Virus record (IMG/VR): IMGVR_UViG_2926965794_000002
Coordinates: 32,001 to 96,000 of that record
DNA from: a virus
Lineage: Duplodnaviria > Caudoviricetes
Length of the DNA: 64,000 nt
Strand: one strand, 5' to 3'
Shown here: positions 1 through 64,000 of the stretch, piece by piece
Numbering within the stretch: the first letter of the stretch is position 1
Layout: each line of letters opens with the position of its first letter
Program-made: the position numbers and the translations under genes
Notes under the pieces: model-generated
Told to the model about the DNA's origin: nothing
What the model saw: only the letters and a program-made list of their open reading frames with translations
Databases searched by the model: none

Positions 1-68
1 CTCGAGAACCTCTCGACTGAAACTTCTTCGTGGTTGCTGGACTGGAGCCGCTATCGGCTCCGCGCGGG

Positions 69-437
69 TTACGGCAGCAAGGCCATCCGCTGATCCTCGT
101 AATGTGCCGGGACGCCGCTATCCTCGAGGATCTTGTTCAACTCTTCCAAGGTCTGCGCATTGCGAGCGGCCACGAGGAGTGCCCTGCGCTTGTTTTCCTT
201 GATCATGAGGTCGTCAGGCTTCGCGAGGATGATGGCCGCGAGCTCCTGCGCTGTCTTGCCCTCGATCTTCGCAGCCTCTTCGAACTCGACGGTCGGTGCC
301 GCACCGCTCTGGACAGCCAACGCTAGCATGTGCTTGCGCGAATGCGCGACGTCGTGACCGTCGACCATGAGGAACGCGTTGATCCGACGCTCCGCTCGCT
401 TCTTCTCCTGGACGAGCGGCGAGATGCTGAGCTTCAT
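69..437 (-). CDS. Putative tail fibre assembly / tail accessory protein
   Basis: 122 aa helical ORF, ATGA-coupled to the upstream gene, downstream of the tail tip; function inferred from position. Confidence 0.5.
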   Translation of the reverse strand: MKLSISPLVQEKKRAERRINAFLMVDGHDVAHSRKHMLALAVQSGAAPTVEFEEAAKIEGKTAQELAAIILAKPDDLMIKENKRRALLVAARNAQTLEELNKILEDSGVPAHYEDQRMALLP

Positions 438-1000
438 TGCGCCAGCACCTCGAAGACTCCGACCTTGTAGGGCTGCCCCGGGACGATAGTCACCCTAAAC
501 GTGCCGACCTGGTCGATCGCGAACTCGATGCCGCCGTCGGTGACGTCTTCCTGGTGGACCAGCTTGTTATCGTACCAGACATAAACCGTGAACTTTTCCG
601 GCTGGACCGTCAGATGCAGAGCGTCGATACCGTCCGCCTTGATCGGTCGAATCTCACCAGTGATGACCACTTCCGGCTTCGGCAGGACCTCCTTCGGGTC
701 TTTTGTGACGTCCACGTAGGCCTCTCTGATATCGACCGGGCCGTCGTACAGCATGTGATCGATCCCAGCCGTGGTATACGCCGCGGAAATTTCCTCCATG
801 GGCCTTTCGGCATCGAGAATGACCTGGGTAATAACCCCGCTTGCGTCGTGCCTGATGAGCGTCTTGGTCTTGTTGATCGCTTCCGGCTCCTCGACCCCGG
901 CCGCAATGGCTTCCGGACTTAGCGGGACTGCCTGTCCGCCGGCATCAGCGGGTGTGTAGCCAGGAACAGCCCATGCCGCGTCGAGTGTCACTCCTGTCAT
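434..1000 (-). CDS. Hypothetical tail-associated protein
   Basis: ORF 434..1180 trimmed to ATG at 1000 (MTGVTLDAAW), which overlaps the stop of the upstream gene. Confidence 0.6.
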   Translation of the reverse strand: MTGVTLDAAWAVPGYTPADAGGQAVPLSPEAIAAGVEEPEAINKTKTLIRHDASGVITQVILDAERPMEEISAAYTTAGIDHMLYDGPVDIREAYVDVTKDPKEVLPKPEVVITGEIRPIKADGIDALHLTVQPEKFTVYVWYDNKLVHQEDVTDGGIEFAIDQVGTFRVTIVPGQPYKVGVFEVLAQ

Positions 1001-1401
1001 CCTGCAATTCTCCTGAACAGCGAGAAGTAGAGCCGTCCCTGCTGGTTGCCGAACTTGAACCGGAACACGATGGCCGACGTCGTCACGGCAGCGTAGATCC
1101 AAAAGTCCGTACCGCTGCCGCGAAAGGACTCGCACATGAGGTACTGCGCGCCCGGGTTCAGAAGAATGCTCGGATCGCAATAGCCGAGCATGAACGGCGG
1201 CGCGTCGAGCGTCTCTCCGAAGTTCAGCTGAGCAGTGCTGTCGTTGATGCTGTCCAGGGTGCCGCTCAAATAGAACTGGTGACCCGACCAGCGGGAATCA
1301 AAGACTGTCTGATCGAGATTGGCGACGCTCGCATCGATCCCCGGCTTGCTGACGACGAGTTTTGCGCCGGCTCCGCCCTGCAATAGGACCCGCTGCGTCA
1401 C
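997..1401 (-). CDS. Tail-tip accessory protein, paralogue 3
   Basis: N-terminal VSKPGIDA...FDS motif shared with the two upstream genes. Confidence 0.65.
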   Translation of the reverse strand: MTQRVLLQGGAGAKLVVSKPGIDASVANLDQTVFDSRWSGHQFYLSGTLDSINDSTAQLNFGETLDAPPFMLGYCDPSILLNPGAQYLMCESFRGSGTDFWIYAAVTTSAIVFRFKFGNQQGRLYFSLFRRIAG

Positions 1402-1853
1402 CCGAGGCTCCTATTGAAGATCATGTAGTCCACGTAGATGCCGTAGGACTCCGAGATGGTGTTGTTGAATGTCAGCGAGTTGGTTGAAATCCGGAAGCCG
1501 TTCGTGATCTCGTAGTAGACGACACCGCCGATGGTGAGGTCCCGCGGCATGGCCATATCGAGTCGATACGGGTAAGAAACAACGCCCGAGTCGATGTACG
1601 TTCTGAACGCAACATAGGGATTCTGCGGAAGCGTCACCGTAAAAGGGATATTTACGTCACCGCTCAATGGCGGCAGAAAAACGCTGCCAGACAAAATGAC
1701 TTGTTCATTCTTGGTGTCCGGCTTGAGAAGGAAGTCGCCCGGCACTGTAGCCGTAACGACGTCAACCCCCGGTCGCGACAACCATACGCCGTAACCGCCG
1801 AGGCTTGGATGCAAGCCCATGAGGAAGCGCCGAGCCATCACTGAACCTGCCAA
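1398..1853 (-). CDS. Tail-tip accessory protein, paralogue 2
   Basis: LSRPGVDV motif; start may be the ATG at 1840 region (MARRFL). Confidence 0.65.
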   Translation of the reverse strand: MAGSVMARRFLMGLHPSLGGYGVWLSRPGVDVVTATVPGDFLLKPDTKNEQVILSGSVFLPPLSGDVNIPFTVTLPQNPYVAFRTYIDSGVVSYPYRLDMAMPRDLTIGGVVYYEITNGFRISTNSLTFNNTISESYGIYVDYMIFNRSLG

Positions 1854-2275
1854 GCGACATAGAACAGGGTGACAGATGCCCCGTACAGCCGCGAATGCCT
1901 ATAGGTGAACAGGCCAGAGTCAGTTGCGGTAAATCCGTTCGTTTCACACAGCACCGCGAACGGCACCCGCTGAATCGCGGTGCTACTGTTCGCATCGCGC
2001 ATAACAATCGATTGATTGTATGCGGCCATGCCCGAGTTGAGACCGTACGCAATGATGTCGACAGCGGGCGGCTTCGGATAGGTGGTCGTGTAGAAGACCT
2101 TCCCGCTCACCAGGAAGCTGTAACCCGGCAAAATTCCGACCTCTAGTGGACGCCCCTGATTGAGACGACTGTCCAGCGAGAGGTACTTGTAGTCGACTGC
2201 CGGTGGCGACTGCGCATCGAAGCCGGGCTTTGATACGGTCACCCGGGTTGAATCAATGTAGATCCGGACGGACAC
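1838..2275 (-). CDS. Tail-tip accessory protein, paralogue 1
   Basis: VSKPGFDA...LDS motif; directly follows the J-like gene. Confidence 0.65.
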   Translation of the reverse strand: MSVRIYIDSTRVTVSKPGFDAQSPPAVDYKYLSLDSRLNQGRPLEVGILPGYSFLVSGKVFYTTTYPKPPAVDIIAYGLNSGMAAYNQSIVMRDANSSTAIQRVPFAVLCETNGFTATDSGLFTYRHSRLYGASVTLFYVAWQVQ

Positions 2276-2281
2276 CGCCCA

Positions 2282-5200
2282 TCACTCCGAGATAATGAGG
2301 GTGCCGGCCGTCAGGTTGAAGACCACCTTGCCATCCGAGCTCTGGATGATGCCGGCCGTGAGCGTGCCGACGTTCGCCGTGATAGCGCTCAGGACACCGA
2401 TGTTCATCATGCGGGCCGTGACGGTCCCGTCGAGGTACATATTCGCCGTGATACCGATCGAGGCGACCCCGGCGATGGTACCGACGGTGAAGACGGGCGT
2501 CGGCGCTCCGCCATTGTAGCCAGGCAACTGGATCTGGAATTTATCGGCGACCACAGTGAATGCCGAGGTTCCCGATCCGCCGTTCACAAGTTGAATGCCT
2601 GAGATGTAGCCGTTCACGTTCAGCGTGAGCGACCATGCCGCGGCGGCGTAACCATCCAACGTAGCGATAGCCGTGGAATGTTCATCGATAGACGCGCTGA
2701 CATCACCGAACTGCGCGGTGACCGTTGTTTCGAAGTCAGCGAGGGCTTCCTGGGTGCTCACCGCGACCGTCTGCACGACGGCGATCGCAGCGAATGCTGC
2801 GCCGGATCGCGCTGAAATCTCGGTGCGAACTTTCTGCTGGTCCAGCCAGTTGCGCGCGTCCTGATTGCCGACCAGCGTCGAGATCCGCTGCAACGCCTCA
2901 TTGATCTCGTCGTTGAGTTGGTCGGTCACCTCCGTGACCTGCTTCTTCAAGGCGGCATTGAACGACTCGAGCGTGACGAGACCCGGGGACAGTTTGACCG
3001 TCGGGGCATCGAGCTCGACGGTTGAGTACGCGCCGCGCATGGTCGCATTGACGGCCTGCACCCGAAGCGTTGCGGCAGCCAGGCTGACGATGATGTCGAA
3101 TTGGTTCTCGGCGCCCTCGTAGACCTGGGTCCAGCTCTTGCCGTCGTCGTAGGAGATGCCGGCGACATAGTAGATTGCGCCTTCGGTCGGGAACCAACTG
3201 GCGAACAGTCGAGGTTCGGCGGTGCCTTGGCTGATGTAGGCATTCAGGCCGTAGACCAACGGTACCTTGTCGTTCGACGGGTACTGCGCGCTCGGCAGCA
3301 CCGGCGGCGTTCCGAGATCGGTTGCGTGGACACGCTCGTCATCGACCACCAGGCTGAGCGAGCAGGTATCGCCGTTCGGCGAACCGTTGAGCACGAGGCA
3401 GAGCTTCGACGAACTCTCACCGGTACCGAGTTCGAAGGACGGCGGCTCGCCGCCATCCTCTCGGGCCAGGACGTCTGGCAGCGTGATCGACTGCGACGAT
3501 TCCGCTGCCCCCAGACTGGCTGGGTTGAGGTTCGCGATCGCGGCGTTGGCGCCTTCGGTGCACAGCACCGGGCCGAAGAACTTGCCGTTCGGACGGCGCA
3601 GCCGGATGTAAAACGGACCGCTATCCCATGTCGGAGCCGGATCCAGCGTCAGAGCATAACCGGCGGCGCCGACCACGGCACCGCCGTAGCCGTAGGCTTG
3701 CGGCAATTCGGACTGCACCCGAACAACCGAACCGAGCGTGATCGCCCTGCCCTCGTACTCGACGCCGATCGTGACGTTCTCGCGCCGATAGAAGGATTGG
3801 AGATAGACGAAAGCGCACTCGCGGAAGGCCTGGTCGCGATTGATGACACCGTCCAAGCGGATCGTGGTGGCATTCAGCGAGGTGAAGGTGTCGCTGTTCG
3901 GCGGATATTGCACCTGCGCCGGCTGCCAAGTGTTCTCGTCGACGTATTCGAGGATGACCGCATCCGGATCTTCCTCGCCGAGCATCGTGAAGTCGATCGC
4001 GGTCGAATCCCGCACGATCTCCCGATCGGTCAGCAGCATGGTCGGGACGTCGCGCCACTCGTCGCGGACAATCGACACGGTGTCCCCGAGCCAGAAATGC
4101 TTCGCTCTCGAGACGCCGAGGATCTTGTCGAAAGCGTCCGGCACCGCCACAGCGGAATCGAACCGGAAGTCGAACGTGTCGTTCCGGCTCGTGCAGCCCG
4201 CTGCAAAATCGACGACAGCGTTGAAATCGACCTTCGAGATGCCGAGGCCGGACCCATATTGCGTGTTCGCCACGGAGTCGAAGAATGCCCATCCGGGATT
4301 CCGCGTTGCCTGCAACACGAACGCCGATCCGCTCCAGACCTGCAGCTTGCGGGTAGCCAGAACGCCAAATTTGTAAGAGCCCTGCGTCGACTGAGACGCC
4401 TTGAGCCGGATTGCCATGGTCGAGACGTCGGGGAACGAGTTGTTGCCCTTCAGGAACGAGCGGAGGCCGGCCCAGATGACTGAATTCGAGCCGGCGGTGC
4501 CGGCGAGCTCGGCGTCTTCCCGGCGGAAGCGGACCAGATATCGGCCCGGGAACACGTCGACCTTCACGCTATTGCGAACCGGCGCTTGTGACGCGTACTG
4601 GAAGGTGGTCGAGAACAGCGGATTGAACGGTCCGGTTTGAGTGCCGGCGTCATCGCAGGTCGCGTATTCGGCCGTCAGCCAAACGTTCGAAAAGCCGATC
4701 GAACTGTCCTTGCCGCTGACCGTGAAGCAGCCGGCTGGAAACGCGAAGTCAACGGCGATCGACTGCGCCTGCGTTCCCGCTGGGTTGGCGACGAATGGTC
4801 CGATCCATGCGCCAGGCGTCCGCGCCGACGGGCCAAAGGCGTTGCCGTTCTGATCGAACTGACCACCAGAGGTGCCGGTCCCCGACGGCAGCTGTTGCCC
4901 GTTGACCTCGATTGACTGGTCGACGTTGGTCGGAAAGAGCGTGACGGTTGCGCCCGGCTCGTAAAATTCGACCTGCGCCCCGGCGAACGAGGCTGATATG
5001 CCGTTCGTCGAGTCCCAGAACACCGTGTCGTCGACGTAGATCTTCTCGTAGGACATGCTGCCCATCGAGACCGAGAGCAGCAGGTTGAGATATTGATCGT
5101 TGCCGACGAACTCGGCCCATGGCGTCGCTGCGAAGTCCGGGAAGGCCTTCAGACGGCCGTACCAGACCGGCAGCGGCTGTCCCAGCTTGGCAACGTTGCC

Positions 5201-5785
5201 CTGGGCCGTCACCGAATAGATCTGATCCGGCGTCGAGCTCGGCGAGTTCGTCGCGCCAGCCTTGGGCAGGATCAGGGCATTGACGAGCAGTGTGCCGCCG
5301 ATTGCGAGGCCGGCCCCCAGCGCCGTCGCGCCGAAGCTGCCCGCGGTGAGACCAAACAGGCCGACCGGCGCCCAGAGAGCGAATGCCGACACCGCCACCA
5401 GTGCGACAATGCCGATGATCTGCTTGACCGCGTTGCCGCCCTGCCCGCCGCCCCGCGGGAAACTCATGAAGCGGACCTGATCCGCGGCACCGATCCGCCG
5501 GCGCCGCCAATCCTGGCGCAGCACCGCCTCGCCGTTGATCTCGAGGATGGTCGGCAACCCCTTCGCAAACTGCCAGCCGTAGGCGCGATCGTGCCAGGCC
5601 CAGCCGGTGCGGCGCAGGAAGCTGGTCACGGTCTCTCGCGCGCGCGGCTCGGCGCGCGCGACCTCGAGGCCAGGCATGACGAGATGCACGACCGGCCGGC
5701 GAGTAGAGTCGCTCCGGCGCGATCGGCGCACGCGGGAGCGCTCCGCCGGCAGGTTCTGCGGCAGTTTGGGAAGAGGCGCGTGCAT
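2282..5785 (-). CDS. Central tail fibre / host-specificity protein (lambda J-like, with I-like N-terminus)
   Basis: 1167 aa; LPVWYG, TRNPGWAF, coiled coil and a DUF1983-like C-terminus (GYISGIQL..FTVVADKFQI); follows M/L/K-like genes. Confidence 0.9.
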   Translation of the reverse strand: MHAPLPKLPQNLPAERSRVRRSRRSDSTRRPVVHLVMPGLEVARAEPRARETVTSFLRRTGWAWHDRAYGWQFAKGLPTILEINGEAVLRQDWRRRRIGAADQVRFMSFPRGGGQGGNAVKQIIGIVALVAVSAFALWAPVGLFGLTAGSFGATALGAGLAIGGTLLVNALILPKAGATNSPSSTPDQIYSVTAQGNVAKLGQPLPVWYGRLKAFPDFAATPWAEFVGNDQYLNLLLSVSMGSMSYEKIYVDDTVFWDSTNGISASFAGAQVEFYEPGATVTLFPTNVDQSIEVNGQQLPSGTGTSGGQFDQNGNAFGPSARTPGAWIGPFVANPAGTQAQSIAVDFAFPAGCFTVSGKDSSIGFSNVWLTAEYATCDDAGTQTGPFNPLFSTTFQYASQAPVRNSVKVDVFPGRYLVRFRREDAELAGTAGSNSVIWAGLRSFLKGNNSFPDVSTMAIRLKASQSTQGSYKFGVLATRKLQVWSGSAFVLQATRNPGWAFFDSVANTQYGSGLGISKVDFNAVVDFAAGCTSRNDTFDFRFDSAVAVPDAFDKILGVSRAKHFWLGDTVSIVRDEWRDVPTMLLTDREIVRDSTAIDFTMLGEEDPDAVILEYVDENTWQPAQVQYPPNSDTFTSLNATTIRLDGVINRDQAFRECAFVYLQSFYRRENVTIGVEYEGRAITLGSVVRVQSELPQAYGYGGAVVGAAGYALTLDPAPTWDSGPFYIRLRRPNGKFFGPVLCTEGANAAIANLNPASLGAAESSQSITLPDVLAREDGGEPPSFELGTGESSSKLCLVLNGSPNGDTCSLSLVVDDERVHATDLGTPPVLPSAQYPSNDKVPLVYGLNAYISQGTAEPRLFASWFPTEGAIYYVAGISYDDGKSWTQVYEGAENQFDIIVSLAAATLRVQAVNATMRGAYSTVELDAPTVKLSPGLVTLESFNAALKKQVTEVTDQLNDEINEALQRISTLVGNQDARNWLDQQKVRTEISARSGAAFAAIAVVQTVAVSTQEALADFETTVTAQFGDVSASIDEHSTAIATLDGYAAAAWSLTLNVNGYISGIQLVNGGSGTSAFTVVADKFQIQLPGYNGGAPTPVFTVGTIAGVASIGITANMYLDGTVTARMMNIGVLSAITANVGTLTAGIIQSSDGKVVFNLTAGTLIISE

Positions 5786-5790
5786 TTCGG

Positions 5791-5979
5791 CTATGCTGCT
5801 GGCGTCACGACTGGCTGGGCGACGGTGAACTTCGAGACTTCAGCCGCTGGCCCAACGATCTGATAGGTCCCTGGCCGCATCTTCTGAATGGAGCTCTCGG
5901 CTTCGGCCTGGGAATTGAACGGTCCAAAGACCGTCGGGACCAGCGAAGCGGACCGAGCGGTGTTCACGACGAAGAACAT
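5791..5979 (-). CDS. Small hypothetical protein
   Basis: 62 aa with GAGGA RBS; fills the gap before J. Confidence 0.55.
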   Translation of the reverse strand: MFFVVNTARSASLVPTVFGPFNSQAEAESSIQKMRPGTYQIVGPAAEVSKFTVAQPVVTPAA

Positions 5980-5988
5980 GCGTGGTCC

Positions 5989-6237
5989 TCAGATCTCGGA
6001 CAGGCGCGCCGCTGTTACCGGCCCGTCAATGAAGAGATCGTCACGGATCGATATCGTCCCGGTGGCAAAATCGATCGACCACCTTACGTCCGGCGATCGT
6101 ATCGTGCCCGCGGCCAAGGTTCCGGCGTTGGCATCAATGGCCCGCGGCCCAACCGCAGTTGGAGACGCGGTCTTCGCGAGCGCTGGCCCCAGGACAGGCG
6201 CGGCAAACAATGCGGCGAGGAATGAACGACGGCGCAT
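5989..6237 (-). CDS. Small Tat-signal protein resembling the J C-terminus
   Basis: MRRRSFL twin-arginine motif, hydrophobic stretch, ALA cleavage site; mature part aligns with the J C-terminus. Confidence 0.6.
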   Translation of the reverse strand: MRRRSFLAALFAAPVLGPALAKTASPTAVGPRAIDANAGTLAAGTIRSPDVRWSIDFATGTISIRDDLFIDGPVTAARLSEI

Positions 6238-6240
6238 GGG

Positions 6241-6657
6241 TCATCTCTCCTTCGGTTCAAAAAATCGGAGCTTCTTCCAGCCCATCTGGCGCAACGCCAA
6301 GGCTGTCTCGCACGCGACGCCCTGCTTCTCGTCGCAATGGATCACGCGTTGTTCGGGTTTGAGCCAGACGCCGATGTGCGCCGGTATCTGGAGATGAGCC
6401 ATCAGGACGAGCGCGCCGTCAGCAGCCGAAACGAGGCCTCCCGGCCCTTCCGGAACTTCTCGCCAGAGATCCCGTTCCGGATGCCCATCGAAGGACTCCA
6501 GCACCCAGCGCTTCGAGAAATCATTCGGGACCGGGATACGCGGCAGTCTCCGCCCGAACAGTTCTTTCTCGACGTGGCAGACGAAATCCCAGCAATTGCG
6601 GGTCTGCCAGGCCCACGGCTCACCGATGAGCGGCGCAAGGAACTCGGAACGGGTCAT
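6241..6657 (-). CDS. Tail tip NlpC/P60-family protein (lambda K-like)
   Basis: IGEPW..NCWDFV, HIGVW, VIHC motifs; start trimmed to ATG 6657 (TAATG overlap). Confidence 0.85.
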   Translation of the reverse strand: MTRSEFLAPLIGEPWAWQTRNCWDFVCHVEKELFGRRLPRIPVPNDFSKRWVLESFDGHPERDLWREVPEGPGGLVSAADGALVLMAHLQIPAHIGVWLKPEQRVIHCDEKQGVACETALALRQMGWKKLRFFEPKER

Positions 6658-7181
6658 TACGCCAGCAAACTCGGGAATTGGACGTAGTCGTAGTTCTTGG
6701 TCAGGCGCGGAAACCGCTTGTTCTGCAGGTTTTTCACCATCACGGTGCCGCTGATCGAGGCGCCGACCACCTTGACGTTGCGGAGCTCGAATTCGACGGC
6801 GCCGTAGGACGGCTGCGTGAGGTCGGTGGCGAGATATTCCCGGTACAGGACCGAGATGTATTCGCGGTAGCCGAGCGCGGCCCGGATCTTCGGCAGCAGT
6901 TCGCGATTGACGTTGTCGATCTTGATGTTGGTCTGCGGCGGCTGCCCCTGCCGCTGCTCCGGGTACGAGGACTCGAACGGACACGCGATGAAGGTGACCG
7001 TTTCGCCAGGATTGCGTGGTGCCGACAACTCGATCCCGAAGGTCATGTCGTCGCCGACGTTCGCGACGACCCGCGCCGCGACATCGAAGGATGACTGCCA
7101 GATCTCGAGCGTGTGGTAGACCCGCGCACTGGGCGGGCACGACGCATAGGCCTCGAGGAGCGCTTCGTTATGCGTCGCCAT
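6657..7181 (-). CDS. Minor tail protein, DUF1833 / lambda L-like
   Basis: EAYAS..YHTLEI..FIACPF..IDNV..YREYL signature and position. Confidence 0.85.
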   Translation of the reverse strand: MATHNEALLEAYASCPPSARVYHTLEIWQSSFDVAARVVANVGDDMTFGIELSAPRNPGETVTFIACPFESSYPEQRQGQPPQTNIKIDNVNRELLPKIRAALGYREYISVLYREYLATDLTQPSYGAVEFELRNVKVVGASISGTVMVKNLQNKRFPRLTKNYDYVQFPSLLA

Positions 7182-7552
7182 CAGAGATTAAACACCATGA
7201 GCGTCATGGTGGCGGCGATGCGGCTCGACGACGTCGGCACGTAGCTGGGCTTGCCACCTTTCGCGAATTTGCAGGTCTTCGTGGCGTATGCCGAACCAAG
7301 CCAGACCGGCGCCGTGAACCGGCCGGAGCCGTTGTTGAGCGTGTCGCGCACCCAAGCGACGAAAACATCGTGCTCGGCGTTGGTCAGGCTGATCGTCTGG
7401 ACGATGGTCCCGACATTGTCGCCGGGCCGCGCCCGCTCGCGGGTGTTGCCGCCTTCCATGTCGGTCGCGATCGGTTCGAGGAACCGCTTCTGGATCTGGA
7501 AGCCACTCTTCTGCGGTCGGCTGTTGACCGCGGGCCAGGACGGAAGGGCCAT
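7181..7552 (-). CDS. Distal tail protein (lambda M-like)
   Basis: TDMEGGNTRER and FVAWVRDTLNNGSGRF motifs; directly after the tape measure. Confidence 0.75.
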   Translation of the reverse strand: MALPSWPAVNSRPQKSGFQIQKRFLEPIATDMEGGNTRERARPGDNVGTIVQTISLTNAEHDVFVAWVRDTLNNGSGRFTAPVWLGSAYATKTCKFAKGGKPSYVPTSSSRIAATMTLMVFNL

Positions 7553-7555
7553 CGC

Positions 7556-10500
7556 TTAGCTCCCGAAACCCTTTTGGCGGGACGAAATGGCCTGCGAGAT
7601 CGGGCCATTCCGAGCCGCGTCGTCGACCATGAGGCCGGTGACGGCGTTCTTGAACACGATGTCGACCTGCGTGCCGTTGTTGGTCCGGCTGACGCTGGTC
7701 TGCGGATCCGAGCCCGACGGCGCGTTGTAGATGTTCACGACGACGTTGCCGGAGGCGCCGTTGTCGTTGGCGGCACCACCGCCGCCAATTCCTCCGGCGG
7801 AGACGCCGAGGCGACCATCCGGGCCACGCCGCAGCGGCATGATGGCTTCCTCACCAGCTTCGCCCATGAGGCCGGTGCCGTTCGCCATCGGGAACAATGT
7901 CGGCCTAGTCACGACGCCACCGCGCGCGAACGCCACGATCTTGCCGCCGGCGAAGACGTTGCCCAGCGCGCTCGGCGCCAGCGGGCCGAACAGGTTGCTG
8001 CCGGCGGCACCGGGCGTGCCATAGGTGACGCCGCTCGACCCGAGCAGCGAGCCGAAATCGAGGCCGCCGCCGGTCAGGCCACCAAACGAGCTCTGGAGGC
8101 TGCGCATCAGCGGACCGATGACCAGCAGCTTGACGATCATCTCCTCGATCGCGCGGATCACCAGCTTCGAGGTGTCCGAGAACGCCTGGCCGAAGTTCTT
8201 GGTGCCATCGAGCGCATCGGTGACGCCGGTCACCAGGTCGCTCGAAATGGTCGACGAGACCGATGCAAACGCCGCGTTGGTGCGGAGAGCCGCGGCTTCG
8301 ACCGAGTTCAGCGCCGTCGCGACGTCCGGATAGAGCGTCTTCAGCTGCTGCGCGATCTGGACGTCGTCGGGCGACAGCAGCGAGGTCTGCGACCCGAACC
8401 GGATATCGTTCTGGATCTGCTTGAGGGCATTCGCCTGCGCCGCGGCGCCGAGGGCCTTGGCCTGCGCATCGATCGCGGCCTTATCCTGGTCGGTCAGTTC
8501 CTTGTGGTTGCGGACGGCATCAGTCAGAGCCGTCATCCGGGCCACATACTCGGCCGCGGCGCCGGCGGACATGCCGATGGTCGCGGTCTGGATCCCGAAC
8601 GCATCAGCCTGCGCCTTGATCTGGAGCGAGCCGTCGGCCTGCGCGCGGGCGAGGTCCAGTTGGTCCTTGATCTGCTTTGCCGTCAGGCCGGCACCGGCTT
8701 CCTGTGCCCGCTGCAGATCAAGCGTCTTTTGCCGGACGCTGTCGAGGACGCCGGCCGACTGGCCGAGCGCCGACATCCGCGCCGACTGGACGCTCGAGGC
8801 GATATCGAGTTGCAGGGCCGATGTCGCGCGGCCGGTGTCGGCCGGCGAGGCGTTGATCTGCGCCGCCTTGGTACGGATCTGCTCGAGTCCGGCGGCGAGG
8901 CGTTCCGCGGGGCTGGCCGCTGCGCCGAGGAAGTCGACGAGCGCGTTCTTCGGCAGGGCTGCCAGCGCGGCGCTGGTCGCCGCGATCGAGCGCTGCAGCT
9001 GATCCATGGTCTGCCCGACCTTGGCCAGTTTCTGGTCGACATCCGGCGCCGCGGCGAGGTCTTGGAGCAGCTTCAGCTGGTTCTGGAGATCCTGCGTCTG
9101 CCCGATAATCGGCAGCGCGGTGCGGATAGCCTGCTGTTGCGCCAGTGATTGCTGCGCATTGCGGGCGTCCTCCGCGGCGGTCTTCTGCCGCTGCAGCGCG
9201 GCGGTGAGCTTGTCGACCTGTGCCTGGGCGGCGGCGGTTGCGGCGGGATCAGCGATCGGCCCCAGCAAACCGGTGTCCGGGTCGACCGTGCGGCCGCTCG
9301 TCCTCTGCAGGAGCTCAAGTTTCCGCTTCGCTGCCTCCAGCTGCGCATCGAGCCCCTGCACCGGATTCAGGACGTTGTAGATGCTCTTGCCGATCGAATC
9401 CCATGCGTTCGAAACGGCGTTGCCGAGGGCCGTCCATGCGGTCCGCGTCGTCGATACGGTGTTGGCGACATCCACCAGACCCGATTTCACGGCGGTCGCC
9501 AGCGCGACCTGAGCGGCATAGACCTTATTTTGGGCGACGAGGTCCGCGATGTTCTGCTTCGTCGCGGCATCCAGGAAGCCGAGCCGCTGATTGAGATCCT
9601 CGGCCCCCTTCACCGGGTCGGCGAAGGCCTGCGCCAGCGTCTTCGCCGCTTCCGAGGCGTCGGTGCCGTAGATCGTCGCGATATCCTTGCCCATCTGGAC
9701 AATCGGCAGGATGTTGTCGTTGGCGATCTTGCCGGTCTCCGCCAGCGTGGCCGCGAATGAACGGGCCTCCGCCACGGAAAGCCCGGATCGCGACGAACCG
9801 GCGTCCGCAATCGAGTTGATGCTGCCGGCTGTCGCACCGCTGGCACGGCCGGACCCGAGAAGCGACCTGTTTACCTCCTGCTGCTTGTCCTGGAACGAGA
9901 TCAGCGCCGCGACGCCGATGCCGATCGCTGCTGCGATGCCGCCCCAAACGACCCTGCCAACACTGAGCAGGCCGAGGAACTTCGACCCGACCACGCTCGC
10001 GAAGTCCGTGATGCTCGCCTTGGACGACTGGAAGATCTGGAAGACCTGGCCGCCCTGCTGCGCCAAGATCATGAACGGCGATTGGCCGAGAGCCAGCCCC
10101 GTGAGGACGTCGTTCAGCTGATACGACAGGTTGACGAGCTCGCCAGACGCGACGCGGCCCGTGGTGCTGGCGTTCTTCAGCTGCTGCTGGACGTCGGTCA
10201 ACCGCTTCGCCAGCATCACCTGCGCCTGCTCGTACTCGCCGGTGGAGATGTAGCCGTCGGCCAGCAGCTTCTTGTACGAGGCCATCTCGGCGCCGAGGCG
10301 CTGGAACTCAGTCTCGAGCGGCGCGATCTTGGAGCGCAGTTGCTCCGCGGCGGCGGTCATCTTCTGCTCGGCCGCGATCGCTTCATCGAATTCCGCGGCC
10401 ATGGCGGCGCCGGCGGCGTCGATATCCATGAACGCGGAGGCCGACGCCCTCGCCGATTTGGTAACCTGGTCGTAGCCGAAGGCCTGCGCGATCGACTGCT

Positions 10501-11389
10501 GCGTGCTTGCGGCGAGATGTGCTGCCCGGGCCTGCTCGATTTGGTCGAGACGGGCCACCTGCGCGGCAAGAGCTTCATAGGTTGCGCCCTGCGATGTCGC
10601 CGAGGCTCCGCCACCTCCCAGCGCCTCGGTCAGGCTGCGCTGGAAATTGGCGCCGGCCTGCTCGGCCCGCATCCGGGCGACGTCGTCGATCTGCCGCAGG
10701 TTGGCATCGAAGACGCTCGCGGCGTCCTTCGCCGACTTCGCCGCGCCGGCGATCATGAGCCGGTCGAGATCCGCGCCGAATGCGGCACCGGCTTCCGCTG
10801 CCTTGGCCCGCGCCACCCCCTCGAGGCCGCCGTACTGTGCCAGGAAGGCGTCAGCGCTCTCCTGCGCCGATTTGGTGTCGCCGCCGATGCCGAACTGCGC
10901 GTTGATCGCCGCCTGCGACCGCTGCGCCACGGTCAATTGCTCGATCGCGGCCGCGGCGCGGGTCGCCACTTCGGCATGGATCGAATATTCCTCGTTCAGC
11001 CGGCCAACTGCACCGGCGATCGAGACAAATCCCTTCTCGGCCAGCGACGCGGCATCCGCGGTCAGGCCGAACTTCTGGTAAGCCGCGTCCAGGAGGAGGT
11101 TGACGCGATCGATGCCCATGCCCCGGTCGGCGGCGTTGCCGATGCGGCGGATAATGGCCTCGAACTGCGCGCCGGCACCATAGCCATCGAGCAGCGACTT
11201 GCTGACCGAGGCCATGCCGCCCGGGATCTTCGCGAGCGCGGCATCCGACTGCGCAAGAGCGGCATTGCGAGCCTTGTCGCTCGCAATCATCTTGCTGTCG
11301 GCGTCGACCTTCTGCTGCGCGCCCCGGACATAGCTCGATGCGTCGAAGTCAGATGTGACTCGGAGGGACGAAAGCGCTGTTCCCGCCAT
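7556..11389 (-). CDS. Tail tape measure protein
   Basis: 1277 aa Ala/Gln-rich helical; YQLNDV..GQSPFMILAQQGGQ and FARGGVV..MGEAGEEAIMPL motifs. Confidence 0.95.
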   Translation of the reverse strand: MAGTALSSLRVTSDFDASSYVRGAQQKVDADSKMIASDKARNAALAQSDAALAKIPGGMASVSKSLLDGYGAGAQFEAIIRRIGNAADRGMGIDRVNLLLDAAYQKFGLTADAASLAEKGFVSIAGAVGRLNEEYSIHAEVATRAAAAIEQLTVAQRSQAAINAQFGIGGDTKSAQESADAFLAQYGGLEGVARAKAAEAGAAFGADLDRLMIAGAAKSAKDAASVFDANLRQIDDVARMRAEQAGANFQRSLTEALGGGGASATSQGATYEALAAQVARLDQIEQARAAHLAASTQQSIAQAFGYDQVTKSARASASAFMDIDAAGAAMAAEFDEAIAAEQKMTAAAEQLRSKIAPLETEFQRLGAEMASYKKLLADGYISTGEYEQAQVMLAKRLTDVQQQLKNASTTGRVASGELVNLSYQLNDVLTGLALGQSPFMILAQQGGQVFQIFQSSKASITDFASVVGSKFLGLLSVGRVVWGGIAAAIGIGVAALISFQDKQQEVNRSLLGSGRASGATAGSINSIADAGSSRSGLSVAEARSFAATLAETGKIANDNILPIVQMGKDIATIYGTDASEAAKTLAQAFADPVKGAEDLNQRLGFLDAATKQNIADLVAQNKVYAAQVALATAVKSGLVDVANTVSTTRTAWTALGNAVSNAWDSIGKSIYNVLNPVQGLDAQLEAAKRKLELLQRTSGRTVDPDTGLLGPIADPAATAAAQAQVDKLTAALQRQKTAAEDARNAQQSLAQQQAIRTALPIIGQTQDLQNQLKLLQDLAAAPDVDQKLAKVGQTMDQLQRSIAATSAALAALPKNALVDFLGAAASPAERLAAGLEQIRTKAAQINASPADTGRATSALQLDIASSVQSARMSALGQSAGVLDSVRQKTLDLQRAQEAGAGLTAKQIKDQLDLARAQADGSLQIKAQADAFGIQTATIGMSAGAAAEYVARMTALTDAVRNHKELTDQDKAAIDAQAKALGAAAQANALKQIQNDIRFGSQTSLLSPDDVQIAQQLKTLYPDVATALNSVEAAALRTNAAFASVSSTISSDLVTGVTDALDGTKNFGQAFSDTSKLVIRAIEEMIVKLLVIGPLMRSLQSSFGGLTGGGLDFGSLLGSSGVTYGTPGAAGSNLFGPLAPSALGNVFAGGKIVAFARGGVVTRPTLFPMANGTGLMGEAGEEAIMPLRRGPDGRLGVSAGGIGGGGAANDNGASGNVVVNIYNAPSGSDPQTSVSRTNNGTQVDIVFKNAVTGLMVDDAARNGPISQAISSRQKGFGS

Positions 11390-11786
11390 TTGGATGCCCT
11401 CCCTCTCTCAGCCGCTTGCGCTCGTCCTCAGCTTCCTTTTCCCTCTCCGCCTCGCGCTGAACGTGCTCGAGAAACTCCTCGTCCATGGCGCTGACAAATG
11501 CCAAGAACGTCTCGAACTCGACGCCACGAATGTCGTAGCGCCGCGCGTAGGTATCGATGGAAAGGAAGCTGATCGGAGACTGGCCGCCCATGGCCCCGTA
11601 TTGCCGATCGAACCGAAGAGCATGCCAGGCGCGCCAATAGGTCTCCGCCCAGATCGGGAGCTCAGCCTCTGGCGGCCGCTCCGCCTGCGCCGCGAATGCT
11701 TCGGCGTCAGGATCTTCTTCGGCTAGTTGAGCGAGCCACTCGTCCGTGCCCTTCTGCTCGAGCTCGTAGCGAAGGGCGGCCCTCAG
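11349..11786 (-). CDS. Tail assembly chaperone T (C-terminal part of the G-T frameshift product)
   Basis: -1 frame is open from the slippery site (LRAALRYE..YWRAWHALRFDRQYGAMGG..IDTYARRY) to the stop at 11349. Confidence 0.8.
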   Translation of the reverse strand: MRAALRYELEQKGTDEWLAQLAEEDPDAEAFAAQAERPPEAELPIWAETYWRAWHALRFDRQYGAMGGQSPISFLSIDTYARRYDIRGVEFETFLAFVSAMDEEFLEHVQREAEREKEAEDERKRLREGGHPNGGNSAFVPPSHI

Positions 11787-12226
11787 TTTTTTGCGCCGGC
11801 TCCGACGAACTCGGTCTCTTGGAGACCGACGCGGGAAGCGGCGAGATAAATCGAGCCGCGGACGAGCCGGTACTCAGGATCCGTCAGGATCTCGCGCGCG
11901 GTCTCTTCCGAGAAATCGATGTCCTGCTCGTTGTCGTCGACGAGGCCAATCCAACCGAGCAACAGATACTCGACCGCGAGCTTTCCGTAAGCCTCGGCGA
12001 GCACGTCTTCGGGGACGTTGCGGCCGTGCTTGTTGGTCAGCTTGATCTGAATAACATCGCGGGCCGTCTTGAACTCGGCGTAGTTCGTCGAGCGGACGAA
12101 CCACTTGATATCGCCGGAATCGTCGATATCGAGCGCCGGCATCCAGTCGCCTTCGCGCTCCTTCTGGCTGTCGACCTTCATCGACGACAGCTTCAACTTA
12201 CGCACTTTCTTGGGGGATTCAGTCAT
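11783..12226 (-). CDS. Tail assembly chaperone G
   Basis: 147 aa, LLLGWIGL motif, between tail tube and tape measure. Confidence 0.85.
   Translation of the reverse strand: MTESPKKVRKLKLSSMKVDSQKEREGDWMPALDIDDSGDIKWFVRSTNYAEFKTARDVIQIKLTNKHGRNVPEDVLAEAYGKLAVEYLLLGWIGLVDDNEQDIDFSEETAREILTDPEYRLVRGSIYLAASRVGLQETEFVGAGAKN
11786..11792 (-). promoter_or_regulatory. Programmed -1 frameshift slippery site A_AAA_AAC
   Basis: GCA AAA AAC TGA at the end of the G gene, upstream of the tape measure. Confidence 0.8.
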
Positions 12227-12397
12227 GGCTTGGTGTCACCTTGGTGAGCAAGGGAAGCCCGGCGGGCGCCAGGGGGTGAACCAGCGATCTCGAGGACACC
12301 AATCCTCTACCGGCACCGACCGGTCCAGATCGCTGGTATTTCGGGGCACCGCGCATGAAGCGCGGCACAATTGTTCGGCCGAACGGTCGGCGATCGA

Positions 12398-13879
12398 CTA
12401 TTCGATGTACTCGAAGCGATCGAGCAGGATATGCGCGTTGGTAACGACATCCTGCGCGGCCTGGTAATCGAAGTCGGCCATGACCTGCGTATTCTTGGCC
12501 GTGGCCTGCGGGTTGCCACCGCCGCGGTAAACAGCCCGCGGCACCTGCCAGATCAGCGCCTGACCATTCTTCTGGACCCGCGAGTTGATGTTGCGCGGGG
12601 TGCCATTGCGGAAGGCCAGCACCTCGGTAAGGCTGCCGAAATAGGTGGTCAGCTTTCCGGTGACGGTGCACTCACCGTCGTCCAATGCAACCGGTGCGTC
12701 GGAGTCGACGGCATCCAGCGCCTGCAGATTGTTGTTGATCTGCACCGAGAAGCCCTTGGCCCAGTTCGGGGAGCCAAGCTGCGCCTGATTGACGCCCAGC
12801 CGACCGACGTTGGCATTGGCTGCCATAACGACACCGGTTGTCACGGCATCCGGCGCGGCGTCGAGCGTCACGGTCGTCTCGTCACCGCCGAGCCCCAAGA
12901 AATCCGCCGACCACTTCAGCTTGTCGCCGCTCTGCATGTCGACGTTGAAGGTGTTCACCCGCATGCCGAGATACTTGATGAACGCCGGCGTCTGCATGCC
13001 GAGGAAGCCCTTCTCGATCGTCATCGTGTTGGGCGTGACGCCATTCTTGATCTGGTCGCTGAAGAAGACCGAGATCGTCTTGCCGGCGCCGGTATCCGTG
13101 GTCCAGCCCGACGGCAGATTGTCCAGGGTCAGCTTGTTGGCCGCGATCGCGCTGATGCGTGCATAGGCGGCCGCGCGCGGTTTGGCTCCGGCGGCCACCA
13201 GGAAGGCGAACGTCGAGGCATCGGCGGTGCCGCCGACCTTGATCCACTGCCCGACCACGAGGCCGAGCGTGGTAAAATCGAGCGCCGTGGACCCCAGACC
13301 GTCCGCCAGTGCCGTGATGTCGCCGGCGACACCGGCGAAGCCGACCACCTTGAGCCGTGCGGTACTGGGAGGAGCGGCCTCCGCGGCCATACCGGTACCA
13401 CCGACGATCGTCGTACCCGTCGACGCCGAGGCGCGGAAGACCTGGTTATTCTCCGCCTGGCCGAAGCCAGTCGCGCGCACCAGCATGCCGACCTTCACCG
13501 CGGCTCCGCCGGACACCACGGCATAGGTGCTGGCCGTCGTGCCGGCATCGGTAATGACGCTGTCCGCGGTACCGTCGTTGAAGAATACCGGCGCGTTCAC
13601 CCAGGTATTCTCGAACGCCGACATGAGGAGCTCGGACAGCGGCGATCCATCATCCGGGAACGAGATTTCGCCGTTGATGCCGCCGTTAGTCGTCTCGTTC
13701 GTCTTGATCGGATCCCCGAGCATGCGGTCGTCGCGGATCTCTTCCGAGTCCACATAGGTCGGCGCAAGGGAAAGCGACTCGCCGGTCATCCTGACCTTGC
13801 GCATGCGCGGCGTCGTCGGGGTGACGCCGGGCGTGGTCTCCCGAACGAGAGCGAGTTGCGTACGGTTGGATGAGGTCAC
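12398..13879 (-). CDS. Major tail tube protein
   Basis: ETTPGVTP..SEEIRDDR and VTGKLTTYF motifs of phage tube proteins; position. Confidence 0.85.
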   Translation of the reverse strand: MTSSNRTQLALVRETTPGVTPTTPRMRKVRMTGESLSLAPTYVDSEEIRDDRMLGDPIKTNETTNGGINGEISFPDDGSPLSELLMSAFENTWVNAPVFFNDGTADSVITDAGTTASTYAVVSGGAAVKVGMLVRATGFGQAENNQVFRASASTGTTIVGGTGMAAEAAPPSTARLKVVGFAGVAGDITALADGLGSTALDFTTLGLVVGQWIKVGGTADASTFAFLVAAGAKPRAAAYARISAIAANKLTLDNLPSGWTTDTGAGKTISVFFSDQIKNGVTPNTMTIEKGFLGMQTPAFIKYLGMRVNTFNVDMQSGDKLKWSADFLGLGGDETTVTLDAAPDAVTTGVVMAANANVGRLGVNQAQLGSPNWAKGFSVQINNNLQALDAVDSDAPVALDDGECTVTGKLTTYFGSLTEVLAFRNGTPRNINSRVQKNGQALIWQVPRAVYRGGGNPQATAKNTQVMADFDYQAAQDVVTNAHILLDRFEYIE

Positions 13880-13884
13880 GGCGT

Positions 13885-13920
13885 TCTCCCAATAAAAAAG
13901 GCGCCCGATGGGGCGCCTTG
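13885..13920 (-). terminator. Terminator-like hairpin fused to the tail-tube RBS
   Basis: Minus strand CAAGGCGCCCCATCGGGCGCCTTTTTTATTGGGAGA. Confidence 0.6.
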
Positions 13921-13946
13921 CGTGAGGTCAGCGATGGTTGGTGGGG

Positions 13947-14192
13947 TTACTTCTCGGAAGTCGCCGGGGCCGCCGGCGCGCTCGTCTCGAGCTTGTTCTG
14001 CGGCACGGTCGCCGAAGCCGGCACCGGAGCCGTCTTGTCGTCCTTCTCCTTGATGAAGCCGCGCGACTTCAGCGTCTCGATGGTGTGCGGCGCCAGCACG
14101 TCGTCGCTCTTGACGACGTTGCTGCGCTCGTCATCGGGCTTGAAGCGGCGGTTCACGGTGTTGAACGCCTTCAGGACGGAATACTCGGTCAT
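13947..14192 (-). CDS. Small hypothetical virion-operon protein
   Basis: Start trimmed to MTEYSVLKAF with AGGAG RBS. Confidence 0.6.
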   Translation of the reverse strand: MTEYSVLKAFNTVNRRFKPDDERSNVVKSDDVLAPHTIETLKSRGFIKEKDDKTAPVPASATVPQNKLETSAPAAPATSEK

Positions 14193-14203
14193 GTCTCGTG
14201 CTC

Positions 14204-14677
14204 CTATTCGGCCTCGGTCAGGCCCCATGCGATGCTGGCTGACATCAGGTAGTAGTTCGCGTTCTCGGCACCGGGATCGCCAGATGCCAGATCAGCGGCC
14301 AAGAACTCGAGGCGGTCTTCCAACAGCGTCAGGCCCCTGAACATCCGGACAAGTCCCTTCGCGATGCGCCGTGCCTGGCCGGCACCGGTGTTGCGCGGCG
14401 TGAAGACGTGAAACCAGAGAGTGCCTTCCTCGTCCCAGCGATTATCGCCGGCGCCCTCGCCGCCCCCGATGCTTTCCTGTCCGTAGAAGGTCGAGACCAG
14501 CATGACGAGAACCCACGGCGAGATCTCGCCGCTCGGCGCGCTGTCGCCCTCGTTCTCATAGACGAGCGGCGCGACCGCGAAATCCCACTGGCCGTCGACC
14601 TTTTCCCCGGTCTCGATATCGACGTAGCCGAGGAGCGCGCGGATCGCGTCGTAGACCTCGTCGTTGGGCAGATCCAT
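14204..14677 (-). CDS. Tail terminator protein (DUF4128-like)
   Basis: VYENE..PWV..GTLWFHVFTPRNTG pattern; position before the tube. Confidence 0.75.
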   Translation of the reverse strand: MDLPNDEVYDAIRALLGYVDIETGEKVDGQWDFAVAPLVYENEGDSAPSGEISPWVLVMLVSTFYGQESIGGGEGAGDNRWDEEGTLWFHVFTPRNTGAGQARRIAKGLVRMFRGLTLLEDRLEFLAADLASGDPGAENANYYLMSASIAWGLTEAE

Positions 14678-15330
14678 CAGGACACCTTCATCGACAGAAC
14701 CAGCGCCGGATACGTCATCTGCGCGCCGGCCATGGTGTCGGGCCGAAGCTTCCGCCGCGCGTACGGCCGATAGCCGCGCCGGAAGTGGCCCTTCAAGATG
14801 TAGCCGCCCGGGAGCGGGATCAGGGTCCGTTTCGCCGTGACGAAGTTGCCGAAGCGCGCCATCACGGCTTTCTTGACGTCTTCGATGATGCCCGGCGGCA
14901 CCGACATCTGCATGTGACCGACGTCAATCTTGCGGCTGTACGGCTGGTTGTTGGTCAAGATCACCGTCGCGTTGAGCGGGATCTCGTCGAAACTCTTCAC
15001 GACGCCACCGGGCGTCATGATGAACCATGAGCGCTTGTAGCGGCCCGAGTCATCCGGCGATCGCTCGACCGCGGTCTGCAGCGCGTACTCAACGATCTCG
15101 CGCCACCAATGAAAGACGTAAAGGATCGGGCCCGGGGGCACGACCGTCTCTTCCTCGGCGTCGCGCCGACCGTTGACGTATTTCTCGTACCGTTCCGAGC
15201 CGACGCCTTCCTGGATGGCCTTCGACAACTCGGATCGTGCAAATGCTGCGAGCCCCTTCGCGATGTTCTCCGGCGCCATGCCAGCGGTCGCGAACTTGAG
15301 ATCCCGCTCGAACGTCGAGATCCTGGCCAT
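14677..15330 (-). CDS. Neck / tail completion protein (HK97 gp10-like)
   Basis: SPDDSGRYKRSW and NNQPYSRKID motifs; start trimmed to ATG 15330. Confidence 0.75.
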   Translation of the reverse strand: MARISTFERDLKFATAGMAPENIAKGLAAFARSELSKAIQEGVGSERYEKYVNGRRDAEEETVVPPGPILYVFHWWREIVEYALQTAVERSPDDSGRYKRSWFIMTPGGVVKSFDEIPLNATVILTNNQPYSRKIDVGHMQMSVPPGIIEDVKKAVMARFGNFVTAKRTLIPLPGGYILKGHFRRGYRPYARRKLRPDTMAGAQMTYPALVLSMKVS

Positions 15331-15665
15331 CACTGACCCGACGTGACGATTTCGTAGCAGCCCTGATACTCGCGATGGTCGGTGTCGACCGTTTGCACAG
15401 TCGTCGGCCAATCGAGGTTCGGACCAAGATAGATGTTGTCGCCCTTCGCGACCGGGACCGGAAATCCCTGTGCCTGCAGATCCAGCACCGACACGATGAG
15501 GTGCCTGGTGCCCGCCGTGATGCCGTTCACATACTCGTCCGGCGAATAGCCCTCGATTACGGCCTTCACCTGCGCGGTCGCGCCACCTTTCGCGCGCTTG
15601 AAGCGGACCATATGTCCGCGGCGGTTGATGCCGCGGCGCGCCCTCGCTGCTGCTGCCGCATCCAT
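15330..15665 (-). CDS. Head closure / stopper protein
   Basis: 111 aa beta-rich ORF, translationally coupled on both sides; position. Confidence 0.65.
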   Translation of the reverse strand: MDAAAAARARRGINRRGHMVRFKRAKGGATAQVKAVIEGYSPDEYVNGITAGTRHLIVSVLDLQAQGFPVPVAKGDNIYLGPNLDWPTTVQTVDTDHREYQGCYEIVTSGQ

Positions 15666-16336
15666 CAGCCGAACTCCGGCTCGTAGCCGTACTGCTCGAG
15701 CGCGGCAGCGATATCGGGCGGGAATGCACCGTTTTCGCCGATCTGGCCGACCCAGTATTCAAGGCGCTCGATATCGGTCGTCCATTCCGACTTCACCGTA
15801 GGATCGCGGTCGGCGGCAAACCGCGCGGCACGGATCATGCCGATTACGGCACCCTCGATCGCCAGAGGAAGCGTGAAATTGGCGGTTGCCGGCAGCGTCC
15901 AACCGGCCTTGAAGCGGACCACGGTACGGACGCCAGGTGCCCAGCCGATGCTCGGCGGCGGAACGACCCCAAGCCGCCACATCTCGCCGGTACCGCCGTC
16001 GAAGTCGTAGTCGGTCGGGTCGATTGTCACGGTCCCGATCGTGACCGAGACAATCTCGGTGACGGGATGACGCGCCAAGATCATCTGCCCGCGACGGCGC
16101 CGAAACCACGGACTGTGGACGAACTTCTGCTCCAGCGTCTCGAGCCCGAGCGTCTTGGAGCCATCAACGGCGGCCGGGACCAAGAGATAGTCGCACACCA
16201 TGGCCGAGAGCCGGTCGATCAGGCGGCCGATCTTGGCGTCTTCGGTGCCGTCGGTGATCCCCAACTCGGTCTTGACGTTTTCCAGCGTCGTCAGTTTGCG
16301 GTCAGTTGCGGGCTCGACGACGGAGAACATGCGCAA
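15665..16336 (-). CDS. Head-tail connector (adaptor) protein
   Basis: LTTLENVKTELGI..L.RHPVTEIVSV..FKAGW..LPLAIEGAV signature. Confidence 0.8.
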   Translation of the reverse strand: MRMFSVVEPATDRKLTTLENVKTELGITDGTEDAKIGRLIDRLSAMVCDYLLVPAAVDGSKTLGLETLEQKFVHSPWFRRRRGQMILARHPVTEIVSVTIGTVTIDPTDYDFDGGTGEMWRLGVVPPPSIGWAPGVRTVVRFKAGWTLPATANFTLPLAIEGAVIGMIRAARFAADRDPTVKSEWTTDIERLEYWVGQIGENGAFPPDIAAALEQYGYEPEFG

Positions 16337-16398
16337 GCACCTCGCGGGGCCATGCGCCCGAGGCTATTGCCCCGGGCGCTGGGATTGCACAGCGACCG

Positions 16399-16971
16399 TT
16401 AGGACGCGGCCGCCGGCGCCGAGCCCGCCTTCACGGCCTCGACGATGTCCGCCTTGGCGGTCTTGCCGCCCAGGTCGATGTTCTTGTCCGCGGCCAGCTT
16501 CTGGAGCTCGGGCACGGTCAGTTCATCGAAATTGCCGGCCTCGATCGCGGCCTTCACCTTGGCGTCGTTCTCGAGGGCGGCGACGATGTCCGCCTTTTTG
16601 GTCAGGCCGGAGATGTCGACCTTGCGCTCGGCCGCGATGGCCTGGAGCTCGGCGACGGTCTTCTTGCTGAGATCTCCGTCGTCGGCGTTGTCCTTGCCAC
16701 CGGTGCCTTCCGGCTGCCGGCGCGACGCGTTCGGATCCTGCCGATCGGCGTCCTGCAGCTTGAGCGCAACGTCGGACGACGCGCCGCGTGCCTTGACCGC
16801 GTCATCCTCAGTCGTGAAGTGCGCGACACCACGCTTCACCCAGCGATCGGCCGAGCGCGGAGACAGCGGGTACGTCTTGCCCTCCTCGAAGCGGGTTTCG
16901 TTGGCGGTGCCGGCGTGCTCATTGTCGACCACGCGGGTTTGGTCGAACGTAATATTCACCTTGTCATCCAT
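16399..16971 (-). CDS. Protein with two HeH/LEM (Rho-N-like) repeats
   Basis: DLSKKTVAELQAIA..TKKADIV and FDELTVPELQKLA..TAKADIV; start trimmed to MDDKV. Confidence 0.7.
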   Translation of the reverse strand: MDDKVNITFDQTRVVDNEHAGTANETRFEEGKTYPLSPRSADRWVKRGVAHFTTEDDAVKARGASSDVALKLQDADRQDPNASRRQPEGTGGKDNADDGDLSKKTVAELQAIAAERKVDISGLTKKADIVAALENDAKVKAAIEAGNFDELTVPELQKLAADKNIDLGGKTAKADIVEAVKAGSAPAAAS

Positions 16972-17067
16972 CGTGGTGGACTCCTGCAAGAATGGGTTTG
17001 GCAGCGCTTGGGAGCGCTGCCGCGGTTCGGTGCTCACGCTGAACTGAAGGTCAGTTCAACGCAGCGG

Positions 17068-17511
17068 CTACTTGATGGTTTCGACCAGCGACGCCGCTGG
17101 CGCCGTCGGGGAATACCGCGCGCTGACGCCGAGCAGGACGGCGGTCGACGGGCTCGTCGCGACGGCAGTCGTCATCGACAACCGCACGAACGAGAAGCCA
17201 CCGTTGCGGTCCAATTCCTCGGCGCGGACATTGATCTGCGCCTGCTTGTTGGACTTGTCGGTGCCAGCCTGGGTCAGCTGCGTGATGGCCTTGCCGACGA
17301 TGTCCTTGGCACCGGTACCCGTGCCGTCCTGTGCCTGCTGGAGCTTGGCGTCGATGGTGCCGTTCACGCCCAAGGCGCCGGCGGCGATGATCGCGAGCAG
17401 TTCCTCGAACGTCGCCATCGACACCCAGTTCGTGGTCAGGGTGCCGGCCGCGTTGGCAGCCGGGTTGATGATGCCGGCCAGGACGACTTTCTCGCTGGTG
17501 AGCGAAGTCAT
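17068..17511 (-). CDS. Putative head decoration / cement protein
   Basis: 147 aa Ala/Thr-rich ORF right after the capsid gene. Confidence 0.6.
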   Translation of the reverse strand: MTSLTSEKVVLAGIINPAANAAGTLTTNWVSMATFEELLAIIAAGALGVNGTIDAKLQQAQDGTGTGAKDIVGKAITQLTQAGTDKSNKQAQINVRAEELDRNGGFSFVRLSMTTAVATSPSTAVLLGVSARYSPTAPAASLVETIK

Positions 17512-17597
17512 GGAATTCTCCGTGGATTGATGGGTTCAGGGGTGATCTTCGCAGGCGGGCGGCGATCAAGACCGCCGCCCGGTGCTCAGACCGCTGG

Positions 17598-18935
17598 TTA
17601 CGGCCGGTCGGCGAGCGTGACGAACGGGCTCAGGGTGTCGGCACCCTTGAACGGCGTCAGCGGGGCATCCCAGATCGGCTGGCCATCCATGCGCAGGACG
17701 AACCGGAAGGTCGTCTCGTCATTGATGAACCGGGCGTGGATCGAGACGTCCTGCTTCAGGCCGCCCTTCTGGATCGTCAGGTACTGCTGCAGATCCATCA
17801 GCGCGATGTCGCCCTTGTCGCCGAGCTGCGAGTTGAACTCGGTCGGGACAATCGGGCGGCCGAGCAGCGTGGCGTACGGCTGACCGGCGATGCTGCCCTG
17901 CGGCAGGTAGATCGGCATGTTGCCGATCTTCATCAGCATCAGCTGTGGCTCGATCTGCTGGTTGATGGTCCAGATCGCGCTCTGCCGGCTGCGCAGCCAC
18001 AGGCGAGCCCACATCTTGACGATGTTCTCGACCACGACGGTGTCCGCCGCCTGGCCGCCCTCAGCCGCGATGGTGACCAACGCCGCCGACTTCATGACAC
18101 CGGCCGGCATGCCGGCGCCGCTGCCCTCGAAGATGGCATCGTCGATCTTGAAGGCGAACTCGTCGCCGAAGACCTCCGGGATGAAGCTGTTCAGCATCAC
18201 GGCATCCTCGAGCAACTCGTCGGTTGCGTAGAGGAGACCGGTCAGCTTGTGCAGCCGCAGATCCATCTGGCGGAAGGACAGCTGCGAGCCGACCTTCTGC
18301 TGGCCCTCGCCGGTCCAGAACGACTGGACGCCGCCGAAGCGGGTGCCGTTGGCGCGGCTCGAGTCCTTCAGCGCGTTGATCTTCACGCCGTTGGAGGCCG
18401 GGCTGACCGGCAGCTGGCGGGTGCGCGAGAGCAGATCCGAGCGGTCGTACGCACGGCTCATGAGCTCAGGCACGAAGTCCTGCTGGATCAGGTAGCCACC
18501 GTCCTGGCCGCCGCCCTCGTTCATGCCGCTGGCGGCCTGCCACTCGAGGCGGTCGTCGACGGCGATCCGCTTGCCGGCGTTGGCGATCGCCACCATCTGC
18601 TCGCCGAGCGAACCGAACTTCTTCTTCGCTTCGGCGGGCACGGTCGGAGCGGTGCGCTCGGCACGCTCGCCCGCGGTCTCGGCGTTCGCACCCGGGGCCG
18701 GAGCCATCGAGCGCTGCTCGTCCATCAGGCGCTCCTGCTGGGCGATCGCCTGGTTGACGCGGGTCAACTCGCTGACCTGCGCCGGCTTGTCACCAGCGGC
18801 AGCGACGTCGTCCATGATTGCCGACAGGCGGGCAGCCTCGACATCGGTGATGGTGCCATCGGCCACCTTGGCGGTGAGCGCATTGGCTTCGGCGATCAGC
18901 CCCGCTTTCTTGTCGCGAAGTGCCTTGATCGTCAT
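17598..18935 (-). CDS. Major capsid protein (HK97 fold, with N-terminal delta domain)
   Basis: Coiled-coil N-terminus, DGGYLI, WTGEG, TDELLED, FEGSG, LLGRPI motifs; strong RBS. Confidence 0.95.
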   Translation of the reverse strand: MTIKALRDKKAGLIAEANALTAKVADGTITDVEAARLSAIMDDVAAAGDKPAQVSELTRVNQAIAQQERLMDEQRSMAPAPGANAETAGERAERTAPTVPAEAKKKFGSLGEQMVAIANAGKRIAVDDRLEWQAASGMNEGGGQDGGYLIQQDFVPELMSRAYDRSDLLSRTRQLPVSPASNGVKINALKDSSRANGTRFGGVQSFWTGEGQQKVGSQLSFRQMDLRLHKLTGLLYATDELLEDAVMLNSFIPEVFGDEFAFKIDDAIFEGSGAGMPAGVMKSAALVTIAAEGGQAADTVVVENIVKMWARLWLRSRQSAIWTINQQIEPQLMLMKIGNMPIYLPQGSIAGQPYATLLGRPIVPTEFNSQLGDKGDIALMDLQQYLTIQKGGLKQDVSIHARFINDETTFRFVLRMDGQPIWDAPLTPFKGADTLSPFVTLADRP

Positions 18936-18942
18936 CTCGATC

Positions 18943-18981
18943 TCTCCTCAATAAAAAAGGCGCCCGGGAAGGGGCGCCTTG
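18943..18981 (-). terminator. Terminator-like hairpin fused to the capsid RBS
   Basis: Minus strand CAAGGCGCCCCTTCCCGGGCGCCTTTTTTATTGAGGAGA. Confidence 0.6.
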
Positions 18982-19084
18982 GGTTTCGATGGACTCAGTG
19001 GAGACTGCGGTCTCGACCGAGCCCGCATAGACACGCGAAGATCAGGGTCGCGACTGCGCCCCTACTCCGCGAATTTCGGAAGGG

Positions 19085-20134
19085 TCAGCCGCGCGCGCCG
19101 AGCGCGACGAATGCCGACTGCTGGTTGGCGGAGTTGCGCGGCGTGATCGGCGTCTTCCACGCCGGCGCGCCGTCCACGCGATAGCGAAGCTTGAACGCCA
19201 TCTCGTCGGTCACGAATTTCGCGTGGATCGAGCTCAACAAACCGCCAGATGCCTGCTCCTTCTCGGCAACGATGTACTGGCTCATGTCCGCCAGGACGAC
19301 GTCGCCGGCGGCGCCGAGCGGCGCGGTGTACTCGCAGAGCTCGACGGGCATCTGCAGCAGCCGGCGCTCGCCGTTCGGGCCGGTCTCGAACAGCTTGGTG
19401 CCGGTGCTCTCCTCCAGGGCAACGATCTGCCCGAAGGCGTCGTTGCCCATCATCCAAATCGCCGTGGCGTGTGACGGGCCCCAAAGCCCGGCGGCCATCG
19501 CGGAGAGGTTGGTCGTGGAAATCGTCCCGGCCGCCTGGCCGTTATCCTTCGGTACCGTCAGCAGACCCGGGGCATTCAGGATCCCAAGCGGCTCGCCCAC
19601 GCCGCTACCCGCGACGATCGCGCGCTCAATCCCAAATGCCGCCTCGAGGCCGAAGATCCGGATCAGCGCCGCGGCCAGCGCCGGCGCGTCCTCGTTCAAC
19701 TCCTCGGTGGTGAAGAACATCCCGAGGAGCTTCTTCAGCTTGAGCTCGAGCAGATCAAACTTCAGCGCGGAGTCGTTGTCGTCGCCGCCCTGGTCGGTCC
19801 AGTACATCCGGGCGCCGCCGAAGCGCGAATTCACCGGCTGCTCGGCGTCACCGCGATCGGACTCCGAAATCGCCGGGATGATGAGCTTGTCGCCCTTGGT
19901 GATGGGTTGGCGATCGCAGCGCGCCAGAATGCGGCCAGTGGCGTAGACGCGTGTCCACAGCGCCGCGGCAAACTCCACGGGTACGAGGAAGCCGCCGCCC
20001 GGCCCGGAAACACCGCTGAGGCCGGAGACGGAAGCCGCCGGCACCAGGCGGTGGTCGCTGTCCTCGGCCTGCTCGGCGCCGATCACGGCCGCGAGGAAGC
20101 TGGCGAAAGTCTGGAACGTCATGGGCTTGTTCAT
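19085..20134 (-). CDS. Second HK97-fold capsid paralogue (no delta domain)
   Basis: GGGFLVP, RFGG..YW, TEELNEDA, GSGVGEPLGI, SIHAKF..RVDG.P.W..P motifs collinear with 17598..18935. Confidence 0.85.
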   Translation of the reverse strand: MNKPMTFQTFASFLAAVIGAEQAEDSDHRLVPAASVSGLSGVSGPGGGFLVPVEFAAALWTRVYATGRILARCDRQPITKGDKLIIPAISESDRGDAEQPVNSRFGGARMYWTDQGGDDNDSALKFDLLELKLKKLLGMFFTTEELNEDAPALAAALIRIFGLEAAFGIERAIVAGSGVGEPLGILNAPGLLTVPKDNGQAAGTISTTNLSAMAAGLWGPSHATAIWMMGNDAFGQIVALEESTGTKLFETGPNGERRLLQMPVELCEYTAPLGAAGDVVLADMSQYIVAEKEQASGGLLSSIHAKFVTDEMAFKLRYRVDGAPAWKTPITPRNSANQQSAFVALGARG

Positions 20135-20151
20135 GGCGCGACCGTTTCCTC

Positions 20152-21594
20152 TTAGGCGCTGAGCAGAGCGAGACGGCGGCGACGGGCCTCAGCGGCCTGC
20201 TTGCGCTCGGCCAGTTCGGCCTCGGCCTTGTTCGGCGGCGGCTCGGTGAAACTGCTGCCGTCGGCCAGCGAACAAATCCAATCGCCGGCCATCGAGACAC
20301 CGATCTTGCTGTAGACCGCGGCCCCGTTCTCGACCGCGATCGTGACCGTCTCGCCGGCGACCTTCAGATACGGGGACTGGGTCTCGATCAGCCCGGTCGA
20401 GATCACGACCTTGGCGGGCCAGTGCTCCAGCACGTAGTACGTGCGAGCCTCGCCCTCGGTCTCCATGCGGAAGGCCACCCGTCCGCAGTCGGCCGTTGGG
20501 AGAATCTGGTCGGTGGCGCTGGTGATGTTGTGGGCGCGGATATCACCATCGACGAAGAGGTTGCCGGGGATTGCCACGCCGCTTTCGGTGACATGGACCC
20601 CCTCAGCCTGCACGTTCGCGCCGGCGACCGTGTCGGCGTCGGCCGACTCGTCCGGTCCCTGCTCTTCACCGCGACGACGACGACCACCCTCTTCCGGCAT
20701 CTCCATCGTGAGACCAACGCCCTGCAGAGCCATCTTGATCGTGGCGACGTCGTCGATCATGCCGAGGCGCTTCGCCATCGGAGCGCTGTAGCAGCGGCCC
20801 TTGCCGAACTTCTCGAGCACGACGTCCTTGGTGACGCCGCGGCCGCGCGCGACAGCGGTCAGGAAGTCGTCATAGGTCTGATCGACCTCGGACTGATAGA
20901 ATGCTTTTGCTTCGTCGCTCAGCGGCTCCATCGAGTTGCCTTCGGTCTTGTACTCGCCGGCATAGATGAAGGTCGGCTTGATGCCGTTGTCGGCCATCAG
21001 CGCCGAGCAGTCGTAGTGGCACATGAAGACGCCGATCGAACCGATGTCGCCCGACGGCACCGAGACCAGCTTGGTGCACTGGCTGCCGATCCAGTAGCCG
21101 GCCGAGGCGCACAGCGGATTGATGATGCCGACCACCGTCTTCTTGCGGGCGGCCCGATAGACAGCATCGGCCGCCTCCTGCGTGCCCGTGACGGCGCCGC
21201 CGGGCGTGTTGATGTCGAGCACGATCATGTCAACCGACGGATCGTTCGCCAGGCTGTCCATGATCTGGGACAGCAGCAGGGTCGAGAAGCAGTACGGCTG
21301 GTACTCGAGGTCGTAGAGCGCGACGCCATGCAGCGAGACCAGCGCGGTATACTTGCCGGCCTTCGCGCTCGGCGACATCTGCGGGCCGGCCGACATCCGG
21401 ACATGCTTCGGCTCGGATCCGTCCTCGTCCTCGAGGCCATAGATCTCGCGGATTTCCTTGTCGTGGACCTTGCCGCGCGCGACGCGCTCGAAGAGACCAC
21501 CGAGGACCGCGCCGAAACCGTTCCGCAGGTCGAACGCAAACATCCGGCCGTTGGAGCTCCGGATCTCGCGCTTAAACTGCTGCATCTTCCCCAT
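20152..21594 (-). CDS. Prohead protease, S49 (SppA-like) family, with C-terminal extension
   Basis: DINTPGG, ASAGYWIGS, GSIGV, GEYKTEGN, VARGRG motifs; start trimmed to MGKMQ. Confidence 0.9.
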   Translation of the reverse strand: MGKMQQFKREIRSSNGRMFAFDLRNGFGAVLGGLFERVARGKVHDKEIREIYGLEDEDGSEPKHVRMSAGPQMSPSAKAGKYTALVSLHGVALYDLEYQPYCFSTLLLSQIMDSLANDPSVDMIVLDINTPGGAVTGTQEAADAVYRAARKKTVVGIINPLCASAGYWIGSQCTKLVSVPSGDIGSIGVFMCHYDCSALMADNGIKPTFIYAGEYKTEGNSMEPLSDEAKAFYQSEVDQTYDDFLTAVARGRGVTKDVVLEKFGKGRCYSAPMAKRLGMIDDVATIKMALQGVGLTMEMPEEGGRRRRGEEQGPDESADADTVAGANVQAEGVHVTESGVAIPGNLFVDGDIRAHNITSATDQILPTADCGRVAFRMETEGEARTYYVLEHWPAKVVISTGLIETQSPYLKVAGETVTIAVENGAAVYSKIGVSMAGDWICSLADGSSFTEPPPNKAEAELAERKQAAEARRRRLALLSA

Positions 21595-23266
21595 TTTGGG
21601 CTCCGTGTTTCTTGAGGACGGCGGCGATCTGGCCGGCGAGCTTTTCGTCTCGCCGATCGAGCAACGCCACGATGTCGTTGGCACCCAAGGCCTCGTCACG
21701 CTGGTGGGCGCAGTACGCCCGCGCGCCGTCGCGCGAGATCTGCAGATTCTGCATCACAAAGCTGACGTGGCCGCCGTAGAACGCCTTGATAAACTCGCGC
21801 ATGCCGTCGGGATCGGCGGCGAACTTCAGCGAAGCCTTGCGGAGCGCCTGGTTCTCTTTCCGGGCGACTCGAGCCGCGACGGCTTCTGGCGTGTTGTCTT
21901 CGATCCTCTCGGGCGGCGCCGGCAGAGCCGCGGCTGGCTGATCGGCCGCCGGCGGCAGCGCCTGCTGCTGCTGCTGATACGCTCCGCGCGACACCTGGTC
22001 GGCCCAGGGCTCGTTGATCCGGTTGAGGCCCTCCGCGACGCGGACCTCGTTGATGGTCATCCATCCAGGGGCGCCGCCGGTGCCAAGCGCCGCCGACCAA
22101 TAGTTCCGGCGGGCTTCGAGATTGCCGCGCTCCAGCGCGTCGAGATTGAACTTCACCTCGTACAGGCCGGTCGCGATGATGAGGTCGCGGCGGATCGCCT
22201 GCTCGATTTTCCGGGCCCAAGGCCGGATGGTGTACTTCACGAAGTTGATGGACTGCTCTTCGACCGTCGACCGATTCGTCTGGTCGTCGACGCCGAGCAT
22301 GTGCAGCGGGATGCGGAAGAAGCGCGCCAGTTCGGCGATCTGCCACTTCCGGGCCTCGAGCAGCTGAGCCTCGCTCGCCTTCATCGAAGCCGGCTCGAAC
22401 TTGGCGCCGTCCTGGAGAACCGCCGGACGGTGGAAATTTTCCGGGCTGGCGTACTTCTCCATGAGGCGTGCGATCAGACGCCGCACCGCCTGCGGGCTCA
22501 TCCGCTTCTGGGTGGTGATGAAACCGCCCATGTTGAGGTTGTTCGAGAAGATCCGCGAGGCGTACTGGTCCGCGGCGACGCCGAGGCCGATCGACTCGGC
22601 GGCCAGATCCAGCATGCTGAGACCATTGACGCCATCGAGCGACAGGCTCGGGATGCGCAGCACCTCGTCCTGCAGAAGAACCCGAGATCCTCCGGAAGTC
22701 GGGTTGGTGACGGTGAACCGCAGCGTCCCGTCACGAAGCTGGTCCTGCGTGACGCGATCGCTGCGCAGGAATTTAAGTTGGTCGACCGCACCGCGGGCGC
22801 CCGGAACGATCTCGGCGTAACCGGTGCCGAACAGCACCGCATGCAGGATGATCGACTCCCAGAACTCGGCCGCGGTCTGCGTCTTGTTCGGCTGGAAGCG
22901 GATCAGTTCCGCCACGGGATGACCTGGCGCCGGCAGGCGGCCGTCATCCGGCATGACCTTGTTGATCGAGACCGGCAGGCTCGCGATGGTCTCGGCGAGA
23001 ACCTTGGCACACGCCGCGAACGCCGACAGGCGCATCGCGATCATCGGTGTGATCCGGATCCCGGCCTTCGACCGCTTGCCTACCGACTCGTAATAGAAAT
23101 CAGCATCGTCGCCGTAGTAGCGCTCCTCCTGCTCGCCGGAATCGTCTGCACGACGACCGAGCGACCACACTGCGGCAACGGTGTTGTTGATCCAACCCAT
23201 GGGCGATTTCGGTCCTGATGAGTTGCGAGAAGGCGGCGGGGCAGCGATCGCGGCCGCCTGCATCAC
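21572..23266 (-). CDS. Portal protein, HK97 family
   Basis: AC.KVLAETIASLP, QPN..QT, GTGYAEI, QLLEARKW..ELARFFRIP, MTINEVR motifs. Confidence 0.95.
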   Translation of the reverse strand: MMQAAAIAAPPPSRNSSGPKSPMGWINNTVAAVWSLGRRADDSGEQEERYYGDDADFYYESVGKRSKAGIRITPMIAMRLSAFAACAKVLAETIASLPVSINKVMPDDGRLPAPGHPVAELIRFQPNKTQTAAEFWESIILHAVLFGTGYAEIVPGARGAVDQLKFLRSDRVTQDQLRDGTLRFTVTNPTSGGSRVLLQDEVLRIPSLSLDGVNGLSMLDLAAESIGLGVAADQYASRIFSNNLNMGGFITTQKRMSPQAVRRLIARLMEKYASPENFHRPAVLQDGAKFEPASMKASEAQLLEARKWQIAELARFFRIPLHMLGVDDQTNRSTVEEQSINFVKYTIRPWARKIEQAIRRDLIIATGLYEVKFNLDALERGNLEARRNYWSAALGTGGAPGWMTINEVRVAEGLNRINEPWADQVSRGAYQQQQQALPPAADQPAAALPAPPERIEDNTPEAVAARVARKENQALRKASLKFAADPDGMREFIKAFYGGHVSFVMQNLQISRDGARAYCAHQRDEALGANDIVALLDRRDEKLAGQIAAVLKKHGAQNGEDAAV

Positions 23267-25005
23267 ACCACGACGTCGTCATCCTCGTAGGCTGAGCCCG
23301 CCGGCTCCGGATTCATCGACATCAGGGAGACGGCGTCGAACACGGCCATCAGGGGATCGATCTTCGCCATACCGCTGATCTGCTTGGTGATGAGCGTTGC
23401 GTTTCCGCGCTGCTCGGCCTTTGCGTTGCCGATCGACCAGGACATCAGCCGGGTGCCTTCATGGATCAGCGTGCCGGCGGCAACCCGCCGCTCCGCGTCC
23501 TTGATGGCGCCGTTCAGCTTCCAGCCCTGCGCGATGCCGACGATGCGCTCCTTCTCGAAGCCGCGGGCCTCGCTGGTGAGCTCGTCCACGATTGAACCGA
23601 TGCCGGCGGCGTCGACTGCGATCGCGGGGCCTTCCGCCAGCTTTCCCGACTCCTCGACCCGCACCACGATGTCAGCGACCGCAGTGACGTCGTCGCCGGG
23701 CTTCTCCACCATCGTGAGCGTGTTTTCCTTGACGAACTCCGCGAGCTCGGTGGCGATCTGCTTGCGGCGCTCCAGCACGATCTCGTGCGCCCAGGCCCGC
23801 GCCCATAGCAGCCACTTCCGTTTCGACAGATCCTCGGCGGCACCAGCTGCCCTCTTCTCTCGCCCCAGCACCGCGAGACCGAGAAGGTCGTCCAGCCCGC
23901 CGCCGTCGATCCCGATCACCGCGACCTCGCAGCGGTTGAGCAGATCCTCGAGCGACGTGACCCTTTCCTGCGACTTGTTCCAGAAGTCTGCGCCGGCCCA
24001 GCGATCGGCCCGCAGCTTTGATCCGATCTGGACGTTGAGGTGCTTCGCAAGGAAGACGTTCAGCCCGGCCTTGTCGCCGCGCCGCGCCTCGGTCAGTTTG
24101 TCGGTGATCCATTCCGAAAAGACGGAAACTTCGAGGTTCGGATTGGTGACGTAGAAGTTTGCCGGGTCGAGATAAGCCTCGGCCTCGAGCATCGCGTCCG
24201 GGAACTCGTAGAGCATCCCGAGCTTCTTCGGGTCCGAGATCTTGCCGTCGCGGATATCGCGGTAGAGCTTCAGCTTCTCGAGGAACACGCCGGTCGGCGG
24301 TTCGTCGGAATGCGTCGACAGGAAGATGACGAAGCCTTCCGGACGTGACACCAAGCCGCCCGTCGCCTCCCGAAACATGGCCTCTGCGTTGGCGCGCTTC
24401 CCGAACAGCCAGAGCTCGTCGATCAGGACGAAGGACGCCTTCTTACCGCCAACGGTGTCGGTGTCGGCGGCCACGACCCGGAGCACCGCGTTCGTGACCC
24501 GATGCGTGATCTGCCGAAAATTCTCCTGGACATGAAGAAGGTCACGCAGTTCCTCGTCGCGGTAGACCATGTCGCGCGCCGGGTCGAACGAGTTCTTCGC
24601 AATCTCGATCGTCGGCGCCAAGATCAGGAGCTGAGCGGAATGCCTCCAGTTCCGTATCAGCGCGGTGATCATGATGCCCGCGGCGATCGTCGACTTGCCG
24701 TTCTTCTTGCTGATCAGCAGGAAGAACTCGTCGATGAGCCTCTTGGCCGTCGAATGGTCGTACGCGCCAAAGATGGCGAGCACGAAATCGAATACCCATT
24801 GCTCGCCGGCCTCGCCAAACGTCGGCGGCCGCATCTCGCCGGTTTCGGAGTCCTCGATCGGCGTGGCGTCGACGATGTGCAGCGACTTGAAGACCTCAAG
24901 TGCCGCATAGGCCTCATTCGGGAAGAGCGGCCCGAACGGGATCAGGCTCTCCCTGGCAACGATCCTCCGCTCCCAGTCCGGGCAGGCCGTTGACCAGGAT
25001 CTCAC
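23263..25005 (-). CDS. terL: Terminase large subunit
   Basis: Walker A ISKKNGKS, Walker B LIDELW, nuclease GIDGGGLDDL and KIDPLMA. Confidence 0.95.
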   Translation of the reverse strand: MRSWSTACPDWERRIVARESLIPFGPLFPNEAYAALEVFKSLHIVDATPIEDSETGEMRPPTFGEAGEQWVFDFVLAIFGAYDHSTAKRLIDEFFLLISKKNGKSTIAAGIMITALIRNWRHSAQLLILAPTIEIAKNSFDPARDMVYRDEELRDLLHVQENFRQITHRVTNAVLRVVAADTDTVGGKKASFVLIDELWLFGKRANAEAMFREATGGLVSRPEGFVIFLSTHSDEPPTGVFLEKLKLYRDIRDGKISDPKKLGMLYEFPDAMLEAEAYLDPANFYVTNPNLEVSVFSEWITDKLTEARRGDKAGLNVFLAKHLNVQIGSKLRADRWAGADFWNKSQERVTSLEDLLNRCEVAVIGIDGGGLDDLLGLAVLGREKRAAGAAEDLSKRKWLLWARAWAHEIVLERRKQIATELAEFVKENTLTMVEKPGDDVTAVADIVVRVEESGKLAEGPAIAVDAAGIGSIVDELTSEARGFEKERIVGIAQGWKLNGAIKDAERRVAAGTLIHEGTRLMSWSIGNAKAEQRGNATLITKQISGMAKIDPLMAVFDAVSLMSMNPEPAGSAYEDDDVVV

Positions 25006-25556
25006 TGGTTGTTCACCACCAGCTTAGGCGGCTCAGGTGCTTTGAACTTGCCGCCGACATTCTCGGCGGCCGCCTGACGCTCTTCCTTCTTCCCCAGCCT
25101 GGCGGGCTTCGGTGCCGCCGCAGCAGCGGCCTGTGGCTTTCCGCGCTCGCCAACGGAGCCGGCCGCGCGCGAGACCTTACCCATTTCGTCGAGCCGCTTG
25201 ATTGCCGAGACGTTCTTCGCGTGCGCGGCCTCGAACAGAAGCTTGGTCACCTCAGCACGCTGGTTCGCGTATCCGTTCTCGAGCTCGTTGGCGCAGTGCT
25301 TGCGCAGGGTGTCGACATCGACCTTCAGCGCCCGGGCGATCATGGCCTCAGACTCGCCGCAAAACTTCAGCCGCTCGACCGTCTGCCGGTCCGCGATCGA
25401 CGGCGCCCATGCCGGACGACCGCCCTTGTTGCGCTTCGCCGAATTGCTCGACGTCCCGCGCTTTTTCGGTTTCGACGCCTTCCGCTTCGCCGGCTTCGCT
25501 TCAGCGCGATCGCTGGCTTCCGCAGGATTTTCGTCGGCGGTCGGTTTTTCGGTCAT
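25002..25556 (-). CDS. terS: Terminase small subunit
   Basis: GGRP, HTH IARALKVDVDTLRKH, LGKKEERQAAA tail; overlaps the terL start; start trimmed to MTEKP. Confidence 0.85.
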   Translation of the reverse strand: MTEKPTADENPAEASDRAEAKPAKRKASKPKKRGTSSNSAKRNKGGRPAWAPSIADRQTVERLKFCGESEAMIARALKVDVDTLRKHCANELENGYANQRAEVTKLLFEAAHAKNVSAIKRLDEMGKVSRAAGSVGERGKPQAAAAAAPKPARLGKKEERQAAAENVGGKFKAPEPPKLVVNNQ

Positions 25557-25579
25557 TTTGCGAGTTCCGGCCAAAAATT

Positions 25580-25700
25580 CGGGCCGCCTCAAAAAAATTG
25601 TGCAGGTGCCACCCCGAGCGGTCCCGGGTCCGCGCGCCGTCGGGAAATTGCCCCGGGGGTACGGTTCGGCCGGATTGCTAGCGAAATGGGCGGGTTTAGG
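25580..25700. other. Candidate packaging end (cos) region
   Basis: Non-coding DNA directly upstream of terS with GC-rich near-palindromes (CCCCGGGGG) and an abrupt composition change; exact site not determinable. Confidence 0.35.
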
Positions 25701-25956
25701 CGCCGTTCTGGCGGGTTTTGCGTGCGATTGGCGCGGTTGAGGCGCGCCGAGCTATGGGCGCCGAGGGCTTGCCGGATGGCCGAGGCCGATAGCCTGGCCG
25801 ATTAGTGTCAATCCGTTGTGCTGGCGCCGCTGGCGCCGCGCCGCGCGCGGTAACCGTCCGCCTTCTCTCTCGCCTAGCGTGCCTAGTGGCGTGGTGCGGT
25901 TGACGTTGCGGCCTTGCGTCCATCCGCCGAGGCCGAGGCGCCGAGGCCAGAAACGC

Positions 25957-25986
25957 AAAACCCGCCGAGGTTTCCCGCGGCGGGTT
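25957..25986 (-). terminator. Intrinsic terminator (minus strand)
   Basis: AACCCGCCG-cgggaaacct-CGGCGGGTTTT. Confidence 0.55.
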
Positions 25987-26162
25987 GGCTGCAGCGACAC
26001 TGCGCCGAATGCCTGTTCTGAATCATAACTGGAGTCGGAGTGTCAAATCCGGTTCCGCTACTCGGCGGTGCATGACGGCGCCGCGCGGCCTCGGTCTCTC
26101 CCTGTTCTGTGATAGCTATTCGCTAGATGGACTGTTCAAACTCACGGGATAGGGAAAACGAC

Positions 26163-26474
26163 ATGCCTGCAGCGAAGGCGAATAGCTCGGCGCCGAGACA
26201 AGCCGGCAAAGGCCGCGCCTATGCCTCGGCCGGCGCCACACTGCGAATCAGCGCGGCCGAATTCATCGCTTGGCAGGAAGAGCTAGGCCTTTCGAATGGT
26301 GCTGCAGCTGCAGCGCTATTCGTTTCGCCCAATACGGTTACAGCGGTGCGCGCGGAAGGCGGTAGCGCTGAACTGGCGCTGAAGTGTCGCGCCATCGCCG
26401 CCGGCCTTTCGCCAGCGCTACCCATGCAAGAGGCCTTCCGCCTCGGCCGGATAAACGCCATTCTGCAGGAATAG
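26163..26474 (+). CDS. Small XRE-like HTH protein (first island gene)
   Basis: SAAEFIAWQEELGLSNGAAAAALFVSPNTV helix-turn-helix pattern; start trimmed to MPAAK. Confidence 0.7.
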   Translation: MPAAKANSSAPRQAGKGRAYASAGATLRISAAEFIAWQEELGLSNGAAAAALFVSPNTVTAVRAEGGSAELALKCRAIAAGLSPALPMQEAFRLGRINAILQE

Positions 26475-26547
26475 GCCGCAATTCCCTGTAGTGTGAGGTC
26501 GGCCGGCCGAAACCCTATCTTTTTTCACAGAGCAGCGAATTAGGGGA

Positions 26548-26576
26548 TTGACAGGCACCGCGCTTTCTAGGCATGT
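26548..26576 (+). promoter_or_regulatory. Candidate sigma70 promoter of the island
   Basis: Perfect TTGACA at 26548, 42 nt before repeat A1; -10 box weak. Confidence 0.4.
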
Positions 26577-26623
26577 GCGGCGAACGGAACGCGCGATTGT
26601 GCGCAAATCAAAAGGCCGCCGAC

Positions 26624-26860
26624 ATGGCAAAGACTATCGCCTATCAAGTCACAGTCCGCCGCATTGCTACCGGTTGTGACTTCCATATCCGTCTATTCTC
26701 ACAGTCCGCCGAGCATGCCAGCAACCGCGCCGTTGATCGCGCGCGCTTCGCTGAACGTATCTCACTGGCCAAATATCAGGAACTGAATGCCAAAGGCATT
26801 GCGTGCTTTCGCGTCATTTCTTGCGAAGTGTCCGCCGATCAATCGCGGCCGATTGGTTAG
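26624..26860 (+). CDS. Small hypothetical island protein
   Basis: ATG 34 nt after repeat A1, with RBS. Confidence 0.75.
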   Translation: MAKTIAYQVTVRRIATGCDFHIRLFSQSAEHASNRAVDRARFAERISLAKYQELNAKGIACFRVISCEVSADQSRPIG

Positions 26861-26868
26861 GCCGCGCC

Positions 26869-27036
26869 ATGCTCGCCGCTTTCATTTCCTTTTGCATCGC
26901 CAACCCGCCCTTTGCAGGTTTTATGCTTGCAGCGATCTATACCCTTTGCTGGGCCATCCTAGCTCCCTTTCTGTATGCGCCGGCAACGCCTCGGCGCCGT
27001 TCGATCCGGCGCCGCGCGCGCCGCAACCGCCGCTAG
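26869..27036 (+). CDS. Small membrane protein with Arg-rich tail
   Basis: MLAAFISF.. hydrophobic segment then RRRSIRRRARRNRR. Confidence 0.5.
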   Translation: MLAAFISFCIANPPFAGFMLAAIYTLCWAILAPFLYAPATPRRRSIRRRARRNRR

Positions 27037-27047
27037 GAGCAAAGCCA

Positions 27048-27284
27048 ATGCCGATTATCGTTTGCCATGATGGGGCGATCTACCGCGCCGAGATTTGGGG
27101 ATTCCGCGGCACTTGCGCGCTAATCCATAAGGCTAGCGGCCGATATGCGGTTATCCGCGGCGCCGAGGCCGCGCGTTACCATGACGCAATCGCGGTTGCG
27201 TATCTGCGATTTGGTAGCATGCCGGGTGATACGCTCTATGCCTGGCTTTGGACCAATGCCGGCTTTCATCGTTTGGCCAGCTAG
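27048..27284 (+). CDS. Small hypothetical island protein
   Basis: AGGAG RBS, MPIIVCHDG start. Confidence 0.6.
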   Translation: MPIIVCHDGAIYRAEIWGFRGTCALIHKASGRYAVIRGAEAARYHDAIAVAYLRFGSMPGDTLYAWLWTNAGFHRLAS

Positions 27285-27339
27285 GCCGCCTTCTAAGACT
27301 GCAACCGCGCGACTGTGCGCAAATCGAGAGGCTAGACCA

Positions 27340-27420
27340 ATGAGAGAGAATTCCGATTTTATCCTGTTCTGCGCGGCGGCTTTCGTCGGAACGTTTGTCA
27401 TTTTCGCTTGCTGTATGTGA
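27340..27420 (+). CDS. 26 aa hydrophobic micro-protein
   Basis: ATG 34 nt after repeat A2; MRENSDFILFCAAAFVGTFVIFACCM. Confidence 0.55.
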   Translation: MRENSDFILFCAAAFVGTFVIFACCM

Positions 27421-27430
27421 GGCGCGCGCC

Positions 27431-27670
27431 ATGGCAAAGCCTGATGATTTGACTTCCTACGCCTCGGCCGGATATGCCGCGCCGGCCTCGGCCAATCCGC
27501 ACTTGTGGAGTAGCGCAACACACATTGCGTTTCGCCTCGGCCAATGGTTGCACGAAACCGGCCGGCCGGCCCCGCGGAACGTCCGCATGTCGCGCGGCCT
27601 TTCGATCCGCGCAAACGATATGCTGATACGCTGGAACGCCAAAACCGGCGCATGCGAACGGATCAACTAA
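27431..27670 (+). CDS. Small hypothetical island protein
   Basis: GAGG RBS; MAKPDD..NPHLWSS..AFRLG. Confidence 0.65.
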   Translation: MAKPDDLTSYASAGYAAPASANPHLWSSATHIAFRLGQWLHETGRPAPRNVRMSRGLSIRANDMLIRWNAKTGACERIN

Positions 27671-27764
27671 CGCGATTTGCAGCCTATGCCGTGCAAGTCA
27701 CGGCATAACCGGCAAACCGCCGAAACCGCGCAATTGTGCGCAAACTTGAAAAGGACATAGGCAA

Positions 27765-27869
27765 ATGAAGTATCGCAAGCATGATTCCGACCGCCGGCCG
27801 AGCGACAAGCGGACTCGCCGCGCCGCGGTGCGCGATGGCAAGCGCGCGTTTCTGAATTCTTGCCTCTAA
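27765..27869 (+). CDS. 34 aa basic micro-protein
   Basis: ATG 38 nt after repeat A3; MKYRKHDSDRRPSDKRTRRAAVRDGKRAFLNSCL; below the ORF-track cutoff. Confidence 0.55.
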   Translation: MKYRKHDSDRRPSDKRTRRAAVRDGKRAFLNSCL

Positions 27870-27882
27870 GGGAGCTAGGGCA

Positions 27883-28179
27883 ATGCCTGCAGTCACACTA
27901 GACGGCGCCGTCTATTTCAATTGCTGTACGGATTACTCGGCGCCGGATTGGTCCGCCTTTCGTTCGCTGGAAATTGGAGGTTGCAGTGTCCGGCATGATC
28001 CGGACACGGGCGAAAGCAATGTGACCGGAAACCGCGCGCCGGACGATTCCGCCTTTTGGACTGTATACGCTCGCGAGCATGACGGTTGCGCGCTCGCGAT
28101 TACCGATTGCGGAATCCAAACGGAAACACACGCGATTGCCGAAACGCTATCCCGGCTTTCCGGCCTTCCCCTGATTTGA
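27883..28179 (+). CDS. Small acidic hypothetical protein
   Basis: GGGAG RBS; 98 aa. Confidence 0.7.
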   Translation: MPAVTLDGAVYFNCCTDYSAPDWSAFRSLEIGGCSVRHDPDTGESNVTGNRAPDDSAFWTVYAREHDGCALAITDCGIQTETHAIAETLSRLSGLPLI

Positions 28180-28267
28180 CGTTGCGACACTGCGCAGCAT
28201 GTCTGCGCAGCACGGAACGCCAAAGCGGACCAACGCGCGATTGTGCGCAATCGAAAGGCTTTCGACC

Positions 28268-28672
28268 ATGAACCGCAAACCGCAATTCGCTTGGCAATGT
28301 TCCTTTATGGGGACTGTCTACTATCGCGTTACGGATCAAACCGGCAACTATGAGGTTTCCATCCGTCATTCCGTTTCCGACTATGAGCTATCGATAGCAA
28401 ATGGCGATGACGTCCGGCGCGCCATGCGGACGGGAATCGGCATGCTTGTCCGATATGCCGAGGCATTGCCGGCGGATATCGTCGCGGCCTTCAATGCCTG
28501 GCGCGCCGCTGAACATGCTGCAGCCATGGCGAAACTTGACGCCGCGCCGGAACGCTATGGCGTCATCGCGCCGGATGACGAATTGCGCAAGCCGCCAATG
28601 ATCGCCCGCGCGGCCTCCTATGATCGCGCGCTGGGATGGATTCCGGTTTGCGAACTGGAGCGCGCAGCATGA
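28268..28672 (+). CDS. Hypothetical island protein
   Basis: ATG 34 nt after repeat A4. Confidence 0.75.
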   Translation: MNRKPQFAWQCSFMGTVYYRVTDQTGNYEVSIRHSVSDYELSIANGDDVRRAMRTGIGMLVRYAEALPADIVAAFNAWRAAEHAAAMAKLDAAPERYGVIAPDDELRKPPMIARAASYDRALGWIPVCELERAA

Positions 28673-28998
28673 ACCGCGATGCATTCCGCCGCACCATTTC
28701 CGCGCTACGCGCCGAGGCGAGAGGCCGGCGCCATCATGTCGCGACATTCTGGATTGTCTGCAACGGCGTCGAATTCACGGCGCGCGCAGAACGGGCAATC
28801 GGTCCGGTTGATTTGCGGACGTCGCGTCTATCTTGCCGGCCTCGCCGAGCTCTTGCGGCCGAGGCCTTGCGTTGGGCGGCTCATTATCGGCGCGCCGCGA
28901 AACACTCGCCTATCGCCCGCGCTCGCAATCTAGAGGCCGCGCGCGAATGCATCGCCGAGGCCGCGGCCTATCATTCCGTCTTTAACCGCCTTCCGTGA
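28669..28998 (+). CDS. Arg/Ala-rich hypothetical protein
   Basis: ATGA overlap with the upstream gene. Confidence 0.6.
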   Translation: MNRDAFRRTISALRAEARGRRHHVATFWIVCNGVEFTARAERAIGPVDLRTSRLSCRPRRALAAEALRWAAHYRRAAKHSPIARARNLEAARECIAEAAAYHSVFNRLP

Positions 28999-29011
28999 GG
29001 GATACCGCACC

Positions 29012-29350
29012 ATGAAAACAGCGCGCTTTTGGCACTATCACAAATCCGGCCTTGTTCGTATTGCGTTGCGGACTGGCCAAACATTGCACCATTCGCACGG
29101 CGCCAGAACAGACGAGGGATGGACGCGCGAGTCCAATATCTTTTCTTTCGACGGGCAAACCGTGACTAACGAATGGTGCGACGATGGCGCGGATTGCGAT
29201 GGACGCCTAACCTGCAATGGCGTTTGCAGCTGCGCGGCCGATAGGCTTTCCGCGGGTTACCATGACGTTGAAAACGGCGCGCGGTTTCCGGACTGGCAAG
29301 CCGCCGCAAGCATACAACGCGATTATTCCGCCGAGGCTGCAGGCTACTAG
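29012..29350 (+). CDS. Hypothetical protein (TDEGW..DCDG motifs)
   Basis: GAGGG RBS; 112 aa. Confidence 0.75.
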   Translation: MKTARFWHYHKSGLVRIALRTGQTLHHSHGARTDEGWTRESNIFSFDGQTVTNEWCDDGADCDGRLTCNGVCSCAADRLSAGYHDVENGARFPDWQAAASIQRDYSAEAAGY

Positions 29351-29407
29351 GCCGGCGCCGTCGAATTCAAACGCGCGATTGTGCGCAAATCGAAAGGACA
29401 GACAGAC

Positions 29408-29599
29408 ATGGCACGATATGGCGGCGATCCGCGATGGATCATTACCAAATATCCGGCCAATGACCGGAACGGGCATTTTATCCCGGTAGGAACGCGCGCG
29501 TTCTATTATCCGGTTTCCAAACGCATGTTGACCGGCGCCGAGGCTGAACAGGCAAGCCGCGATTTTGAGGCCGCACGTTTCGACGAAAGCATGAGGTAA
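29408..29599 (+). CDS. Small hypothetical island protein
   Basis: ATG 36 nt after repeat A5; DPRWI.TKY motif. Confidence 0.75.
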   Translation: MARYGGDPRWIITKYPANDRNGHFIPVGTRAFYYPVSKRMLTGAEAEQASRDFEAARFDESMR

Positions 29600-29605
29600 A
29601 GCGCA

Positions 29606-29905
29606 ATGGATTTTGCAGCATTCCAAGCCGCCGCGGCCGAGTTGGATAGCCGCATGAAAGAGGCCGGCGCGCGCCTCGGCGCCGTGACAGAAAGCCTTGC
29701 GGCCGAGATGGGGATTCCGGCGCGCGGTCCGATGGGATTGACGCCGGACCGCATTAAGTTTGATCCGCGATACCGGCTTGCGAAGGCCGCGGCCGATATC
29801 GCCTTTGCGGAACTACGGGCATTCAATGGCCGGTATGCGCCGCGCTTCAAGAAAGAGATACGCGCCGAGATTGACGCGCGGCGCCGTGCGAAGTGCACCG
29901 CTTAA
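29606..29905 (+). CDS. Small hypothetical protein (GPMGLTPD motif)
   Basis: GAGGT RBS; 99 aa. Confidence 0.75.
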   Translation: MDFAAFQAAAAELDSRMKEAGARLGAVTESLAAEMGIPARGPMGLTPDRIKFDPRYRLAKAAADIAFAELRAFNGRYAPRFKKEIRAEIDARRRAKCTA

Positions 29906-29967
29906 CCTGGCCTCGCCTTCCATCACTATTCCCGCGCGATTGTGCGCAACAGAAAGGACAATGGACC

Positions 29968-31068
29968 ATGCAACAGAGTGATATGATCGCGGCAAAGGCT
30001 GCCAAGGCAACGGAACGGCGCGCGCTGGCAATTATCGCCTATGACAACGCTAAACAGGATCCTGACGGCGCGAACTGGCAAGGGATTGCCGATTTGCTGC
30101 GCCTCTCCCTTCCCTCGGCGAAAGCCAAGGCCGCGCCGGCCGAGACTGGCGCCGACAACGGCGCGCCATGGTCGGATTATGATATCCCGGCAAGCGCGAC
30201 GAAACGTCTAGGCAAATCGCCTATCATCGTTGTGACGTTCTCTTGCGGTGCCGTGGTCTGCGCGCCGGCGGTTTCCCTTCCCGGCAAGCCGGTAAACATC
30301 GGCCGCGGCTTGCGTGTTGCCTTTGCCTTCTACCGCGCGCGGATCGCCCGGGAATTCGGCAAGGCCTCGGCCATTGGTTCGGATTGCGTGAACGTTCCGG
30401 CCATCGTTTCCGCCATCTGTGACGCTACCGGCGCCGAGTATGGCGCGGACGAATGCAACGCCAAAACCTCCGAATTCCGCCGCGGCGGTTTCGATCATGT
30501 CGCGCTTTCCGCCGAGGCCTCGGCCTTGCCGGAAAAGGCCGAGGCCGGCGAGTTGACGCGCGCCGACTTCTACCGCGGCCATTACCTCATTGCCTCGGCC
30601 GAGGCCGAGATTTTGGCCGGCGCCAATGAGGATCGCGCGGCCGAGTTGGGCGCGCAGATTAACGATTATCGCGCGCGCCTCGGCGGCTTGTCATGGCTGG
30701 AAATTGAAGCGCGGCGCCGCGCCGCAATCCGTGAGGCCAAAGCCGCGGCAAAGGCCGAGGCCGAGGCTATGGCCGAGGCCGGCCGGCGCGCCGAGCGCGA
30801 GGCCGAGGCGCACGCAGCTGCAGCCAAGGCCGAGGCCGAGGCGCCGCGGTTGCGGCTTGTCGGGGACAATTCCGCCAGCGTCGAAACCGCGGCGGCGCCA
30901 TCCCTCCCAGATACGGCCGATTCCCTCCCGGTTGCGCCCGCGCCAAAATCGGCCGCGCCTCTCCCGGTTGCGCCTTCCCGCGTCGCGCGCTTCCTGGCCT
31001 CGTCATCGCTCGGCGCGCCTCGTCATTCCCTCCCGGTTGCGCCTTTCTGCGCGATCCGCTCGGCCTAG
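29968..31068 (+). CDS. Ala-rich hypothetical protein with LPVAP repeats
   Basis: ATG 35 nt after repeat A6; 366 aa. Confidence 0.75.
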   Translation: MQQSDMIAAKAAKATERRALAIIAYDNAKQDPDGANWQGIADLLRLSLPSAKAKAAPAETGADNGAPWSDYDIPASATKRLGKSPIIVVTFSCGAVVCAPAVSLPGKPVNIGRGLRVAFAFYRARIAREFGKASAIGSDCVNVPAIVSAICDATGAEYGADECNAKTSEFRRGGFDHVALSAEASALPEKAEAGELTRADFYRGHYLIASAEAEILAGANEDRAAELGAQINDYRARLGGLSWLEIEARRRAAIREAKAAAKAEAEAMAEAGRRAEREAEAHAAAAKAEAEAPRLRLVGDNSASVETAAAPSLPDTADSLPVAPAPKSAAPLPVAPSRVARFLASSSLGAPRHSLPVAPFCAIRSA

Positions 31069-31083
31069 TCGGAGTCGCCAGCA

Positions 31084-31281
31084 ATGCACGCCTATGGTTT
31101 CGATATCCAACCGGACGGGGCAAGGTTTCGCCTAGTTGACCGCGCCGAGTTCAACCATTGGGGCGAGTTATCGCCGCGGTTCGATACCGCGGCCAAGGCC
31201 GAGGAATACGCGCGCCGTTGCGACGAATTAAAGCGCGGCAAGCGCTCAACCGTCGAATTGCGCGCTTGGGAACTGACCTAG
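31084..31281 (+). CDS. Small hypothetical island protein
   Basis: GGAG RBS; 65 aa. Confidence 0.6.
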   Translation: MHAYGFDIQPDGARFRLVDRAEFNHWGELSPRFDTAAKAEEYARRCDELKRGKRSTVELRAWELT

Positions 31282-31349
31282 GCCGCGGCGCGCCTCGGCC
31301 TCTCGAATTGACACGCGCGATTGTGCGCAAACGGAAAGGAATACAGACA

Positions 31350-31763
31350 ATGCGGAAACCGACTCCCAACAAAGAAAAGGCCGCGCAGCTGGCGCGCCAA
31401 ATCGCCAACATGACAGACGAGCAAAAGGCGCTTTGGCTGCAGCGCGCGCCGATCCTCACCGCGGACGCGCGGCCGATATCCGGCAAAAATCACATGCTGG
31501 CGGCGATGCAGTGCGAAGGCGCAACCATGCTCGGCGGCTTCAATCAATGGCTTGCCGCCGGCCGCGCGGTGCGGAAAGGCGAGTCCGCAATCTATATCTT
31601 TGCGCCGTCCGGCCGGCGCGCACCGGCCGAGGCCTCAGCGCCGCCGAGCGCGGAAGGCGCCGCGTCCGAGGCCGTGGCGGAGTCGGTGCGGTTTATCCTG
31701 GTGCCGGTTTTCGACGTTTCGCAAACCGAGGAAAAGCCGGCCGAACAAGCCGCCGCGGCATAG
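31350..31763 (+). CDS. ArdC N-terminal (DUF1738) ssDNA-binding domain protein
   Basis: SGKNHML..GFNQWLAAGRAVRKGE.AIYIFAP..F.LVPVFDVSQTE signature; ATG 36 nt after repeat A7. Confidence 0.85.
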   Translation: MRKPTPNKEKAAQLARQIANMTDEQKALWLQRAPILTADARPISGKNHMLAAMQCEGATMLGGFNQWLAAGRAVRKGESAIYIFAPSGRRAPAEASAPPSAEGAASEAVAESVRFILVPVFDVSQTEEKPAEQAAAA

Positions 31764-31820
31764 TCCCGGCTACGATCGATTTTGCACCCCCGAGCTACGG
31801 CCGATTTTGCGCAACACCGC

Positions 31821-31850
31821 TTGACAGATTCGGCCGACACAAATTAGAGA
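31821..31850 (+). promoter_or_regulatory. Candidate sigma70 promoter
   Basis: TTGACA-N18-TAGAGA, 38 nt before repeat A8. Confidence 0.45.
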
Positions 31851-31894
31851 AGCACCCCCGCGCGATTGTGCGCAAATCGAAAGGACAGAAACAC

Positions 31895-34255
31895 ATGCAG
31901 CATTCCGCCACCTATTCGCCCGATGATAACAAGCTGCGCCTTTATCCGGCGCACCGCCTGGACGCCGAGGAGTACGCGCGCGTGAAGGCCGCCGGCTTCA
32001 AGTGGGCGCCGCGCCAAGAACTGTTCGTCAAACCGTCCTGGAGCCCAAGCGCCGAAGATTTGCTGATTGAGATGTGTGGCGAGATCGGCGACGAGGACAA
32101 GAGCCTGGTAGAGCGCGCCGAGGATCGCGCCGACCGCTTCGACGAGTACAGCGACAAGCGGCTTTCAGAAGCCAACCGCGCGCGCGAGGCCGTGGACCAG
32201 ATCGCGGAACGGTTCGCGATGGGGCAGCCGATCTTGGTCGGCCATCATTCGGAGAAGAGCGCCCGCAGGGACAAAGAGCGCATGGATTCCGGCATGCGCA
32301 AGGCTCTCAAACTCTGGGACACCTCGAAATATTGGACGGCGCGCGCGGCCGGCGCCATCGCTCACGCGAAATACAAGGAACTGCCGGCGGTGCGTCATCG
32401 CCGCATCAAGGGCATTGAGTCCGATAAGCGGAAGCTGGAACGCCAGCAAGCAGAAACCGAAAGGCAGCTGAAGGCCTGGCAGATCGTCGCCGGCATCACC
32501 GACCTGGAGAAGCAGCGCGCGGCCGGTCTGACCGTGGCCAACAGCAGCGGTTATTGGTCGATGTCGTTTCCGCTGGCTGACTATCCGCGCGATCCGCCCG
32601 CCTCGCAGTATGAGGGACCGATGGGCCTTTGGTCCGCAATTGACGGGAACGTCATCACCGCCGCGCAGGCCGCCGCTATCGCGATTCCGAGCCTGCAGCG
32701 TTCCGGGCCTTGGCGAGACCGTTGGGTTGCGCACTATGACAACCGGCTGGCCTATGAACGCGCGATGTTGGCCGAGCAGATCGGCACCGAGGCGACCGCC
32801 AACCCGCTGGCCGACCGCTTCGCCTTCGCCGTCGGCGGCGAGGTGCAGACACGTCGCAGCGATGAATGGGTTACGGTGTTGAAGGTCAACCGCGGCGCTA
32901 ACGGTTCAGTTTCCAGCATGACGACGACCACGCCGGCCGGATCGCGCGGCAAGCAAGCGCATTGGAAGGTGGAGAGCATCCGCGATTATCGCGCGCCGAG
33001 CGCCGAGAACGTCGCCGCAGCGAAGGCCGCAACCAAGCTGCCGCCGCTCTGCAACTATCCCGGCGAGGGATTCCGCGAGATGACGGAGACCGAATGGAAG
33101 GGCCGCCGGCAGTTCTCGGATTTCTCCTATATCGGCAAGGTGAAGGAGACCGAGACCCACGGCGCGCATCGCGTGCGGCAAATGCCGACGCCCGGCGAAT
33201 TCTGGAAGAAACAGCAAGTTTTCATTACGGATGCAAAGCGCGTCGATCCGCCCAAGATCGCGCCGGCAGCCGAGCCGCAGGCGCCCGCGGAATTCGTCGC
33301 CGAGTATGTAGCGCCGCCCGCTGTTGATATTGACGCCATGCTGGCAACGGTCGGCGAGATCACCGGCGCACCGGTCGAGACCGTCACCCAGGACGAGCCC
33401 GAGGCCGTGCCGGCGCTGGTCCCGGTTGCGCCCGCGGAGGAGCCGCGACGCCTCGGCGACGCTAAGGCGGAGGCCCAGCGCATCGGCGCTGAGATCATCA
33501 CCGGACTCGGCCAGTTCCGTGTTGGCCTCGGCCAGCACGTCACCGACTGGTGCGACGATGAGGCGACGGCCTGGCGGCAGTTCTGCGAACTGGCTGGCGT
33601 GCCGTTCGAAGCCGAGGCGGTGCCGGCGGACCTGCGGCCGCGCGTTCTCGCCCCGGTCCCGGATACGGCCGATTCGCCGGAGCCGACCGCGGCGGACAGC
33701 TTCGAGGCAATGCGGGCCATGCTGAAAGGCGGCGGCGTTCAAGTCGTCGTTGCGCCTCAACTCTTCCCGACCTCGAACGAACTTGCCGCGGACGTCGCCG
33801 AGGCCGCCGACATCCGGCCCGGGCAGCGCATCTTGGAGCCGAGCGCAGGAACCGGCGCGCTTATCGAGGCCGCGCGCAACTGTGCCGATGGTCTCCAGGT
33901 GGTGGCGGTCGAGATCAACACCAAACTGTGCCAGGCGCTGGCCAACCGCTTCACCGGGTTGACCGTCATCAATGCGGACTTTCTCGACATGGCCGGCGCA
34001 ACGGACAAGTTTGACCGGATCATCATGAATCCGCCATTCGAGCGCGGCGCCGACATCAAGCACATTGAGAACGCGCGGCGCTTCCTGAAACCTGACGGCC
34101 GACTGGTCGCCATCTGCGCCGACGGACCGCGCCAGCGCGCGAAGCTCGAACCGATCGCGGTGGAGTATCGCGCCCTGCCCCCGGGATCCTTCAAGGCCGC
34201 CGGAACGATGGTCAACACGGCGCTCGTCGTGATCGATGGGCCGCCGCCGAGATAG
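31895..34255 (+). CDS. DUF3560-domain protein fused to a C-terminal amino-DNA methyltransferase
   Basis: ATYSPDDNKLRLY, GFKWAP, GQPILVGHHSEK; C-terminal ILEPSAGTG and IMNPPF; ATG 36 nt after repeat A8. Confidence 0.9.
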   Translation: MQHSATYSPDDNKLRLYPAHRLDAEEYARVKAAGFKWAPRQELFVKPSWSPSAEDLLIEMCGEIGDEDKSLVERAEDRADRFDEYSDKRLSEANRAREAVDQIAERFAMGQPILVGHHSEKSARRDKERMDSGMRKALKLWDTSKYWTARAAGAIAHAKYKELPAVRHRRIKGIESDKRKLERQQAETERQLKAWQIVAGITDLEKQRAAGLTVANSSGYWSMSFPLADYPRDPPASQYEGPMGLWSAIDGNVITAAQAAAIAIPSLQRSGPWRDRWVAHYDNRLAYERAMLAEQIGTEATANPLADRFAFAVGGEVQTRRSDEWVTVLKVNRGANGSVSSMTTTTPAGSRGKQAHWKVESIRDYRAPSAENVAAAKAATKLPPLCNYPGEGFREMTETEWKGRRQFSDFSYIGKVKETETHGAHRVRQMPTPGEFWKKQQVFITDAKRVDPPKIAPAAEPQAPAEFVAEYVAPPAVDIDAMLATVGEITGAPVETVTQDEPEAVPALVPVAPAEEPRRLGDAKAEAQRIGAEIITGLGQFRVGLGQHVTDWCDDEATAWRQFCELAGVPFEAEAVPADLRPRVLAPVPDTADSPEPTAADSFEAMRAMLKGGGVQVVVAPQLFPTSNELAADVAEAADIRPGQRILEPSAGTGALIEAARNCADGLQVVAVEINTKLCQALANRFTGLTVINADFLDMAGATDKFDRIIMNPPFERGADIKHIENARRFLKPDGRLVAICADGPRQRAKLEPIAVEYRALPPGSFKAAGTMVNTALVVIDGPPPR

Positions 34256-34331
34256 CCCCCGGCTGCGCCTACCTCCCGGCTACGATCGATTTTGAACCGC
34301 GCAACTGTGCGCAATTTTGAAAGGACACCGA

Positions 34332-34838
34332 ATGCCCATGACCTTCGAGCAGTTTCAGGCCACCCGCACCGAATGCGCCGACATCGGCGCAGCCATCAGC
34401 ACCGATATGGGGATAACCGAGCCAGTGCCCGGCTTTCTGTACCTCGGGACGTTCTATATCGAGGGCATGACGTCAACCTGGCCCGACGAGGCGCGCGCGC
34501 AGGGGACGTATCACCTCCTGATCGAGCGCGACGAATGGATTAGCGACGACCTCGAAGCGTTGGAGCGCCACCTTTTTGAGTTTGCGCTCGCCTCTGGTGC
34601 CGAAATGGGAATTGACGACCTCTGCGCCGAGTACAAGACCTGGAACAAGGCGCAAGGCCTCAACCTCAGCAGCGCTGATGAGCATCTGGCCGACGAGACG
34701 CTTTCCGAGGAGCAGCGCGGTTGGCTGCGCGACTTCTCCAGCCGTTGGGAAGAGGCTGAGCAGCGCGCGCGGCGTCACAAGTGCCAGCACCGCGACAGCG
34801 GGCGCGGCGTCTGCATCGACTGCGGCGCAGCCCTTTGA
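34332..34838 (+). CDS. Acidic hypothetical protein with C-terminal Cys/His cluster
   Basis: ATG 34 nt after repeat A9; ends CQHRDSGRGVCIDCG. Confidence 0.75.
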   Translation: MPMTFEQFQATRTECADIGAAISTDMGITEPVPGFLYLGTFYIEGMTSTWPDEARAQGTYHLLIERDEWISDDLEALERHLFEFALASGAEMGIDDLCAEYKTWNKAQGLNLSSADEHLADETLSEEQRGWLRDFSSRWEEAEQRARRHKCQHRDSGRGVCIDCGAAL

Positions 34839-34873
34839 CCCCTCGGCTACGACCGATTTGACGGAGGCTCCTC

Positions 34874-35041
34874 ATGCTCACAATTGAGATAATCGCGACC
34901 GCGACGGGCAAATGCATCAAGCGCTGTGCGTTCGAGGCCGCGACGGTTTCGGATCGCGCCGCGGTGTTCCTGTCATTCCTCAATTACTGGGAACGGCATT
35001 TCGGACAGCAGACCGATTACACCTGGCGCACACCCGCATAG
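34874..35041 (+). CDS. 55 aa hypothetical protein
   Basis: GGAGG RBS right after a B repeat; MLTIEIIATATGK..; below the ORF-track cutoff. Confidence 0.55.
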   Translation: MLTIEIIATATGKCIKRCAFEAATVSDRAAVFLSFLNYWERHFGQQTDYTWRTPA

Positions 35042-35056
35042 GAAGGAGGTTGACTC

Positions 35057-35374
35057 ATGACGACCAAGAAGCCCGATATCTACTCCGGCCCCATCGAAGG
35101 CGCGCGCGCCGCCATCATCGAAGCGCTCGGCGGTGCATTCGCAACCCCGCCAGCCTCGCCGCCCGAACGCCAGCTGACCGACGACGAGAAGGCCTTTATC
35201 GCCCGCATGGCGCCGCACGTCATGGCCGGCAAGACGATGGAGGAAGCCGCGGCGGCCGTCGTCCAGGACGATGAGCGGCTTTGGCTGACCGCTACGGAGG
35301 ACTCCGACGTTGGCCGCGCGATCCGCGACGAGCTCGCCGCCACGGTCTACGCCGCGGCGCGATCTGCGACATAG
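35057..35374 (+). CDS. Hypothetical protein
   Basis: AGGAGGT RBS; 105 aa. Confidence 0.7.
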   Translation: MTTKKPDIYSGPIEGARAAIIEALGGAFATPPASPPERQLTDDEKAFIARMAPHVMAGKTMEEAAAAVVQDDERLWLTATEDSDVGRAIRDELAATVYAAARSAT

Positions 35375-35449
35375 AGACGGCTGCACCTCCCGCTTACGAC
35401 CGATTTCCCAATACCCCCTCGGCTACGGCCGATTTGAGAGGAGTCCGAA

Positions 35450-36073
35450 ATGCCTCGACGCAAATCCAAACTGCCGGCACCGAAACCGCCGATCGAGATC
35501 GGCGACTATTTCGCCCATCGCGGTCTCGACAATGTCACTGTCCGTCTAAAAACAGGCCCTCTTGACAACAACTTCTTTTCGCTCCGCGACGAGCACATCA
35601 CGCAGTGCTCGACTTTCGAAGGTGCCGAGCGCCTGGCAGCGCTGATGAATCAGGCTCGCGACCTCGCCCGTGACTATCGCATGGTCTCCAATATCGGCGG
35701 TCAATTCGGCGGCCGCGATCAGATCGCAGGCTACATCGCGCGTCACGTCGCCAATGCCCTCGACGTGCCACACCGATACGTCTCACCGGACGAGCACACC
35801 CGCGAGACGCTCAATGAATACGGCCGTCAGGTCGGCGATCTCGCGCGGTTCTTCGCCTTCCTGGATGCGACCGGTACGCCGGCCACGCTCGATGACTTCA
35901 AGGCCCGGGCCATGCTGCGCCGGCATGCTATCAACGACCGCGACTGCACGTACTGCGACCACGACCGTTCCCGCGAGGTTGTCCGTGCTTGGCGCCGCAC
36001 CTTCGATCCGTCGACCGCCGCGGCAGATCGCGCCGCGCAGGTTCTCCGGGAGATAGAGGCCGCAACATCATGA
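35450..36073 (+). CDS. Hypothetical protein
   Basis: GAGGAG RBS after a B-repeat pair; 207 aa. Confidence 0.7.
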   Translation: MPRRKSKLPAPKPPIEIGDYFAHRGLDNVTVRLKTGPLDNNFFSLRDEHITQCSTFEGAERLAALMNQARDLARDYRMVSNIGGQFGGRDQIAGYIARHVANALDVPHRYVSPDEHTRETLNEYGRQVGDLARFFAFLDATGTPATLDDFKARAMLRRHAINDRDCTYCDHDRSREVVRAWRRTFDPSTAAADRAAQVLREIEAATS

Positions 36074-36345
36074 CCAACGAACAAATGGTTTCAGCCGCCG
36101 GCATCAAGGTCGTGACCCGTGCCGAGTTCGACGCCGCGACCGACGTTCCCGCCGGCGTGCGCCTGGTGGCCAATCGGCTGTTCAAACGCTGGGGCGGCGA
36201 CTTCGTGGTGTACGACCCGGCCGGCGGCGATGACGGCTGGCTGCTCATCGACGATGATCGAGAACAGATCATCGGCGAGACGATCGAACACCTCGGACGG
36301 CTCAACCCTGAGCCGTCGGCGCCGGCGCAAGGCTCGCTTTTCTGA
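36070..36345 (+). CDS. Small acidic hypothetical protein
   Basis: ATGA overlap; MTNEQMV start. Confidence 0.65.
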   Translation: MTNEQMVSAAGIKVVTRAEFDAATDVPAGVRLVANRLFKRWGGDFVVYDPAGGDDGWLLIDDDREQIIGETIEHLGRLNPEPSAPAQGSLF

Positions 36346-36563
36346 TGACACTGAGGCCCTGGAAAGAGTTGACCCGCGACCAGCGGGCCGAGCGCCTCGG
36401 CGACGCGCGGCGATGGAAGAAGCCCGCCGAGCCTGGAGACAAGCGGGCAGCCGAACTGCTGCGGCGGCTCGAGTCCGGAGAACCCTTGACCCGGGCCGAC
36501 CTAAAGGAGGCCCGCGCGCTGCTGCGCGCCAAACGAGGAAGGAATCAAGATGAGACAGGTTAG
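36345..36563 (+). CDS. Small hypothetical protein
   Basis: TGATG coupling; 72 aa. Confidence 0.55.
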   Translation: MTLRPWKELTRDQRAERLGDARRWKKPAEPGDKRAAELLRRLESGEPLTRADLKEARALLRAKRGRNQDETG

Positions 36564-36915
36564 ACGCGTGCCCGCCGATTGGCAGCACCCCCGCAACTCC
36601 GGAGGCCGGTATGTCCCGCTGCTGGAGACTGCCCCGGATGCGCCCGCGCCCGATCCTACCCGCCACATGCCGGCTTGGCCAGCGGCGCAGCGCACGCACT
36701 GGCAGCTGTACGAGACCACCAGCGCCGGCACGCCGGTTTCGCCACCCTGCCCGTCACCCGAGGCGTTGGCCAAATGGCTGGCCGGCCACCATGTGGAGGC
36801 CGCACCAGGCTTCACGGGAACGGAGGCGCAATGGCTCGGCGCGATCAAGCGCGGCACCATCCCGCCGGTGATGACCGTCGGCAAGCGCCAGGTCAATCCG
36901 CTCGACTACACCTGA
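36550..36915 (+). CDS. Hypothetical phage protein (RRVPADWQHP..WQLYETTS.GTPVSP)
   Basis: AAGGA RBS; 121 aa. Confidence 0.75.
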   Translation: MRQVRRVPADWQHPRNSGGRYVPLLETAPDAPAPDPTRHMPAWPAAQRTHWQLYETTSAGTPVSPPCPSPEALAKWLAGHHVEAAPGFTGTEAQWLGAIKRGTIPPVMTVGKRQVNPLDYT

Positions 36916-37008
36916 TCGGCCGGGACTCCCGGCTACGATCGATTTTGTGCTACCCCCTCGGCTACGGCCGATTCCGGGCGACTGTGCCCAACCGGAAAGG
37001 ATCTCGAG

Positions 37009-37332
37009 ATGTCACCACCCCGATTTGCTCACCGCAAGATCACGAGCGAAGATTTCAAGGCCGAGCTGGCCAAGCAAGGCATGTCGGTGCCGGCGTTCGC
37101 GCGCGTCTGGTGCCAGAACCTGTCTACGGTGAAGAAGTGGGCGAATGGCGGGAACGATATCCCGACCTGGGTGCCGATCGCGCTCACCATGATGACGCTG
37201 CCGAATGCCCATGGCACCGCTCGCATGGCGGCGGCGGCGATGATCGAAGAGGATCGGCTGCATCCCGAGCTCGGGAAATTCCCCTATCAGAAGCTTCGGC
37301 AGATGCCGGCGGACGACGAGATCGAGGAATAG
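37009..37332 (+). CDS. Small XRE-like HTH protein (last island gene)
   Basis: SEDFKAELAKQGMSVPAFARVW..STVKKWANG..IP.WV; ATG 34 nt after repeat A10. Confidence 0.8.
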   Translation: MSPPRFAHRKITSEDFKAELAKQGMSVPAFARVWCQNLSTVKKWANGGNDIPTWVPIALTMMTLPNAHGTARMAAAAMIEEDRLHPELGKFPYQKLRQMPADDEIEE

Positions 37333-37340
37333 CCCCCGGG

Positions 37341-37556
37341 CTACGATCGATTTTGCGCGGCCCGGCTGCGCTTCTTCTTCGTCGTGCGCCGATTCTTCGG
37401 CTGCGATCGCTTCGCTGCCGGCGTCGTCGGCGCGTCCTTTGCTGCGGCCGCGGCATCACGGGCATCAAGCTCGCGCTTCAACGCCTGATTACGCTCCCAG
37501 TTGGCTTCGCGGAAAGCGCGGAGTCCGTCAGCGCGCGTAGTTGGCTCTTTTGACAT
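37341..37556 (-). CDS. Small basic hypothetical protein
   Basis: GGAGG RBS; stop codon overlaps the last B repeat. Confidence 0.55.
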   Translation of the reverse strand: MSKEPTTRADGLRAFREANWERNQALKRELDARDAAAAAKDAPTTPAAKRSQPKNRRTTKKKRSRAAQNRS

Positions 37557-37565
37557 GCCTCCCTC

Positions 37566-37910
37566 CTACGATCTCATGCGGTTTGCTCGAGCCTGAATGC
37601 CCGACCTGGTGTTGTGCGAGTTGCAGGCGCAGCGCCCGTTGGTCAGATCCAGCGCTAGTTCCGGATTGTCGCGGATATCCCTGATGTGGTCGGCATACAT
37701 CTGGTGACCGTTGGCGCGGCTGCGCTCGCAGCGGAGGCCGTTCTCGACATACTCGCAACGCCAGCCGGCGCGCCGCTTCACCTTCTCGGCCCAGTCCTTG
37801 TGCTCGGCGGTCTGGTAGTGAGGATCCGCGCGCTTCGGCAGGATTGTCGCCTTCCGGGTGTCCAGCGTCTGGATGCGCGAGCTGAGGCTCGGAATGCGAG
37901 CTCGAGTCAC
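37566..37910 (-). CDS. Phage HNH endonuclease (terminase-associated type)
   Basis: C..C, ADHI, LDLTNG, CNSHN motifs; size and position. Confidence 0.85.
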   Translation of the reverse strand: MTRARIPSLSSRIQTLDTRKATILPKRADPHYQTAEHKDWAEKVKRRAGWRCEYVENGLRCERSRANGHQMYADHIRDIRDNPELALDLTNGRCACNSHNTRSGIQARANRMRS

Positions 37911-38101
37911 CGCCCACCCCCTTTCTCATTGCGCCTTGGGCCGAACATCTTCCGGCCCATCGAGCGAAGCATCTCGCGCTGATCCCAGGTCATCTGGTCG
38001 CGATCGACGTCGACCAGGAGGAGACCGTATTCACGCCAAACCCGCTGTTTCGTTTCCAGGGGGGTCTCACGGGTGTTGGGGGCAAACCTTCCAAGCGACA
38101 T
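37907..38101 (-). CDS. Small hypothetical protein
   Basis: 64 aa, coupled to HNH. Confidence 0.55.
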   Translation of the reverse strand: MSLGRFAPNTRETPLETKQRVWREYGLLLVDVDRDQMTWDQREMLRSMGRKMFGPRRNEKGGGR

Positions 38102-38111
38102 CGATCCAGCC

Positions 38112-39023
38112 CTACTTCCGCAAGCCCATGCCGGCAGCGGTCTTCAACCGCCGTACCGCGTCCCATGTCCGGTCGATGATCTCGACACCGTCGTAAAGCC
38201 TCACCAGCGCGTTCAGCGCGATCCGGAAGTCGGAGTTGTTGGTGCGATGCTCCTCGCCGCCATGCATCCGGACGTCCTCGCTGCTGCACTCGAGACCGAT
38301 CCTGACGAGGAGGATGTCGAACTGCCGCTGGCCGAGCCGGCGCTCGACATCCCGGAGACGTCCGCTGGCCTCGAGGGCGATGGTGTGCGAGGGCGAGCCG
38401 CCGCCGCCGCCATCGACCTTGTCCTGCAGCGCGAAGCCTCGCGATCCGTGGAACGTGGCCAAGTCGAAATCGCGTCGGAAGCGATCTGCGGCGCTCTGGC
38501 GCAGCTTGTCCTCTGGATCCGCGGCGCCGCGTTTCTTGGATTCCGTGAGATTGAGGTGCGACGCTCGGACCGTGTCGACCAGTACGTTGAGCCTTGGATT
38601 TTGTGGGTCCGGGATGGTGTGCTTGCGCCGGCCGCTGGCCAGGCGCTCGGCTTCGTCTGCCGCCTTCTGCTCTTTTTTGGTGAGCGGCTTGCCCCAGAGA
38701 TTCAGCGGGTCGGTGGAGTCGATCGTCCCGCTTCGGAAGCCCTGCTGGAACAGCTTGTTCCGGTGCAAGGCCTCCTTCACGCGGCGCGCACCCTCGGTGT
38801 CGCGGTCCATCAGGTACTCGACCACGAACTCCTGGATGACGCGCTGCCGGCGGCGCGTCTCCTCAAACAGGAGCTGACCTTCATAGGTCAGCCCCTTGTA
38901 CGACTCCATTGGTCGAGCGCGCCGGATGTCGCGCATGAAAGCACGGGCTCGGCGATCGCGCTCCTTGTCGACGTGTACCGGTGCGATATCCGTGATCTGT
39001 GCTTGAGACATTCTATCCTCCAC
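38112..39023 (-). CDS. Putative late-gene regulator (DUF6456-like)
   Basis: AADRFRRDF..KVDGG..RLG..FRIALNALVRLY pattern; occupies the Q-like position. Confidence 0.55.
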   Translation of the reverse strand: MEDRMSQAQITDIAPVHVDKERDRRARAFMRDIRRARPMESYKGLTYEGQLLFEETRRRQRVIQEFVVEYLMDRDTEGARRVKEALHRNKLFQQGFRSGTIDSTDPLNLWGKPLTKKEQKAADEAERLASGRRKHTIPDPQNPRLNVLVDTVRASHLNLTESKKRGAADPEDKLRQSAADRFRRDFDLATFHGSRGFALQDKVDGGGGGSPSHTIALEASGRLRDVERRLGQRQFDILLVRIGLECSSEDVRMHGGEEHRTNNSDFRIALNALVRLYDGVEIIDRTWDAVRRLKTAAGMGLRK

Positions 39024-39726
39024 GCAGAATCACGAATAAGTTTTGCGGAGGTGATTTGTCTACGATTGCAAGCGGAAAGTTGACGGCTCATCCACCGTCG
39101 ATCTGTCTTTGACCCGGGAGGTACTCATACATCGCCGGTGATTTCGCTTCGCCGGACATCGACGCCTCTGGTCAATCGTAGCTAAGTTGCGATAGTCGAC
39201 GTGGCGACCTAACCGAGGACTTCCGGTTACCCTCGAACGGCCGACCTTTCCGGTGGTCATACAGACCGTCAGCCAACAGGAGACATCAGGAGGTTGCCCT
39301 CGCTAGGCCACCAACTGGACTATTAGAGACGGAGCGTAGGACCGCGGGCGCAGCCACCACTTACTAGTAGCGATCTTACGACGCACAGCCGCGCCAAGAA
39401 GCAACCTTTACAATAGCACCAACGCTGTGGCACCATCCAGACGTGCATGAACTTTTGACGTTGTCTGGCCGACGGAGACGGCATGGCGCGCGACGTTCTC
39501 ACATGCCAGCGCAGAGTTGAGCGCGACCATCATCGCACGGTTGCGGCGGGATTAGCTTTGCTTTTCGCCGGTTTGGTATTTGGCTTCATACCATTCGCGC
39601 ATGCCGACGATTTTGAACCTGTGAGCACTCTGCAATTCGTGGCCCGCCTGGTCTGGGTGGTACTGAAGTGCTGTAGCTATTGGTTATTGCAGATTGAAGA
39701 GAGGGCGTTTTTTGGAGGAGGCGTTC

Positions 39727-40806
39727 ATGACGTTTTTTGCAACGCGCAATCAAGCATTCTTTCTTGCACTTCTACTGTCATTGTTCAGTTCGCCTGCTTT
39801 GTCCTTTTCTCTTGTCGAGTTTTTAGGCTTGGACAAAGAGACGAAAAGGCTTCAAGACGAACTCGATAAAACTCGCGCAGATGTCAAATACATTGCAGAA
39901 AAAGCGATAAGGGCTGTTCCGGGCGAACGGTATCTTCAACTCATTGACGATCTTCACTCGGGGGACCCTGCGAAAGCAGAAGCCGCCCGTAATTTTCTGA
40001 GAAGCCTTGCAAATATTGACCCTCAGACGACTTACAAAGCGAGCGTGTGGTTCTCGTTCGATCCAAACAAGAATGGTGGGAAGTTCATGCAGGACATGAC
40101 TCGGGTGGTTCTGCCTCATCCGATCTTGTTGCAGAAATACGCCGATGACTCCCTCAATTTGGAGCCGGCTCAAGTAAACAATTGGGAGCCACTTAACGCC
40201 GCCGAGATCGAAGCCCTCATGACGCAAAAGGCAAATGATTTTGTAGTCGGTCTAGTGGGGCAAAGGAAACAAGCCCCCGTTCCGGGTACCGGCGATAACA
40301 GCCTTGGTATTCCGGCGTCACAGGTTCACGTTTACGATTCGGTGATCAATTCGCGCATTCCTATCGACGATAAGACGGCTATCGCACAGACAGATGAGAA
40401 AGTTGCGAACTTGAAAACTCCTCTGATTGAGGCGATCAAAAGTTCGCATGCGTTCAAGCCGCCGAAGACGGACGCCTACGAGCGGTCAAAATCGTGGAAT
40501 CCGCTGGATCAGCACAACTATGTTGTCATCTTCCTCAGCGAGGATACGTTCAACAACCACGATAAATTTGAGATTCAGTTTGTCATTAAAGACGTCAAGT
40601 CTTCGAAGGCTACACTGAATGACCGACCGCCGAAGAAGTTCAGTCCGGCGGATTTCAACCCCGCGGTGAATAAGCCGATAAAGAACAAGTATGGGCAGAC
40701 ACTCTATTGGACGTCATACGAGGTGACAGGAGAAGCCTTGTTTAGTCCCGACACAGCAAAAGAGATTGAGAATTTGCTGGCTGCGGTGAAGTCCATTCCG
40801 AAATAG
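39727..40806 (+). CDS. Secreted hypothetical cargo protein
   Basis: GGAGG RBS, signal peptide (FFLALLLSLFSSPALS), lower GC, opposite strand. Confidence 0.75.
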   Translation: MTFFATRNQAFFLALLLSLFSSPALSFSLVEFLGLDKETKRLQDELDKTRADVKYIAEKAIRAVPGERYLQLIDDLHSGDPAKAEAARNFLRSLANIDPQTTYKASVWFSFDPNKNGGKFMQDMTRVVLPHPILLQKYADDSLNLEPAQVNNWEPLNAAEIEALMTQKANDFVVGLVGQRKQAPVPGTGDNSLGIPASQVHVYDSVINSRIPIDDKTAIAQTDEKVANLKTPLIEAIKSSHAFKPPKTDAYERSKSWNPLDQHNYVVIFLSEDTFNNHDKFEIQFVIKDVKSSKATLNDRPPKKFSPADFNPAVNKPIKNKYGQTLYWTSYEVTGEALFSPDTAKEIENLLAAVKSIPK

Positions 40807-40846
40807 GCGTGGCGTCCTCGCGAAGATCCTACTTTTGGAGGACATT

Positions 40847-41152
40847 ATGATTAGATCGTTTTGTTGTTTGACAATCGTAGGCGCTCTAGTCTTTGGCCAG
40901 ACTGGTCACGTCAGTGCAAACCGGCTGGACGATTTAAGGGTTCGACTACAGCTTCACTCTCAAGCACGGGAAGGGGGATCGTCTTCCGATCGGCCCGCTT
41001 GTTCACCGAACGGCGAAGCTAACGCCTGCTATCACAACGGCTCAAAATGCTTCGTAGTTGTATTGATGTGTTATTCCTGCTGTTTTGGCAGTCAAGGAAC
41101 CTCAAAAGGGGAAAAGGGACTACCCTGCGGGGTGTGCATAGGATTCGATTAG
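40847..41152 (+). CDS. Small secreted cysteine-rich protein
   Basis: GGAGGA RBS, signal peptide, 8 Cys in the last 50 aa. Confidence 0.65.
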   Translation: MIRSFCCLTIVGALVFGQTGHVSANRLDDLRVRLQLHSQAREGGSSSDRPACSPNGEANACYHNGSKCFVVVLMCYSCCFGSQGTSKGEKGLPCGVCIGFD

Positions 41153-41308
41153 TCAGCGCATTGGTCCGGTCTTGAGCCCGATCGAATATTTGCCATTCAC
41201 GCATCGGATAGGCTTGGGCGTAGAGCATGAGCACGCCAAATAAACTGGCTCCCTCTCCCGTGTTCGCCTGGCTTGACCGAGGCGGGCTCCCTTGGTCGGC
41301 TATGGGTC

Positions 41309-41715
41309 GATTCCGTTGAAAAAGGCCGGCAGTTTTCGTTGTAATAGCTCCGTCGCGACGTGGCCGAACTGCTCTACCGACCCTATGCGAGCCTCGGGCT
41401 GGGCATCGGGATCAGCTTGGCCATCTTTCGAAGGTTCTGGGCGGTGGCTGCGAGGATGAACTCGTCGCGCGCGCCGTTCGGACCTCGTAAACGCAAACGG
41501 TCGAGCTTGAGAATGCGCTTGAGGTGCGCGAACAACATCTCGATTTTCTTGCGGAGCCGGCGCGAGGTGCCTCCCTCCCACGATCTCGCGATCTGGCGCG
41601 CCATGTCGCGAGCGCCCTCGTAGATCGAGCGCGGCCCTCTCCGTGAAGCCTGCTTGGGGCAACACCGAGCCTTCAATGCGCATCGATCACAATCGCGCTT
41701 GCTGGCGAGGTAAAG
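41309..41715 (-). mobile_element. IS1182-family transposase remnant (3' fragment plus right end)
   Basis: RKKIEMLFAHLKRILKLDRLRLRG..DEFILAATAQNLRKMAK C-terminus; TTTTTCAACGGAATC end-like sequence; 5' part missing. Confidence 0.8.
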
Positions 41716-41733
41716 CGGACAACCAACTGAGAG

Positions 41734-43164
41734 TCAAAATGGGATTTCCTCTCTGTTGCCATTGCCCCCGAACATCATCCGAGGGCCGTTGAAGTCGATC
41801 TCTTTCCACTTGCTGCCGGTGCCGCTGCGGTTCTTGAACACGGCGAAAGCCGCCTTGTCCTTCCAGATGTCATATTCCCGCAACCAGCGATCGCGCTGCT
41901 CTCGCCCCTTCGGGTTGTCTTCCCCCGCCGGCTCCGGCTCGTTGTCGCGGAGCCAGATCTTCGGGATCGTCAAGCCGATGATGATGTCGCTGTTCTCGAC
42001 GATGAGCCCGCCGCCGTAGATGTCGCCGCTGCCGAATTTCCAGCTGGGCGCGCGCTGCCCCTCGCGAGTCAGCTGGGCCAGCTGCCAAACGACGCCGTCG
42101 AGTTCCTTGGCAAGATCCTTGGTGTACGCCGACGCATATTCGACGGTCCGGACGACGTTCCAATGCTCCTGCTCGGGCTCGACCAGCTTCAGGTGGTCGA
42201 TGCAGAACTGCTTCACGCCATACCGGCGCTTCGCCTTCCGGAACTCGTTGCCGATCTGCTTGATCGTCATCCGGCTGCGGTCTTGGACCCAGACCTTGAT
42301 GGACTCGAGCTGCTCCTTCGCTCGCCGGATATCGAGGAATTCTTTCTGGTTGAAGTCGCCGCTGATCTGCTTCTTTACCGAGACGCCGGACAGTGACGCG
42401 ATGTCGCGATATGCGATCTGCTCCGCCGACATTTCGAGGCTGAGCGAAAACCCCGGGAAGATGCTCGTCTCGTCCAGCGACGGGCCGGCGTTGTCGCGCA
42501 GGATCTGCGCCATCAATGCCGATTTGCCGTGGCCCGATGGCGCCGCCAGCGTGACTGTAGTGCCGCCGACGATTGGACCGAGAACCTCGTCCAGCTCCGG
42601 GATCTTGGTCAGGACACCCACGGCGCGCTTGCCGCGGTGCTCGTAGGCCTCTCCGGCCTTCGTCATGGCGCTGGTGGCGGCGTCACCCAGCGTCACGGCG
42701 TGCCGCACCCGGTCGTGATCGTCGACGACCCGCAGCAAGTCGTCGATGTCCTGGCGCGTCTGGTCGAAGGTCTTGCCCGGCGCCGTGGCGATCTTGCCGA
42801 GCTCGACGCGCGCGCGCTCGCGCCAGGCCAGCACGATATCGTCTACGAAGTCGAGTGCGCTGCTGACGTCCGAGGCCTTCTCGATCAGCACCGCTAGGAC
42901 CGCTTCGACCGAACCGATGCCTTCGAATTCTACCGGCAGCTTTGACTCGAGCAGCGACAGGCTGAGGCCGGGCCCGTTGAGGCAGCAGTCCTCCACCGCA
43001 GTAAAGATGGCCCGGTGATGCGGGAGCGTGAATTGATCGGCGTGCAGCCGGTCCGAAACCGCCCAGAACGACTCCGCCGCCCCGAGGATCTTTCCAATGA
43101 CGGCTTCTTCGGCCCTGATGTTTTGGGTCGGCTTGTTGGATTGTGGGGTCTCGCGGCGGCTCAA
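41734..43164 (-). CDS. dnaB: Replicative DNA helicase, DnaB-like
   Basis: AEEAVIG, AAPSGHGKS, SLEMS, IDHL, AQLTR, KNRSG motifs. Confidence 0.9.
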   Translation of the reverse strand: MSRRETPQSNKPTQNIRAEEAVIGKILGAAESFWAVSDRLHADQFTLPHHRAIFTAVEDCCLNGPGLSLSLLESKLPVEFEGIGSVEAVLAVLIEKASDVSSALDFVDDIVLAWRERARVELGKIATAPGKTFDQTRQDIDDLLRVVDDHDRVRHAVTLGDAATSAMTKAGEAYEHRGKRAVGVLTKIPELDEVLGPIVGGTTVTLAAPSGHGKSALMAQILRDNAGPSLDETSIFPGFSLSLEMSAEQIAYRDIASLSGVSVKKQISGDFNQKEFLDIRRAKEQLESIKVWVQDRSRMTIKQIGNEFRKAKRRYGVKQFCIDHLKLVEPEQEHWNVVRTVEYASAYTKDLAKELDGVVWQLAQLTREGQRAPSWKFGSGDIYGGGLIVENSDIIIGLTIPKIWLRDNEPEPAGEDNPKGREQRDRWLREYDIWKDKAAFAVFKNRSGTGSKWKEIDFNGPRMMFGGNGNREEIPF

Positions 43165-44252
43165 ACGTAAGTCTCCTGGTGCCTGCGCACGTTCCAGATG
43201 TCGAGGTAATCGGTTCGCATGCGTGGTTCGGGTTGGCTGTCGTGCCGCCTGCCGACCACCACCATGCGTTCATGAAGTTTGCGGACCGCGGCGCGGCCCG
43301 CCGGCTCGGTGAGGACGAGGTCGCCGTCTTGGCGTCGCCATGGCTTGTCGCCGTCCGGGAATGACGTGATCCGCTCCACCTCCATCGGCGGCTCGAAGCC
43401 AGAGACGCCGCTGGTGCTGAGCCCAGCCCAAACTGGATGGCGGTAGCGAACCAGCGCGCGCGCCGCCAGGCAGGTTTCCAGTCCCTCGCCGAGACCGATG
43501 TGCGCCGCGACGCCGCCGATCCGAACGGCCCCGCCGGCAGCAACGCCGGCGCCGATCTTGGCCTTGTCGACCGGCGCCTTGGCGGCCTTCGCTGGGTCGA
43601 GGTGGATTTTCCAAATGGCCGTCAAGTCGCCGAACACGTCATCGACACGGCAGACCAGCGTCGGGAACGAGAGGCGGGTGTCGAGGTCATAGGCCACACT
43701 GCGGTGGAAGCGCAGACAGTCATCCCAGCCACCTGGCGGCACTGGGATGCCGCGAGCGAGAAGATAGGCCTCAGCGTGCGTGCCGGCGATCGTGACAGCC
43801 TCGGACCAGATCTCGGCCGCTGTGTGCTGGCGCGCCTGCACATGCTCAGCGGCCCGCTTATCGTCAGCGGCGCGCTTGGCGGCGGCCGCTTCGGCGCGGT
43901 CTTCCCGCTTCTTTCGCTCTTCCGGTGTCTCTTCGCGGGCGCGATCGAGACCGACGAACTCCCGGGCCCGGTCGAACACCTCGGCGTTGGCCCTGTGGCT
44001 GTTGGTGAGACCATAGGCAAACAGGTTGATCTCATCGCCGCCGATGCCGGCCGAACTCCTGACCCATGCGCCACGCTCGTACTTGCCCACCTTGGCGAGG
44101 TAAACGACGAACGAACCGAGATCTTTTTGCGATGCCGGCGCGCAATAAGCCAACCGACCCTTGGTCACATGACCGGGCCAGAAATGCTTCAGCACCTGTT
44201 CGAGCATTTCGTTCAGGCGCTTCTTGATCTCGGCAGTATCCTCTCGCGTCAT
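43161..44252 (-). CDS. Toprim-domain primase
   Basis: AEAYLLARGI, LRFH, GEGLET, WAGLS, FPDGD motifs. Confidence 0.85.
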   Translation of the reverse strand: MTREDTAEIKKRLNEMLEQVLKHFWPGHVTKGRLAYCAPASQKDLGSFVVYLAKVGKYERGAWVRSSAGIGGDEINLFAYGLTNSHRANAEVFDRAREFVGLDRAREETPEERKKREDRAEAAAAKRAADDKRAAEHVQARQHTAAEIWSEAVTIAGTHAEAYLLARGIPVPPGGWDDCLRFHRSVAYDLDTRLSFPTLVCRVDDVFGDLTAIWKIHLDPAKAAKAPVDKAKIGAGVAAGGAVRIGGVAAHIGLGEGLETCLAARALVRYRHPVWAGLSTSGVSGFEPPMEVERITSFPDGDKPWRRQDGDLVLTEPAGRAAVRKLHERMVVVGRRHDSQPEPRMRTDYLDIWNVRRHQETYV

Positions 44253-44491
44253 GCCAACCCTGCAGCCGCCTCGATCGCTTGTCGCTTCAGGTTCGCCCAG
44301 AGCCGATCACAAGCCGCTCCATCATTCTCGTGGTGATACCGGCGCCATGCGCGCTTGCGGCGCCCGTAGACGCGTCGCCGGTCGACGGGCAGCGCACGCC
44401 AATGGTCGCCGCAAATCCATTCCGTGGGCGGGGCAAACCGCCCAGTGGTGCGCCGGCAGAACGGCACGCAGCATCGGACACGTTCTGTCAA
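44249..44491 (-). CDS. Small Cys/His (Zn-finger-like) protein
   Basis: CCVPFC..WICGDHW; TTG start overlapping the upstream stop. Confidence 0.55.
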   Translation of the reverse strand: MTERVRCCVPFCRRTTGRFAPPTEWICGDHWRALPVDRRRVYGRRKRAWRRYHHENDGAACDRLWANLKRQAIEAAAGLA

Positions 44492-45294
44492 AGCAAGTTC
44501 TCCTGCTTCGGCTCGGGCGCGGCAACCGGCGGCGGCGCCAGCGGGTCGGCCGGCTTCCACTTGTCGTAGTCTCCTGCGATCTCCTCGTAGACGCGGGGGT
44601 GCTGCCGCTTGAAGTTCGGGAAGTGCGGGCCGCGGAGATAGCGGCCGGCATCGAGCGCGAGCCAGCCGCCGCCCGATGGCAACCAGCGGCGGTGATCGAT
44701 GTTGACGTGCTTGAAGTCCGAGCGCAGCAGATAGCCGCGCTTCTCCAAGATCACGGCAATCTTGATCGCAGCCACCTTCCAAGACGTCAGCTGCACTGGT
44801 GATGGAGAGCCCGCCAGGACATCTGGCACATATTCCGGCAATCGGTGTCGAAATGCCGGGGCCCACTCATGCCAGTCATCGCGCCAGGTGGAATGCTGAA
44901 GATCAGGCAGTAATGGGCGGAATGCAGGACGCTCCGACCACACCGGGTAATGGTCGGGCCTCTTCGTCGGCGAAACCCGGATAATCGTCAGCCCGATGTA
45001 AGCGCAGATCAATTCGTAGCCGACGGCGTGCTCGTCCGGAACCAAGACCGCTCGGCAGTCCGGCGCCATTCGGTCGGCGTCCCAGGCGCCATATTCATCC
45101 AGGGACTGGTTGATGACGTGCAGGCCCATGCGCAGCTTCGCTTGGATGCCGATTTGAAATCCGTCGACATCCCTGACGAGAAGGATGTCCCAGTTTCCGG
45201 TTTCCGGATACGCGGTCCAGCCCTCTGGCAAAGCGCCAATGAAGCGCTTGCAGAGAGCGGCTTCCGTGGCGAACATCGGTGCTGCCTTCGCCAT
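44488..45294 (-). CDS. Hypothetical protein, possible PD-(D/E)XK fold
   Basis: YPE..WDIL..IGIQAK pattern; start trimmed to MAKAAP. Confidence 0.6.
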   Translation of the reverse strand: MAKAAPMFATEAALCKRFIGALPEGWTAYPETGNWDILLVRDVDGFQIGIQAKLRMGLHVINQSLDEYGAWDADRMAPDCRAVLVPDEHAVGYELICAYIGLTIIRVSPTKRPDHYPVWSERPAFRPLLPDLQHSTWRDDWHEWAPAFRHRLPEYVPDVLAGSPSPVQLTSWKVAAIKIAVILEKRGYLLRSDFKHVNIDHRRWLPSGGGWLALDAGRYLRGPHFPNFKRQHPRVYEEIAGDYDKWKPADPLAPPPVAAPEPKQENLL

Positions 45295-45295
45295 C

Positions 45296-47278
45296 TCAGG
45301 CACTCGCAGCGCGCTTGATGATGGCCGGTTCCGGCTTTGCCTTGACCGCGGCATCCGCCATAATCGCGGCGACCTCGGCCTTCATCAGGGAGACCGAGAC
45401 GGCGTTGCCGATTTGCTTGATCTTCTGGGTCTTGGTGCCGGCGAATTCGTACTCGGCCTCGTCCTCGTTGAAGCCCATCGCCGCGGCGAGTTCGTGCGGC
45501 TCCAGCATCCGGAAGAGGATGTCGTACTGCGGAGTCGCCTCGACGAGGTTGACGTGACCGGTGGCAGTGATTGCCGGGGCTGGCTCGGCGATGTCGTGCA
45601 CCCGCGGCGCCTGCCCTTCCCGCTCGCCGAACTGCGCCGCGATGAATGCGAGCTCGCCGCGCGAGGCCGTCGTCACAGTCGGGATCGGCTCACCAAGATC
45701 GCGGACGCGGTCGCTGCGGTCGTGATGGGTGACCGGCATAACCATGGCGAACTCGCCGCCCTTCGCCGTGGTCAGCGTCGGCAACGGCTCAGCAAGGTCG
45801 CGCGCCGCGTTGCCGCCCTGGGTGTGGGTGACCGGCACCACCATGCCGAACCGTCCTTTCGACGTGACGGTGTCCAGCGGCTCCTCGGCGCTCTTGCAGG
45901 TCTCGCCAGATCCGGAGCCGTAGTAGGGCGAGATCAGGACGTGGCTTTGCTTCGCGACTTGGGTTGGTGTCGGCTCGTCGACCGACCGCGGCGCGCCGCC
46001 GGCGTGGCGGGACAGCACGAACGGCTCGACCAGGTAGCCGCCGCCGTCGCAGTTCGCCGTTGGAGCCGGATCGCCTATCGAGTGCGCCCGGGTCTCTGCG
46101 AAGCCGTCGCCGTGGCGATTGAGGATGAACGGCTCGACCGCGTTACCGTTGATCTCGGCCATCATCTGATCGAACGAAATCACGGGAGAGACCAGCATCG
46201 GCCGCGCGCAGCCCGGGTCATTAGATCCGGCGCCGCCGGTGGTGATAGTGGGGAGAGGATCGTTCGCCGGGCGGGCCGCGCCGCTACCGGTAGCCAGGAC
46301 GAGCGGCTCGGCTAGCCCAATTCGGGCCTGCGTCATCACCGCCGGTGCTGGGTCGTCTACGGATTGCGCGTCCCGCCGGAAGTTCTGCTTCAGCAGGATC
46401 GGCTCGGCCAGCGCCATGTGGAGGCCGTTTGCCGCGACGGTGGGAAGCGGCCGGTCGAGGCTCTGCCCGTCCATGTGGTTGCGGAGAACGACAAGGAACG
46501 GTTCCGGCCAGTTGAACTTGACCGCGCCCGCATAGATCCGGGCCAACGTCTTCGGCGCCAGCGGCTTCGAGCGGTTGAAGATCGACCGGCCCTTGAGCGA
46601 CCAGTCGATGATCTCACGCGCCGGCTTCCACGGCTTCATGCCCGGGAATAGCAGCGTGTCGTCGGCTCGCTTGGCATGCGTCAGCGGTGCCCAGGCCACG
46701 ATCTTGCGGTCGTTGCGCGCCTTCAAAATGAAGCGCTGCCGGGTTGTCGCGTCGCCGTAGTTCGCTGCGTTGAGCTTCCGCCATTCCGGTTCAAAACCGA
46801 GCCGGCGGATCGTGTCGATCCAGAGGGCAAAATACTCGCCCTTGCGGCTCTTGATGGGCTTGCCGGTCCGCGGATCGACGGGGCCCCACCCGATGAACTC
46901 CCAGACGTTCTCGATGATCAGCCGCTTGACGCGCAACTCGGTCAGCCAGGTTACAATATGCCAGGGGTCGGAACGCTGCTGGTCGGAAGTCGGTTTGCCG
47001 CCGCGCGCAACCGAATGATGCGTGCACGTCGGCGACGCCATCAGCAGATCGAGATATCCCTCTGGCACGATGATGTGCGGCCGCACTGCGGCGATGTCTT
47101 CGCAGTAATGCCGGGCGAGCGGATGGTTCTTCTTGTGCGTCTCGATCGCGACGCCCCAGTGATTGACACAGACCAATTCCATCTCGAGCCCGAGTTCGGC
47201 GAGAGCCCGCGCGCAGCCGGTGGACGAACCACCGGCGCCGCAGAGAAGGTCGGCAACGAGGATTTTGCGACGGCCCAC
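45296..47278 (-). CDS. DNA cytosine-C5 methyltransferase with internal repeats
   Basis: DLLCGAGG, SPTC, ENV, RQRF, IGNAV motifs. Confidence 0.9.
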   Translation of the reverse strand: MGRRKILVADLLCGAGGSSTGCARALAELGLEMELVCVNHWGVAIETHKKNHPLARHYCEDIAAVRPHIIVPEGYLDLLMASPTCTHHSVARGGKPTSDQQRSDPWHIVTWLTELRVKRLIIENVWEFIGWGPVDPRTGKPIKSRKGEYFALWIDTIRRLGFEPEWRKLNAANYGDATTRQRFILKARNDRKIVAWAPLTHAKRADDTLLFPGMKPWKPAREIIDWSLKGRSIFNRSKPLAPKTLARIYAGAVKFNWPEPFLVVLRNHMDGQSLDRPLPTVAANGLHMALAEPILLKQNFRRDAQSVDDPAPAVMTQARIGLAEPLVLATGSGAARPANDPLPTITTGGAGSNDPGCARPMLVSPVISFDQMMAEINGNAVEPFILNRHGDGFAETRAHSIGDPAPTANCDGGGYLVEPFVLSRHAGGAPRSVDEPTPTQVAKQSHVLISPYYGSGSGETCKSAEEPLDTVTSKGRFGMVVPVTHTQGGNAARDLAEPLPTLTTAKGGEFAMVMPVTHHDRSDRVRDLGEPIPTVTTASRGELAFIAAQFGEREGQAPRVHDIAEPAPAITATGHVNLVEATPQYDILFRMLEPHELAAAMGFNEDEAEYEFAGTKTQKIKQIGNAVSVSLMKAEVAAIMADAAVKAKPEPAIIKRAASA

Positions 47279-47282
47279 TTAT

Positions 47283-48401
47283 CTAGACCCTCATCGGCAT
47301 GAGGACGTACAGCGAGCCTTCGTCCGTCCCGCGGAAGATGGTCGGCGAGCCGGGGTCGGCGAGATTGACGTTGACGGACTCGCCCTGGACCTCGGCCAGG
47401 ATGTCGTGCAGGTACCGGCTGTTGAAGCCGATCTCCATGGCGTCCCCGGTAAACTCGGCCTCGAGCTCCTCGGTGGCGGCGCCGGCGTCGGGGTTGGTGA
47501 CGTGGAGCGTAATCTTGCCCTCAGCCAGCGACACCTTCACGGCGCGGCCGCGCTCGCTGGAAATGGTCGCGACGCGATCGACGGCCTCGAGCAGATTCTT
47601 GCTGCCGATCTTCAGCGTTTTCTCGTTGTTCTGTGGGATGACGCGGCCGTAGTCCGGGAAGGTGCCGTCGATCAGCTTCGACACCAGGACGATATCGCCC
47701 GAGGTAAACGTGATTTTGCCCTGGCTGAGCTCGACCTGGATCTCACCGTCGGTCGACGCGAACAACCGGTCGACCTCGCCGACCGTCTTGCGGGGAACGA
47801 TGACACCGGGCATGCCGGCAGCACCTTCCGGCAAGTCGACGTCAACGCTGGCCAACCGATGGCCGTCGGTCGCCACCGCGCGCAGGTGGTTGACGTTGCC
47901 TTCCTTGTGGGTGTGCAGGTAAATGCCGTTGAGATAGTAGCGGGTCTCCTCGGTCGAGATCGCGAACTGGACGCGCTTGATCAGCCGATGCAGATCCTTC
48001 GCCTGGATGGCGAACGAATGCGTCATGTCCCCAATGCTGATGTTCGGGAAGTCTGACGGGGGCAGCGTCTGGAGACGGAACCGCGAGCGGCCAGCCTTCA
48101 CAACGACGACCTCACCCTCCTGCTCGATTGTGATCTGCGAGCCGGCCGGCATCTTGCGGACGACGTCGTGGAGCAGCCCGGCCGGGACGGTTGTGCTTCC
48201 CTTCGCGGCCGCCTCGGCCTTCACGGCGTCCGTCATCTCGATGTCAAGATCGGTGGCGCGGAGGCGGATCCTGTCCTGCTCCACCTCGAGCAGCACGTTG
48301 CTGAGGATCGGGATGGTGTTCCTCTTCTCGACCACGCGGACCACGCGGCCCATGACTTTGACGAGCGCGGAATGCTCAACGATTGCTTTGAAGGCGGTCA
48401 A
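47283..48401 (-). CDS. dnaN: DNA polymerase III beta sliding clamp
   Basis: TIPILSNV, ATDLD, EETRYYLNG, ATDGHRL, GTFPDY, GFNSRY, LMPMRV; TTG start at 48401. Confidence 0.95.
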   Translation of the reverse strand: MTAFKAIVEHSALVKVMGRVVRVVEKRNTIPILSNVLLEVEQDRIRLRATDLDIEMTDAVKAEAAAKGSTTVPAGLLHDVVRKMPAGSQITIEQEGEVVVVKAGRSRFRLQTLPPSDFPNISIGDMTHSFAIQAKDLHRLIKRVQFAISTEETRYYLNGIYLHTHKEGNVNHLRAVATDGHRLASVDVDLPEGAAGMPGVIVPRKTVGEVDRLFASTDGEIQVELSQGKITFTSGDIVLVSKLIDGTFPDYGRVIPQNNEKTLKIGSKNLLEAVDRVATISSERGRAVKVSLAEGKITLHVTNPDAGAATEELEAEFTGDAMEIGFNSRYLHDILAEVQGESVNVNLADPGSPTIFRGTDEGSLYVLMPMRV

Positions 48402-48970
48402 AACGGTGTCTCCTTTCGGGATGGGGTGAGCGTCGGTTCGAATAGATCGCCGCGCGGTGCTGCGAAGCGCGGGTCCAGATGGCCGCGAAGCCACCAGGCC
48501 ACGCCGAGACTCTCCGCGGCGTCGAGGGAGGTTATGGTTCGGTCAATCAGTTGCGCGTAACTGAGGGACGCTTCCTTGGTCGCGCGGCCGTTGCCGGTGA
48601 AGGCCTTTCGCCACGTCCCCTGATTGACGTAGATGAATGGAACGTCATGGGCGGCGAAGACCTCTTCGGCGATCGCGCACAGCCCGTAAATCCGCTGGAA
48701 TGTCTTCATCGGCGGGCGCGTCGCCGCCGGCTCAGGGTTTTCCTCAGTGGGCTTTCCCTTGAGCTCGATGTCAGTGCGCAACGGCTCTTCGGCTGCGCCG
48801 TGCTTGACCTGATTGTCCTTGATGATCTGGTAGAGCGTCTTCCGGAAATGCCGAAACACCTGCCCGGAATTCTTGCCTTCCCAATGGAAGGCCCGGGCCC
48901 AGACATAGCGTTCGCCGTCAAGCAACGTGATGCCTGTCGTGGTCGCGATATCTAAGCCAAGGATCTTCAT
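48398..48970 (-). CDS. RuvC-like Holliday junction resolvase
   Basis: ILGLD, AEE, WRKAFTGNGRATK, DAAES motifs. Confidence 0.8.
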   Translation of the reverse strand: MKILGLDIATTTGITLLDGERYVWARAFHWEGKNSGQVFRHFRKTLYQIIKDNQVKHGAAEEPLRTDIELKGKPTEENPEPAATRPPMKTFQRIYGLCAIAEEVFAAHDVPFIYVNQGTWRKAFTGNGRATKEASLSYAQLIDRTITSLDAAESLGVAWWLRGHLDPRFAAPRGDLFEPTLTPSRKETPF

Positions 48971-48975
48971 CGCGA

Positions 48976-49164
48976 TCAGGCGGCCTGAATCGCGGTTTCG
49001 TCGAACCAGCTTTCGGTTTGCCTGCCGTCGCCGGCGCGATAGCGAACCAGATAGCTGTTGACATGGTCCTGATACTCGGCACGGCCGATGACGGTGCCTT
49101 TCTCGTTGCTCTCGATCATGCTCACGGTCGCCTTCAGTTCGTACAGAAACGGCTTACTCTTCAC
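48976..49164 (-). CDS. Small hypothetical protein
   Basis: G.VIGRAEY..YLVRY..DGR..ESW.E; GTG start with GGAG RBS. Confidence 0.6.
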   Translation of the reverse strand: MKSKPFLYELKATVSMIESNEKGTVIGRAEYQDHVNSYLVRYRAGDGRQTESWFDETAIQAA

Positions 49165-49218
49165 GGTCTCTCCTCCATGGTTTCCGGCGGCGGAATTGCC
49201 GCCGGTCATCTCGGTCGA

Positions 49219-49788
49219 TCAGGCCTCGTTGCCGTCGTCGCCTTCGCCCTGCTCGCCGCCGTCCGGCGTCGGCTGCGGCATGGCCATGATGGCGTCACGC
49301 TCCGACCGCGCCTGGCGGAATGCCGCAAGCCACGCCTGCCCCTTGATGGAGCCCGTCTCGTACGGGTTGTCGGATTCCTTGGAGCCGGGCTCGGTATCGA
49401 GCCTGAAGCCGGCGGCGCGGCCCTCGCGCTTCGCGCGCTCGTCTTCCGGCGTCGGGCCGGTGCCGCGCATACCGAAGAGCTCGTACTGGCGCGGGCTCAG
49501 CGTCTTGCCGAGCAAACCGAGATAGAAGCCGGCGCGCTCAACCTCGGTACAGTAGGCGTCGATCGCCTCGTCACCGCCCTCGTACAGCTTGATAGCCAAC
49601 TTGGCGGCGTCGTTATTCATGCCCTGCTGCGAGGTGATGGCGAACACGCCGCGGAGCCGGTTCTTGACCGTGTTGTTCGACTCGTTGGCGGCCTTCGCTT
49701 CCGCCTGCGCGGACCGAATGCGGGAGAGATTGAACGCGTCGAGCGCGCTCTGGGTCGGCTCGTTTGGTCTGTCGGCAGGCGTCGTCAT
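49219..49788 (-). CDS. Hypothetical protein (possible GapR-like N-terminus, RMF-like NPY..W C-terminus)
   Basis: Helical N-terminus, EGRAAG..NPYE..AWLAAF. Confidence 0.55.
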   Translation of the reverse strand: MTTPADRPNEPTQSALDAFNLSRIRSAQAEAKAANESNNTVKNRLRGVFAITSQQGMNNDAAKLAIKLYEGGDEAIDAYCTEVERAGFYLGLLGKTLSPRQYELFGMRGTGPTPEDERAKREGRAAGFRLDTEPGSKESDNPYETGSIKGQAWLAAFRQARSERDAIMAMPQPTPDGGEQGEGDDGNEA

Positions 49789-49934
49789 GGGATTCTCCGG
49801 GGTTGGTCAGTGGGTGATGAAGTCGATGGGCCGTTTCGATTGCCAGCGGAGGCCGACGCGCACCGCGATCGCCGCAGTGCGCAGACGTCGCGCGCGGCAC
49901 GCCCTCACCTGGTCATGGTTGATGTTTCGCGCCC

Positions 49935-50555
49935 TCATGCCGCGGCCTCGGCAGCGTCGAACAGCGGGGTCGGCGCGATGATCTTTTGCTTACGGCGGCG
50001 CTCCGGCCGACTGCCGTCATCGAACTTTCCGACCTCCTTGCCCCAGGCCGTGAAACCATCATGGTTTTCGCGCGAGAACAGATCGCACCGGATCAGCCCC
50101 GGCGTCTTCTCGCGGACATGGTCGTAGAATGCCGCCGGCTTTTGAGAGTGTCCGCGGGCCTTGCCCTCGATCTCGCCATAGAATGCGTCGTGGATCTGGT
50201 ATTCGTTACCGAACACACCGAGCAGGATAGACTCGTGCATGCCCCTGACACGGTAGCCAGTGCCGAGCCGACGCTTCGGCCACACGAGTTCGGTCTTGTA
50301 GAGAGCGCCCCACTGCTCCAGCAGCCACATCGACTTGTTCAGCGTCGGCGGGCAGGCCCAAAGCAAGATGACGCCGTTCGCTCGGATCAGATGCCCGACA
50401 GGAAGCTTGGCGAGGTCGGGCCACGACATGATATCGTACTGAGCCGAAGCCGACTTGCTGTTGCCGTTCGCCGAATAGAGCGTGAACTCGGTCGGCGGAT
50501 CGATAACCGCGAGATCGAAGCCGAACATCGGCAGCGGATCGAAGAACCAACTCAT
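49935..50555 (-). CDS. MT-A70-family adenine methyltransferase
   Basis: IDPP, LLW, W.K..GTGY..R..HE, HSQKP, DLFSRE..GFTAWG. Confidence 0.85.
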   Translation of the reverse strand: MSWFFDPLPMFGFDLAVIDPPTEFTLYSANGNSKSASAQYDIMSWPDLAKLPVGHLIRANGVILLWACPPTLNKSMWLLEQWGALYKTELVWPKRRLGTGYRVRGMHESILLGVFGNEYQIHDAFYGEIEGKARGHSQKPAAFYDHVREKTPGLIRCDLFSRENHDGFTAWGKEVGKFDDGSRPERRRKQKIIAPTPLFDAAEAAA

Positions 50556-50950
50556 GCGCGCACCTCGCGGGTGACAAGCGACTTGGCCACGATCTCGCGT
50601 GAGGCCGGCGTCAGGCCATAACCGATGCTGCGGCGGTTCTCGATCTCGATATCAAGGTGCTTCAGTTTGGCCCGCAACCGGCAGATGACCACCTGTACCA
50701 GGTGGGCGTCGGCAGTGGCGCTGCGGGACACCATGGCGCGCAGCAGCACCTCACCCGATCGGATGCCGTTCGGCGCGGTGTAAAGCGAGCGTAGCGCGCG
50801 GGCTTCCTGCGGAAGGAGATCCCACTCTCGCGGAAAGACGATCTGATCGGCCTCGATCAGCCGGCTGAGGTGGGTGTTCTCGGCCTCCAGTTGAGCGATG
50901 CGCTCGCGTAGTCGCCGGATCTCGAGTTGATCGGGTGTGATGCTCAGCAC
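50552..50950 (-). CDS. Stand-alone OmpR/CtrA-type winged-helix protein
   Basis: VQVVICRLRAKL..IENRRSIGYGL; no receiver domain. Confidence 0.75.
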   Translation of the reverse strand: MLSITPDQLEIRRLRERIAQLEAENTHLSRLIEADQIVFPREWDLLPQEARALRSLYTAPNGIRSGEVLLRAMVSRSATADAHLVQVVICRLRAKLKHLDIEIENRRSIGYGLTPASREIVAKSLVTREVRA

Positions 50951-51297
50951 TGCGGCTCCATGAAATACGCGCGCAGCGCCTCCTCGGCGGCGGTCCGCTC
51001 CGAGATCCGGTTCTCATCGGCATAAGCGCGGATGGCGCGGCGCACTTCGGGCAACGGGTGAACGACGAGACCATCGCCGATGCCTGGCCCACAGACCGAC
51101 AGTGACCGCGACCGGCCCGGTATGCGCTGCAACGCACCGCGCTCGACCGCCTCATTGATCAGGTGAGATACCGCGCCCATGCCGCGGATGCCGAGATGCC
51201 TGCCGATCTCCCGATAGGACGGCGACGAGCCGCGATCCGAGATCCATTGCCGCACGAACTCGACGCACTCTGCTTGGGCGTTGGTGAGGCCGCTCAT
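50944..51297 (-). CDS. LexA-N-type HTH protein
   Basis: LT.AQ..SPSYREIG..LG..V.RG.L.R.PGRSRSL. Confidence 0.75.
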   Translation of the reverse strand: MSGLTNAQAECVEFVRQWISDRGSSPSYREIGRHLGIRGMGAVSHLINEAVERGALQRIPGRSRSLSVCGPGIGDGLVVHPLPEVRRAIRAYADENRISERTAAEEALRAYFMEPQC

Positions 51298-51533
51298 GCT
51301 GGACCTCCCGCCGGCAACGTCGGCTTGATCACCTCATCGGCGTATTGCGAGAACACGGCAAACGCCTTCTCGCGGCCGACCGACCCAATCAGATATGCCG
51401 CGATCGCCTGAAGGTGTGCATCAACCACCATGGCGGCGACGTCCTTGCCGCCGGCATGCTCGACCGTCATCAAGGACACGACGCATTCCTTGCGGGCATA
51501 GTCCTTCATGATGGTCGAGGCGGCGGACTTCAT
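51294..51533 (-). CDS. Small hypothetical protein
   Basis: ATGA-coupled to the GcrA-like gene. Confidence 0.5.
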   Translation of the reverse strand: MKSAASTIMKDYARKECVVSLMTVEHAGGKDVAAMVVDAHLQAIAAYLIGSVGREKAFAVFSQYADEVIKPTLPAGGPA

Positions 51534-52102
51534 GACCATGACGTGGACGCCCTCTGCGCACGATGATGGTCCTGGATTCGCGCCGCGCGCTGTTCCTGCG
51601 TCTCCCTGCCCCTGCGGTTCTGCGCCGGCTGATAGGCCAACCGGGTATGATGGGCGCAATACGGGAGACCGACGAGAGCGCGACCGTTGCAGAAATAGAA
51701 ATCGGGCGTCGCAGGATCTCCGATCGGCCAGCGGCAATCACCCTCGCGAAGATCGAGAACGCCCTTTCGCTGATCTTGCGGAACGCTCGGATCGAAGTCG
51801 GTCGAGTTGCCGGCGGCCTCGTCCCCCTTTTCAGGCGCGGGCTCGTAAGGTTGCGCCAGCACCTGGCGGATGATGGTCTGCCGGCGCGGTGGCGGCGCAG
51901 GTCCACGACGCTGCTTCGGCCCTCGGCTTTCCCGGACCGCTTTGGACCGGCTGTTGGCCAGGCCGAGACGATGAAGCTTCCCGATCACGGCGTTGCGGGT
52001 AACCTGCCCGAGTTCCGCGGCGATCTGCGAGCACGACAATCCGTCCTCATAAAGCTTCTTCAGCTGCGCGACCCGGTCTTCGCTCCAGGTGGATTGCTTC
52101 AT
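51530..52102 (-). CDS. gcrA: GcrA-family cell-cycle regulator
   Basis: WSEDRV..LKKL..GLSCSQIAAELG.VTRNAVIGKLHRLGL and CRWPIGDP..FYFC..YCAHH. Confidence 0.9.
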   Translation of the reverse strand: MKQSTWSEDRVAQLKKLYEDGLSCSQIAAELGQVTRNAVIGKLHRLGLANSRSKAVRESRGPKQRRGPAPPPRRQTIIRQVLAQPYEPAPEKGDEAAGNSTDFDPSVPQDQRKGVLDLREGDCRWPIGDPATPDFYFCNGRALVGLPYCAHHTRLAYQPAQNRRGRETQEQRAARIQDHHRAQRASTSWS

Positions 52103-52344
52103 GGTCGCGCCGCCTTTCGCGCCGATCGGATCTCGCCAAACGACTTCGCGCCACCAAGGCGCAGCCACTTGGCAACATCCGAGCAGAACTCGGCGTGGTC
52201 GATCCAAACGTCCCGACGGCCGCGATGATAGTCGGAGCGTTTGATGCAGGTGCGAGCCAGAGCGATGGCCGCAGCAGAGAGGAGGTTGATCACGAAGAAT
52301 TCCAGGCTTGATGGCGCCGCGGTCCCGCGCGGCCCGTAAGTCAC
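52099..52344 (-). CDS. Small hypothetical protein
   Basis: 81 aa, overlapping neighbours on both sides. Confidence 0.45.
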   Translation of the reverse strand: MTYGPRGTAAPSSLEFFVINLLSAAAIALARTCIKRSDYHRGRRDVWIDHAEFCSDVAKWLRLGGAKSFGEIRSARKAARP

Positions 52345-52790
52345 TTCGAGGCGTTGAGGTCCATGTTCAGCTGACGTAGTCGCGCCTGCGCCTCGCGGTC
52401 TTCGATCTCGCGTTGACGCTGACGCTCGGCGAGCGTCCGGCGCAGCGCCTCCGCTTCAAAAAAGCGATCGCGCACGCGCTCCGGCACCTGCTCCCACATC
52501 GCTTCAAAGTACGCGGTGCCCTCGGCGCTCTCGGTGCGATCGAGCAGATTGAAGAACTGCTCAAACTGGATCGAGCGATCCTTCGAAATCCAGTTGTCGA
52601 TCGTCCGCAGCGAGCAATGAGCGAGGTCAGCAAGGAGCTTCCGCATGCTGCCGCGGTTCGCTCCGTTCTGGGAAATGCGAATGATTTCAGCAGTCATTTT
52701 CATCGACCGCACGTTCGTGCATTTCGAACTGTCGGATCGTGCAGCGTGTCCGTTTGCATTGATCGAAGCGGCAAGCGATGCTGTTCCCAT
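52341..52790 (-). CDS. Hypothetical regulator (CII position)
   Basis: LADLAHCSLRTIDNWIS HTH-like segment; downstream of cro. Confidence 0.55.
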   Translation of the reverse strand: MGTASLAASINANGHAARSDSSKCTNVRSMKMTAEIIRISQNGANRGSMRKLLADLAHCSLRTIDNWISKDRSIQFEQFFNLLDRTESAEGTAYFEAMWEQVPERVRDRFFEAEALRRTLAERQRQREIEDREAQARLRQLNMDLNASK

Positions 52791-53138
52791 GATGAATGCT
52801 CCCTTTTTTCACAAACACAATTCGAGCGTCGCCGTGGTGTCGACGCCTGACAAAGATGACGACTGGGCGCGCGCCGCCCTGGCCGGAACACGAATGCTGA
52901 TTGCGGAAGAATGCTTCGATGCGATGCTGCAGATGCTGATCGATGCCGGCTTGGTGCCGAGGAGCTGCGCGGCGGTCATGCTCGACCGCCTTTCGGAGAA
53001 GCTGCTGCTGCACGCCTCTGAACGCACGGATACACACTGGGCCATCCGCAAGCCCGAACTGATCGACCAAGCGACGAGGTTGTCGACGAAAGCCGCGACG
53101 CTGAAGACCGTGATCGGCGGCGTGTCATGACGACGCCC

Positions 53139-53399
53139 TCACCGACCAGCAGCGTCAGCGGGCGTCCGCGCCGCGACGTTGGCGGCGTAGAGTTCCTCGG
53201 CTGTGACATCGCACAGCCCGCGGATCACGCCCCAATGCCGGTCGGGAATGCCGATCTTCGGCCATTTGTAGACGGCCTCGATCGTGACGATCCCGTCGGA
53301 GGCCTTCGCGATCTCCGCGGCGCCGCCGGCAAACTTGATGATTTCGGGGACCGTCTTGGGACGATCGGCGGTCGGAGCGTCTGCGGAGGCATCTGTCAT
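53139..53399 (-). CDS. Cro-like HTH protein
   Basis: TVPEII..GG..IA..AVYKW...GIP..HW; divergent from cI. Confidence 0.75.
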   Translation of the reverse strand: MTDASADAPTADRPKTVPEIIKFAGGAAEIAKASDGIVTIEAVYKWPKIGIPDRHWGVIRGLCDVTAEELYAANVAARTPADAAGR

Positions 53400-53404
53400 G
53401 GCCT

Positions 53405-53470
53405 CTGGAATTTACTGGAATTTAATTCCGGACACAAGGCATCCGAATTCCATTCCGAAAATAATTCCAG
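53405..53470. promoter_or_regulatory. OR-like operators (CTGGAA-N5-TTCCAG family)
   Basis: CTGGAATTTAATTCCGG at 53415-53431 and degenerate copies at 53442 and 53454, between cro and cI. Confidence 0.7.
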
Positions 53471-53486
53471 TTCCTACACTGGACCC

Positions 53487-54272
53487 ATGGAGATTCTGGA
53501 ACCAAGCAAAGGACTTAACTTGGAGACGCCGCCAATATTATGGAACCACCGACTGCGCTCTGCTCGCAGGTCGAAGGGTATCTCGGTGCCAGATCTCGCA
53601 CGCCTGATCGTCGGCACCGAAGACGCGGACGCGATCTCCGCGATGGTTCAGAAAATCTACAGCTACGAAAAAATCTCAGCGAAGCAGAAACCCGTCGAGC
53701 AGCCTCGCGGCAAAACGATGGATCAACTCGCGAAAGCGTTGGGCGTTAGCGTCCAATGGTTGCGTGACGGAAGCGCAACTACGGGTAACCATAATCCCGC
53801 TGAGCCAAATGTTGGCCTTGACGATCTTAACGTTACCCCAAACCTTACGGGCGAACAAAAAGAAACAAAGTACTCGCGCGACAAAGTGCCAATCTACGGT
53901 AGGGCCGCGGGTGGTCGTGATGGAAGGTTCGTCTTGAACGGGGAAAAGGTCGGCGAAATTTTGCGCCCACCCAGCCTGGAGGCGGTCGCCGAGGGCTACA
54001 GCGTGGAGCAAACCGGGGACTCGATGTCTCCCGCCATCAAGGATGGCTACAAGGTCTACGTCAATCCTAAGCTTCCATACCGGCGCGGCTCGCTCGTCGT
54101 TGTGCAGATCCGGACTGGCGTTGAGAACGAGTTCGACGGCTACGCCAAGGAATTCGTTTCGTTCTCGCGGAAAGAACTGGTCCTCGAGCAGTACAATCCG
54201 CCGAAGCAACTTCGGTTCGACGCGAACCTGGTTGAGAGCATCCACACGATTGTAGGCGTGGAGTTCATTTAG
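53487..54272 (+). CDS. cI: CI-like repressor (HTH plus S24 peptidase)
   Basis: N-terminal HTH..LAKALGVSVQWL, AAG cleavage site, GDSMSP and YAK catalytic motifs; start may be slightly downstream. Confidence 0.9.
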   Translation: MEILEPSKGLNLETPPILWNHRLRSARRSKGISVPDLARLIVGTEDADAISAMVQKIYSYEKISAKQKPVEQPRGKTMDQLAKALGVSVQWLRDGSATTGNHNPAEPNVGLDDLNVTPNLTGEQKETKYSRDKVPIYGRAAGGRDGRFVLNGEKVGEILRPPSLEAVAEGYSVEQTGDSMSPAIKDGYKVYVNPKLPYRRGSLVVVQIRTGVENEFDGYAKEFVSFSRKELVLEQYNPPKQLRFDANLVESIHTIVGVEFI

Positions 54273-54349
54273 CCACCACATCTGGTGGCGTCGACTCTGG
54301 CTCGGAAAGATTCAATGATGCCGGCATACATCGTCATGAGCGAAGAGCG

Positions 54350-54607
54350 ATGCGGCGTCAAAACACTGCAAAAACCGTTATTTCCGAGCCTTTCCTTGAA
54401 ATCCTATGTTCAGACTGCGGTCACTCTGTTGTCTGGACCTGCGAAGACCTCCAGAATTTTCGGATCAAACCGGAGACCACGATCGATGAGCTTGGAAAGC
54501 ACATCCATTGCTCCCGATGCCGCGGTCAGGGCGGCTGGGGCTGGAATGTCGAGATCCACCCTCGCCGCGTTTATCCTGATCAGTCTTGGCGCCGGCGCGC
54601 GGGTTGA
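54350..54607 (+). CDS. Small Zn-ribbon protein
   Basis: CSDC and CSRC pairs. Confidence 0.55.
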   Translation: MRRQNTAKTVISEPFLEILCSDCGHSVVWTCEDLQNFRIKPETTIDELGKHIHCSRCRGQGGWGWNVEIHPRRVYPDQSWRRRAG

Positions 54608-54956
54608 AGCGGCGCAGCCGTCCGAGGAGTCGATCCGCGCCGCTCGCACCGAGATCGCTCGAATGGGCGAGCCAGAACTGCGGTCGCTGCTGAATTATTT
54701 CGCGGAATGCACTGATCGCACATCGCTGAACCAAGCGGTGAGGCAGGCTTGCAAATCGGCGTTCGTAAAATACCAGACCGAGTTTGGCGGAAAGCGAACG
54801 GTCGACAAGCTGATCGCGGAACAGGAAGAGCTCGGCGAGATCCAACGCACCTTCCGCGCCACCGGACAGTCAACGGACTCGAGCTATGTCGAGACCGTCG
54901 ATCGGCAACTTCGCCAGGCGGTCGGCGACGCGCTGAAGGCGAACTCCAGCCGCTAG
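54546..54956 (+). CDS. Secreted / periplasmic hypothetical protein
   Basis: Signal peptide MSRSTLAAFILISLGAGARVEA; two Cys. Confidence 0.6.
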   Translation: MSRSTLAAFILISLGAGARVEAAQPSEESIRAARTEIARMGEPELRSLLNYFAECTDRTSLNQAVRQACKSAFVKYQTEFGGKRTVDKLIAEQEELGEIQRTFRATGQSTDSSYVETVDRQLRQAVGDALKANSSR

Positions 54957-55462
54957 CGCGACAACCTCGCGGCGAGTGAGTTCCGGATCGCCGGAAGCCG
55001 CTCGACGAATTCGGCGATGCCGGCGAGCTCGTCGCGGGCCGCCCTTACCTCGACCATCATCTCGGCGATCGCCGGCAGGAACTTGGATTTTTGTCGCCAG
55101 CGCCGGCAAGCCATCTCGACCGCCCCGAATGACGGATCCAGTGACATGACGTCTTCACGCATGAACTGGCCAAACGCACTGGCTTGCTGAACGCCGCCGT
55201 TCGGGAACGCTTGCAGCAGCAGGCCAAGATAGGCGACCGCGCCGGCTTTAGGTATCGGCGCCAATGCTTGGTCGAAGGTCGCCTTGTTCTGCCCATGGAT
55301 CTCGATCGCCCGGTTGAGAGTGCGCAGCAACTCAGCGCTCGGCTCGTCCGACAGAGCGGCCGCCTCGCGCGCGGCGGCGAGCTCGCGCAGCGCCGGCTCG
55401 AGCCCCGAAAATGACGGCGGCGCCGGCGGCTTACCCCGCGGCTGATCAACGAGATCGCGCAT
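54953..55462 (-). CDS. Putative helicase loader (P-like partner of the initiator)
   Basis: AVEMACRRW..SKFLPAIAEM pattern; coupled to the initiator. Confidence 0.6.
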   Translation of the reverse strand: MRDLVDQPRGKPPAPPSFSGLEPALRELAAAREAAALSDEPSAELLRTLNRAIEIHGQNKATFDQALAPIPKAGAVAYLGLLLQAFPNGGVQQASAFGQFMREDVMSLDPSFGAVEMACRRWRQKSKFLPAIAEMMVEVRAARDELAGIAEFVERLPAIRNSLAARLSR

Positions 55463-56393
55463 GGAAATCCTCCTCAGTGAGACCCGCCATCATCCCCTCG
55501 ATCGCGGTGTCGACGCGGCTCGGCGCCGCCGGTGTGCCGCCTCGAGGCGTCCGGCGGTCATAGTCGTTCCCCACCCACGTCCGCCATGCCGCATCCCAGT
55601 CGGCCATCAGGTTACCCCTGCTGGCGTGGAAGTTCTTGAACTTCTCCGCCTGGAACCGGATGTGATCATCGTTCCAGCCGCGGTCCCGAGCATACTTCCA
55701 ACCCGATTCAGGAAGCTCCCAGTCGGCGGGGAGCTTCGTCCTCCGCCCCGTCGTCTGCCTACCTCTGCGCTTCGGCTGCCGCTCCTCGGCCGGACCATCA
55801 TCGCCAAAAAGGCCTTGTGCAGGGACCATCTCGCGCCCGGCAACGGGCGCAATATGTTCTTCCCCTTCTTCCTTTCTTGAATGTTTTATTTCTTCTGTAT
55901 TGTGCTGGCCGTGTGCTGGCGCTGTGCTGGGACCTTGCTGACGCTGTGCTGAGACGTTGTCGTCCACTGTGTCATCAACTTGGTCGTCACCTTGATAATG
56001 ATCGTAATTGCAAACGGTTATTACCGTGACCCCCTTGTCGGACCGTGTGTTAATCATGCCCTCCCTCTCGAGCCGACCCAGATAGCCCCTCACCGCTCCT
56101 ACGCTCCATAGCCAGTTTTCCGCGAGAAAACGCAGCGAGCCGGCGAGCTCGCCCCGATCGAGATCAACGAAGAACTGACCGAACCGGCGCTGTCGCGGCT
56201 TCCACGCCGCCTCCTTGATCATCCAGATAAATACCTCGCGCTCCGACATTGCGGAGGGCCTGAAAAACTCGTGCGCGTACAGCGAGCGAAAGAGCTTGAT
56301 GTAGCCTCGGGAACTCACCCCATAGATCTCCGAACTGGCATTTCGACTGGATGGCGGCGGGTCCTTCGCCGCGGACCTCGGCTCAGCCGTCAT
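55446..56393 (-). CDS. Replication initiator (O-like, DnaT-like C-terminus)
   Basis: GYIKLFRSL, RGE..SLRFLA..W.WS, ITVCNYDHYQ, LPADW..KFKNFH..DWDAAWRTWV. Confidence 0.85.
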   Translation of the reverse strand: MTAEPRSAAKDPPPSSRNASSEIYGVSSRGYIKLFRSLYAHEFFRPSAMSEREVFIWMIKEAAWKPRQRRFGQFFVDLDRGELAGSLRFLAENWLWSVGAVRGYLGRLEREGMINTRSDKGVTVITVCNYDHYQGDDQVDDTVDDNVSAQRQQGPSTAPAHGQHNTEEIKHSRKEEGEEHIAPVAGREMVPAQGLFGDDGPAEERQPKRRGRQTTGRRTKLPADWELPESGWKYARDRGWNDDHIRFQAEKFKNFHASRGNLMADWDAAWRTWVGNDYDRRTPRGGTPAAPSRVDTAIEGMMAGLTEEDFHARSR

Positions 56394-56401
56394 AATCCTG
56401 T

Positions 56402-56459
56402 CTGGAATTTATTTCCAGTTTTTTATTGACAGGTCTCCTTGCCTGGAATTATCTTCCAG
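56402..56459 (+). promoter_or_regulatory. OL-like operators and pL-like promoter
   Basis: CTGGAATTTATTTCCAG (56402-56418) and CTGGAATTATCTTCCAG (56443-56459) flank TTGACA (56426); the second covers the TATCTT -10. Confidence 0.8.
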
Positions 56460-56481
56460 ATGCCACGGGAGACCACGCCTC

Positions 56482-56721
56482 ATGCTCAACGTCACCACAG
56501 ACCGCCGGAACGCCTTCGGAGTGAAGGACTCGTCCGACCAGTACCGCAACGGCGGTGCGCGGATCTTGTGGGTGGACGGCCGGACCGACGACCTGACCGC
56601 CCGCATCATCAACGCGATCCGCTCGGCCGGCTTCAAAGCCTGGCGCACCCGCGATCAGATCTGGGTCCGCTCAATCGACGCCGACAAGATCGCCGCCCTC
56701 CACATCCCGACGGATCGGTAA
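56482..56721 (+). CDS. Small hypothetical protein (first pL gene)
   Basis: GGGAG RBS; 79 aa. Confidence 0.65.
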   Translation: MLNVTTDRRNAFGVKDSSDQYRNGGARILWVDGRTDDLTARIINAIRSAGFKAWRTRDQIWVRSIDADKIAALHIPTDR

Positions 56722-56726
56722 GGCGC

Positions 56727-56954
56727 ATGACCGTGCTCGGCTACATCGGCACAGCAGTTGTTTCACTCGGGACCGGCGTCGCGTTCTGTGCGCTCTTCCT
56801 TGTGAAGCCTTACTGGCGCGCGGTCCGCGACCGCGGCGACCTGCTGCTCGCCCTCTTCAATGCCGGGTCTTCGCTGAAGGCGGCCGGTCGCGCCGAGGAA
56901 GCCGCTATGGCTTTCGGTGTCGCGAAGCGCGTGCAGGAGGACTGCGCATGCTGA
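56727..56954 (+). CDS. Small membrane protein
   Basis: MTVLGYIG.. hydrophobic N-terminus. Confidence 0.55.
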   Translation: MTVLGYIGTAVVSLGTGVAFCALFLVKPYWRAVRDRGDLLLALFNAGSSLKAAGRAEEAAMAFGVAKRVQEDCAC

Positions 56955-57274
56955 TCCGCGTCTCCGGCAAGAGCGACTGGCGGAAGTTCTTCTTCGTGTG
57001 CCCCGAGATCACCGTTGACGGCCAAGCCGTTCGTGACGTGATCGAGGCCGACGACGAGGCCGGCTATATCATCCGCTACCGCCGCGACGAGGCAGGCGCG
57101 CTCGTGGTCGATACCGATCGCTACGTCATCGAGCGGATTGACGGGAAAGTCGTGTTTGCCGGCCAGCGCCGCTGGAGCCCGGACGACGCCAAGGCAGCGG
57201 CGCAGACCAAGCGCGATCGCCGCGCCATCCGCAATCTCGAAATTCAACGTCGCGCGGGAAAGGTCTCGGCATGA
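56948..57274 (+). CDS. Hypothetical protein
   Basis: GGAGG RBS; 108 aa. Confidence 0.65.
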   Translation: MLIRVSGKSDWRKFFFVCPEITVDGQAVRDVIEADDEAGYIIRYRRDEAGALVVDTDRYVIERIDGKVVFAGQRRWSPDDAKAAAQTKRDRRAIRNLEIQRRAGKVSA

Positions 57275-57582
57275 CGGACCTTTCCCTCGATCCGACCGCC
57301 ATCATCGACGACCTCGCCTTCCGGGCCGGATATCTGGAGCACGCCCAGATTCAGGCCATCGAGCGGCTGAGGACGCTTGCCGCGCGCGGCGGCGCGACGG
57401 CGGACGAATTGCGCCTGGCGATCGCCGGGCTCGCCATCGACACGCACAAGGGACTTGCCGCGCTCCAGGTCGGCGCGGCCGCGCGGATGGCGGCTCGTCA
57501 CGATGCCACCACGCCCGAGATGTGCGCGAAGATCCTGCCGTTTCCGCGCGCCGGTACTCCAGGCGAGGAGGCTCGCCCGTGA
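57271..57582 (+). CDS. Hypothetical protein
   Basis: ATGA coupling; 103 aa. Confidence 0.6.
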   Translation: MTDLSLDPTAIIDDLAFRAGYLEHAQIQAIERLRTLAARGGATADELRLAIAGLAIDTHKGLAALQVGAAARMAARHDATTPEMCAKILPFPRAGTPGEEARP

Positions 57583-57803
57583 TCACGGAATGCCTGCCGC
57601 CGAGTTGGACCCGTCTCATCTTCGCGCCGGCGGGGGAGCACGCCGCCGCAACCCCGGAAGAGCGCGCGGCCTACGCCAACTTCGTCAAGCGACTGGTGGC
57701 GCGGCCGGAAGACTTCGGCTTTCGGCACGAGACGCCAGAGGACGTGGCGACAGATGACCGCTTCGACACCGCCCTCGCCTCAGAAAACAGGGATTGGGGA
57801 TAG
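57579..57803 (+). CDS. Hypothetical protein
   Basis: GTGA coupling with GGAGG RBS. Confidence 0.5.
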   Translation: MITECLPPSWTRLIFAPAGEHAAATPEERAAYANFVKRLVARPEDFGFRHETPEDVATDDRFDTALASENRDWG

Positions 57804-57806
57804 CCA

Positions 57807-58061
57807 ATGGCGCATCCAGGAATGACCAGGTGCACCCCGGACACCTTCGACCTCGACCTCACCGGCGCCTATGCCGTGATCCTGCGGTCGAGCGGCATGA
57901 CTTTCGAGGGCACGGTCGACGAGATCGAAGCCCGTGCCTTCCAGATCCTGTGGAAACCGGCTGAGGCGCGCCCGTATTCCCAGGTCAAGCCGCGCCTGGC
58001 CGCTGCGATCGCGCTGGCGCGCCGTGATGGCCCGATCGATTTCAGCGCGGTGGCAGCATGA
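57807..58061 (+). CDS. Hypothetical protein
   Basis: 84 aa, in operon. Confidence 0.55.
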   Translation: MAHPGMTRCTPDTFDLDLTGAYAVILRSSGMTFEGTVDEIEARAFQILWKPAEARPYSQVKPRLAAAIALARRDGPIDFSAVAA

Positions 58062-58231
58062 AGATGGAACGCGCCATCATTCTCGTTCTGCTGGCCGTCA
58101 TCGCCGCCCTCGTCATTGAGGGCGCGACCGTCGAGCTTCTCTGCGCCGCGCTGCTGCTCGGCCTCGTTCTCGGCGCGCTGTTGGGCGCCGCCTTCGTCAC
58201 CGATCGGCAACAGAAGGAGTCGGCTTCCTGA
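58058..58231 (+). CDS. Small two-TM membrane protein
   Basis: ATGA coupling; MKMERAIILVLLAVIAALV..; below the ORF-track cutoff. Confidence 0.5.
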   Translation: MKMERAIILVLLAVIAALVIEGATVELLCAALLLGLVLGALLGAAFVTDRQQKESAS

Positions 58232-58336
58232 TGGCGGCTATTCGAACATTCGTGCGGGAAGTTGCGGCGTTCTTCGCGATCGCGGGGATGATCTTTGGGT
58301 GCATCGTCAAGGCGTCGGCCGCCATGGGGGTCTTCC

Positions 58337-58897
58337 ATGGCTGAGCGGCGAATTGAGCTCGAGCCGTCCGTGCTTCTGCGGCTCGGCGCCAACATGGAAA
58401 CCATCGGTCAGGCTTGGCAGGCCGATATCGATGAATTGAACACCGCGCGCGACCAGATCGTGATGCTCAGGCGCGAGCTCGACCAGGCGGATGACCGCGC
58501 GTCGAACTTTCAGGCCGAGCTCACGGCAACGAGGGCAGAAGTCCGGCAACTGCTCGAGCGAAATGCCTTCCTCGAGGCGCACACCAAGCGCCTTTTCGAT
58601 ACGGCTCACGATGTCGGCGACAGCATGAAGTCGCTCGCCGAGTCTGCCGTTGATGTCGCGCGCCGAGCGCCGGCAGTGGCGCCGACCGTCGCTCCGGTGC
58701 GCGCCGACGGCACCACGGCGCCGCGGCCCTCGGTGATCGCGGCACCGCCCGGACCCGCACCGGTTCAGCGCCCGCGCACCTTGGACGATGTCCGCAGGGA
58801 GCAGCTGGCCGCGGCCGACGACGAGGACGACGGCACCGGTCTGCCGCCGGGTCGGCCGCAGTTCCTCAGAACCCCACTTCCAACCGTCTCACCATAG
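58337..58897 (+). CDS. Coiled-coil protein with Pro-rich tail
   Basis: Heptad pattern; start trimmed to MAERR. Confidence 0.6.
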   Translation: MAERRIELEPSVLLRLGANMETIGQAWQADIDELNTARDQIVMLRRELDQADDRASNFQAELTATRAEVRQLLERNAFLEAHTKRLFDTAHDVGDSMKSLAESAVDVARRAPAVAPTVAPVRADGTTAPRPSVIAAPPGPAPVQRPRTLDDVRREQLAAADDEDDGTGLPPGRPQFLRTPLPTVSP

Positions 58898-58903
58898 GCT
58901 CCC

Positions 58904-60256
58904 ATGACCGAACAGCCCTCACCGCTCAAGATCCTTTCCCTCGACGTCGAGAACGTGTTGCGCGTCCGCGCGGTGCGGATCCAGCCCAACGGCAACGTCC
59001 TCGAGCTCACCGGACGCAACCGCCAGGGCAAGAGCAGCGTGATTGACGCGCTGTGGGCCGCGCTCGGCGGCGAGAAGATGATCCCGGCCGATCCGGTTCA
59101 TGACGGTGCCAAGATGGGCAATATCGTCGTCGATATCGGCGACGCTGCCGGGCTGAAGTATCGTGTCACTCGCCGGATCAAGAAGAAGGATGACGGCGAC
59201 TGGTCGACCAGCCTCACCATCGAGAACGAGGACGGCTTCCGGTCCGACAAGCCGCAGCAAATCCTGAACACCCTGATCGGCGCCCTCAGCTGCGATCCGC
59301 TCGACTTCATCAGCAAGAAGCCAAAGGAGCAGTTTGACCTGCTCAAGTCGTTCGTCTCCGGCGTCGATTTCGACGCCATAGCGAAGGCCAATGACGCGGA
59401 CTTCGACGCCCGGACTGTGGTCAACCGCGATGCCAAGGCGCTGCGGACTCGAGCCGACGCGATTGTCATCGACCAAACCGCGCCGACCGAAACGGTGGAC
59501 GAGGCCGCGCTCGTGCAGGAACTGGCTGAGGCTGCCGACAAGAACGGCGCCGTGCAGCGTTACCGGTCCGACCAGGCGGCGCGCCGGCAGCAGGCGCAGG
59601 AGCGCGACCATGCGGCCGAGTTTGCGCGCCAGCGCATCGGCCAACTGCAGGCCGAAATCGAGAAGCTGACCGCCGAGGCTGACGCCGCCGAGAACGCTGC
59701 TGGCGAGATCCGGCTCGAGATCAGCGAGGCCGGCGACGAGCCTCCATCTGTCGACACGCAGGAACTGCAAGCCAAGATCACCGCGGCACGCGAGACGAAT
59801 GCCAAAGTAGCCGCCGCGGCCCGCGCCCGCGTCGAGAAAGAGCGGCTCGCCAGCGAAGCGGCAGAGCTCGAGGCCAAGTCCGAAGCCCTCAGCAAGGCAA
59901 TCGTCGCCCGCGAGACCGAGAAGCAGGAAGCCATTGCCCGCGCCGACATGCCGATACCGGGTTTGTCCTTCGGGGAAGGCGTCATACTGCTCGACGGTCA
60001 CCCGCTAGCCCAGGCCAGCCAAGCGCAGAAGCTCGGCCTCGCAGTCGCCATCGCGATGAAGCTGCAGCCGCGTCTCCGTTTCCTGACGACCAAGCACGCC
60101 GCGCTTCTGGACGACGAGTCCTGGGCTGCCCTCGTCCGCCTCGCCGACGAGCAGGATCTGCTCGTCATCGCCGAGACCGTTAATTCCAACCGGCCGACCG
60201 CGGTGGTCATCGAAGACGGCCACGTCCGCGGCGCCAAGCAGCAAGCCGCGGAGTGA
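58904..60256 (+). CDS. SMC/SbcC-like ATPase
   Basis: VEN..R, Walker A GRNRQGKSS, long coiled coil, C-terminal ASQAQ..LLD. Confidence 0.85.
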   Translation: MTEQPSPLKILSLDVENVLRVRAVRIQPNGNVLELTGRNRQGKSSVIDALWAALGGEKMIPADPVHDGAKMGNIVVDIGDAAGLKYRVTRRIKKKDDGDWSTSLTIENEDGFRSDKPQQILNTLIGALSCDPLDFISKKPKEQFDLLKSFVSGVDFDAIAKANDADFDARTVVNRDAKALRTRADAIVIDQTAPTETVDEAALVQELAEAADKNGAVQRYRSDQAARRQQAQERDHAAEFARQRIGQLQAEIEKLTAEADAAENAAGEIRLEISEAGDEPPSVDTQELQAKITAARETNAKVAAAARARVEKERLASEAAELEAKSEALSKAIVARETEKQEAIARADMPIPGLSFGEGVILLDGHPLAQASQAQKLGLAVAIAMKLQPRLRFLTTKHAALLDDESWAALVRLADEQDLLVIAETVNSNRPTAVVIEDGHVRGAKQQAAE

Positions 60257-60321
60257 CAGCTCCTCCCCAACTTGCCGCGACGGGTTTCGGTCCGCGCGGC
60301 CTTTTCTCCGGAAACTGACCA

Positions 60322-61440
60322 ATGAACGCCGTTGTCCCTATCGCTGATGCCGACGCTATCGAGCCCGTGAAATTCGAGCCGGGCATCTACTTCGGCGTGC
60401 CCGAGGACAAGTACCACCAGGACACCTCGCTCGGATCCACGAAGCTGAAGGAACTGGTGATCGACCCGATCGAATACCAACACGGCCGCCTGCACGGCGC
60501 CGAGCAGAAAGAGACGTTCCAATTGAAGTGGGGCCGCGCGATCCATTGTCGCGCGCTCGAGGGAAAGCAGTTCCTGGCCGAGCGCTTCCCGATCGCGCCG
60601 TCACTGTCCGACTATCCCAAGGCGCTCGTGACGATGGATCACCTCCGCGAGCACGCCAAGAAGCTAGGACTGACCAAGATCGGCAACACCAAGGCTTTGG
60701 TGGCCACCGCGATCCGCGAGTTCGACCAAAGCACCCCGATCTGGGACGAGATCATGGCTCGGTTCGAGACCGAGCACGCCGGCAAGACCATCATTCCGCG
60801 CGAAGCGATCGAGCATATCGAGCGCGCAGTGGAATGGATGCAGCGAGAGCCGAAGCTAGCTCCCGTCATGGAAGACGGCACTTTCACCGCTGGCGCGTCG
60901 GAGGTCTCGATCTTCTATGTCGAGAACGGCGTCCGACTGAAAGCTCGCATCGACCACCTGCTGTCACATGCCGTGGTCGACTTGAAATCCTTCCGGCCGT
61001 TCCTGCAGGAGAGGCTGAGAGAGGGAGCGAAGAAGGCGATCTCGCGCATGCGGTACGACCTGCAGGCCGCGGCGTACATCCGCGCGCTGAAGGTGGCCGC
61101 GAAGCTATTCGCCGACGGCAAGGTCTTCGACTGCCCCTACTCGCCCGCCTTCCTCGAGTCCGTATTTGCTGCCCTGGCGGTCGCGGAACGCGACCCCGGA
61201 TCCGACGAGGCGCTGAAGTGGGTCTGGGTGCTGATCAAGGCCTCGGGCGCGCCGCAGCCGGTCGTCGCCGAGTTCGATCTCGGCAGCATGATCTTCCGCC
61301 AGGCCGCCGTCGATATCGACGACGCCATCAAGAACTACCGCCTCTACGTCGAGAAGTTCGGCCTCGACCAGGACTGGGTGCCGGAGCTCCCGGCTGAAGT
61401 CTGGGGCGACACCGACTTCCCGTCTTGGGCTTTCACCTAA
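60322..61440 (+). CDS. RecE / exonuclease VIII-like PD-(D/E)XK nuclease (DUF3799)
   Basis: PGIYF..YH..LGST, GRAIH..LE, SEVSIF, KARID, VDLKS, YDLQAAAY. Confidence 0.85.
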   Translation: MNAVVPIADADAIEPVKFEPGIYFGVPEDKYHQDTSLGSTKLKELVIDPIEYQHGRLHGAEQKETFQLKWGRAIHCRALEGKQFLAERFPIAPSLSDYPKALVTMDHLREHAKKLGLTKIGNTKALVATAIREFDQSTPIWDEIMARFETEHAGKTIIPREAIEHIERAVEWMQREPKLAPVMEDGTFTAGASEVSIFYVENGVRLKARIDHLLSHAVVDLKSFRPFLQERLREGAKKAISRMRYDLQAAAYIRALKVAAKLFADGKVFDCPYSPAFLESVFAALAVAERDPGSDEALKWVWVLIKASGAPQPVVAEFDLGSMIFRQAAVDIDDAIKNYRLYVEKFGLDQDWVPELPAEVWGDTDFPSWAFT

Positions 61441-61457
61441 ACCTCTGAGGACTGACG

Positions 61458-62888
61458 ATGAATATGATTGTCGATGATCGCGACCAAGAACGTCAAACGC
61501 TGCCAGCCGTCGTGGTGGAAAGTGCGATGCCGGCAATGCTGCGCGCCGAGATCGACGGCCAGATCGCCACCGCCAAAATGTATCCGCGGAACGTCTCGCG
61601 CGCGATCGGCAACATCAAGAGCCTGGCCACGCTGGACGAGGAGACGGCCGCGGAGTCGCTGTACGCGCTCGTCCGCAAGAAGAAGCAGCAGAACCGCGGC
61701 GGTGGTGACTCGACCGATACCGCCAACGCGGCGATTGAAGGACCGAGCATTCGCCTGGCCGAGATCGCGGCCCAATGCTGGGGCAACTGTCGAATCGAAG
61801 CTCACGTCGTGACCGTCAACAAGAAGGACAAGTACGTCGAGGCCGTCGGCACATTCCACGATCTTGAAACCAACATGGCCTCGACCGCGACGGTGCGGCG
61901 CAGGATCTCGACGTCAAGCGGCAACCTCTTCTCCGAAGACATGATCACGGTTACTGGCAACGCCGCCTGCTCGATCGCGAAGCGTAACGCAATCCTCGCC
62001 GGCATTCCGCGCGGCGTCTATCGGCCCGCATATCATGCGGCCCGCGAGGTCGTCGCCGGCACCACCGCGACGCTTTCCCAGAATCGCGACAAGGCCATCA
62101 AGGCATTCGCGACCTATGGCGTCACGCCCGATCAGATCTTCGAGGCTCTCGACGTCAACGGCGAGGCTGACATCCGGCTCGAGCACATCGCGACGCTGCG
62201 CGGCATGTTCATGTCGATCAAGAATGGCGAAGCCACGGTCGAGGAGATGTTCGCCAAGGAGAAGCCGTCCCAGGCGGACCCCGACTACAACCCGCTGGTG
62301 AAGAAGGATGCGGTCTCAGGTGGAGATCAGCAGACCGCGGTAACCGGTGCGGCGAACCAAGAACAAGCCGCCGGTGACAAGCCGGCCACAGATTCCGCCG
62401 CGGCGGAGGCAGCGCATCCATCCGACCATGCGGCAGGACATCAACCTGCGGCCGGATCGGACAGCGCTGCCACCTCGGCGCAGACGTCGGCGAAGCCAGC
62501 CCCCGCCGATGAAGGGACGAGCCAGGAGCGCACCGCCAGTGGCTCGTCCCAACCTGATTTGCTGTCCGGCCCAACCTCCGCCCAGGACGGCAAACCGCAG
62601 TCGAGCACCCCCCAAGGCTCGACCGCTAACGGAGCGGACGCATCTCGTGGCAACGGCGCGTCCGCTCCTGACCTTTCCTCGTACCACCGCGCGCTGCTGA
62701 CCATCGAGAACGGCGGCCCGCAGAAACTCGGCAAGATGTCCGAGCAGTGGCTCAACAAGTATGGCCGGTTCGAAGGCGACGCCGAGAAGAAGCGCGGCGA
62801 GATCTACGCCGTGCACGGTGAACGCCTGACAGGCTCCGTCGACCTGGCGGCCTGCAACAAGAAGGTCGAGGGGATCATCACACGATGA
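61458..62888 (+). CDS. Putative recombination / strand-annealing protein with low-complexity linker
   Basis: QIATAK.YPR, IEGPSIRLAE, RNAILAGIP; follows the exonuclease; function inferred from position. Confidence 0.6.
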   Translation: MNMIVDDRDQERQTLPAVVVESAMPAMLRAEIDGQIATAKMYPRNVSRAIGNIKSLATLDEETAAESLYALVRKKKQQNRGGGDSTDTANAAIEGPSIRLAEIAAQCWGNCRIEAHVVTVNKKDKYVEAVGTFHDLETNMASTATVRRRISTSSGNLFSEDMITVTGNAACSIAKRNAILAGIPRGVYRPAYHAAREVVAGTTATLSQNRDKAIKAFATYGVTPDQIFEALDVNGEADIRLEHIATLRGMFMSIKNGEATVEEMFAKEKPSQADPDYNPLVKKDAVSGGDQQTAVTGAANQEQAAGDKPATDSAAAEAAHPSDHAAGHQPAAGSDSAATSAQTSAKPAPADEGTSQERTASGSSQPDLLSGPTSAQDGKPQSSTPQGSTANGADASRGNGASAPDLSSYHRALLTIENGGPQKLGKMSEQWLNKYGRFEGDAEKKRGEIYAVHGERLTGSVDLAACNKKVEGIITR

Positions 62889-63292
62889 CGGTCCTCGATC
62901 GCCCGCCAGCGGATTGGAAGCGGCCGGCTATGCCGTGCCGGGTCAAGCTTGAGGTCTTGATCCGACAAGGCGGTCGCTGCGCCCAGACGAAGGAAAAGCT
63001 GGGGTCCGTAGAGAACACGCAGTTCGACCACAGGCCCGCGCTTTGGGAGCGGAAGTTCGACACCGCGACCGATGACACGATCCCGCCCGCCAATGATCCG
63101 GCGTTCATTGATGCCTGCACCATCGCCGGCCACAAGTTCCGGACCCATGGCAACGGCGCAACCACTGTCGGCTCCGACTCCCATCGTCGCGCGAAGATCA
63201 AGCGGATGACCGACCCGACGCCGGCGAAACCGAAGCGGAAGATCCGCGGGCGGTCGACCTTCCCGAACCGCAAAACCCGGAGGTTTGGATGA
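62885..63292 (+). CDS. HNH-like nuclease
   Basis: QGGRCA..QFDHRPAL..C...H..RT. Confidence 0.6.
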   Translation: MTVLDRPPADWKRPAMPCRVKLEVLIRQGGRCAQTKEKLGSVENTQFDHRPALWERKFDTATDDTIPPANDPAFIDACTIAGHKFRTHGNGATTVGSDSHRRAKIKRMTDPTPAKPKRKIRGRSTFPNRKTRRFG

Positions 63293-63885
63293 ACCCGGCG
63301 ACGTCAGTAACTCTTGAATTTCGGTCGTCGGCTGAGTTGTCGGCTCACTATCGAGAGGTCCGTGCTCGGCTGCCGGTCGTGGTGCCGCAGTGGCGCCGCG
63401 ACGTGCTGGCGTTGCCGCGCCCAGGCGCCCTCCTCCTGCCAGCACCGTTCGCCTTCGCGACCGTCGAGGACATCATCACGTCCCAGACGCGGCGGCCCCC
63501 AGAGGAGATCCGGAGGCTCAGCGACGAGGCCGAGCGAGTGGCTATCCGCCGATCGATCGCAGGATATCGCAACCTGCTTCGTCAGGCGCCGGAGAACCAG
63601 CGCCGGATCAGCTTGATCAAGGCGTCAGTCGGCCACGCCTTCAAGGTTAGTCAAGACGGATTCACTCACCATTCGCGCAGGCATGGTGTCACCCGCATTC
63701 GTCAAATCGCGATGTGCCTCGCCAAGCTGCTGACCAGCACGAGCTACAGCGGGATCGGCCGTAGCTTCGGCGGCCGCGATCACACGACCGCACTTCATGC
63801 ATACCGGAAGTTCTCGCCGGTCGTCGCCGATGTCATGGCCGAGATGGGCGACGGCACGCCCTGCGCGATCGGGGGTGAGCGATGA
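63289..63885 (+). CDS. Protein with DnaA domain IV (DnaA-box-binding HTH)
   Basis: RQIAMCLAK.LT..SYSGIGRSFGGRDHTTALHA. Confidence 0.85.
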   Translation: MNPATSVTLEFRSSAELSAHYREVRARLPVVVPQWRRDVLALPRPGALLLPAPFAFATVEDIITSQTRRPPEEIRRLSDEAERVAIRRSIAGYRNLLRQAPENQRRISLIKASVGHAFKVSQDGFTHHSRRHGVTRIRQIAMCLAKLLTSTSYSGIGRSFGGRDHTTALHAYRKFSPVVADVMAEMGDGTPCAIGGER

Positions 63886-64000
63886 CCGCGACCTCAGAAA
63901 CGCCAGATACCACTCTGACCGCCGCGGTTCCGCGCATCCTTCGTCGGCGCGTGATGCATCTGCGCGCGAGCGGCGGATCCACATACGGCGATGAGCTGCT

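What the first reader, a model, noticed from the sequence alone, without database searches (positions are those of the whole stretch)
25700..37355. Candidate new system: a first-injected, hairpin-regulated anti-defence leading region in a temperate phage
Seen: about 25 co-oriented, mostly under-130-aa genes lie between terS and HNH, opposite to both flanks. They include ArdC-N and DUF3560-methylase genes, HTH genes at both ends, two private repeat families and a restriction-site void that is strongest next to terS. Known: ArdC and DUF3560 are typical of conjugative-plasmid leading regions; lambda packages from the terS end and ejects the opposite end first; T7 and T5 place anti-host genes on first-entering DNA. 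Inference: this block is the last-packaged, first-ejected end, transcribed inward immediately on entry to disarm host defences, then shut off through the repeats.
Basis: partly seen in the sequence, partly recalled or inferred. Interest (0 to 1): 0.92.

Follow-up and report, generated by a model that had tools for sequence, protein, structure and literature searches.

The report
Hairpin-punctuated accessory gene array in prophage
A Bradyrhizobium-type prophage carries, between its replication and DNA-packaging genes, an 11.6-kb backwards-facing array of about 24 small genes, many headed by the same tiny covarying hairpin just before the ribosome-binding site; two genes resemble plasmid anti-restriction genes, so an early counter-defence role is plausible, but the "first-injected" idea is untested.

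Summary
The gene block, its orientation, ArdC-N, the DUF3560-methylase and two strand-specific repeat families are real. The general "restriction-site void" is not: 6-bp palindromes are enriched, and the depletion of GATC/TCGA-type sites is mostly codon usage. The scan met this island type before on other DNA (e1-5766634, e1-5766638).

New here:
- **Conservation.** The island holds its place and orientation in every related Nitrobacteraceae prophage that could be checked.
- **Family A.** It is a 4-bp stem with an AAUUGU-type hexaloop, 4-7 nt before the Shine-Dalgarno. At least ten stem versions stay complementary while the asymmetric loop is conserved.
- **Family B.** It is a strand-specific sequence motif after stop codons. 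It is not a conserved hairpin.
- **Cassette junctions.** Gains, losses and replacements between close relatives break 0-13 nt from repeat cores.
- **Candidate reader.** A 31-39 aa arginine-rich peptide (g27765) co-occurs with the hairpin in 13 of 14 peptide-bearing loci. It is absent from the one island with a different loop.

Best reading: a hyperplastic accessory or establishment module. Its cassettes are co-regulated through start-associated RNA hairpins and shuffled at the repeats.

Position next to cos, first ejection, early timing and anti-defence activity remain inferences.

The parts
25002..25592 (-). putative small terminase (terS), first gene of the - strand packaging/structural operon
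   Evidence: Abuts and overlaps TerL (23263-25005, PF03354/PF20441). Matches phrog_12540 at 3.8e-18 and terS PHROGs only weakly. No Pfam hit.
25593..26126 (.). divergent control region between terS and the island; contains the mosaic junction (about 25778-25823), a GC-rich conserved block (25820-25850) and a strong hairpin (25957-25986)
   Evidence: The high-identity alignment to L165/L168 starts at 25778-25823, and the terS-proximal ~190 bp does not align. The GC-rich block is unique in the 110-kb record and conserved in L165/L167/L168. Candidate site for cos and promoters; not shown.
26127..26474 (+). first island gene, HTH-like (start possibly 26163)
   Evidence: Sub-threshold HTH hits (Pfam E 0.04-0.2, phrog_664 E 0.004, XRE structures E 0.35). 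Orthologues in L165-L169, L176 and L179.
26591..26606 (+). family A hairpin copy 1 (GCGC-GATTGT-GCGC-AA), heads g26624
27307..27322 (+). family A copy 2, heads g27340/g27431
27728..27743 (+). family A copy 3, heads the peptide gene g27765
27765..27869 (+). g27765: 34-aa arginine/lysine-rich peptide (12 K+R), candidate reader of the hairpin
   Evidence: Conserved in all 10 family-A-type islands and absent from L180. The family has about 9 clusters among 1.84 billion representatives. Three of four further peptide loci carry hairpins on the same strand. No Pfam match.
28235..28250 (+). family A copy 4, heads the cassette g28268-g28669-g29012; left break-point of a cassette replacement against L165
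29373..29388 (+). family A copy 5, heads g29408/g29606; right break-point of the same replacement
29934..29949 (+). family A copy 6, heads g29968
29968..31068 (+). g29968: 366-aa conserved island protein of unknown function (alpha/beta domain, long coiled coil, disordered tail)
   Evidence: 38 homologues in 5.8 billion proteins; all named ones are Bradyrhizobium or Rhodopseudomonas, and none has a Pfam domain. AF2 mean pLDDT 76. No significant fold match.
31315..31330 (+). family A copy 7, heads ArdC-N
31350..31763 (+). ArdC N-terminal (ssDNA-binding) domain protein without the metalloprotease half
   Evidence: PF08401, 26.6 bits against a 22.6 cut-off; phrog_7245 'anti-restriction protein', E 6e-6; no HExxH in the sequence.
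31768..31806 (+). two tandem family B copies (31768, 31793) after the ArdC-N stop; break-point of a 2.2-2.6 kb insert present in L165/L167/L168
31860..31875 (+). family A copy 8, heads the DUF3560-MTase; preceded by TTGACA-N17-TTAGAG
   Evidence: The promoter-like sequence is read from the sequence and is conserved in L167/L168.
31895..34255 (+). DUF3560 + SAM-dependent DNA methyltransferase (NPPF motif), 786 aa
   Evidence: PF12083 at 1.1e-33 plus MTase families. Plasmid homologues and their leading-region context.
34278..34314 (+). family B copy (34278) followed by family A copy 9 (34299); heads g34332
34845..34858 (+). family B copy after the g34332 stop
35392..35434 (+). two tandem family B copies (35392, 35421) before g35450
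36931..36991 (+). two family B copies (36931, 36960) followed by family A copy 10 with the compensated stem GGGC...GCCC (36976)
   Evidence: The stem variant sits at the orthologous position in five of the first six islands (L167 has a one-base loop change there) and in L179.
37009..37332 (+). last island gene g37009, XRE/Cro-type HTH protein
   Evidence: AF2 model, residues 12-70 at pLDDT 81-90. All top Foldseek hits are XRE-family HTH domains: HigA2 rmsd 2.3-2.4 A over 64 aa, C.Kpn2I, MqsA, Aca1/2/10. Mean column identity among orthologues 83%.
37339..37371 (+). final family B copy and a terminator-like hairpin (37355-37371) closing the island
37566..37910 (-). HNH endonuclease, last gene of the - strand replication/middle operon
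   Evidence: phrog_589 at 9.3e-9 and three further HNH PHROGs.

Best explanation
The block is a conserved accessory ('hyperplastic') module of a family of HK97-like cos prophages of Bradyrhizobium and Rhodopseudomonas. It lies on the opposite strand at the junction between the replication/HNH operon and the terS-TerL-portal operon.

It is built as an array of cassettes of one to three genes. Each cassette begins with a start-associated mini-hairpin: a 4-bp G+C-rich stem and an AAUUGU-type hexaloop. The Shine-Dalgarno sequence starts 4-7 nt after the element and the start codon follows 9-22 nt after it. In the right half, cassettes end with a second strand-specific motif (C-rich run, then GGCTACGGCCGATTT) just after the stop codon.

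Proposed mechanism. The hairpin forms in the mRNA and acts as a common site through which one factor sets translation or stability for all hairpin-headed cassettes together. The best candidate for that factor is the island's own 31-39 aa arginine-rich peptide, g27765, which is itself hairpin-headed and so would feed back on its own synthesis. The XRE-type HTH protein encoded last, behind a variant hairpin, probably controls transcription of the island. Because the same short sequences recur at every cassette boundary, they also act as recombination junctions, so cassettes are gained, lost and swapped between related phages.

The cargo (ArdC-N, an orphan DUF3560 methylase, DUF932 in relatives, many lineage-restricted small ORFans) points to establishment or counter-defence functions after DNA entry.

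Shown: the architecture, its conservation, the stem covariation, the fixed spacing to the SD, break-points at the repeats, and co-occurrence of peptide and hairpin. Inferred: action at the RNA level, the peptide as reader, the direction of regulation, the anti-defence role and early timing.
For: Architecture and gene calls.

Conservation: the island holds the same place and orientation in L165-L169 and in L179, L180, L181 and L185.

Hairpin. 54 near-invariant copies occur in six islands, all on the island strand. The SD starts 4-7 nt after the core in all 54, and the start codon follows at 9-22 nt. In the pair count, 100% of 168 cells are paired, 3 of 4 stem pairs change on both sides, 0 of 500 shuffles reach this and the slid controls show none. 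In an unbiased test, 17 of 18 R-A-N-T-G-T sites followed by SD + start have fully complementary flanks, against 3 of 44 other sites. Further stems appear in new loci (TCGC/GCGA, TGCC/GGCA, GCTC/GAGC, GCGA/TCGC, GGTC/GACC) with none on the opposite strand. L180 has a sister element with a covarying outer pair and a different loop.

Logic of the pattern: a conserved asymmetric centre with freely covarying arms is what a stem-loop read in single-stranded form shows. It is the reverse of what a dimeric dsDNA operator shows.

Cassette junctions. 33% of break-points lie within 15 nt of a core, against 8% expected and at most 12% in 1000 randomisations. Among islands about 88% identical, replacements and inserts break 0-13 nt from cores in both genomes.

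Peptide.

Cargo.

HTH fold of the last gene. Terminator-like hairpin at the island end.
Against: There is no expression, binding or phenotype evidence.

The hairpin is marginal thermodynamically (4 bp); local folds are no more stable than shuffled sequence, and Rfam has no match.

No G-U pairs are seen, so an ssDNA or DNA-level reading is not excluded.

Co-occurrence of peptide and hairpin rests on a single negative island (L180). One peptide-bearing contig (L183, 3.3 kb) showed no hairpin under my filter. In L182 and L185 the peptide gene is not directly hairpin-headed.

The resemblance of the peptide to arginine-rich RNA-binding motifs is recalled, not tested.

Conserved cores may anchor alignment ends and so inflate the all-pairs break-point statistic; the close-pair listing is the firmer evidence.

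Only 2 of 24 window genes have any link to anti-restriction.
Confidence: 0.55

Rival explanations
1. The island is the last-packaged, first-ejected end of the virion DNA. It is transcribed inward at once on entry to disarm host defences, as a phage counterpart of a plasmid leading region or of the T5 first-step-transfer and T7 early regions, and is then shut off through the repeats. This can hold in addition to the best explanation; it adds claims about topology and timing.
For: The closest TerL relatives (about 57% identity) are cos phages. In phiBt-TXDOH the cohesive ends fall inside terS and HNH abuts it, and Bordetella PHB09 has HNH-terS-TerL. The ~190 bp upstream of terS diverges with the packaging genes, while the island stays about 88% identical, which places a terminase-specific site there. 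With cos there, lambda-type packaging (established knowledge: packaging runs from cos towards the terminase and head genes, and the last end in is the first out) puts g26127 and its control region at the entering end, and the direction of transcription equals the order of entry. The cargo includes leading-region gene families.
Against: The termini are not mapped, and contig ends gave nothing consistent. The gap next to HNH (37355-37566) is also variable and could hold cos. In L179 an HNH gene and two small genes separate the island from terS. No staged-entry mechanism is evident, and a siphovirus genome normally enters within minutes, so a positional advantage may be small (established knowledge). 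Palindromes are enriched, not avoided. Codon bias is weakest next to terS, the opposite of plasmid leading regions (PMC13478746). The window's terS belongs to a different family from that of the cos phages compared.
Confidence: 0.3
2. DNA-level control. Families A and/or B are binding sites on double-stranded DNA for the island's HTH proteins (g37009, g26127) or for the prophage repressor. They would act like the orientation-specific 'stoperators' of Cluster A mycobacteriophages, or like Aca operators of anti-CRISPR operons, silencing the array in the lysogen or after an early burst.
For: g37009 has an XRE fold shared with C-proteins, HigA and Aca repressors. The GCGC arms lie 10 bp apart centre to centre, one helical turn (read from the sequence). 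The variant GGGC...GCCC copy sits exactly before the HTH gene in five of the first six islands and in L179, as expected for autoregulation. All stem pairs are Watson-Crick, with no G-U. Family B is strand-specific, intergenic and not a conserved hairpin, which is how stoperators are described (PMC3203893).
Against: In family A the arms vary freely, even within one island (four stem types in L181), while the asymmetric centre is conserved. A dimeric operator shows the opposite pattern. The rigid 4-7 nt spacing to the SD has no obvious reason at the DNA level. No sigma-70-like promoter overlaps the sites.
Confidence: 0.2
3. Purely cis-acting mRNA punctuation. Family B marks processing sites or weak 3' ends, and family A hairpins cap and stabilise the new 5' ends or act as ribosome standby sites. 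A long transcript would then be turned into discrete, well-translated cistrons without any dedicated trans-acting factor, comparable to the RNase III sites between T7 early genes.
For: B follows stop codons (46 of 79 copies within 30 nt) and A sits just before the SD. B ends in GAUUU(U), and some copies can form a 5-bp stem with a UACG loop. The repeats occur between cassettes, not within them.
Against: The near-invariant hexaloop, conserved across phages whose proteins are only 45-60% identical, argues for sequence-specific recognition. The B stem is not maintained.
Confidence: 0.15
4. A lysogenic-conversion (moron) or defence island. The array is expressed from the prophage to benefit the lysogen, through superinfection exclusion or host defence, rather than to help the infecting phage.
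For: It lies on the opposite strand to both phage operons, has its own control region and terminator, has atypical composition in the left part and has variable cargo next to the packaging genes, a common site for morons and defence hotspots (established knowledge of P2-like and lambdoid phages).
Against: The recognisable genes are of the establishment or anti-restriction type, not defence genes. About ten genes are conserved as a core across phages with exchanged structural modules.
Confidence: 0.1

Closest known systems
Start-associated sequences (SAS/ESAS) of Cluster K mycobacteriophages (Pope et al. 2011, PMC3203893)
   Same: Short conserved repeats (13 bp, 11-19 copies) in one orientation, confined to the non-structural part of the genome, a few bases upstream of start codons of a subset of often unrelated genes, and absent from the host genome.
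   Different: SAS contains the SD itself and is not a covarying hairpin; its extended form is a separate 17-bp inverted repeat. Here the element is a 4-bp covarying stem with a conserved hexaloop upstream of a separate SD. It is confined to one opposite-strand island, paired with a second motif after stop codons, found in phages of Alphaproteobacteria, and accompanied by a candidate peptide reader.
PeSL regulatory cassettes of T4-type phages (Arbiol et al. 2010, PMC2839356; Comeau et al. 2014, PMC4122927)
   Same: Repeated short regulatory motifs flank small non-essential ORFan genes in hyperplastic regions. Insertions, deletions and replacements between close relatives occur by recombination at these motifs (compared).
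   Different: A PeSL is a strong sigma-70 early promoter plus a terminator stem-loop. Here no sigma-70 consensus accompanies the repeats and the elements sit in the translation-initiation region. Mini-circles were not looked for.
Anti-defence islands in the leading region of conjugative plasmids (Samuel et al. 2024, PMC11541004; Shaw et al. 2026, PMC13478746)
   Same: Co-oriented clusters of small genes rich in orphan methyltransferases, ssDNA-binding functions and unknown proteins. The DUF3560-MTase has homologues of about 50% identity in such regions.
   Different: There is no oriT or relaxase and no ssDNA entry. No Frpo-type ssDNA promoter is present: those are long structures with -35/-10 elements, whereas this is a 14-nt hairpin. 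Only one window protein matches the two plasmid regions examined. Codon bias is weak rather than strong, while neither shows consistent palindrome depletion.
Lambda N / boxB (arginine-rich-motif peptide bound to a small RNA hairpin; PMC2724277)
   Same: A small phage-encoded arginine-rich protein and a short hairpin with a conserved loop in early transcripts (compared).
   Different: boxB belongs to a nut site with boxA, occurs about twice per genome, and drives transcription antitermination. Here there are 7-12 copies at fixed distance from the SD and no boxA-like element. There is no detectable homology to N, and binding is untested.
Stoperators of Cluster A mycobacteriophages, and Aca-controlled anti-CRISPR operons
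   Same: Many asymmetric, orientation-specific intergenic sites that let one repressor silence long operons (mentioned in PMC3203893). The small XRE-type HTH gene at the end of an accessory operon resembles Aca, and Aca1/2/10 are among the fold matches.
   Different: No repressor-site match has been shown. The family A pattern fits a hairpin better than a duplex operator. No known anti-CRISPR genes are present.
T5 first-step-transfer DNA and the T7 early region
   Same: Anti-host genes on the genome end that enters first, transcribed in the order of entry (established knowledge).
   Different: Those phages have dedicated staged-entry mechanisms and mapped termini. Neither is known here, and this phage is a temperate HK97-like siphovirus type.

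Membership tests
ArdC anti-restriction protein | N-terminal ssDNA-binding domain (PF08401) | tested here: met
   26.6 bits against the curated 22.6 cut-off, residues 11-87.
ArdC anti-restriction protein | C-terminal metalloprotease domain with HExxH | tested here: not met
   The protein is 137 aa, has no second Pfam domain and no HExxH in its sequence. It is an ArdC-N-only protein, not a full ArdC.
DUF3560-methyltransferase of conjugative elements | DUF3560 domain fused to a SAM-dependent MTase, full-length similarity to plasmid proteins | tested here: met
   PF12083 at 1.1e-33 plus several MTase families. 46-55% identity over about 80-84% of the length to plasmid proteins. NPPF motif in the sequence.
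Plasmid leading region | Lies next to oriT/relaxase and enters the recipient first as ssDNA | tested here: not met
   The neighbours are phage packaging and replication genes. No relaxase or oriT context. The element is a dsDNA prophage.
Plasmid leading region | Frpo/ssi single-strand promoters | tested here: inconclusive
   No long structured intergenic element, no unusual fold stability and no sigma-70 consensus. No direct Frpo homology search was run.
Start-associated sequences (SAS-like) | Conserved short repeat, one orientation, immediately upstream of start codons of a subset of genes, absent from the host genome | tested here: met
   This is membership in the functional sense only; there is no sequence relationship to the mycobacteriophage SAS.
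PeSL cassettes | Strong sigma-70 early promoter plus terminator stem-loop in each unit | tested here: not met
   The promoter scan found one site, on the - strand, and none at the repeats. The repeats are not terminator-like apart from the end of the island.
PeSL cassettes | Indel and replacement break-points between close relatives coincide with the repeats | tested here: met
N/boxB-type ARM-hairpin pair | Arginine-rich peptide binds the hairpin; nut site with boxA; antitermination | not testable with these tools
   Only co-occurrence and composition (11-12 K+R in 31-34 aa) are shown. No boxA-like conserved flank is visible in alignment A4.
HNH-assisted cos packaging module (HK97-like) | HNH endonuclease adjacent to terS-TerL-portal | tested here: inconclusive
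   HNH, terS, TerL and portal are all present, but HNH is 12 kb from terS with the island between them. In L179 an HNH gene lies on the terS side. The termini are not mapped.

The most novel reading that the evidence does not exclude
A previously undescribed phage regulatory system. A conserved arginine-rich peptide of about 34 aa reads a family of start-associated RNA mini-hairpins (covarying 4-bp stem, AAUUGU loop). Through them it switches a whole shufflable array of counter-defence cassettes on and then off. The array sits on the DNA end that enters the cell first, making it a true phage counterpart of the plasmid leading region.
Probability: 0.15. Interest if true: 0.85.

Novelty: new variant of a known kind. 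Interest (0 to 1): 0.66.

Why it matters
Start-associated repeats in phage genomes, such as the mycobacteriophage SAS, have had no mechanism since 2011. This island offers a version with clear stem covariation, an invariant loop, fixed spacing to the Shine-Dalgarno and a co-occurring candidate reader, so the question can be tested directly with reporters and binding assays.

The array also shows how a temperate phage can keep a modular, exchangeable set of small genes at its packaging junction. Some of those genes are shared with plasmid leading regions. If they are counter-defence genes, about 20 lineage-restricted ORFans become candidates for new anti-defence functions in rhizobia, whose phage-host biology matters for legume inoculants.

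Tried and rejected
- **Rfam (E <= 1)** on 25000-38500: no match.
- **DNA and protein searches of the phage collection** with the island and with g29968: no match.
- **RNA evidence:** no RNA holder listed.
- **Termini from contig ends:** the 41-49 kb contigs carrying g29968 homologues end inside the island or in the structural genes, not at a common point. Metagenomic IMG/VR contigs with 1-2 motif copies were not informative.
- **Transfer of the cos position from phiBt-TXDOH:** its terS belongs to a different family.
- **g29968 fold:** Foldseek against PDB and BFVD gave nothing at E <= 0.001. The wide VIA search gave only coiled-coil matches, Z about 6.
- **g35450:** the ESM Atlas gave no usable hit.
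- **Profiles of g37009 and g26127 against PDB sequences:** not significant.
- **Pfam and PHROGs** on nearly all small ORFs, and on the extra L165 cassette: no informative hits.
- **Family A as a promoter:** rejected. There is no room for -10, +1 and SD, and the upstream flank is not conserved.
- **Family B as an intrinsic terminator or conserved hairpin:** rejected.
- **General palindrome avoidance:** rejected.
- **Chi-like protection sites:** considered and set aside. The tight link of the repeats to start and stop codons points to gene expression instead.
- **Inserted foreign mobile element:** rejected. There is no integrase, and the place is conserved across phages.

Full report
**Setting.** The window is bases 32001-96000 of a 109,940-bp IMG/VR provirus record. 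Third-position GC and Pfam/PHROGs give the following layout.
- A - strand structural operon runs from 25592 down to 2282: terS by position, TerL, portal and so on.
- A + strand block lies at 26127-37332.
- A - strand operon runs from about 52207 down to 37566. It encodes a GcrA-like regulator, an MT-A70 methylase, a beta clamp, a C5 methylase, primase, DnaB and finally an HNH endonuclease.

In canonical relatives HNH directly precedes terS (Bordetella phage PHB09; phiBt-TXDOH). Here 11.6 kb of opposite-strand DNA has been placed in that junction.

**Checking the observation.** I + strand genes, 18 of them under 130 aa, arranged in tightly coupled groups of one to three.
- ArdC-N is a 137-aa protein that passes the Pfam cut-off and lacks the protease half.
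- The 786-aa DUF3560 protein carries a SAM-MTase domain with an NPPF motif.
- Family A has 10 copies and family B about 11. All are on the + strand, all inside the island, and far above chance.
- Neither family occurs elsewhere in the record. In two whole Bradyrhizobium genomes family A occurs only in the equivalent island. Only 1 of 401 sampled genomes of the family has a cluster.
- The last gene folds as an XRE-type HTH. The first has only weak HTH signals.

**The restriction-site void does not hold as stated.** Six-bp palindromes are enriched in the island and most of all next to terS. A subset of sites built on GATC and TCGA is halved relative to the rest of the phage. Shuffling codon order within genes removes most of that difference, leaving P of 0.01-0.03 before any correction. 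The left part of the island has low GC3 (about 0.6 against 0.8-0.9 in the flanks), which accounts for it.

**The island is a conserved module.** Five other proviruses carry it in the same place and orientation. In three of them the island proteins are 80-96% identical to the window's, while terS is about 44%, TerL 50-57% and portal 30%. DNA similarity starts abruptly at window 25778-25823. More distant relatives, found through the conserved 366-aa protein g29968, show the same three-block architecture. That protein has 38 homologues in 5.8 billion proteins, and all the named ones are Bradyrhizobium or Rhodopseudomonas. Some of these relatives have DUF932 or DUF5983 in the island. About ten window genes are core, and g34874, g35450 and g36369 have no orthologue in any island examined.

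**Family A is a covarying start-associated hairpin.**
- Across six closely related islands 54 copies are almost invariant. The one variant, GGGC...GCCC, sits before the last (HTH) gene and is itself compensated.
- In every copy the Shine-Dalgarno starts 4-7 nt after the core and the start codon follows at 9-22 nt.
- More distant islands keep the hexaloop (R-A-N-T-G-T, usually AATTGT) but change the stem: GGCC/GGCC and AGCC/GGCT in L178; GGCC/GGCC, GGTC/GACC, CGGC/GCCG and GCGC/GCGC within the single island L181; TCGC/GCGA, TGCC/GGCA, GCTC/GAGC and GCGA/TCGC in further loci.
- On 45 copies every cell pairs, three of four pairs show double changes, no shuffle in 500 reaches this and the slid controls show none.
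- Some of those copies had been picked for complementarity, so I repeated the test without that filter. Of 18 loop-motif sites followed by SD and start, 17 have fully complementary flanks, against 3 of 44 elsewhere.
- L180, the most distant island, has a sister element: NGGC-AAYYRC-GCCN, with an outer pair that covaries and a different loop.

A conserved asymmetric centre with freely covarying arms, strict strand specificity and fixed spacing to the SD fits a stem-loop read in the mRNA. It fits a duplex operator poorly. The stem is short, and predicted folds are no more stable than shuffled controls, so recognition by a factor is more likely than stability alone.

**Family B is different.** It is strongly strand-specific (95 sites against 6) and usually lies within 30 nt after a stop codon, often in tandem. 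Its potential 5-bp stem is kept in only 15 of 95 copies. It is therefore a sequence motif. Two copies lie in frame inside g29968 and in the linker before the MTase domain, where they encode PDTADS.

**The repeats are cassette junctions.** Alignment break-points between islands fall within 15 nt of a core four times more often than expected. Among islands about 88% identical:
- the three-gene cassette at 28250-29372 is replaced by 267 nt in L165, with both ends on A cores;
- a 2.2-2.6 kb insert in L165/L167/L168 is bounded by B and A, or by B and B;
- a 753-nt segment at 34292-35045 (g34332 and g34874) is missing in L167/L168, with its left break on B in both genomes and its right break near B only in L167/L168.

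This is the behaviour described for PeSL cassettes in T4-type phages.

**A candidate reader.** The 34-aa ORF g27765 has 12 Lys+Arg and a conserved KR(T/I)RR...GKRAFLNSC core. It is present in all ten islands with the family A hairpin, always with the same length class, and in those ten it is itself hairpin-headed. It is absent from L180, which has the other loop. An exhaustive profile search of 1.84 billion representatives finds about nine small-peptide clusters. Three of four further peptide-bearing contigs carry AATTGT-loop hairpins on the same strand and none on the other. This is co-occurrence, not proof. The comparison with arginine-rich peptides that bind RNA hairpins, such as lambda N with boxB, is an analogy only.

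**The leading-region idea.** The DUF3560-MTase is a leading-region family. It has at least 5000 plasmid hits, mostly conjugative, and in two MOBF plasmids it lies in a co-oriented block with ssb, DUF932, kleA and radC near TraD/TrwC. Orphan methylases and ssDNA-binding proteins are the classes highlighted for leading regions. No other window protein matches those plasmid regions, and most of the cargo is lineage-restricted and of unknown fold.

The topological claim depends on where cos lies.
- For a cos beside terS: the TerL relatives are cos phages with cos in or next to terS. A terS-linked divergent stretch of about 190 bp is followed by a GC-rich block that is unique in the record and conserved in three relatives, a layout reminiscent of cosB-cosN.
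- Against certainty: the terS families differ, the HNH-side gap is also variable, contig ends were uninformative, and in L179 HNH lies between the island and terS.

No RNA data were available. I put the first-ejected model at about 0.3.

**Comparison and verdict.** The closest for the shuffling is PeSL, and for the cargo it is plasmid leading-region islands. The element fails defining features of each: SAS is not a hairpin, PeSL is a promoter plus terminator, and leading regions need oriT and ssDNA entry. I therefore file it as a new variant of a known kind. The most valuable new points are the covariation-backed hairpin, its fixed link to the SD, the break-point evidence and the co-occurring peptide. 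Together they turn an open descriptive puzzle into a testable mechanism.

Noticed in passing
window 30909-30922 and 33661-33674: Family B-like sequences lie in frame inside g29968 (in its disordered tail) and in the linker before the MTase domain of the DUF3560 protein, where they encode PDTADS. L166/L169 have two copies in that linker. This suggests that former intergenic boundaries were absorbed by gene fusion or read-through.
   Followed up: partly
window 25957-25986: Strong hairpin (CCCGCCG...CGGCGGG with an inner GAAA-type loop) followed on the - strand by TTTTGCGTTT. It looks like an intrinsic terminator for leftward transcription between the island and terS, and is conserved in L165/L168. 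It is not clear which - strand transcript it would stop.
   Followed up: no
window 25820-25850: GC-rich block with two GGCGCC palindromes, unique in the 110-kb record and conserved in L165/L167/L168 about 225-260 bp upstream of terS. It is separated from terS by the terS-specific variable stretch, which makes it a candidate cosN or control element.
   Followed up: partly
window 45296-52207 (- strand): The replication operon encodes a GcrA-like regulator (PF07750, 1e-44), an MT-A70 methylase, a complete DNA polymerase III beta clamp and a 660-aa C5 methylase. With the island's methylase the phage carries three DNA methyltransferases.
   Followed up: no
window 39000-41000: G+C drops sharply to 0.50-0.53, against about 0.64 elsewhere, between the HNH-proximal genes and DnaB. 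The content was not examined.
   Followed up: no
G000 whole record: No tyrosine integrase (PF00589) in the 110-kb provirus record. The integration system and the prophage ends were not identified. A + strand recombination block (AAA_23, PDDEXK DUF3799) lies at window 58904-61440.
   Followed up: partly
L179:5935-6792: In this relative a 285-aa HNH gene (PF01844) lies on the terS side of the island, with a second weak HNH_3 gene on the replication side. The island's position relative to HNH therefore differs between phages.
   Followed up: partly
L180:5863-11219: A distant island has six + strand copies of a sister hairpin, NGGC-AAYYRC-GCCN, before SD and start. Its outer pair covaries, and the island has no g27765-type peptide.
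   Followed up: partly
window 25700-37355: CTAG (18 against 3.6 expected from the rest of the window), AATT, GCGC, CGCG and GGCC are strongly enriched in the island. The repeats explain only part of this.
   Followed up: no
window 31820-31850: TTGACA-N17-TTAGAG lies just upstream of the family A copy that heads the DUF3560-MTase, and is conserved in L167/L168. It is a possible internal promoter whose transcript would begin a few bases before the hairpin.
   Followed up: no

What the first reader, a model, noticed from the sequence alone, without database searches (positions are those of the whole stretch)
26163..37332. HTH genes bracket the island; the last one carries its own variant hairpin
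Seen: small XRE-like HTH genes are the first (26163) and last (37009) island genes, and the last is preceded by a B-repeat pair plus the covarying A10 copy. Known: Aca proteins are small HTH repressors at the end of anti-CRISPR operons that autoregulate, Aca2 through both DNA and RNA. Inference: the 37009 protein, which would enter and be expressed last, is a timer that silences the island and could mark new anti-defence loci.
Basis: inference. Interest (0 to 1): 0.7.

Follow-up and report, generated by a model that had tools for sequence, protein, structure and literature searches.

The report
Two HTH regulators frame phage island
In a Bradyrhizobium prophage, two small conserved DNA-binding-type proteins sit at the start and end of an 11-kb block of swappable accessory genes whose starts carry a conserved RNA stem-loop, and the last protein may be an anti-CRISPR-associated-like shut-off regulator, but this is unproven.

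Summary
The window is part of a 110-kb Bradyrhizobium provirus. Gene 37009-37332 encodes a 107-aa protein with a confident XRE-type helix-turn-helix fold. It has no Pfam family. Its closest structures are Aca2, Aca10, Aca1 and HigA2. Gene 26163-26474 is a weaker XRE/HigA-like match.

Both genes are conserved anchors of a mosaic + strand island that contains an ArdC-N-like gene and a DUF3560-methyltransferase gene. Homologues of the first gene precede the island promoter in eight relatives. The 107-aa gene is the last gene, at a convergent junction, in nine distinct related loci.

Repeat A is a real stem-loop ending 18-22 nt before the start codon:
- 10 copies against 0.02 expected by chance.
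- About 105 copies in relatives, 98.7% paired, with compensatory changes at 4 of 5 pairs.

The GGGC/GCCC variant before 37009 is conserved in the near clade. Repeat B is a polar sequence motif, not a covarying hairpin. A and B coincide with recombination breakpoints.

The geometry matches the RNA motifs bound by Aca1 and Aca2, so the "Aca-like timer" reading is plausible (about 0.35-0.4). Nothing shows binding, there is no sequence membership in an Aca family, and cis-only explanations remain open.

The scan's first readers had already noted repeats A and B on this same stretch.

The parts
26163..26474 (+). First bracket gene (103 aa), a probable XRE/HigA-like HTH transcribed on its own
   Evidence: Profile against PDB hits XRE regulator 6f8s at E=0.002. 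TIGR02607 scores E=0.02. Homologues lie directly upstream of the island promoter in L009, L013-15, L017, L019, L034 and L036.
26524..26539 (.). Imperfect inverted repeat TTCACAGAGCAGCGAA just upstream of the -35 of P1; candidate site for the first HTH
   Evidence: The sequence differs in three clades in step with the recognition helix of the first gene. This is a lead only.
26548..26577 (+). Promoter-like P1 (TTGACA, 18 nt, CATGTG), 14 nt upstream of the first A stem-loop
   Evidence: Sequence. The -35 box and the arrangement are conserved in relatives. The consensus scan did not call it.
26591..26604 (+). A1 stem-loop GCGCG-ATTG-TGCGC, 20 nt (18 nt from the trailing AA) before ATG 26624
27307..27320 (+). 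A2 stem-loop before a 26-aa ORF
27728..27741 (+). A3 stem-loop before the 34-aa Arg-rich peptide gene
27765..27869 (+). Conserved 34-aa Arg/Lys-rich peptide gene; alternative candidate for the hairpin binder
   Evidence: Alignment A8 with L009, L017 and L036, 53-76% identity
28235..28248 (+). A4 stem-loop
29373..29386 (+). A5 stem-loop
29934..29947 (+). A6 stem-loop
31315..31328 (+). A7 stem-loop before the ArdC-N-like gene
31350..31763 (+). ArdC N-domain-like gene (137 aa)
   Evidence: Pfam PF08401 E=7e-6. PHROG 7245 anti-restriction E=6e-6.
31821..31850 (+). Promoter-like P2 (TTGACA, 17-18 nt, TTAGAG/TAGAGA), preceded by a B pair and followed by A8
   Evidence: Sequence; conserved in L009, L015, L023 and L029
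31860..31873 (+). A8 stem-loop before the DUF3560-methyltransferase gene
31895..34255 (+). DUF3560 + SAM-methyltransferase gene (786 aa), conserved in relatives
   Evidence: Pfam DUF3560 E=1e-33, plus methyltransferase domains
34299..34312 (+). A9 stem-loop
36925..36976 (+). B pair (TACG cores at 36934 and 36963) directly upstream of A10; nearly invariant in relatives whose proteins are 66-96% identical
36976..36989 (+). A10 stem-loop, GGGC/GCCC variant, 20 nt (18 nt from the trailing AA) before ATG 37009
37009..37332 (+). Last bracket gene (107 aa), XRE-fold HTH of an unnamed family
37333..37371 (+). Final B copy plus a terminator-like hairpin and T-rich tail at the convergent junction

Best explanation
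Proposed model.

The 26.1-37.4 kb block is a mosaic accessory early region of a temperate Bradyrhizobium siphovirus, probably with an anti-restriction role. It lies between the late operon (small terminase onward, - strand) and the end of the leftward replication operon. Host-type TTGACA promoters (P1, P2) drive it.

About half of its genes carry repeat A, a 5-bp stem with an A-N-N-G loop. This is transcribed into the leader or the intercistronic RNA and ends 18-22 nt before the start codon, with the ribosome-binding site in between.

The first HTH (26163) is a separately transcribed regulator that acts at P1. The last HTH (37009) is the promoter-distal product. Like Aca1 and Aca2, it feeds back negatively on the operon by binding the A element, as an RNA stem-loop blocking translation and/or as a 14-bp DNA palindrome just downstream of the transcription start. 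Its own A10 variant gives it a different set-point.

Shown here:
- The HTH folds.
- The conserved bracket architecture.
- The covariation-supported stem-loop and its fixed spacing.
- The conserved variant.
- The promoter-like boxes.

Inferred: every binding step, the sign of regulation, the anti-defence role and the entry order.

The conservative part (two conserved XRE-type regulators framing a variable, hairpin-marked island) I hold at about 0.85. The Aca-like feedback mechanism I hold at about 0.35-0.4.
For: - XRE fold of the 37009 protein: pLDDT 85; nearest structures Aca2 Z 9.3 (rmsd 1.6 over 54 aa), Aca10 8.5, Aca1 8.0, HigA2 7.7; profile hit to HigA2 E=2.7e-4; ESM Atlas neighbours include HTH_3/Xre clusters.
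- The family is large and unnamed: 393 representative clusters.
- The 107-aa gene is the last + strand gene at a convergent junction in the window, L009, L012-15, L017, L018, L034 and L036.
- Homologues of the first gene sit immediately before the island promoter and the first A copy in 8 relatives.
- A element: 10 copies versus 0.02 expected. The covariance model finds about 105 hits with E<0.01 in 14 sources, all in sense orientation and all inside islands. 98.7% of cells are paired, 4 of 5 pairs carry double changes, and the G.U/A-U alternation at the fifth pair is compatible with pairing only on the sense strand.
- The orthologous hairpin before the last gene is 95% paired, with two compensatory pairs.
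- The GGGC/GCCC variant is conserved in relatives whose proteins are 66-96% identical.
- The literature reports that Aca1/Aca2 RNA motifs lie right after the transcription start, end about 20 nt before the start codon, and also occur between genes (PMC13551039).
- Other regulatory roles are already taken. A CI-like HTH+S24 repressor lies at 53127-54272 and a GcrA-like regulator at 51530-52207.
- The upstream neighbour of the 107-aa gene is not conserved, so it is not a toxin-antitoxin pair.
Against: - No sequence hit to any Aca structure or to DUF1870. The fold match covers only the generic 55-residue HTH core, and Z 9.3 is only modestly above the generic rows.
- No A-like palindrome overlaps the -35 or -10 boxes of P1 or P2.
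- One phage (L017) carries GGCC, TGCC, GCGC and GCC stems together, which a stem-sequence reader would not bind equally.
- The HTH recognition region does not track stem type: G001 has a different recognition region but GCGC stems.
- In L018 and L019 the last gene has the ordinary stem, and in the remote L038 the homologue is not last and has no hairpin.
- A and B coincide with mosaic breakpoints, so they could persist as portable expression signals and recombination joints without any dedicated binder.
- Fold energies of the intergenic regions are no better than shuffled sequence.
- The island contains no validated anti-defence gene.
Confidence: 0.38

Rival explanations
1. A and B are cis-only elements. 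A would be a 5'-terminal or intercistronic stabiliser hairpin and part of a strong portable translation start. B would be a sequence block at stop/start junctions. Both would be kept because they travel with exchangeable gene cassettes and provide homology for recombination. The 107-aa HTH would then be an ordinary DNA-binding transcription factor with another target, such as the convergent leftward operon, host genes or superinfection control.
For: - Homology breakpoints between the window and L009, L012, L013 and L014 fall within about 20 nt of A or B copies.
- Promoter-proximal A copies start within a few nt of the predicted transcription start.
- Several stem variants coexist in one phage.
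- B has 183 distinct polar copies with an invariant core but an uncompensated 5' arm.
- The HTH recognition region does not track stem type.
Against: - Invariant non-stem features (loop A, R.U closing pair, trailing AA) and the fixed 18-22 nt spacing suggest recognition by a factor.
- The B-B-A10 region before the HTH gene is more conserved than the protein itself.
- Every viral contig with more than one exact A copy also encodes the HTH family, although all of these are kin.
Confidence: 0.3
2. The A stem-loops are bound by a different phage factor, for example the conserved 34-aa arginine-rich peptide (27765-27869), in the manner of lambda N binding boxB. The two HTH proteins would act only on DNA at promoters.
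For: - The peptide is conserved in the window, L009, L017 and L036 at 53-76% identity. It has 9 Arg and 4 Lys in 34 residues and is itself preceded by an A copy.
- Arginine-rich peptides binding small RNA hairpins is established knowledge (lambda N/boxB).
Against: - There is no homology to N or to any family, and tiny ORFs are easily over-called.
- No clear homologue in L018.
- A is not followed by terminators that would need antitermination.
Confidence: 0.1
3. The 107-aa protein is a HigA2-type antitoxin or immunity factor paired with a neighbouring toxin.
For: The best sequence-profile hits are HigA2 and HigA antitoxins, and the Foldseek top hit is HigA2.
Against: The upstream neighbour is conserved only in the near clade and differs in L018, L019, L034, L036 and L038. 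The downstream genes are convergent. No toxin family was detected.
Confidence: 0.05
4. One of the two HTH proteins is the phage's lysis-lysogeny switch (Cro or CI) or its late-gene activator.
For: Both are small phage HTH proteins. The first gene is divergent from the late operon's upstream region.
Against: - A CI-like HTH+Peptidase_S24 gene lies at 53127-54272, divergent from the leftward early operon.
- A GcrA-like regulator and an MT-A70 methylase are encoded in the same operon.
- Two conserved GANTC sites flank a - strand TTGACA in the late upstream region.
Confidence: 0.07

Closest known systems
Aca1/Aca2 anti-CRISPR-associated HTH regulators with 5'-UTR RNA motifs (Birkholz et al. 2024, from my own knowledge; Feussner et al. 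2026, PMC13551039)
   Same: - A small HTH protein encoded promoter-distal in an operon of small accessory genes.
- A hairpin motif directly after the transcription start, ending about 20 nt before the start codon, and also between genes.
- Fold nearest to the Aca2, Aca10 and Aca1 HTH domains.
   Different: - No sequence relationship to any Aca family.
- Ten motif copies in an 11-kb island of roughly 25 genes, against at most three reported clustered sites.
- No cognate DNA palindrome on the promoter boxes.
- No known Acr in the operon.
- A second HTH at the island's start.
- Binding is untested.
Start-associated sequences (SAS/ESAS) of Cluster K mycobacteriophages (PMC3203893)
   Same: - Short repeats in one orientation, just upstream of the start codons of non-structural genes.
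- Conserved across related phages in front of unrelated genes.
- Function unknown, with translation suspected.
   Different: - SAS is a 13-bp asymmetric sequence that overlaps the ribosome-binding site. For ESAS the authors found that departures do not support RNA pairing.
- Here A lies upstream of the ribosome-binding site and shows clear compensatory changes.
HigA2/MqsA-type XRE antitoxin HTH domains
   Same: Best sequence-profile match (E=2.7e-4), sharing the W-x-x-G-x-x-x-P motif after the recognition helix.
   Different: No conserved toxin partner. The family has its own conserved N-terminal R-F-x-H/Y arm and a C-terminal D-x3-P-x2-G-x2-P-Y tail.
Stoperators of Cluster A mycobacteriophages (from my own knowledge; mentioned in PMC3203893)
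   Same: Many copies of a short site in intergenic gaps, all oriented with transcription, bound by one phage HTH repressor.
   Different: Stoperators are asymmetric 13-bp DNA sites spread over the whole genome. A is a structured palindrome confined to one island, at fixed spacing from start codons.

Membership tests
Aca (anti-CRISPR-associated) regulators | Small HTH (or RHH) nucleic-acid-binding fold | tested here: met
   AlphaFold2 pLDDT 85. VIA-align gives Aca2 Z 9.3, Aca10 8.5 and Aca1 8.0 over the HTH core.
Aca (anti-CRISPR-associated) regulators | Sequence homology to a named Aca family (for example Aca2 = DUF1870) | tested here: not met
   No Pfam hit at E up to 10. Single-sequence and profile searches of PDB sequences, which include Aca1, Aca2 and Aca10 chains, do not list them at E up to 10.
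Aca (anti-CRISPR-associated) regulators | Co-operonic with a validated anti-CRISPR or anti-defence gene | tested here: inconclusive
   Only an ArdC-N-like domain (E=7e-6) and a DUF3560-methyltransferase are present in the window, with DUF932 in relatives. Most island proteins have no family.
Aca (anti-CRISPR-associated) regulators | Binds an inverted repeat in its own operon's promoter and represses it | not testable with these tools
   No A-like palindrome overlaps the -35 or -10 of P1 or P2. A lies just downstream of the predicted start. Binding needs gel-shift and reporter assays.
Aca (anti-CRISPR-associated) regulators | Structured RNA motif in the leader, just after the transcription start and about 20 nt before the start codon (Aca1/Aca2) | tested here: met
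   A ends 18-22 nt before the ATG. Covariation supports the stem. P1 and P2 place A at the 5' end of the transcript. Only the geometry is met; binding is untested.
XRE/Cro-C1 HTH superfamily (37009 protein) | Five-helix bundle with helix-turn-helix, plus profile similarity | tested here: met
XRE/Cro-C1 HTH superfamily (26163 protein) | Profile similarity and fold | tested here: inconclusive
   6f8s XRE regulator E=0.002. HigA TIGR02607 E=0.02. Pfam HTH families E=0.03-0.25. The model has pLDDT 49.
HigA-type antitoxin | Conserved adjacent toxin partner | tested here: not met
   Upstream neighbours are unrelated in L018, L019, L034, L036 and L038.
Start-associated sequences (Cluster K phages) | Asymmetric 13-bp repeat overlapping the ribosome-binding site, 3-7 bp from the start codon | tested here: not met
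   A is a palindromic stem-loop upstream of the AAAGGA ribosome-binding site, 18-22 nt from the ATG. Only the start-association and the polarity are shared.

The most novel reading that the evidence does not exclude
The 107-aa protein founds a new Aca-like family. It reads about ten start-proximal RNA stem-loops (and their DNA form) and so shuts off a whole 11-kb, roughly 25-gene accessory island. The first HTH switches the island on at P1. Together the two HTH genes and the A motif would be a searchable signature for mining unknown anti-defence genes in phages of alphaproteobacteria.
Probability: 0.22. Interest if true: 0.8.

Novelty: new variant of a known kind. Interest (0 to 1): 0.55.

Why it matters
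If the last HTH really controls the A stem-loops, this would be the largest regulon so far for an Aca-type regulator acting on RNA and DNA. It would also be the first such case in rhizobial phages.

It would give a simple three-part signature for finding new anti-restriction or anti-defence genes among the island's many orphan proteins: the first HTH, a hairpin-marked gene array, and the last HTH.

Even without that, the data establish three things:
- A covariation-supported, start-associated RNA stem-loop family.
- An unannotated HTH family of about 400 clusters.
- Short conserved junction elements that mark where accessory genes are swapped between related prophages of a symbiotic nitrogen fixer.

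Tried and rejected
- **Direct family searches on both proteins.** Pfam, PHROG, NCBIfam and PDB sequence searches gave nothing for 37009 and only marginal HTH hits for 26163.
- **Rfam on 25.4-37.7 kb.** No family at E up to 1.
- **Cultured phages.** tblastn of the 107-aa protein found no match.
- **B as a C(UACG)G hairpin or mini-terminator.** Rejected. Across 183 copies the 3' half is invariant while the 5' arm varies without compensation, and the closing C-G is C.A in a third of copies. Folds are no better than shuffles.
- **Co-variation of the last HTH's recognition region with stem type.** It looked promising (CQN with GCGC, GVN with GGCC, GVG/GTG with CGGC). G001 then contradicted it, with an SGA-type region and GCGC stems. 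I treat it as inconclusive.
- **The first gene's HTH against the A stems.** It does not track them: the HTH is nearly identical in the window and L017 although the stems differ.
- **Toxin-antitoxin reading.** Rejected, because the neighbour is not conserved.
- **Cro/CI reading.** Rejected, because a CI-like gene lies at 53 kb.
- **Integron-like cassette array.** No tyrosine recombinase in the record, and A is far shorter than attC.
- **Structure of the first protein.** The 8-sequence alignment gave only pLDDT 49, so I ran no fold search on it.

Full report
**Context**

The window is bases 32001-96000 of a 109,940-bp IMG/VR provirus. Its relatives are prophages of Bradyrhizobium (B. elkanii group, B. 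embrapense, and strains C9, Ai1a-2 and Leo170) and soil metagenome contigs.

The gene layout around the island is as follows.
- Left of the island, the - strand carries the late genes: large terminase, portal, S49 protease, two HK97-type capsid proteins, tail tube, tape measure and a J-like tail protein.
- Right of the island, the - strand carries a leftward early operon that runs from about 52.8 kb down to 37.3 kb. It holds a GcrA-like regulator, an MT-A70 methylase, DnaN, a C5 methylase, a primase, DnaB and a DUF6456 protein.
- That operon is divergent from a CI-like HTH+Peptidase_S24 gene at 53127-54272.

The + strand block at 26.1-37.4 kb is therefore a separate unit, wedged between the start of the late operon and the end of the early operon. 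Most of its products have no family. The exceptions are an ArdC N-domain-like protein (31350-31763; Pfam E=7e-6, PHROG "anti-restriction" E=6e-6) and a 786-aa DUF3560+methyltransferase (31895-34255). Relatives carry DUF932 in the same block.

**The observation**

Both ORFs are present as described.

The last gene's product (107 aa):
- It has no Pfam, PHROG or PDB sequence hit on its own.
- It has 62 close homologues, all annotated as hypothetical, and 393 representative clusters in the wider library.
- With a 30-sequence alignment, AlphaFold2 gives pLDDT 85 and helices at 13-22, 27-33, 38-45, 54-61 and 67-77.
- Foldseek returns only XRE-type HTH proteins, with HigA2 on top (TM 0.75, E 0.07) and no match at E<=0.001. 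The viral library also returns only XRE-type proteins.
- Re-alignment with VIA-align ranks Aca2 first (Z 9.3, rmsd 1.6 over 54 residues), then SO3848 (9.0), Aca10 (8.5), Aca1 (8.0) and HigA2 (7.7). Rows within one Z unit are ties, and only the generic HTH core is aligned.
- A 57-sequence profile hits the HigA2 HTH domain at E=2.7e-4.

So the protein is an XRE-superfamily HTH of an unnamed family, not a sequence member of any Aca family.

The first gene's product (103 aa):
- It gives marginal but consistent hits: XRE regulator 6f8s E=0.002 with a profile, HigA TIGR02607 E=0.02, Pfam HTH families E=0.03-0.25 and a PHROG "DNA binding protein" E=0.0085.
- Its model is poor, pLDDT 49, although five helices are predicted.

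Repeat A:
- The pattern GSGCRAYTGTGCSCAA occurs 10 times against 0.02 expected by chance.
- All copies are on the + strand and lie only in the island.
- Each copy ends 18-22 nt before an ATG, with an AAAGGA-type ribosome-binding site in between.

Repeat B:
- The core TACGRYCGATTY occurs 11 times against 0.04 expected.
- Nine copies lie in intergenic gaps of the island's right half and two lie inside coding sequence.
- A B pair lies at 36925-36976 and A10 at 36976-36989.
- A further B copy (37333-37355) and a terminator-like hairpin (37355-37371) follow the gene.

**The bracket architecture is conserved**

The 107-aa gene is the last + strand gene, abutting convergent genes, in the window, L009, L012-15, L017, L018, L034 and L036. 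In L019, L035, L037 and the remote L038, other + strand genes follow it.

A homologue of the first gene lies immediately upstream of a TTGACA promoter and the first A copy in L009, L013, L014, L015, L017, L034 and L036, with a weaker case in L019.

The first gene carries no A or B copy. A conserved T-run follows it, and then comes P1 (TTGACA 26548-26553, 18 nt, CATGTG). It is therefore its own transcription unit.

A second promoter-like site, P2 (TTGACA 31821-31826, TTAGAG 31844-31849), precedes the methyltransferase gene and is conserved. The simple consensus scan called neither site, so both remain predictions.

Between the anchors the gene content differs from phage to phage. The breakpoints of nucleotide homology fall within about 20 nt of A or B copies. 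One high-scoring segment, 29372-31808, starts at A5 and ends at a B copy. Another, 31854-34348, starts at A8.

**Repeat A is a stem-loop**

The element is 5'-S1S2S3S4-R-A-N-N-G-U-S4'S3'S2'S1'-AA. A covariance model built from 24 copies finds about 105 hits with E<0.01 in 14 sources. All are in sense orientation and all lie inside the islands. In the 64-kb window it finds only the ten known copies.

On the resulting alignment:
- 98.7% of cells form pairs, against 87% in shuffles and 7-87% when the partner column is slid.
- Four of the five pairs show changes on both sides (35 cells).
- The covariation score is 0.317 against 0.115 (0 of 500 shuffles reach it).
- This alignment was fitted to the model, which biases it toward the structure.

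An independent, positionally defined alignment of the hairpin before the last gene in 13 distinct relatives gives 95% pairing and two compensatory pairs.

The stems seen are GCGC, GGGC/GCCC, GGCC, CGGC/GCCG, TGCC/GGCA, TCGC/GCGA and CGCC/GGCG. The fifth pair alternates between G.U (54 copies) and A-U (44 copies), which is compatible with pairing only on the sense strand. [quoted passage not shown] No Rfam family matches.

**The variant before 37009**

GGGC-R-A-Y-Y-G-U-GCCC is conserved before the 107-aa gene in every relative whose protein is 66-96% identical, while the other genes in those phages keep GCGC. So it is a fixed, gene-specific compensatory variant and not drift.

It is not universal, however. 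L017 has GCC/GGC, L030 and L032 have GGC/GCC, L035 has CGCC/GGCG, and L018 and L019 have the ordinary GCGC stem. The upstream B-B-A10 segment is nearly invariant even where the protein has diverged to 67% identity, which argues that it is a functional control region.

**Repeat B is not a hairpin**

Across 183 distinct copies the motif is CCCYCGGC-TACGRCYGATTTY. The 3' half is almost invariant. The 5' arm varies without compensation, and the would-be closing pair is C.A in about a third of copies.

B is strictly polar. It often abuts the ribosome-binding site. In one subtype it incorporates the TAG stop codon. Its function is unknown. L034 has A copies and the HTH gene but no B copy, so B is not required alongside the HTH.

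**Who binds A?**

- The first gene's HTH does not track A. Its HTH is nearly identical in the window and L017 although the stems are GCGC and GGCC respectively, and it differs in L009 where the stems are the same as in the window.
- The sequence just upstream of the P1 -35 box (TTCACAGAGCAGCGAA in the window and L017, TTCGCAATTTTGCG in L009 and L013, another sequence in L014 and L015) changes in step with that protein's recognition helix. This is a lead that the first HTH acts at P1.
- For the last HTH, an apparent match between recognition-region type and stem type is broken by G001, which has a different recognition region but GCGC stems. Co-evolution is therefore inconclusive.
- All viral contigs with more than one exact A copy also encode the HTH family, but they are all kin.
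- A conserved 34-aa arginine-rich peptide (27765-27869) is an alternative binder.

**Comparison with known systems**

Feussner et al. 2026 (PMC13551039) report three relevant points:
- Aca2 and Aca1 bind RNA hairpins in acr-aca leaders.
- The Aca1 motif lies directly after the transcription start and ends about 20 nt before the start codon.
- Such motifs also occur between genes, and Aca proteins may control neighbouring anti-defence operons.

The A element has exactly this geometry, and the last gene has an Aca-like position and fold. Three things are missing: sequence membership, a promoter operator and a validated anti-defence cargo.

The Cluster K start-associated sequences (PMC3203893) share the polarity and the association with start codons, but they are unstructured.

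**Verdict**

- The Aca-like "timer" reading is a reasonable and testable hypothesis (about 0.35-0.4), not a demonstrated function.
- A cis-only reading, in which A is a stabiliser and translation signal and A and B are cassette junctions, is nearly as likely (about 0.3).
- Entry order cannot be assessed from an integrated prophage.

First-reader notes from this scan had already flagged repeats A and B on the same stretch. My tests agree on A and disagree on the B hairpin.

Noticed in passing
window 25940-26046: Candidate late promoter on the - strand. A TTGACA box (reverse complement of 26041-26046) is flanked by two GANTC sites (GAATC 26020-26024, GAGTC 32-36 of 26030s) and followed leftwards by a terminator-like hairpin with a T-run (25986-25940) before the small terminase gene. 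The arrangement is conserved in all relatives. The phage encodes a GcrA-like regulator (51530-52207) and an MT-A70 methylase (49935-50555), which suggests methylation-dependent late control.
   Followed up: partly
window 33657-33712: An in-ORF B copy inside the DUF3560-methyltransferase gene is followed by GAGG and an in-frame ATG at 33710 (Met606), just before the methyltransferase domain (Pfam residues 622-743). Relatives have a B pair at the same place. A nested start may yield a methyltransferase-only isoform.
   Followed up: partly
window 27765-27869: A conserved 34-aa arginine/lysine-rich peptide gene (motif DKRTRR...GKRA[FY]LNSC[LI]) is preceded by an A stem-loop. It is present in L009, L017 and L036.
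   Followed up: partly
window 26.5-37.4 kb versus L009, L012, L013 and L014: Mosaic homology breakpoints coincide with A and B copies. The island behaves as a set of exchangeable cassettes between conserved anchors.
   Followed up: yes
window 39000-41700: A low-GC slot (0.50-0.53 against 0.64) lies between the DUF6456 gene and DnaB, with orphan ORFs such as 39694-40806. Relatives carry an HTH_3+Peptidase_M78 gene and a DUF4411 gene in the same slot. It is probably a variable defence or moron site.
   Followed up: no
window 26524-26539: The imperfect inverted repeat just upstream of the P1 -35 box differs between three clades in step with the recognition helix of the first HTH. It is a candidate operator or activator site.
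   Followed up: partly
whole record G000: No tyrosine recombinase (PF00589) was found in the 110-kb provirus record. The integration or maintenance mechanism was not identified.
   Followed up: partly
window 30908-30923: A second in-ORF B-like copy (TCCCAGATACGGCCGATTC) lies inside the 366-aa gene 29968-31068. It is 95% identical to the copy inside the methyltransferase gene.
   Followed up: no

Follow-up and report, generated by a model that had tools for sequence, protein, structure and literature searches.

The repeated hairpin and its operon

The window, the whole 64,000-nucleotide stretch analysed, is part of a siphovirus-type Bradyrhizobium prophage, and the phage carrying the operon described here is a temperate Bradyrhizobium siphovirus. 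It contains ten copies of CGCGCRAYTGTGCGCAA, all on the plus strand and all at the positions given in the sequence-only reading, where 0.18 would be expected by chance (none of 100 shuffles gave ten). Nine copies are exact, and the one at 36975 has two mismatches. The copies are confined to one 11-kb plus-strand operon adjoining the terminase genes (Table 1). In the full provirus record of 109,940 bp no further copy was found, nor any on the other strand, and the other operons of the same phage are without the element.

In nine copies the motif begins 34–38 nt before an ATG. For the copy at 29933 the nearest ATG, at 28 nt, opens a frame of only six codons, while the true start of the 366-amino-acid gene lies at 29968, 35 nt from the motif, so that the spacing of 34–38 nt read earlier holds there too. 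As had also been noted, the motif stands just 5' of the ribosome-binding site, with an AAAGGA-like Shine-Dalgarno sequence between motif and ATG in 10 of 10 copies. Stem variation in the window is confined, as reported before, to position 6, which is G or A and faces an invariant T at position 11; the tenth copy carries the double change C3>G/G14>C, which swaps a C-G for a G-C pair. Folding by itself adds little: the hairpin belongs to the minimum-energy structure in eight of the ten contexts, the z-scores fall short of significance, and the prediction leaves out the G·U closing pair.

Two TTGACA hexamers are located upstream of copies A1 and A8, close to the distance of about 40 nt proposed for them. 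The first is followed by a -10-like GCATGT/TAGGCAT stretch that is conserved in relatives; the second, followed by TTAGAG, makes up a promoter-like site that relatives also conserve. A generic promoter scan called neither (26548, 31821), on account of their weak -10 hexamers. A second, linear repeat, D4 (CCCTCGGCTACGGCCGATTT), ends in a U-run, and several of its copies sit 5' of hairpins.

The operon is a swappable accessory (anti-restriction) operon. When gene presence was counted in 19 other islands, only two genes proved near-universal, those of a helix-turn-helix (HTH) protein (19/19) and of a 34-residue peptide (16/19), the remainder being variable cargo such as the ArdC-like and DUF3560-methyltransferase genes. 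No known relatives of the peptide were found; the loci reached by distant peptide homologues alone contain hairpins in three out of three cases. The HTH protein was not seen in those three peptide-first loci, two of them short or truncated. Its structure model is confident (pLDDT 87.8), it matches no Pfam or NCBIfam family, and its best fold matches, all weak (E 0.035–0.6), are HigA2, NE0471, Aca2, MqsA, C-proteins and Aca10. The hairpin preceding its gene is the most deviant of the operon, and the same stem variant is found at the orthologous site in nine of nine close relatives.

Table 1. Features of the hairpin operon, numbered from the first nucleotide of the window
Feature	Position	Strand	Description
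TTGACA (-35-like)	26548–26553	+	42 nt 5' of A1; read from sequence
Hairpin A1	26590–26606	+	GCGCG-AUUG-UGCGC, then AA; 17 nt 5' of the ATG of a 78-aa gene
Hairpin A2	27306–27322	+	precedes 26-aa hydrophobic ORF (27340–27420)
Hairpin A3	27727–27743	+	precedes gene of conserved 34-aa arginine-rich peptide
Core gene 1	27765–27869	+	34-aa arginine/lysine-rich peptide (KYR..DRK..KRTRR..GKRAFLNS)
Hairpin A4	28234–28250	+	precedes 134-aa gene; homology breakpoint against several relatives
Hairpin A5	29372–29388	+	precedes 63-aa gene; homology breakpoint against provirus L045
Hairpin A6	29933–29949	+	precedes 366-aa gene
Hairpin A7	31314–31330	+	precedes ArdC-N-like gene
Cargo gene	31350–31763	+	ArdC N-terminal-domain-like protein (anti-restriction family)
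D4 repeat, nine intergenic copies	31763–37355	+	20-nt windows start at 31763, 31788, 34273, 34840, 35387, 35416, 36926, 36955, 37334
D4 repeat, two copies inside ORFs	30904, 33656		
TTGACA	31821–31826	+	38 nt 5' of A8; then 17 nt, then TTAGAG
Hairpin A8	31859–31875	+	precedes DUF3560-methyltransferase gene
Cargo gene	31895–34255	+	786-aa DUF3560 + SAM-methyltransferase fusion
Hairpin A9	34298–34314	+	precedes 168-aa gene; D4 repeat 3 nt upstream
Hairpin A10	36975–36991	+	GGGC/GCCC stem; precedes HTH gene
Core gene 2	37009–37332	+	107-aa XRE-type helix-turn-helix protein; last gene of the operon

Position of the hairpin in related proviruses

The family survey covered the provirus of the window and nine related ones, ten in total. 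They contain 103 hairpin sites, every one on the sense strand and divided from noise by a sharp score gap (21.7 versus 16.9 bits), with 9–13 copies per operon over about 11 kb. From the end of the stem to the start codon there are 17–24 nt in 98 of 100 sites, and the Shine-Dalgarno core starts 8–11 nt past the stem in 93 of 100, while the distance from the upstream stop codon to the motif varies from 2 to 168 nt. The motif is thus tied to the translation start, not to the end of the upstream gene. It occurs only at non-coupled starts, almost every independently translated gene of the operon having one, and it persists in phages whose proteins are just 57–60% identical.

Pairing and conserved sequence

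Within the close family the stem is nearly invariant; in distant islands the hairpin is kept with other stems (GGCC, GGGC, UGCC, UCGC, UUGC, GGUC, GCUC and GCGA). Among 54 distinct sites 98.1% of the cells pair and all five pairs change on both sides, a level reached by none of 500 shuffles and far above that of slid-partner controls. In a wider site set, some of it picked with a pairing filter, double-change cells number 39 and extra pair types 12. In a filter-free test, sites were anchored on the loop core alone, with pairing not required: the three outer pairs are all formed in 50 of 86 sites with a Shine-Dalgarno sequence and start codon, compared with 48 of 480 for sites outside this context and 2 of 47 for the opposite strand; the 50 fully paired sites comprise 12 distinct outer stems. 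A single phage, L187, mixes GGCC, UGCC and GCGC stems. The covarying hairpin proposed earlier is borne out by five pairs across distant phages, more strongly than first noted. Template-switch repair of quasi-palindromes can imitate compensatory change in DNA, but would not preserve G·T.

The G6·U11 pair is present in 70 of the 103 sites, and the changes C15>U and U11>C preserve pairing. A7 and A16 are found in 103 of 103 sites, U11 in 102 and A17 in 101, and the loop-proximal core C-R-A-N-N-G-U-G is fixed, distant phages included. The conservation of A7, U11, A16 and A17 exceeds what pairing requires. The motif is a small hairpin: its stem has 4–5 bp, its loop has four bases, the first of them A, and is closed by an R·U pair, and AA usually stands on the 3' side. 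Very probably selection maintains it as a single-strand hairpin element linked to translation starts. Covariation of five pairs together with a fixed loop-proximal core speaks for a single-strand (RNA) hairpin rather than a double-stranded half-site operator, and a protein reading half-sites in double-stranded DNA would not tolerate the mixed stems of one phage. To judge from the sequences, the hairpin is most likely RNA read by a sequence-specific factor. That the copies of one genome are identical may in part stem from recombination or gene conversion instead of selection.

Homology breaks at the hairpin

Homology blocks between phages often end at the hairpin: 88 of 1148 block ends fall inside the motif against 1.5% at random, an enrichment of about five-fold, and block starts cluster at its 5' edge. 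Copy A4 connects different flanks in different phages. The shuffling of cassettes suggested beforehand is in this way supported as a correlation. Breakpoints at gene boundaries are expected in any case.

Proposed function and alternatives

Our best guess is that the hairpin is a putative multi-copy translational operator, and we put the probability that it is bound by a trans-acting, sequence-specific factor encoded by the phage at roughly 45%. It would be transcribed within one long accessory operon, where it borders, on the 5' side, the ribosome-binding region of each cistron not coupled to the preceding gene. The factor would set translation initiation and/or mRNA stability for all cargo cistrons together; a protein bound 8–11 nt 5' of the Shine-Dalgarno core would compete with the 30S subunit or else recruit it. 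As the island's only near-universal genes, those of the HTH protein and the peptide encode the candidate factors: the XRE-type HTH, with its terminal, Aca-like position and the most deviant hairpin before its own gene, and, second, the arginine-rich peptide. In anti-defence operons the HTH proteins Aca1 and Aca2 bind hairpins of the 5' UTR (PMC13551039), and PhaF activates translation from a site 27–31 nt upstream of the start codon (PMC12818456). The hairpin may double as a seam for the exchange of cargo cassettes between phages, given that it is identical before unrelated genes. We found no Rfam family or paper describing it, and the set suggests an undescribed mode of switching many cargo genes together.

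It is unlikely, but still a serious contender, that the hairpin works in cis with no protein, shielding each ribosome-binding site from upstream sequence. It would keep the Shine-Dalgarno sequence unpaired in any cassette, offer a standby or stacking platform and protect the 5' end at the transcript start; such an element would be handy in an operon with swapped cassettes. This agrees with a location held constant at the 5' border of the 30S footprint, with the restriction to non-coupled starts, with an outer stem for which pairing suffices, and with copy A8, which starts approximately at the predicted 5' end of a transcript from the TTGACA/TTAGAG promoter-like site. A structural insulator, however, has no need of near-invariant unpaired A7, A16 and A17 and the partner base U11 (103 sites), nor of a core kept in distant phages, and other operons of the same phage do without it.

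Processing, in which a host or phage endoribonuclease cuts beside the hairpins and leaves monocistronic mRNAs with a protective 5' hairpin, appears improbable. RNase III processes T7 early RNA in a comparable manner, but a 5-bp stem is much too short for it, and none of the island's genes was recognised as encoding a ribonuclease. A single copy per translational unit, the sequence-specific conservation and an A-rich single strand 3' of the stem would suit such a signal, which would not require constant spacing to the Shine-Dalgarno sequence.

Processive antitermination of the boxB/N kind, with the arginine-rich peptide on the nascent hairpin letting polymerase read through D4 and the long operon, is quite improbable. 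The GC-rich 5-bp hairpin is similar in size to boxB, the conserved KRTRR of the peptide resembles arginine-rich motifs, and D4, with its terminal U-run 5' of several hairpins, is weakly terminator-like; yet D4 has no compensatory change and forms its loop-closing pair in just 31 of 61 variants. Moreover, 34 residues leave no space for those parts of N that bind NusA and polymerase, no NusG paralogue was found, an operon has one or two nut sites and not one at each cistron, and the fixed distance to the Shine-Dalgarno sequence is left unexplained.

Slightly less credible still is a double-stranded DNA operator or 'stoperator', at which a repressor dimer on GCGC-N6-GCGC blocks transcription initiation or elongation, as in the precedent of the L5 stoperators (named in PMC3203893). 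Although the centres of the GCGC arms are separated by 10 bp, the operon encodes an HTH protein and A1 and A8 lie closely downstream of promoter-like sites, the commonest form has G facing T and is no palindrome in DNA, and one phage holds different stems, each self-complementary. Furthermore, 103 of 103 sites have one orientation, at a distance fixed to the Shine-Dalgarno sequence and not to any promoter.

We consider it very unlikely that the repeat is only a seam for recombination, or a short selfish repeat, without a role in expression and maintained by repeated exchange and quasi-palindrome correction. The enrichment of block ends, the pile-up of starts at the 5' edge and the differing flanks of A4 fit, but breakpoints at gene boundaries would arise anyway, and the G·U pairs, conserved unpaired bases, strict strand, fixed Shine-Dalgarno distance and survival in phages with 57–60% identical proteins are not accounted for. 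We give hardly any credence to a promoter recognised by an RNA polymerase or sigma factor specific to the phage: one conserved 17-nt block upstream of many genes recalls T7-type promoters, but stem covariation is foreign to promoters, the motif is flanked by no conserved -35 or -10, and the record yielded neither a sigma-70 region 2 domain nor a T7-type polymerase, the latter a weak negative since the search's control also found no match.

Comparison with known systems

Of the analogues named in the sequence-only reading, which is partly supported overall (the structure by covariation, the shuffling as a correlation), Aca2 receives some support from the last-gene HTH and its weak matches to HigA2 and Aca2; the motif belongs neither to the start-associated sequences (SAS) of mycobacteriophages nor to the PeSL of T4. 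SAS and extended SAS (ESAS) were described in Cluster K mycobacteriophages by Pope et al. 2011 (PMC3203893). Like the hairpin, SAS is a short asymmetric repeat in one orientation (11–19 copies per genome), restricted to the non-structural region, before start codons that follow larger intergenic gaps, and conserved before unrelated genes with lineage-specific consensus variants (PMC3203893). However, it is 13 bp long, includes the Shine-Dalgarno core and lies 3–7 bp from the start, and the inverted repeats of ESAS are, according to the authors, without support for RNA pairing (PMC3203893). The hairpin is separate from the Shine-Dalgarno sequence and upstream of it, unrelated in sequence, clearly covarying and found in alphaproteobacterial phages.

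The Aca2 and Aca1 motifs are also small hairpins near a ribosome-binding site in a phage counter-defence operon with the HTH gene last, and an Aca HTH can bind both promoter DNA and an RNA hairpin, repressing translation (PMC13551039). Aca2 and Aca10 are among the weak fold matches of our HTH protein, which belongs to no Aca family by sequence. A known Aca motif is found once, in a short operon's leader, as one or two hairpins (PMC13551039), whereas ours is spread across about 11 kb in 9–13 copies, each translational unit having one; the cargo consists of ArdC-like and methyltransferase genes instead of known Acr genes, and the arginine-rich peptide is without counterpart in Aca systems.

The PeSL (promoter-stem-loop) cassettes of T4-type phages are conserved intergenic cassettes beside variable genes in plastic regions, coinciding with insertion, deletion and replacement junctions as the hairpin does, but are composites of an early sigma-70 promoter and a terminator-like stem-loop (PMC2839356, PMC4122927). 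No -35 or -10 is conserved along with the hairpin, which is anchored to the ribosome-binding site.

Phage translational operators and boxB sites include those of T4 gp43, RegA, the MS2 coat protein and lambda/P22 N. In these, sequence is read in the loop and the pairs next to it, and the lower stem need only pair; protein binding beside the Shine-Dalgarno sequence controls initiation, and arginine-rich peptides bind 5-bp hairpins. Each is a single site serving one gene (or a pair of nut sites), those of RegA being unstructured, and to our knowledge none is a ten-fold repeated, cassette-associated hairpin. The element described here shares with them a short hairpin, a loop region kept in sequence and a lower stem in which only pairing is kept.

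Copies of the element and their genomic setting

A siphovirus structural module on the minus strand occupies the leftmost 25 kb of the window and encodes the large terminase, a protease, the major head protein, the tape measure and tail proteins. Identity of the terminase to its counterparts in Burkholderia, Bordetella and Xanthomonas siphoviruses does not exceed 57%. Divergent from the terminase genes, the island forms a single plus-strand run of about 23 genes, with DnaB, primase-like, methyltransferase and sliding-clamp genes to its right. The names on homologues of its last gene identify the host as Bradyrhizobium. Island genes are mostly without a known family. Those recognised encode an ArdC N-domain-like protein and a 786-residue fusion of DUF3560 and a methyltransferase, and from these the island is taken as an accessory, probably anti-restriction, operon. 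No counterpart was matched among plasmids or GenBank phages, and an exact look-up of the window's methyltransferase sequence found none on record. Between the island and the replication genes, a 97-residue DDE transposase fragment (PF13751, PF01609), in a low-GC stretch (about 54% around 40–42 kb), looks like an insertion-sequence remnant.

The motif CGCGCRAYTGTGCGCAA is present ten times in the window (copies A1 to A10), always on the plus strand, where 0.18 copies are expected by chance. The ten-copy repeat described in the sequence-only reading is thus confirmed in number and coordinates, and there is no further copy on either strand of the whole 109,940-bp provirus record. The TTGACA sequences noted before copies 1 and 8 are present, 42 and 38 nt upstream, while a promoter scan of the window's plus strand was negative. 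Each of the ten copies is followed by an AAAGGA-type Shine-Dalgarno (SD) sequence and then an ATG; at the copy at 29933, the nearest ATG opens six codons only and the true start of the 366-residue gene is at 29968. Genes without the element overlap or abut the preceding gene, so there is one element per translational unit. The reading frame after A2 encodes 26 residues only and is strongly hydrophobic (MRENSDFILFCAAAFVGTFVIFACCM). Similar small hydrophobic frames follow the element at the island start in relatives, and these are possible candidates for small membrane proteins.

Positions of features in the window and in related loci
Sequence	Feature	Position	Remark
Window	Accessory gene island	26.6–37.3 kb	plus strand
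Window	Start-associated element, A1 to A10	26590–36991	plus strand, 17 nt each
Window	Gene for 34-residue peptide	27765–27869	after A3
Window	Hydrophobic reading frame	27340–27420	after A2
Window	DUF3560-methyltransferase gene	31895–34255	786 residues
Window	HTH gene	37009–37332	last island gene
Window	D4, 20-nt copies (starts)	31763, 31788, 34273, 34840, 35387, 35416, 36926, 36955, 37334	span 31763–37355
Window	D4, copies inside reading frames	30904, 33656	second copy 33656–33675
Window	DDE transposase fragment	41383–41676	minus strand
L182	Three-copy repeat	7091–7500	
L188	TROVE-domain and HNH genes	6979–8289	opposite strand
L189	ATPase and DUF4435 genes	10609–12944	Bradyrhizobium sp. 41S5 chromosome
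L192	TROVE-domain and HNH genes	5492–6808	opposite strand

Distribution and geometry

Exact copies, multiple per genome, occur in nine further IMG/VR proviruses. When up to three mismatches are allowed, each of these relatives contains 9–13 copies on one strand of an island of 8–12 kb. A covariance model of the homologous islands, the check that the sequence-only reading had proposed, picks out 103 sites across the ten islands, clearly separated in score from the noise. All 103 are on the sense strand and confined to the accessory operon, upstream of genes that differ between phages. Of 100 sites, 98 have the stem end 17–24 nt ahead of the start codon and 93 have the SD core starting 8–11 nt past the stem, while the upstream stop codon may be anywhere from 2 to 168 nt before the motif. 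With the former distances fixed and the latter variable, the element belongs to the translation start and not to the end of the preceding gene.

Across the 103 sites there is little or no variation at G2, G4, C5, A7, G12, C13 and A16, in contrast to loop positions 8 and 9, which vary. Two details pointed out beforehand hold: position 6 is G or A facing T at position 11, and copy 10 has the paired substitution C3>G / G14>C. In the close family, the GGGC/GCCC form is found exclusively in front of the last gene, and it therefore counts as one event only. Pattern scans of genome contigs with GCGCRATNGTGCGCAA and of viral contigs with GGCCGATTGTGGCC are uninformative on distribution, the matches listed being mostly single chance hits.

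Distant homologues of the DUF3560-methyltransferase (loci L178–L186, 43–58% identity) have neither the motif nor a comparable repeat; the element travels with the core genes of the island and not with that cargo gene. L182 has its own three-copy repeat (TCGGGGGATA...TACAACACCA), with copies 150–250 nt apart, just upstream of the DUF3560-methyltransferase gene and unrelated in sequence to the element. Among related islands, L189 contains an AAA_15/AAA_21 ATPase gene and then a DUF4435 gene directly after the HTH gene. This pair is typical of PARIS-type defence systems and suggests a defence insertion adjoining the counter-defence island. In L188 and L192, genes for a TROVE-domain (Ro60-like) protein and an HNH protein are located just past the island end.

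Evidence for base pairing

As the close family could not decide whether the element is a hairpin, more distant islands were retrieved, eight via last-gene homologues, two via IMG/VR and three via distant homologues of the peptide encoded after A3. In these islands the hairpin is found in the same location but is built on different stems: GGCCG-AUUG-UGGCC, UGCCG-AACG-UGGCA, UCGCA-AUCA-UGCGA, UUGCA-AUCG-UGCAA, GCGAA-AUUG-UUCGC, GGGCA-AUUG-UGCCC, GGUCA-AUUG-UGACC and GCUCA-AUUG-UGAGC. In 54 distinct sites, 98.1% of the cells pair and both-side changes occur at all five pairs; none of 500 shuffles reaches the observed values, and the signal collapses when the partner columns are slid. A wider set contains 39 double-change cells, part of its sites having been picked with a pairing filter. 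In a test free of this filter, sites were anchored only on the loop core C-R-A-N-N-N-U-G: all three outer pairs are formed in 50 of 86 sites in SD and start context, compared with 48 of 480 sites outside that context and 2 of 47 on the opposite strand. The 50 fully paired sites include 12 distinct outer stems. The alternative stem register (C1-G14 and so on) is ruled out, since in it, unlike in the register adopted, the GGGC and GGCC variants fail to pair. Minimum-energy folds contain the hairpin in eight of the ten window contexts and region-level z-scores are non-significant; folding energy, uninformative for a hairpin of 14 nt, was set aside as evidence either way.

The element is real, conserved and structurally constrained. 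Several stems occur together in one phage (L187, L327 and L328), the commonest form has G opposite U, and the rare changes C15>U and U11>C still pair by wobble, all of which fits pairing within one strand and speaks against recognition of duplex half-sites by a dimeric protein. An RNA hairpin is favoured by the strand, the position and the G·U pair; a hairpin formed in the non-template DNA strand is formally possible. Pairing does not account for all of the conservation. Near the loop, C5, R6, A7, mostly G10, U11 and G12 are kept in all lineages and the 3′ AA in most, while the outer stem needs pairing only. This is the pattern of hairpins recognised at the loop by a protein. An antisense or trans-RNA partner of the loop is unlikely, there being no reverse-strand copy in the record and positions 8 and 9 varying freely within one phage. 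Rfam gave no match with E ≤ 1 for window positions 25500–38500, and no description of the element was found in publications or RNA families.

Candidate trans-acting factors

When the window's 23 island proteins were tabulated against 19 other islands, only two genes were near-universal: the last gene, encoding 107 residues (19 of 19), and that of a 34-residue peptide (16 of 19, the three misses being truncated loci). If either is the reader of the hairpin, these are the candidates. The 107-residue protein has a predicted XRE-type helix-turn-helix (HTH) fold (pLDDT 87.8) and is matched by no Pfam or NCBIfam model. Its best fold matches, all weak (E at least 0.035), are HigA2, NE0471, Aca2, MqsA, controller proteins of restriction-modification systems and Aca10. 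Every lineage has its most deviant hairpin in front of this gene (a GGGC stem, a loop of AUCC or CCCC, or an extended loop), which would suit an autoregulated gene.

The peptide is strongly basic, with the conserved pattern KYR..DRK..KR[TI]RR..GK.AFLNS. It has only ten representative clusters among 1.8 billion proteins, and neither relatives nor annotation were found in the ESM Atlas, PDB sequences or Pfam. Loci retrieved via its most distant homologues contain hairpins in three of three cases, with new stems; the HTH gene was not detected in any of these loci, and two of them are short or cut.

Comparison with known systems

The closest likeness is to Aca-regulated anti-defence operons with an RNA motif. 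Their small hairpin near the ribosome-binding site is matched here by the covarying hairpin 8–11 nt upstream of the SD core. They also encode an HTH regulator (Aca), for which the last gene here, with its predicted fold, weak Aca2 and Aca10 matches and lack of a family hit by sequence, is a possible counterpart. Unlike the Aca motifs, 9–13 hairpins are distributed along a long operon and there is a second core gene. Aca operons have a known anti-CRISPR gene upstream of aca; the recognised cargo here is ArdC-N-like and methyltransferase genes.

Cluster K mycobacteriophage start-associated sequences (SAS; PMC3203893) resemble the element in copy number, single orientation, location in the non-structural region and in larger intergenic gaps, unrelated downstream genes and coupled genes without the motif. 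However, the SAS is asymmetric, 13 bp long, contains the SD core (GGGATAGGAGCCC) and lies 3–7 bp from the start codon, whereas the motif described here has 17 nt of unrelated sequence and is separated from the start by 17–24 nt that contain a distinct SD. The extended form (ESAS) is an imperfect 17-bp inverted-repeat pair with a variable spacer and departures that do not support RNA pairing, in contrast to the present arms of 5 bp, their constant loop of 4 nt and the compensatory changes seen at each of the five pairs. Membership in the Cluster K family is rejected on the separate SD, the unrelated sequence and the covariation absent from the ESAS.

Mode of action and alternatives

The most likely function, to which we assign a rough probability of 45%, is that of an RNA operator bound by a trans factor that would co-ordinate translation of all cargo cistrons, and perhaps their stability too. 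Binding of the factor to the hairpins would set translation of every cargo cistron together. An operator of this kind would explain why sequence is conserved beyond pairing, why the SD distance is fixed, why the element is limited to one operon with two core genes, and why the HTH gene has a deviant site. Direct precedents are Aca1 and Aca2, which bind 5′-UTR hairpins (PMC13551039), and a translation activator acting 27–31 nt before the start codon (PMC12818456). A more specific and rather doubtful version would have the Arg-rich peptide and the XRE-type HTH protein form a two-gene module that, through a boxB-sized hairpin before every cargo cistron, acts as a distributed translational operator, switching exchangeable anti-defence cargo on and off post-transcriptionally, the hairpin doubling as a universal docking seam for cassettes.

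First of the six rivals, in falling order, is a protein-independent insulator or 5′ stabiliser, followed by an endoribonuclease processing site. The third is antitermination of the boxB/N type. Lambda-type nut sites number one or two per early operon, have a GNRA-like pentaloop and are read by a full-length N with NusA- and polymerase-binding regions. Here, by contrast, there are 9–13 sites per operon, the loop is a four-base A-N-N-G, the only Arg-rich protein has 34 residues and no NusG paralogue was found. A duplex DNA operator is fourth. In Aca operons an inverted-repeat DNA operator overlaps the promoter, and A1 and A8 lie just downstream of TTGACA-type predicted promoters, so these two copies might serve as operators in duplex form; an inverted repeat distinct from them was not found, and the promoters are predicted only. 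The coexisting stems and the G opposite U argue against a dimeric half-site reader. Cluster A mycobacteriophage stoperators are asymmetric duplex sites, read in sequence by the immunity repressor and spread through the genome, unlike the self-complementary stem variants that coexist here in one phage at sites limited to one operon.

A pure recombination seam, the fifth rival, draws on the pairwise BLASTN comparison of the ten islands. Of the homology-block ends, 7.7% are located within the 17-nt motif, where random positions would give 1.5%, and block starts accumulate at its 5′ edge; the flanks joined by hairpins A4 and A5 differ from phage to phage. The cassette shuffling at the repeat suggested earlier is supported as far as breakpoint enrichment goes, but gene-boundary breakpoints are expected anyway and the link between hairpin and exchange remains a correlation. 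The T4-type promoter-stem-loop cassettes (PeSL; PMC2839356, PMC4122927) likewise lie at junctions of genes inserted, deleted or replaced between close relatives. There, an early sigma-70 promoter (-35 and -10) is conserved in each cassette, unlike here, where nothing is conserved upstream of the 17-nt block and TTGACA is present at two of ten copies only. Least likely is a phage-specific promoter. No sigma-70 region 2 was found, and no T7-type polymerase either, the latter being a weak negative with a silent search control.

Phage genomes have been known since 2011 to contain start-associated repeats, for which a mechanism has been lacking, and the binding of Aca proteins to single RNA hairpins in operon leaders is a recent finding. 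The present family is an unusually clean case, with more than 100 near-identical sites, covariation that separates paired from read positions, only two candidate trans-acting genes and recognisable anti-restriction cargo, and it makes the role of start-associated sequences directly testable. If the element is an RNA operator, a phage would co-regulate post-transcriptionally a cargo operon of constantly changing content, and the hairpin and its regulator would be a compact, portable pair for engineering in rhizobia. The two-gene distributed operator, if true, would be the first mechanism for the start-associated repeats of phages.

The D4 repeat

A second repeat of the island, D4 (CCCTCGGCTACGGCCGATTT), has 126 sense-strand copies in the ten islands and one on the other strand, often in tandem pairs. 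Its immediate 3′ neighbour is an SD in 37 cases, a hairpin in 22 and another D4 in 35, and positions C3, C11, G12, A17, T18 and T19 are nearly fixed. A hairpin or terminator was rejected for D4, which has only one-sided changes and a loop-closing pair in 31 of 61 variants; given that compensatory change is lacking, it is probably a linear motif. The second of the copies inside reading frames is in frame in the 786-residue gene, in the linker between DUF3560 and the methyltransferase, and is followed by GAGG..ATG. The same linker in L044, L046, L048 and L049 contains two tandem D4 copies. The in-frame copy looks like the scar of two fused cassettes or an internal start of the methyltransferase domain.
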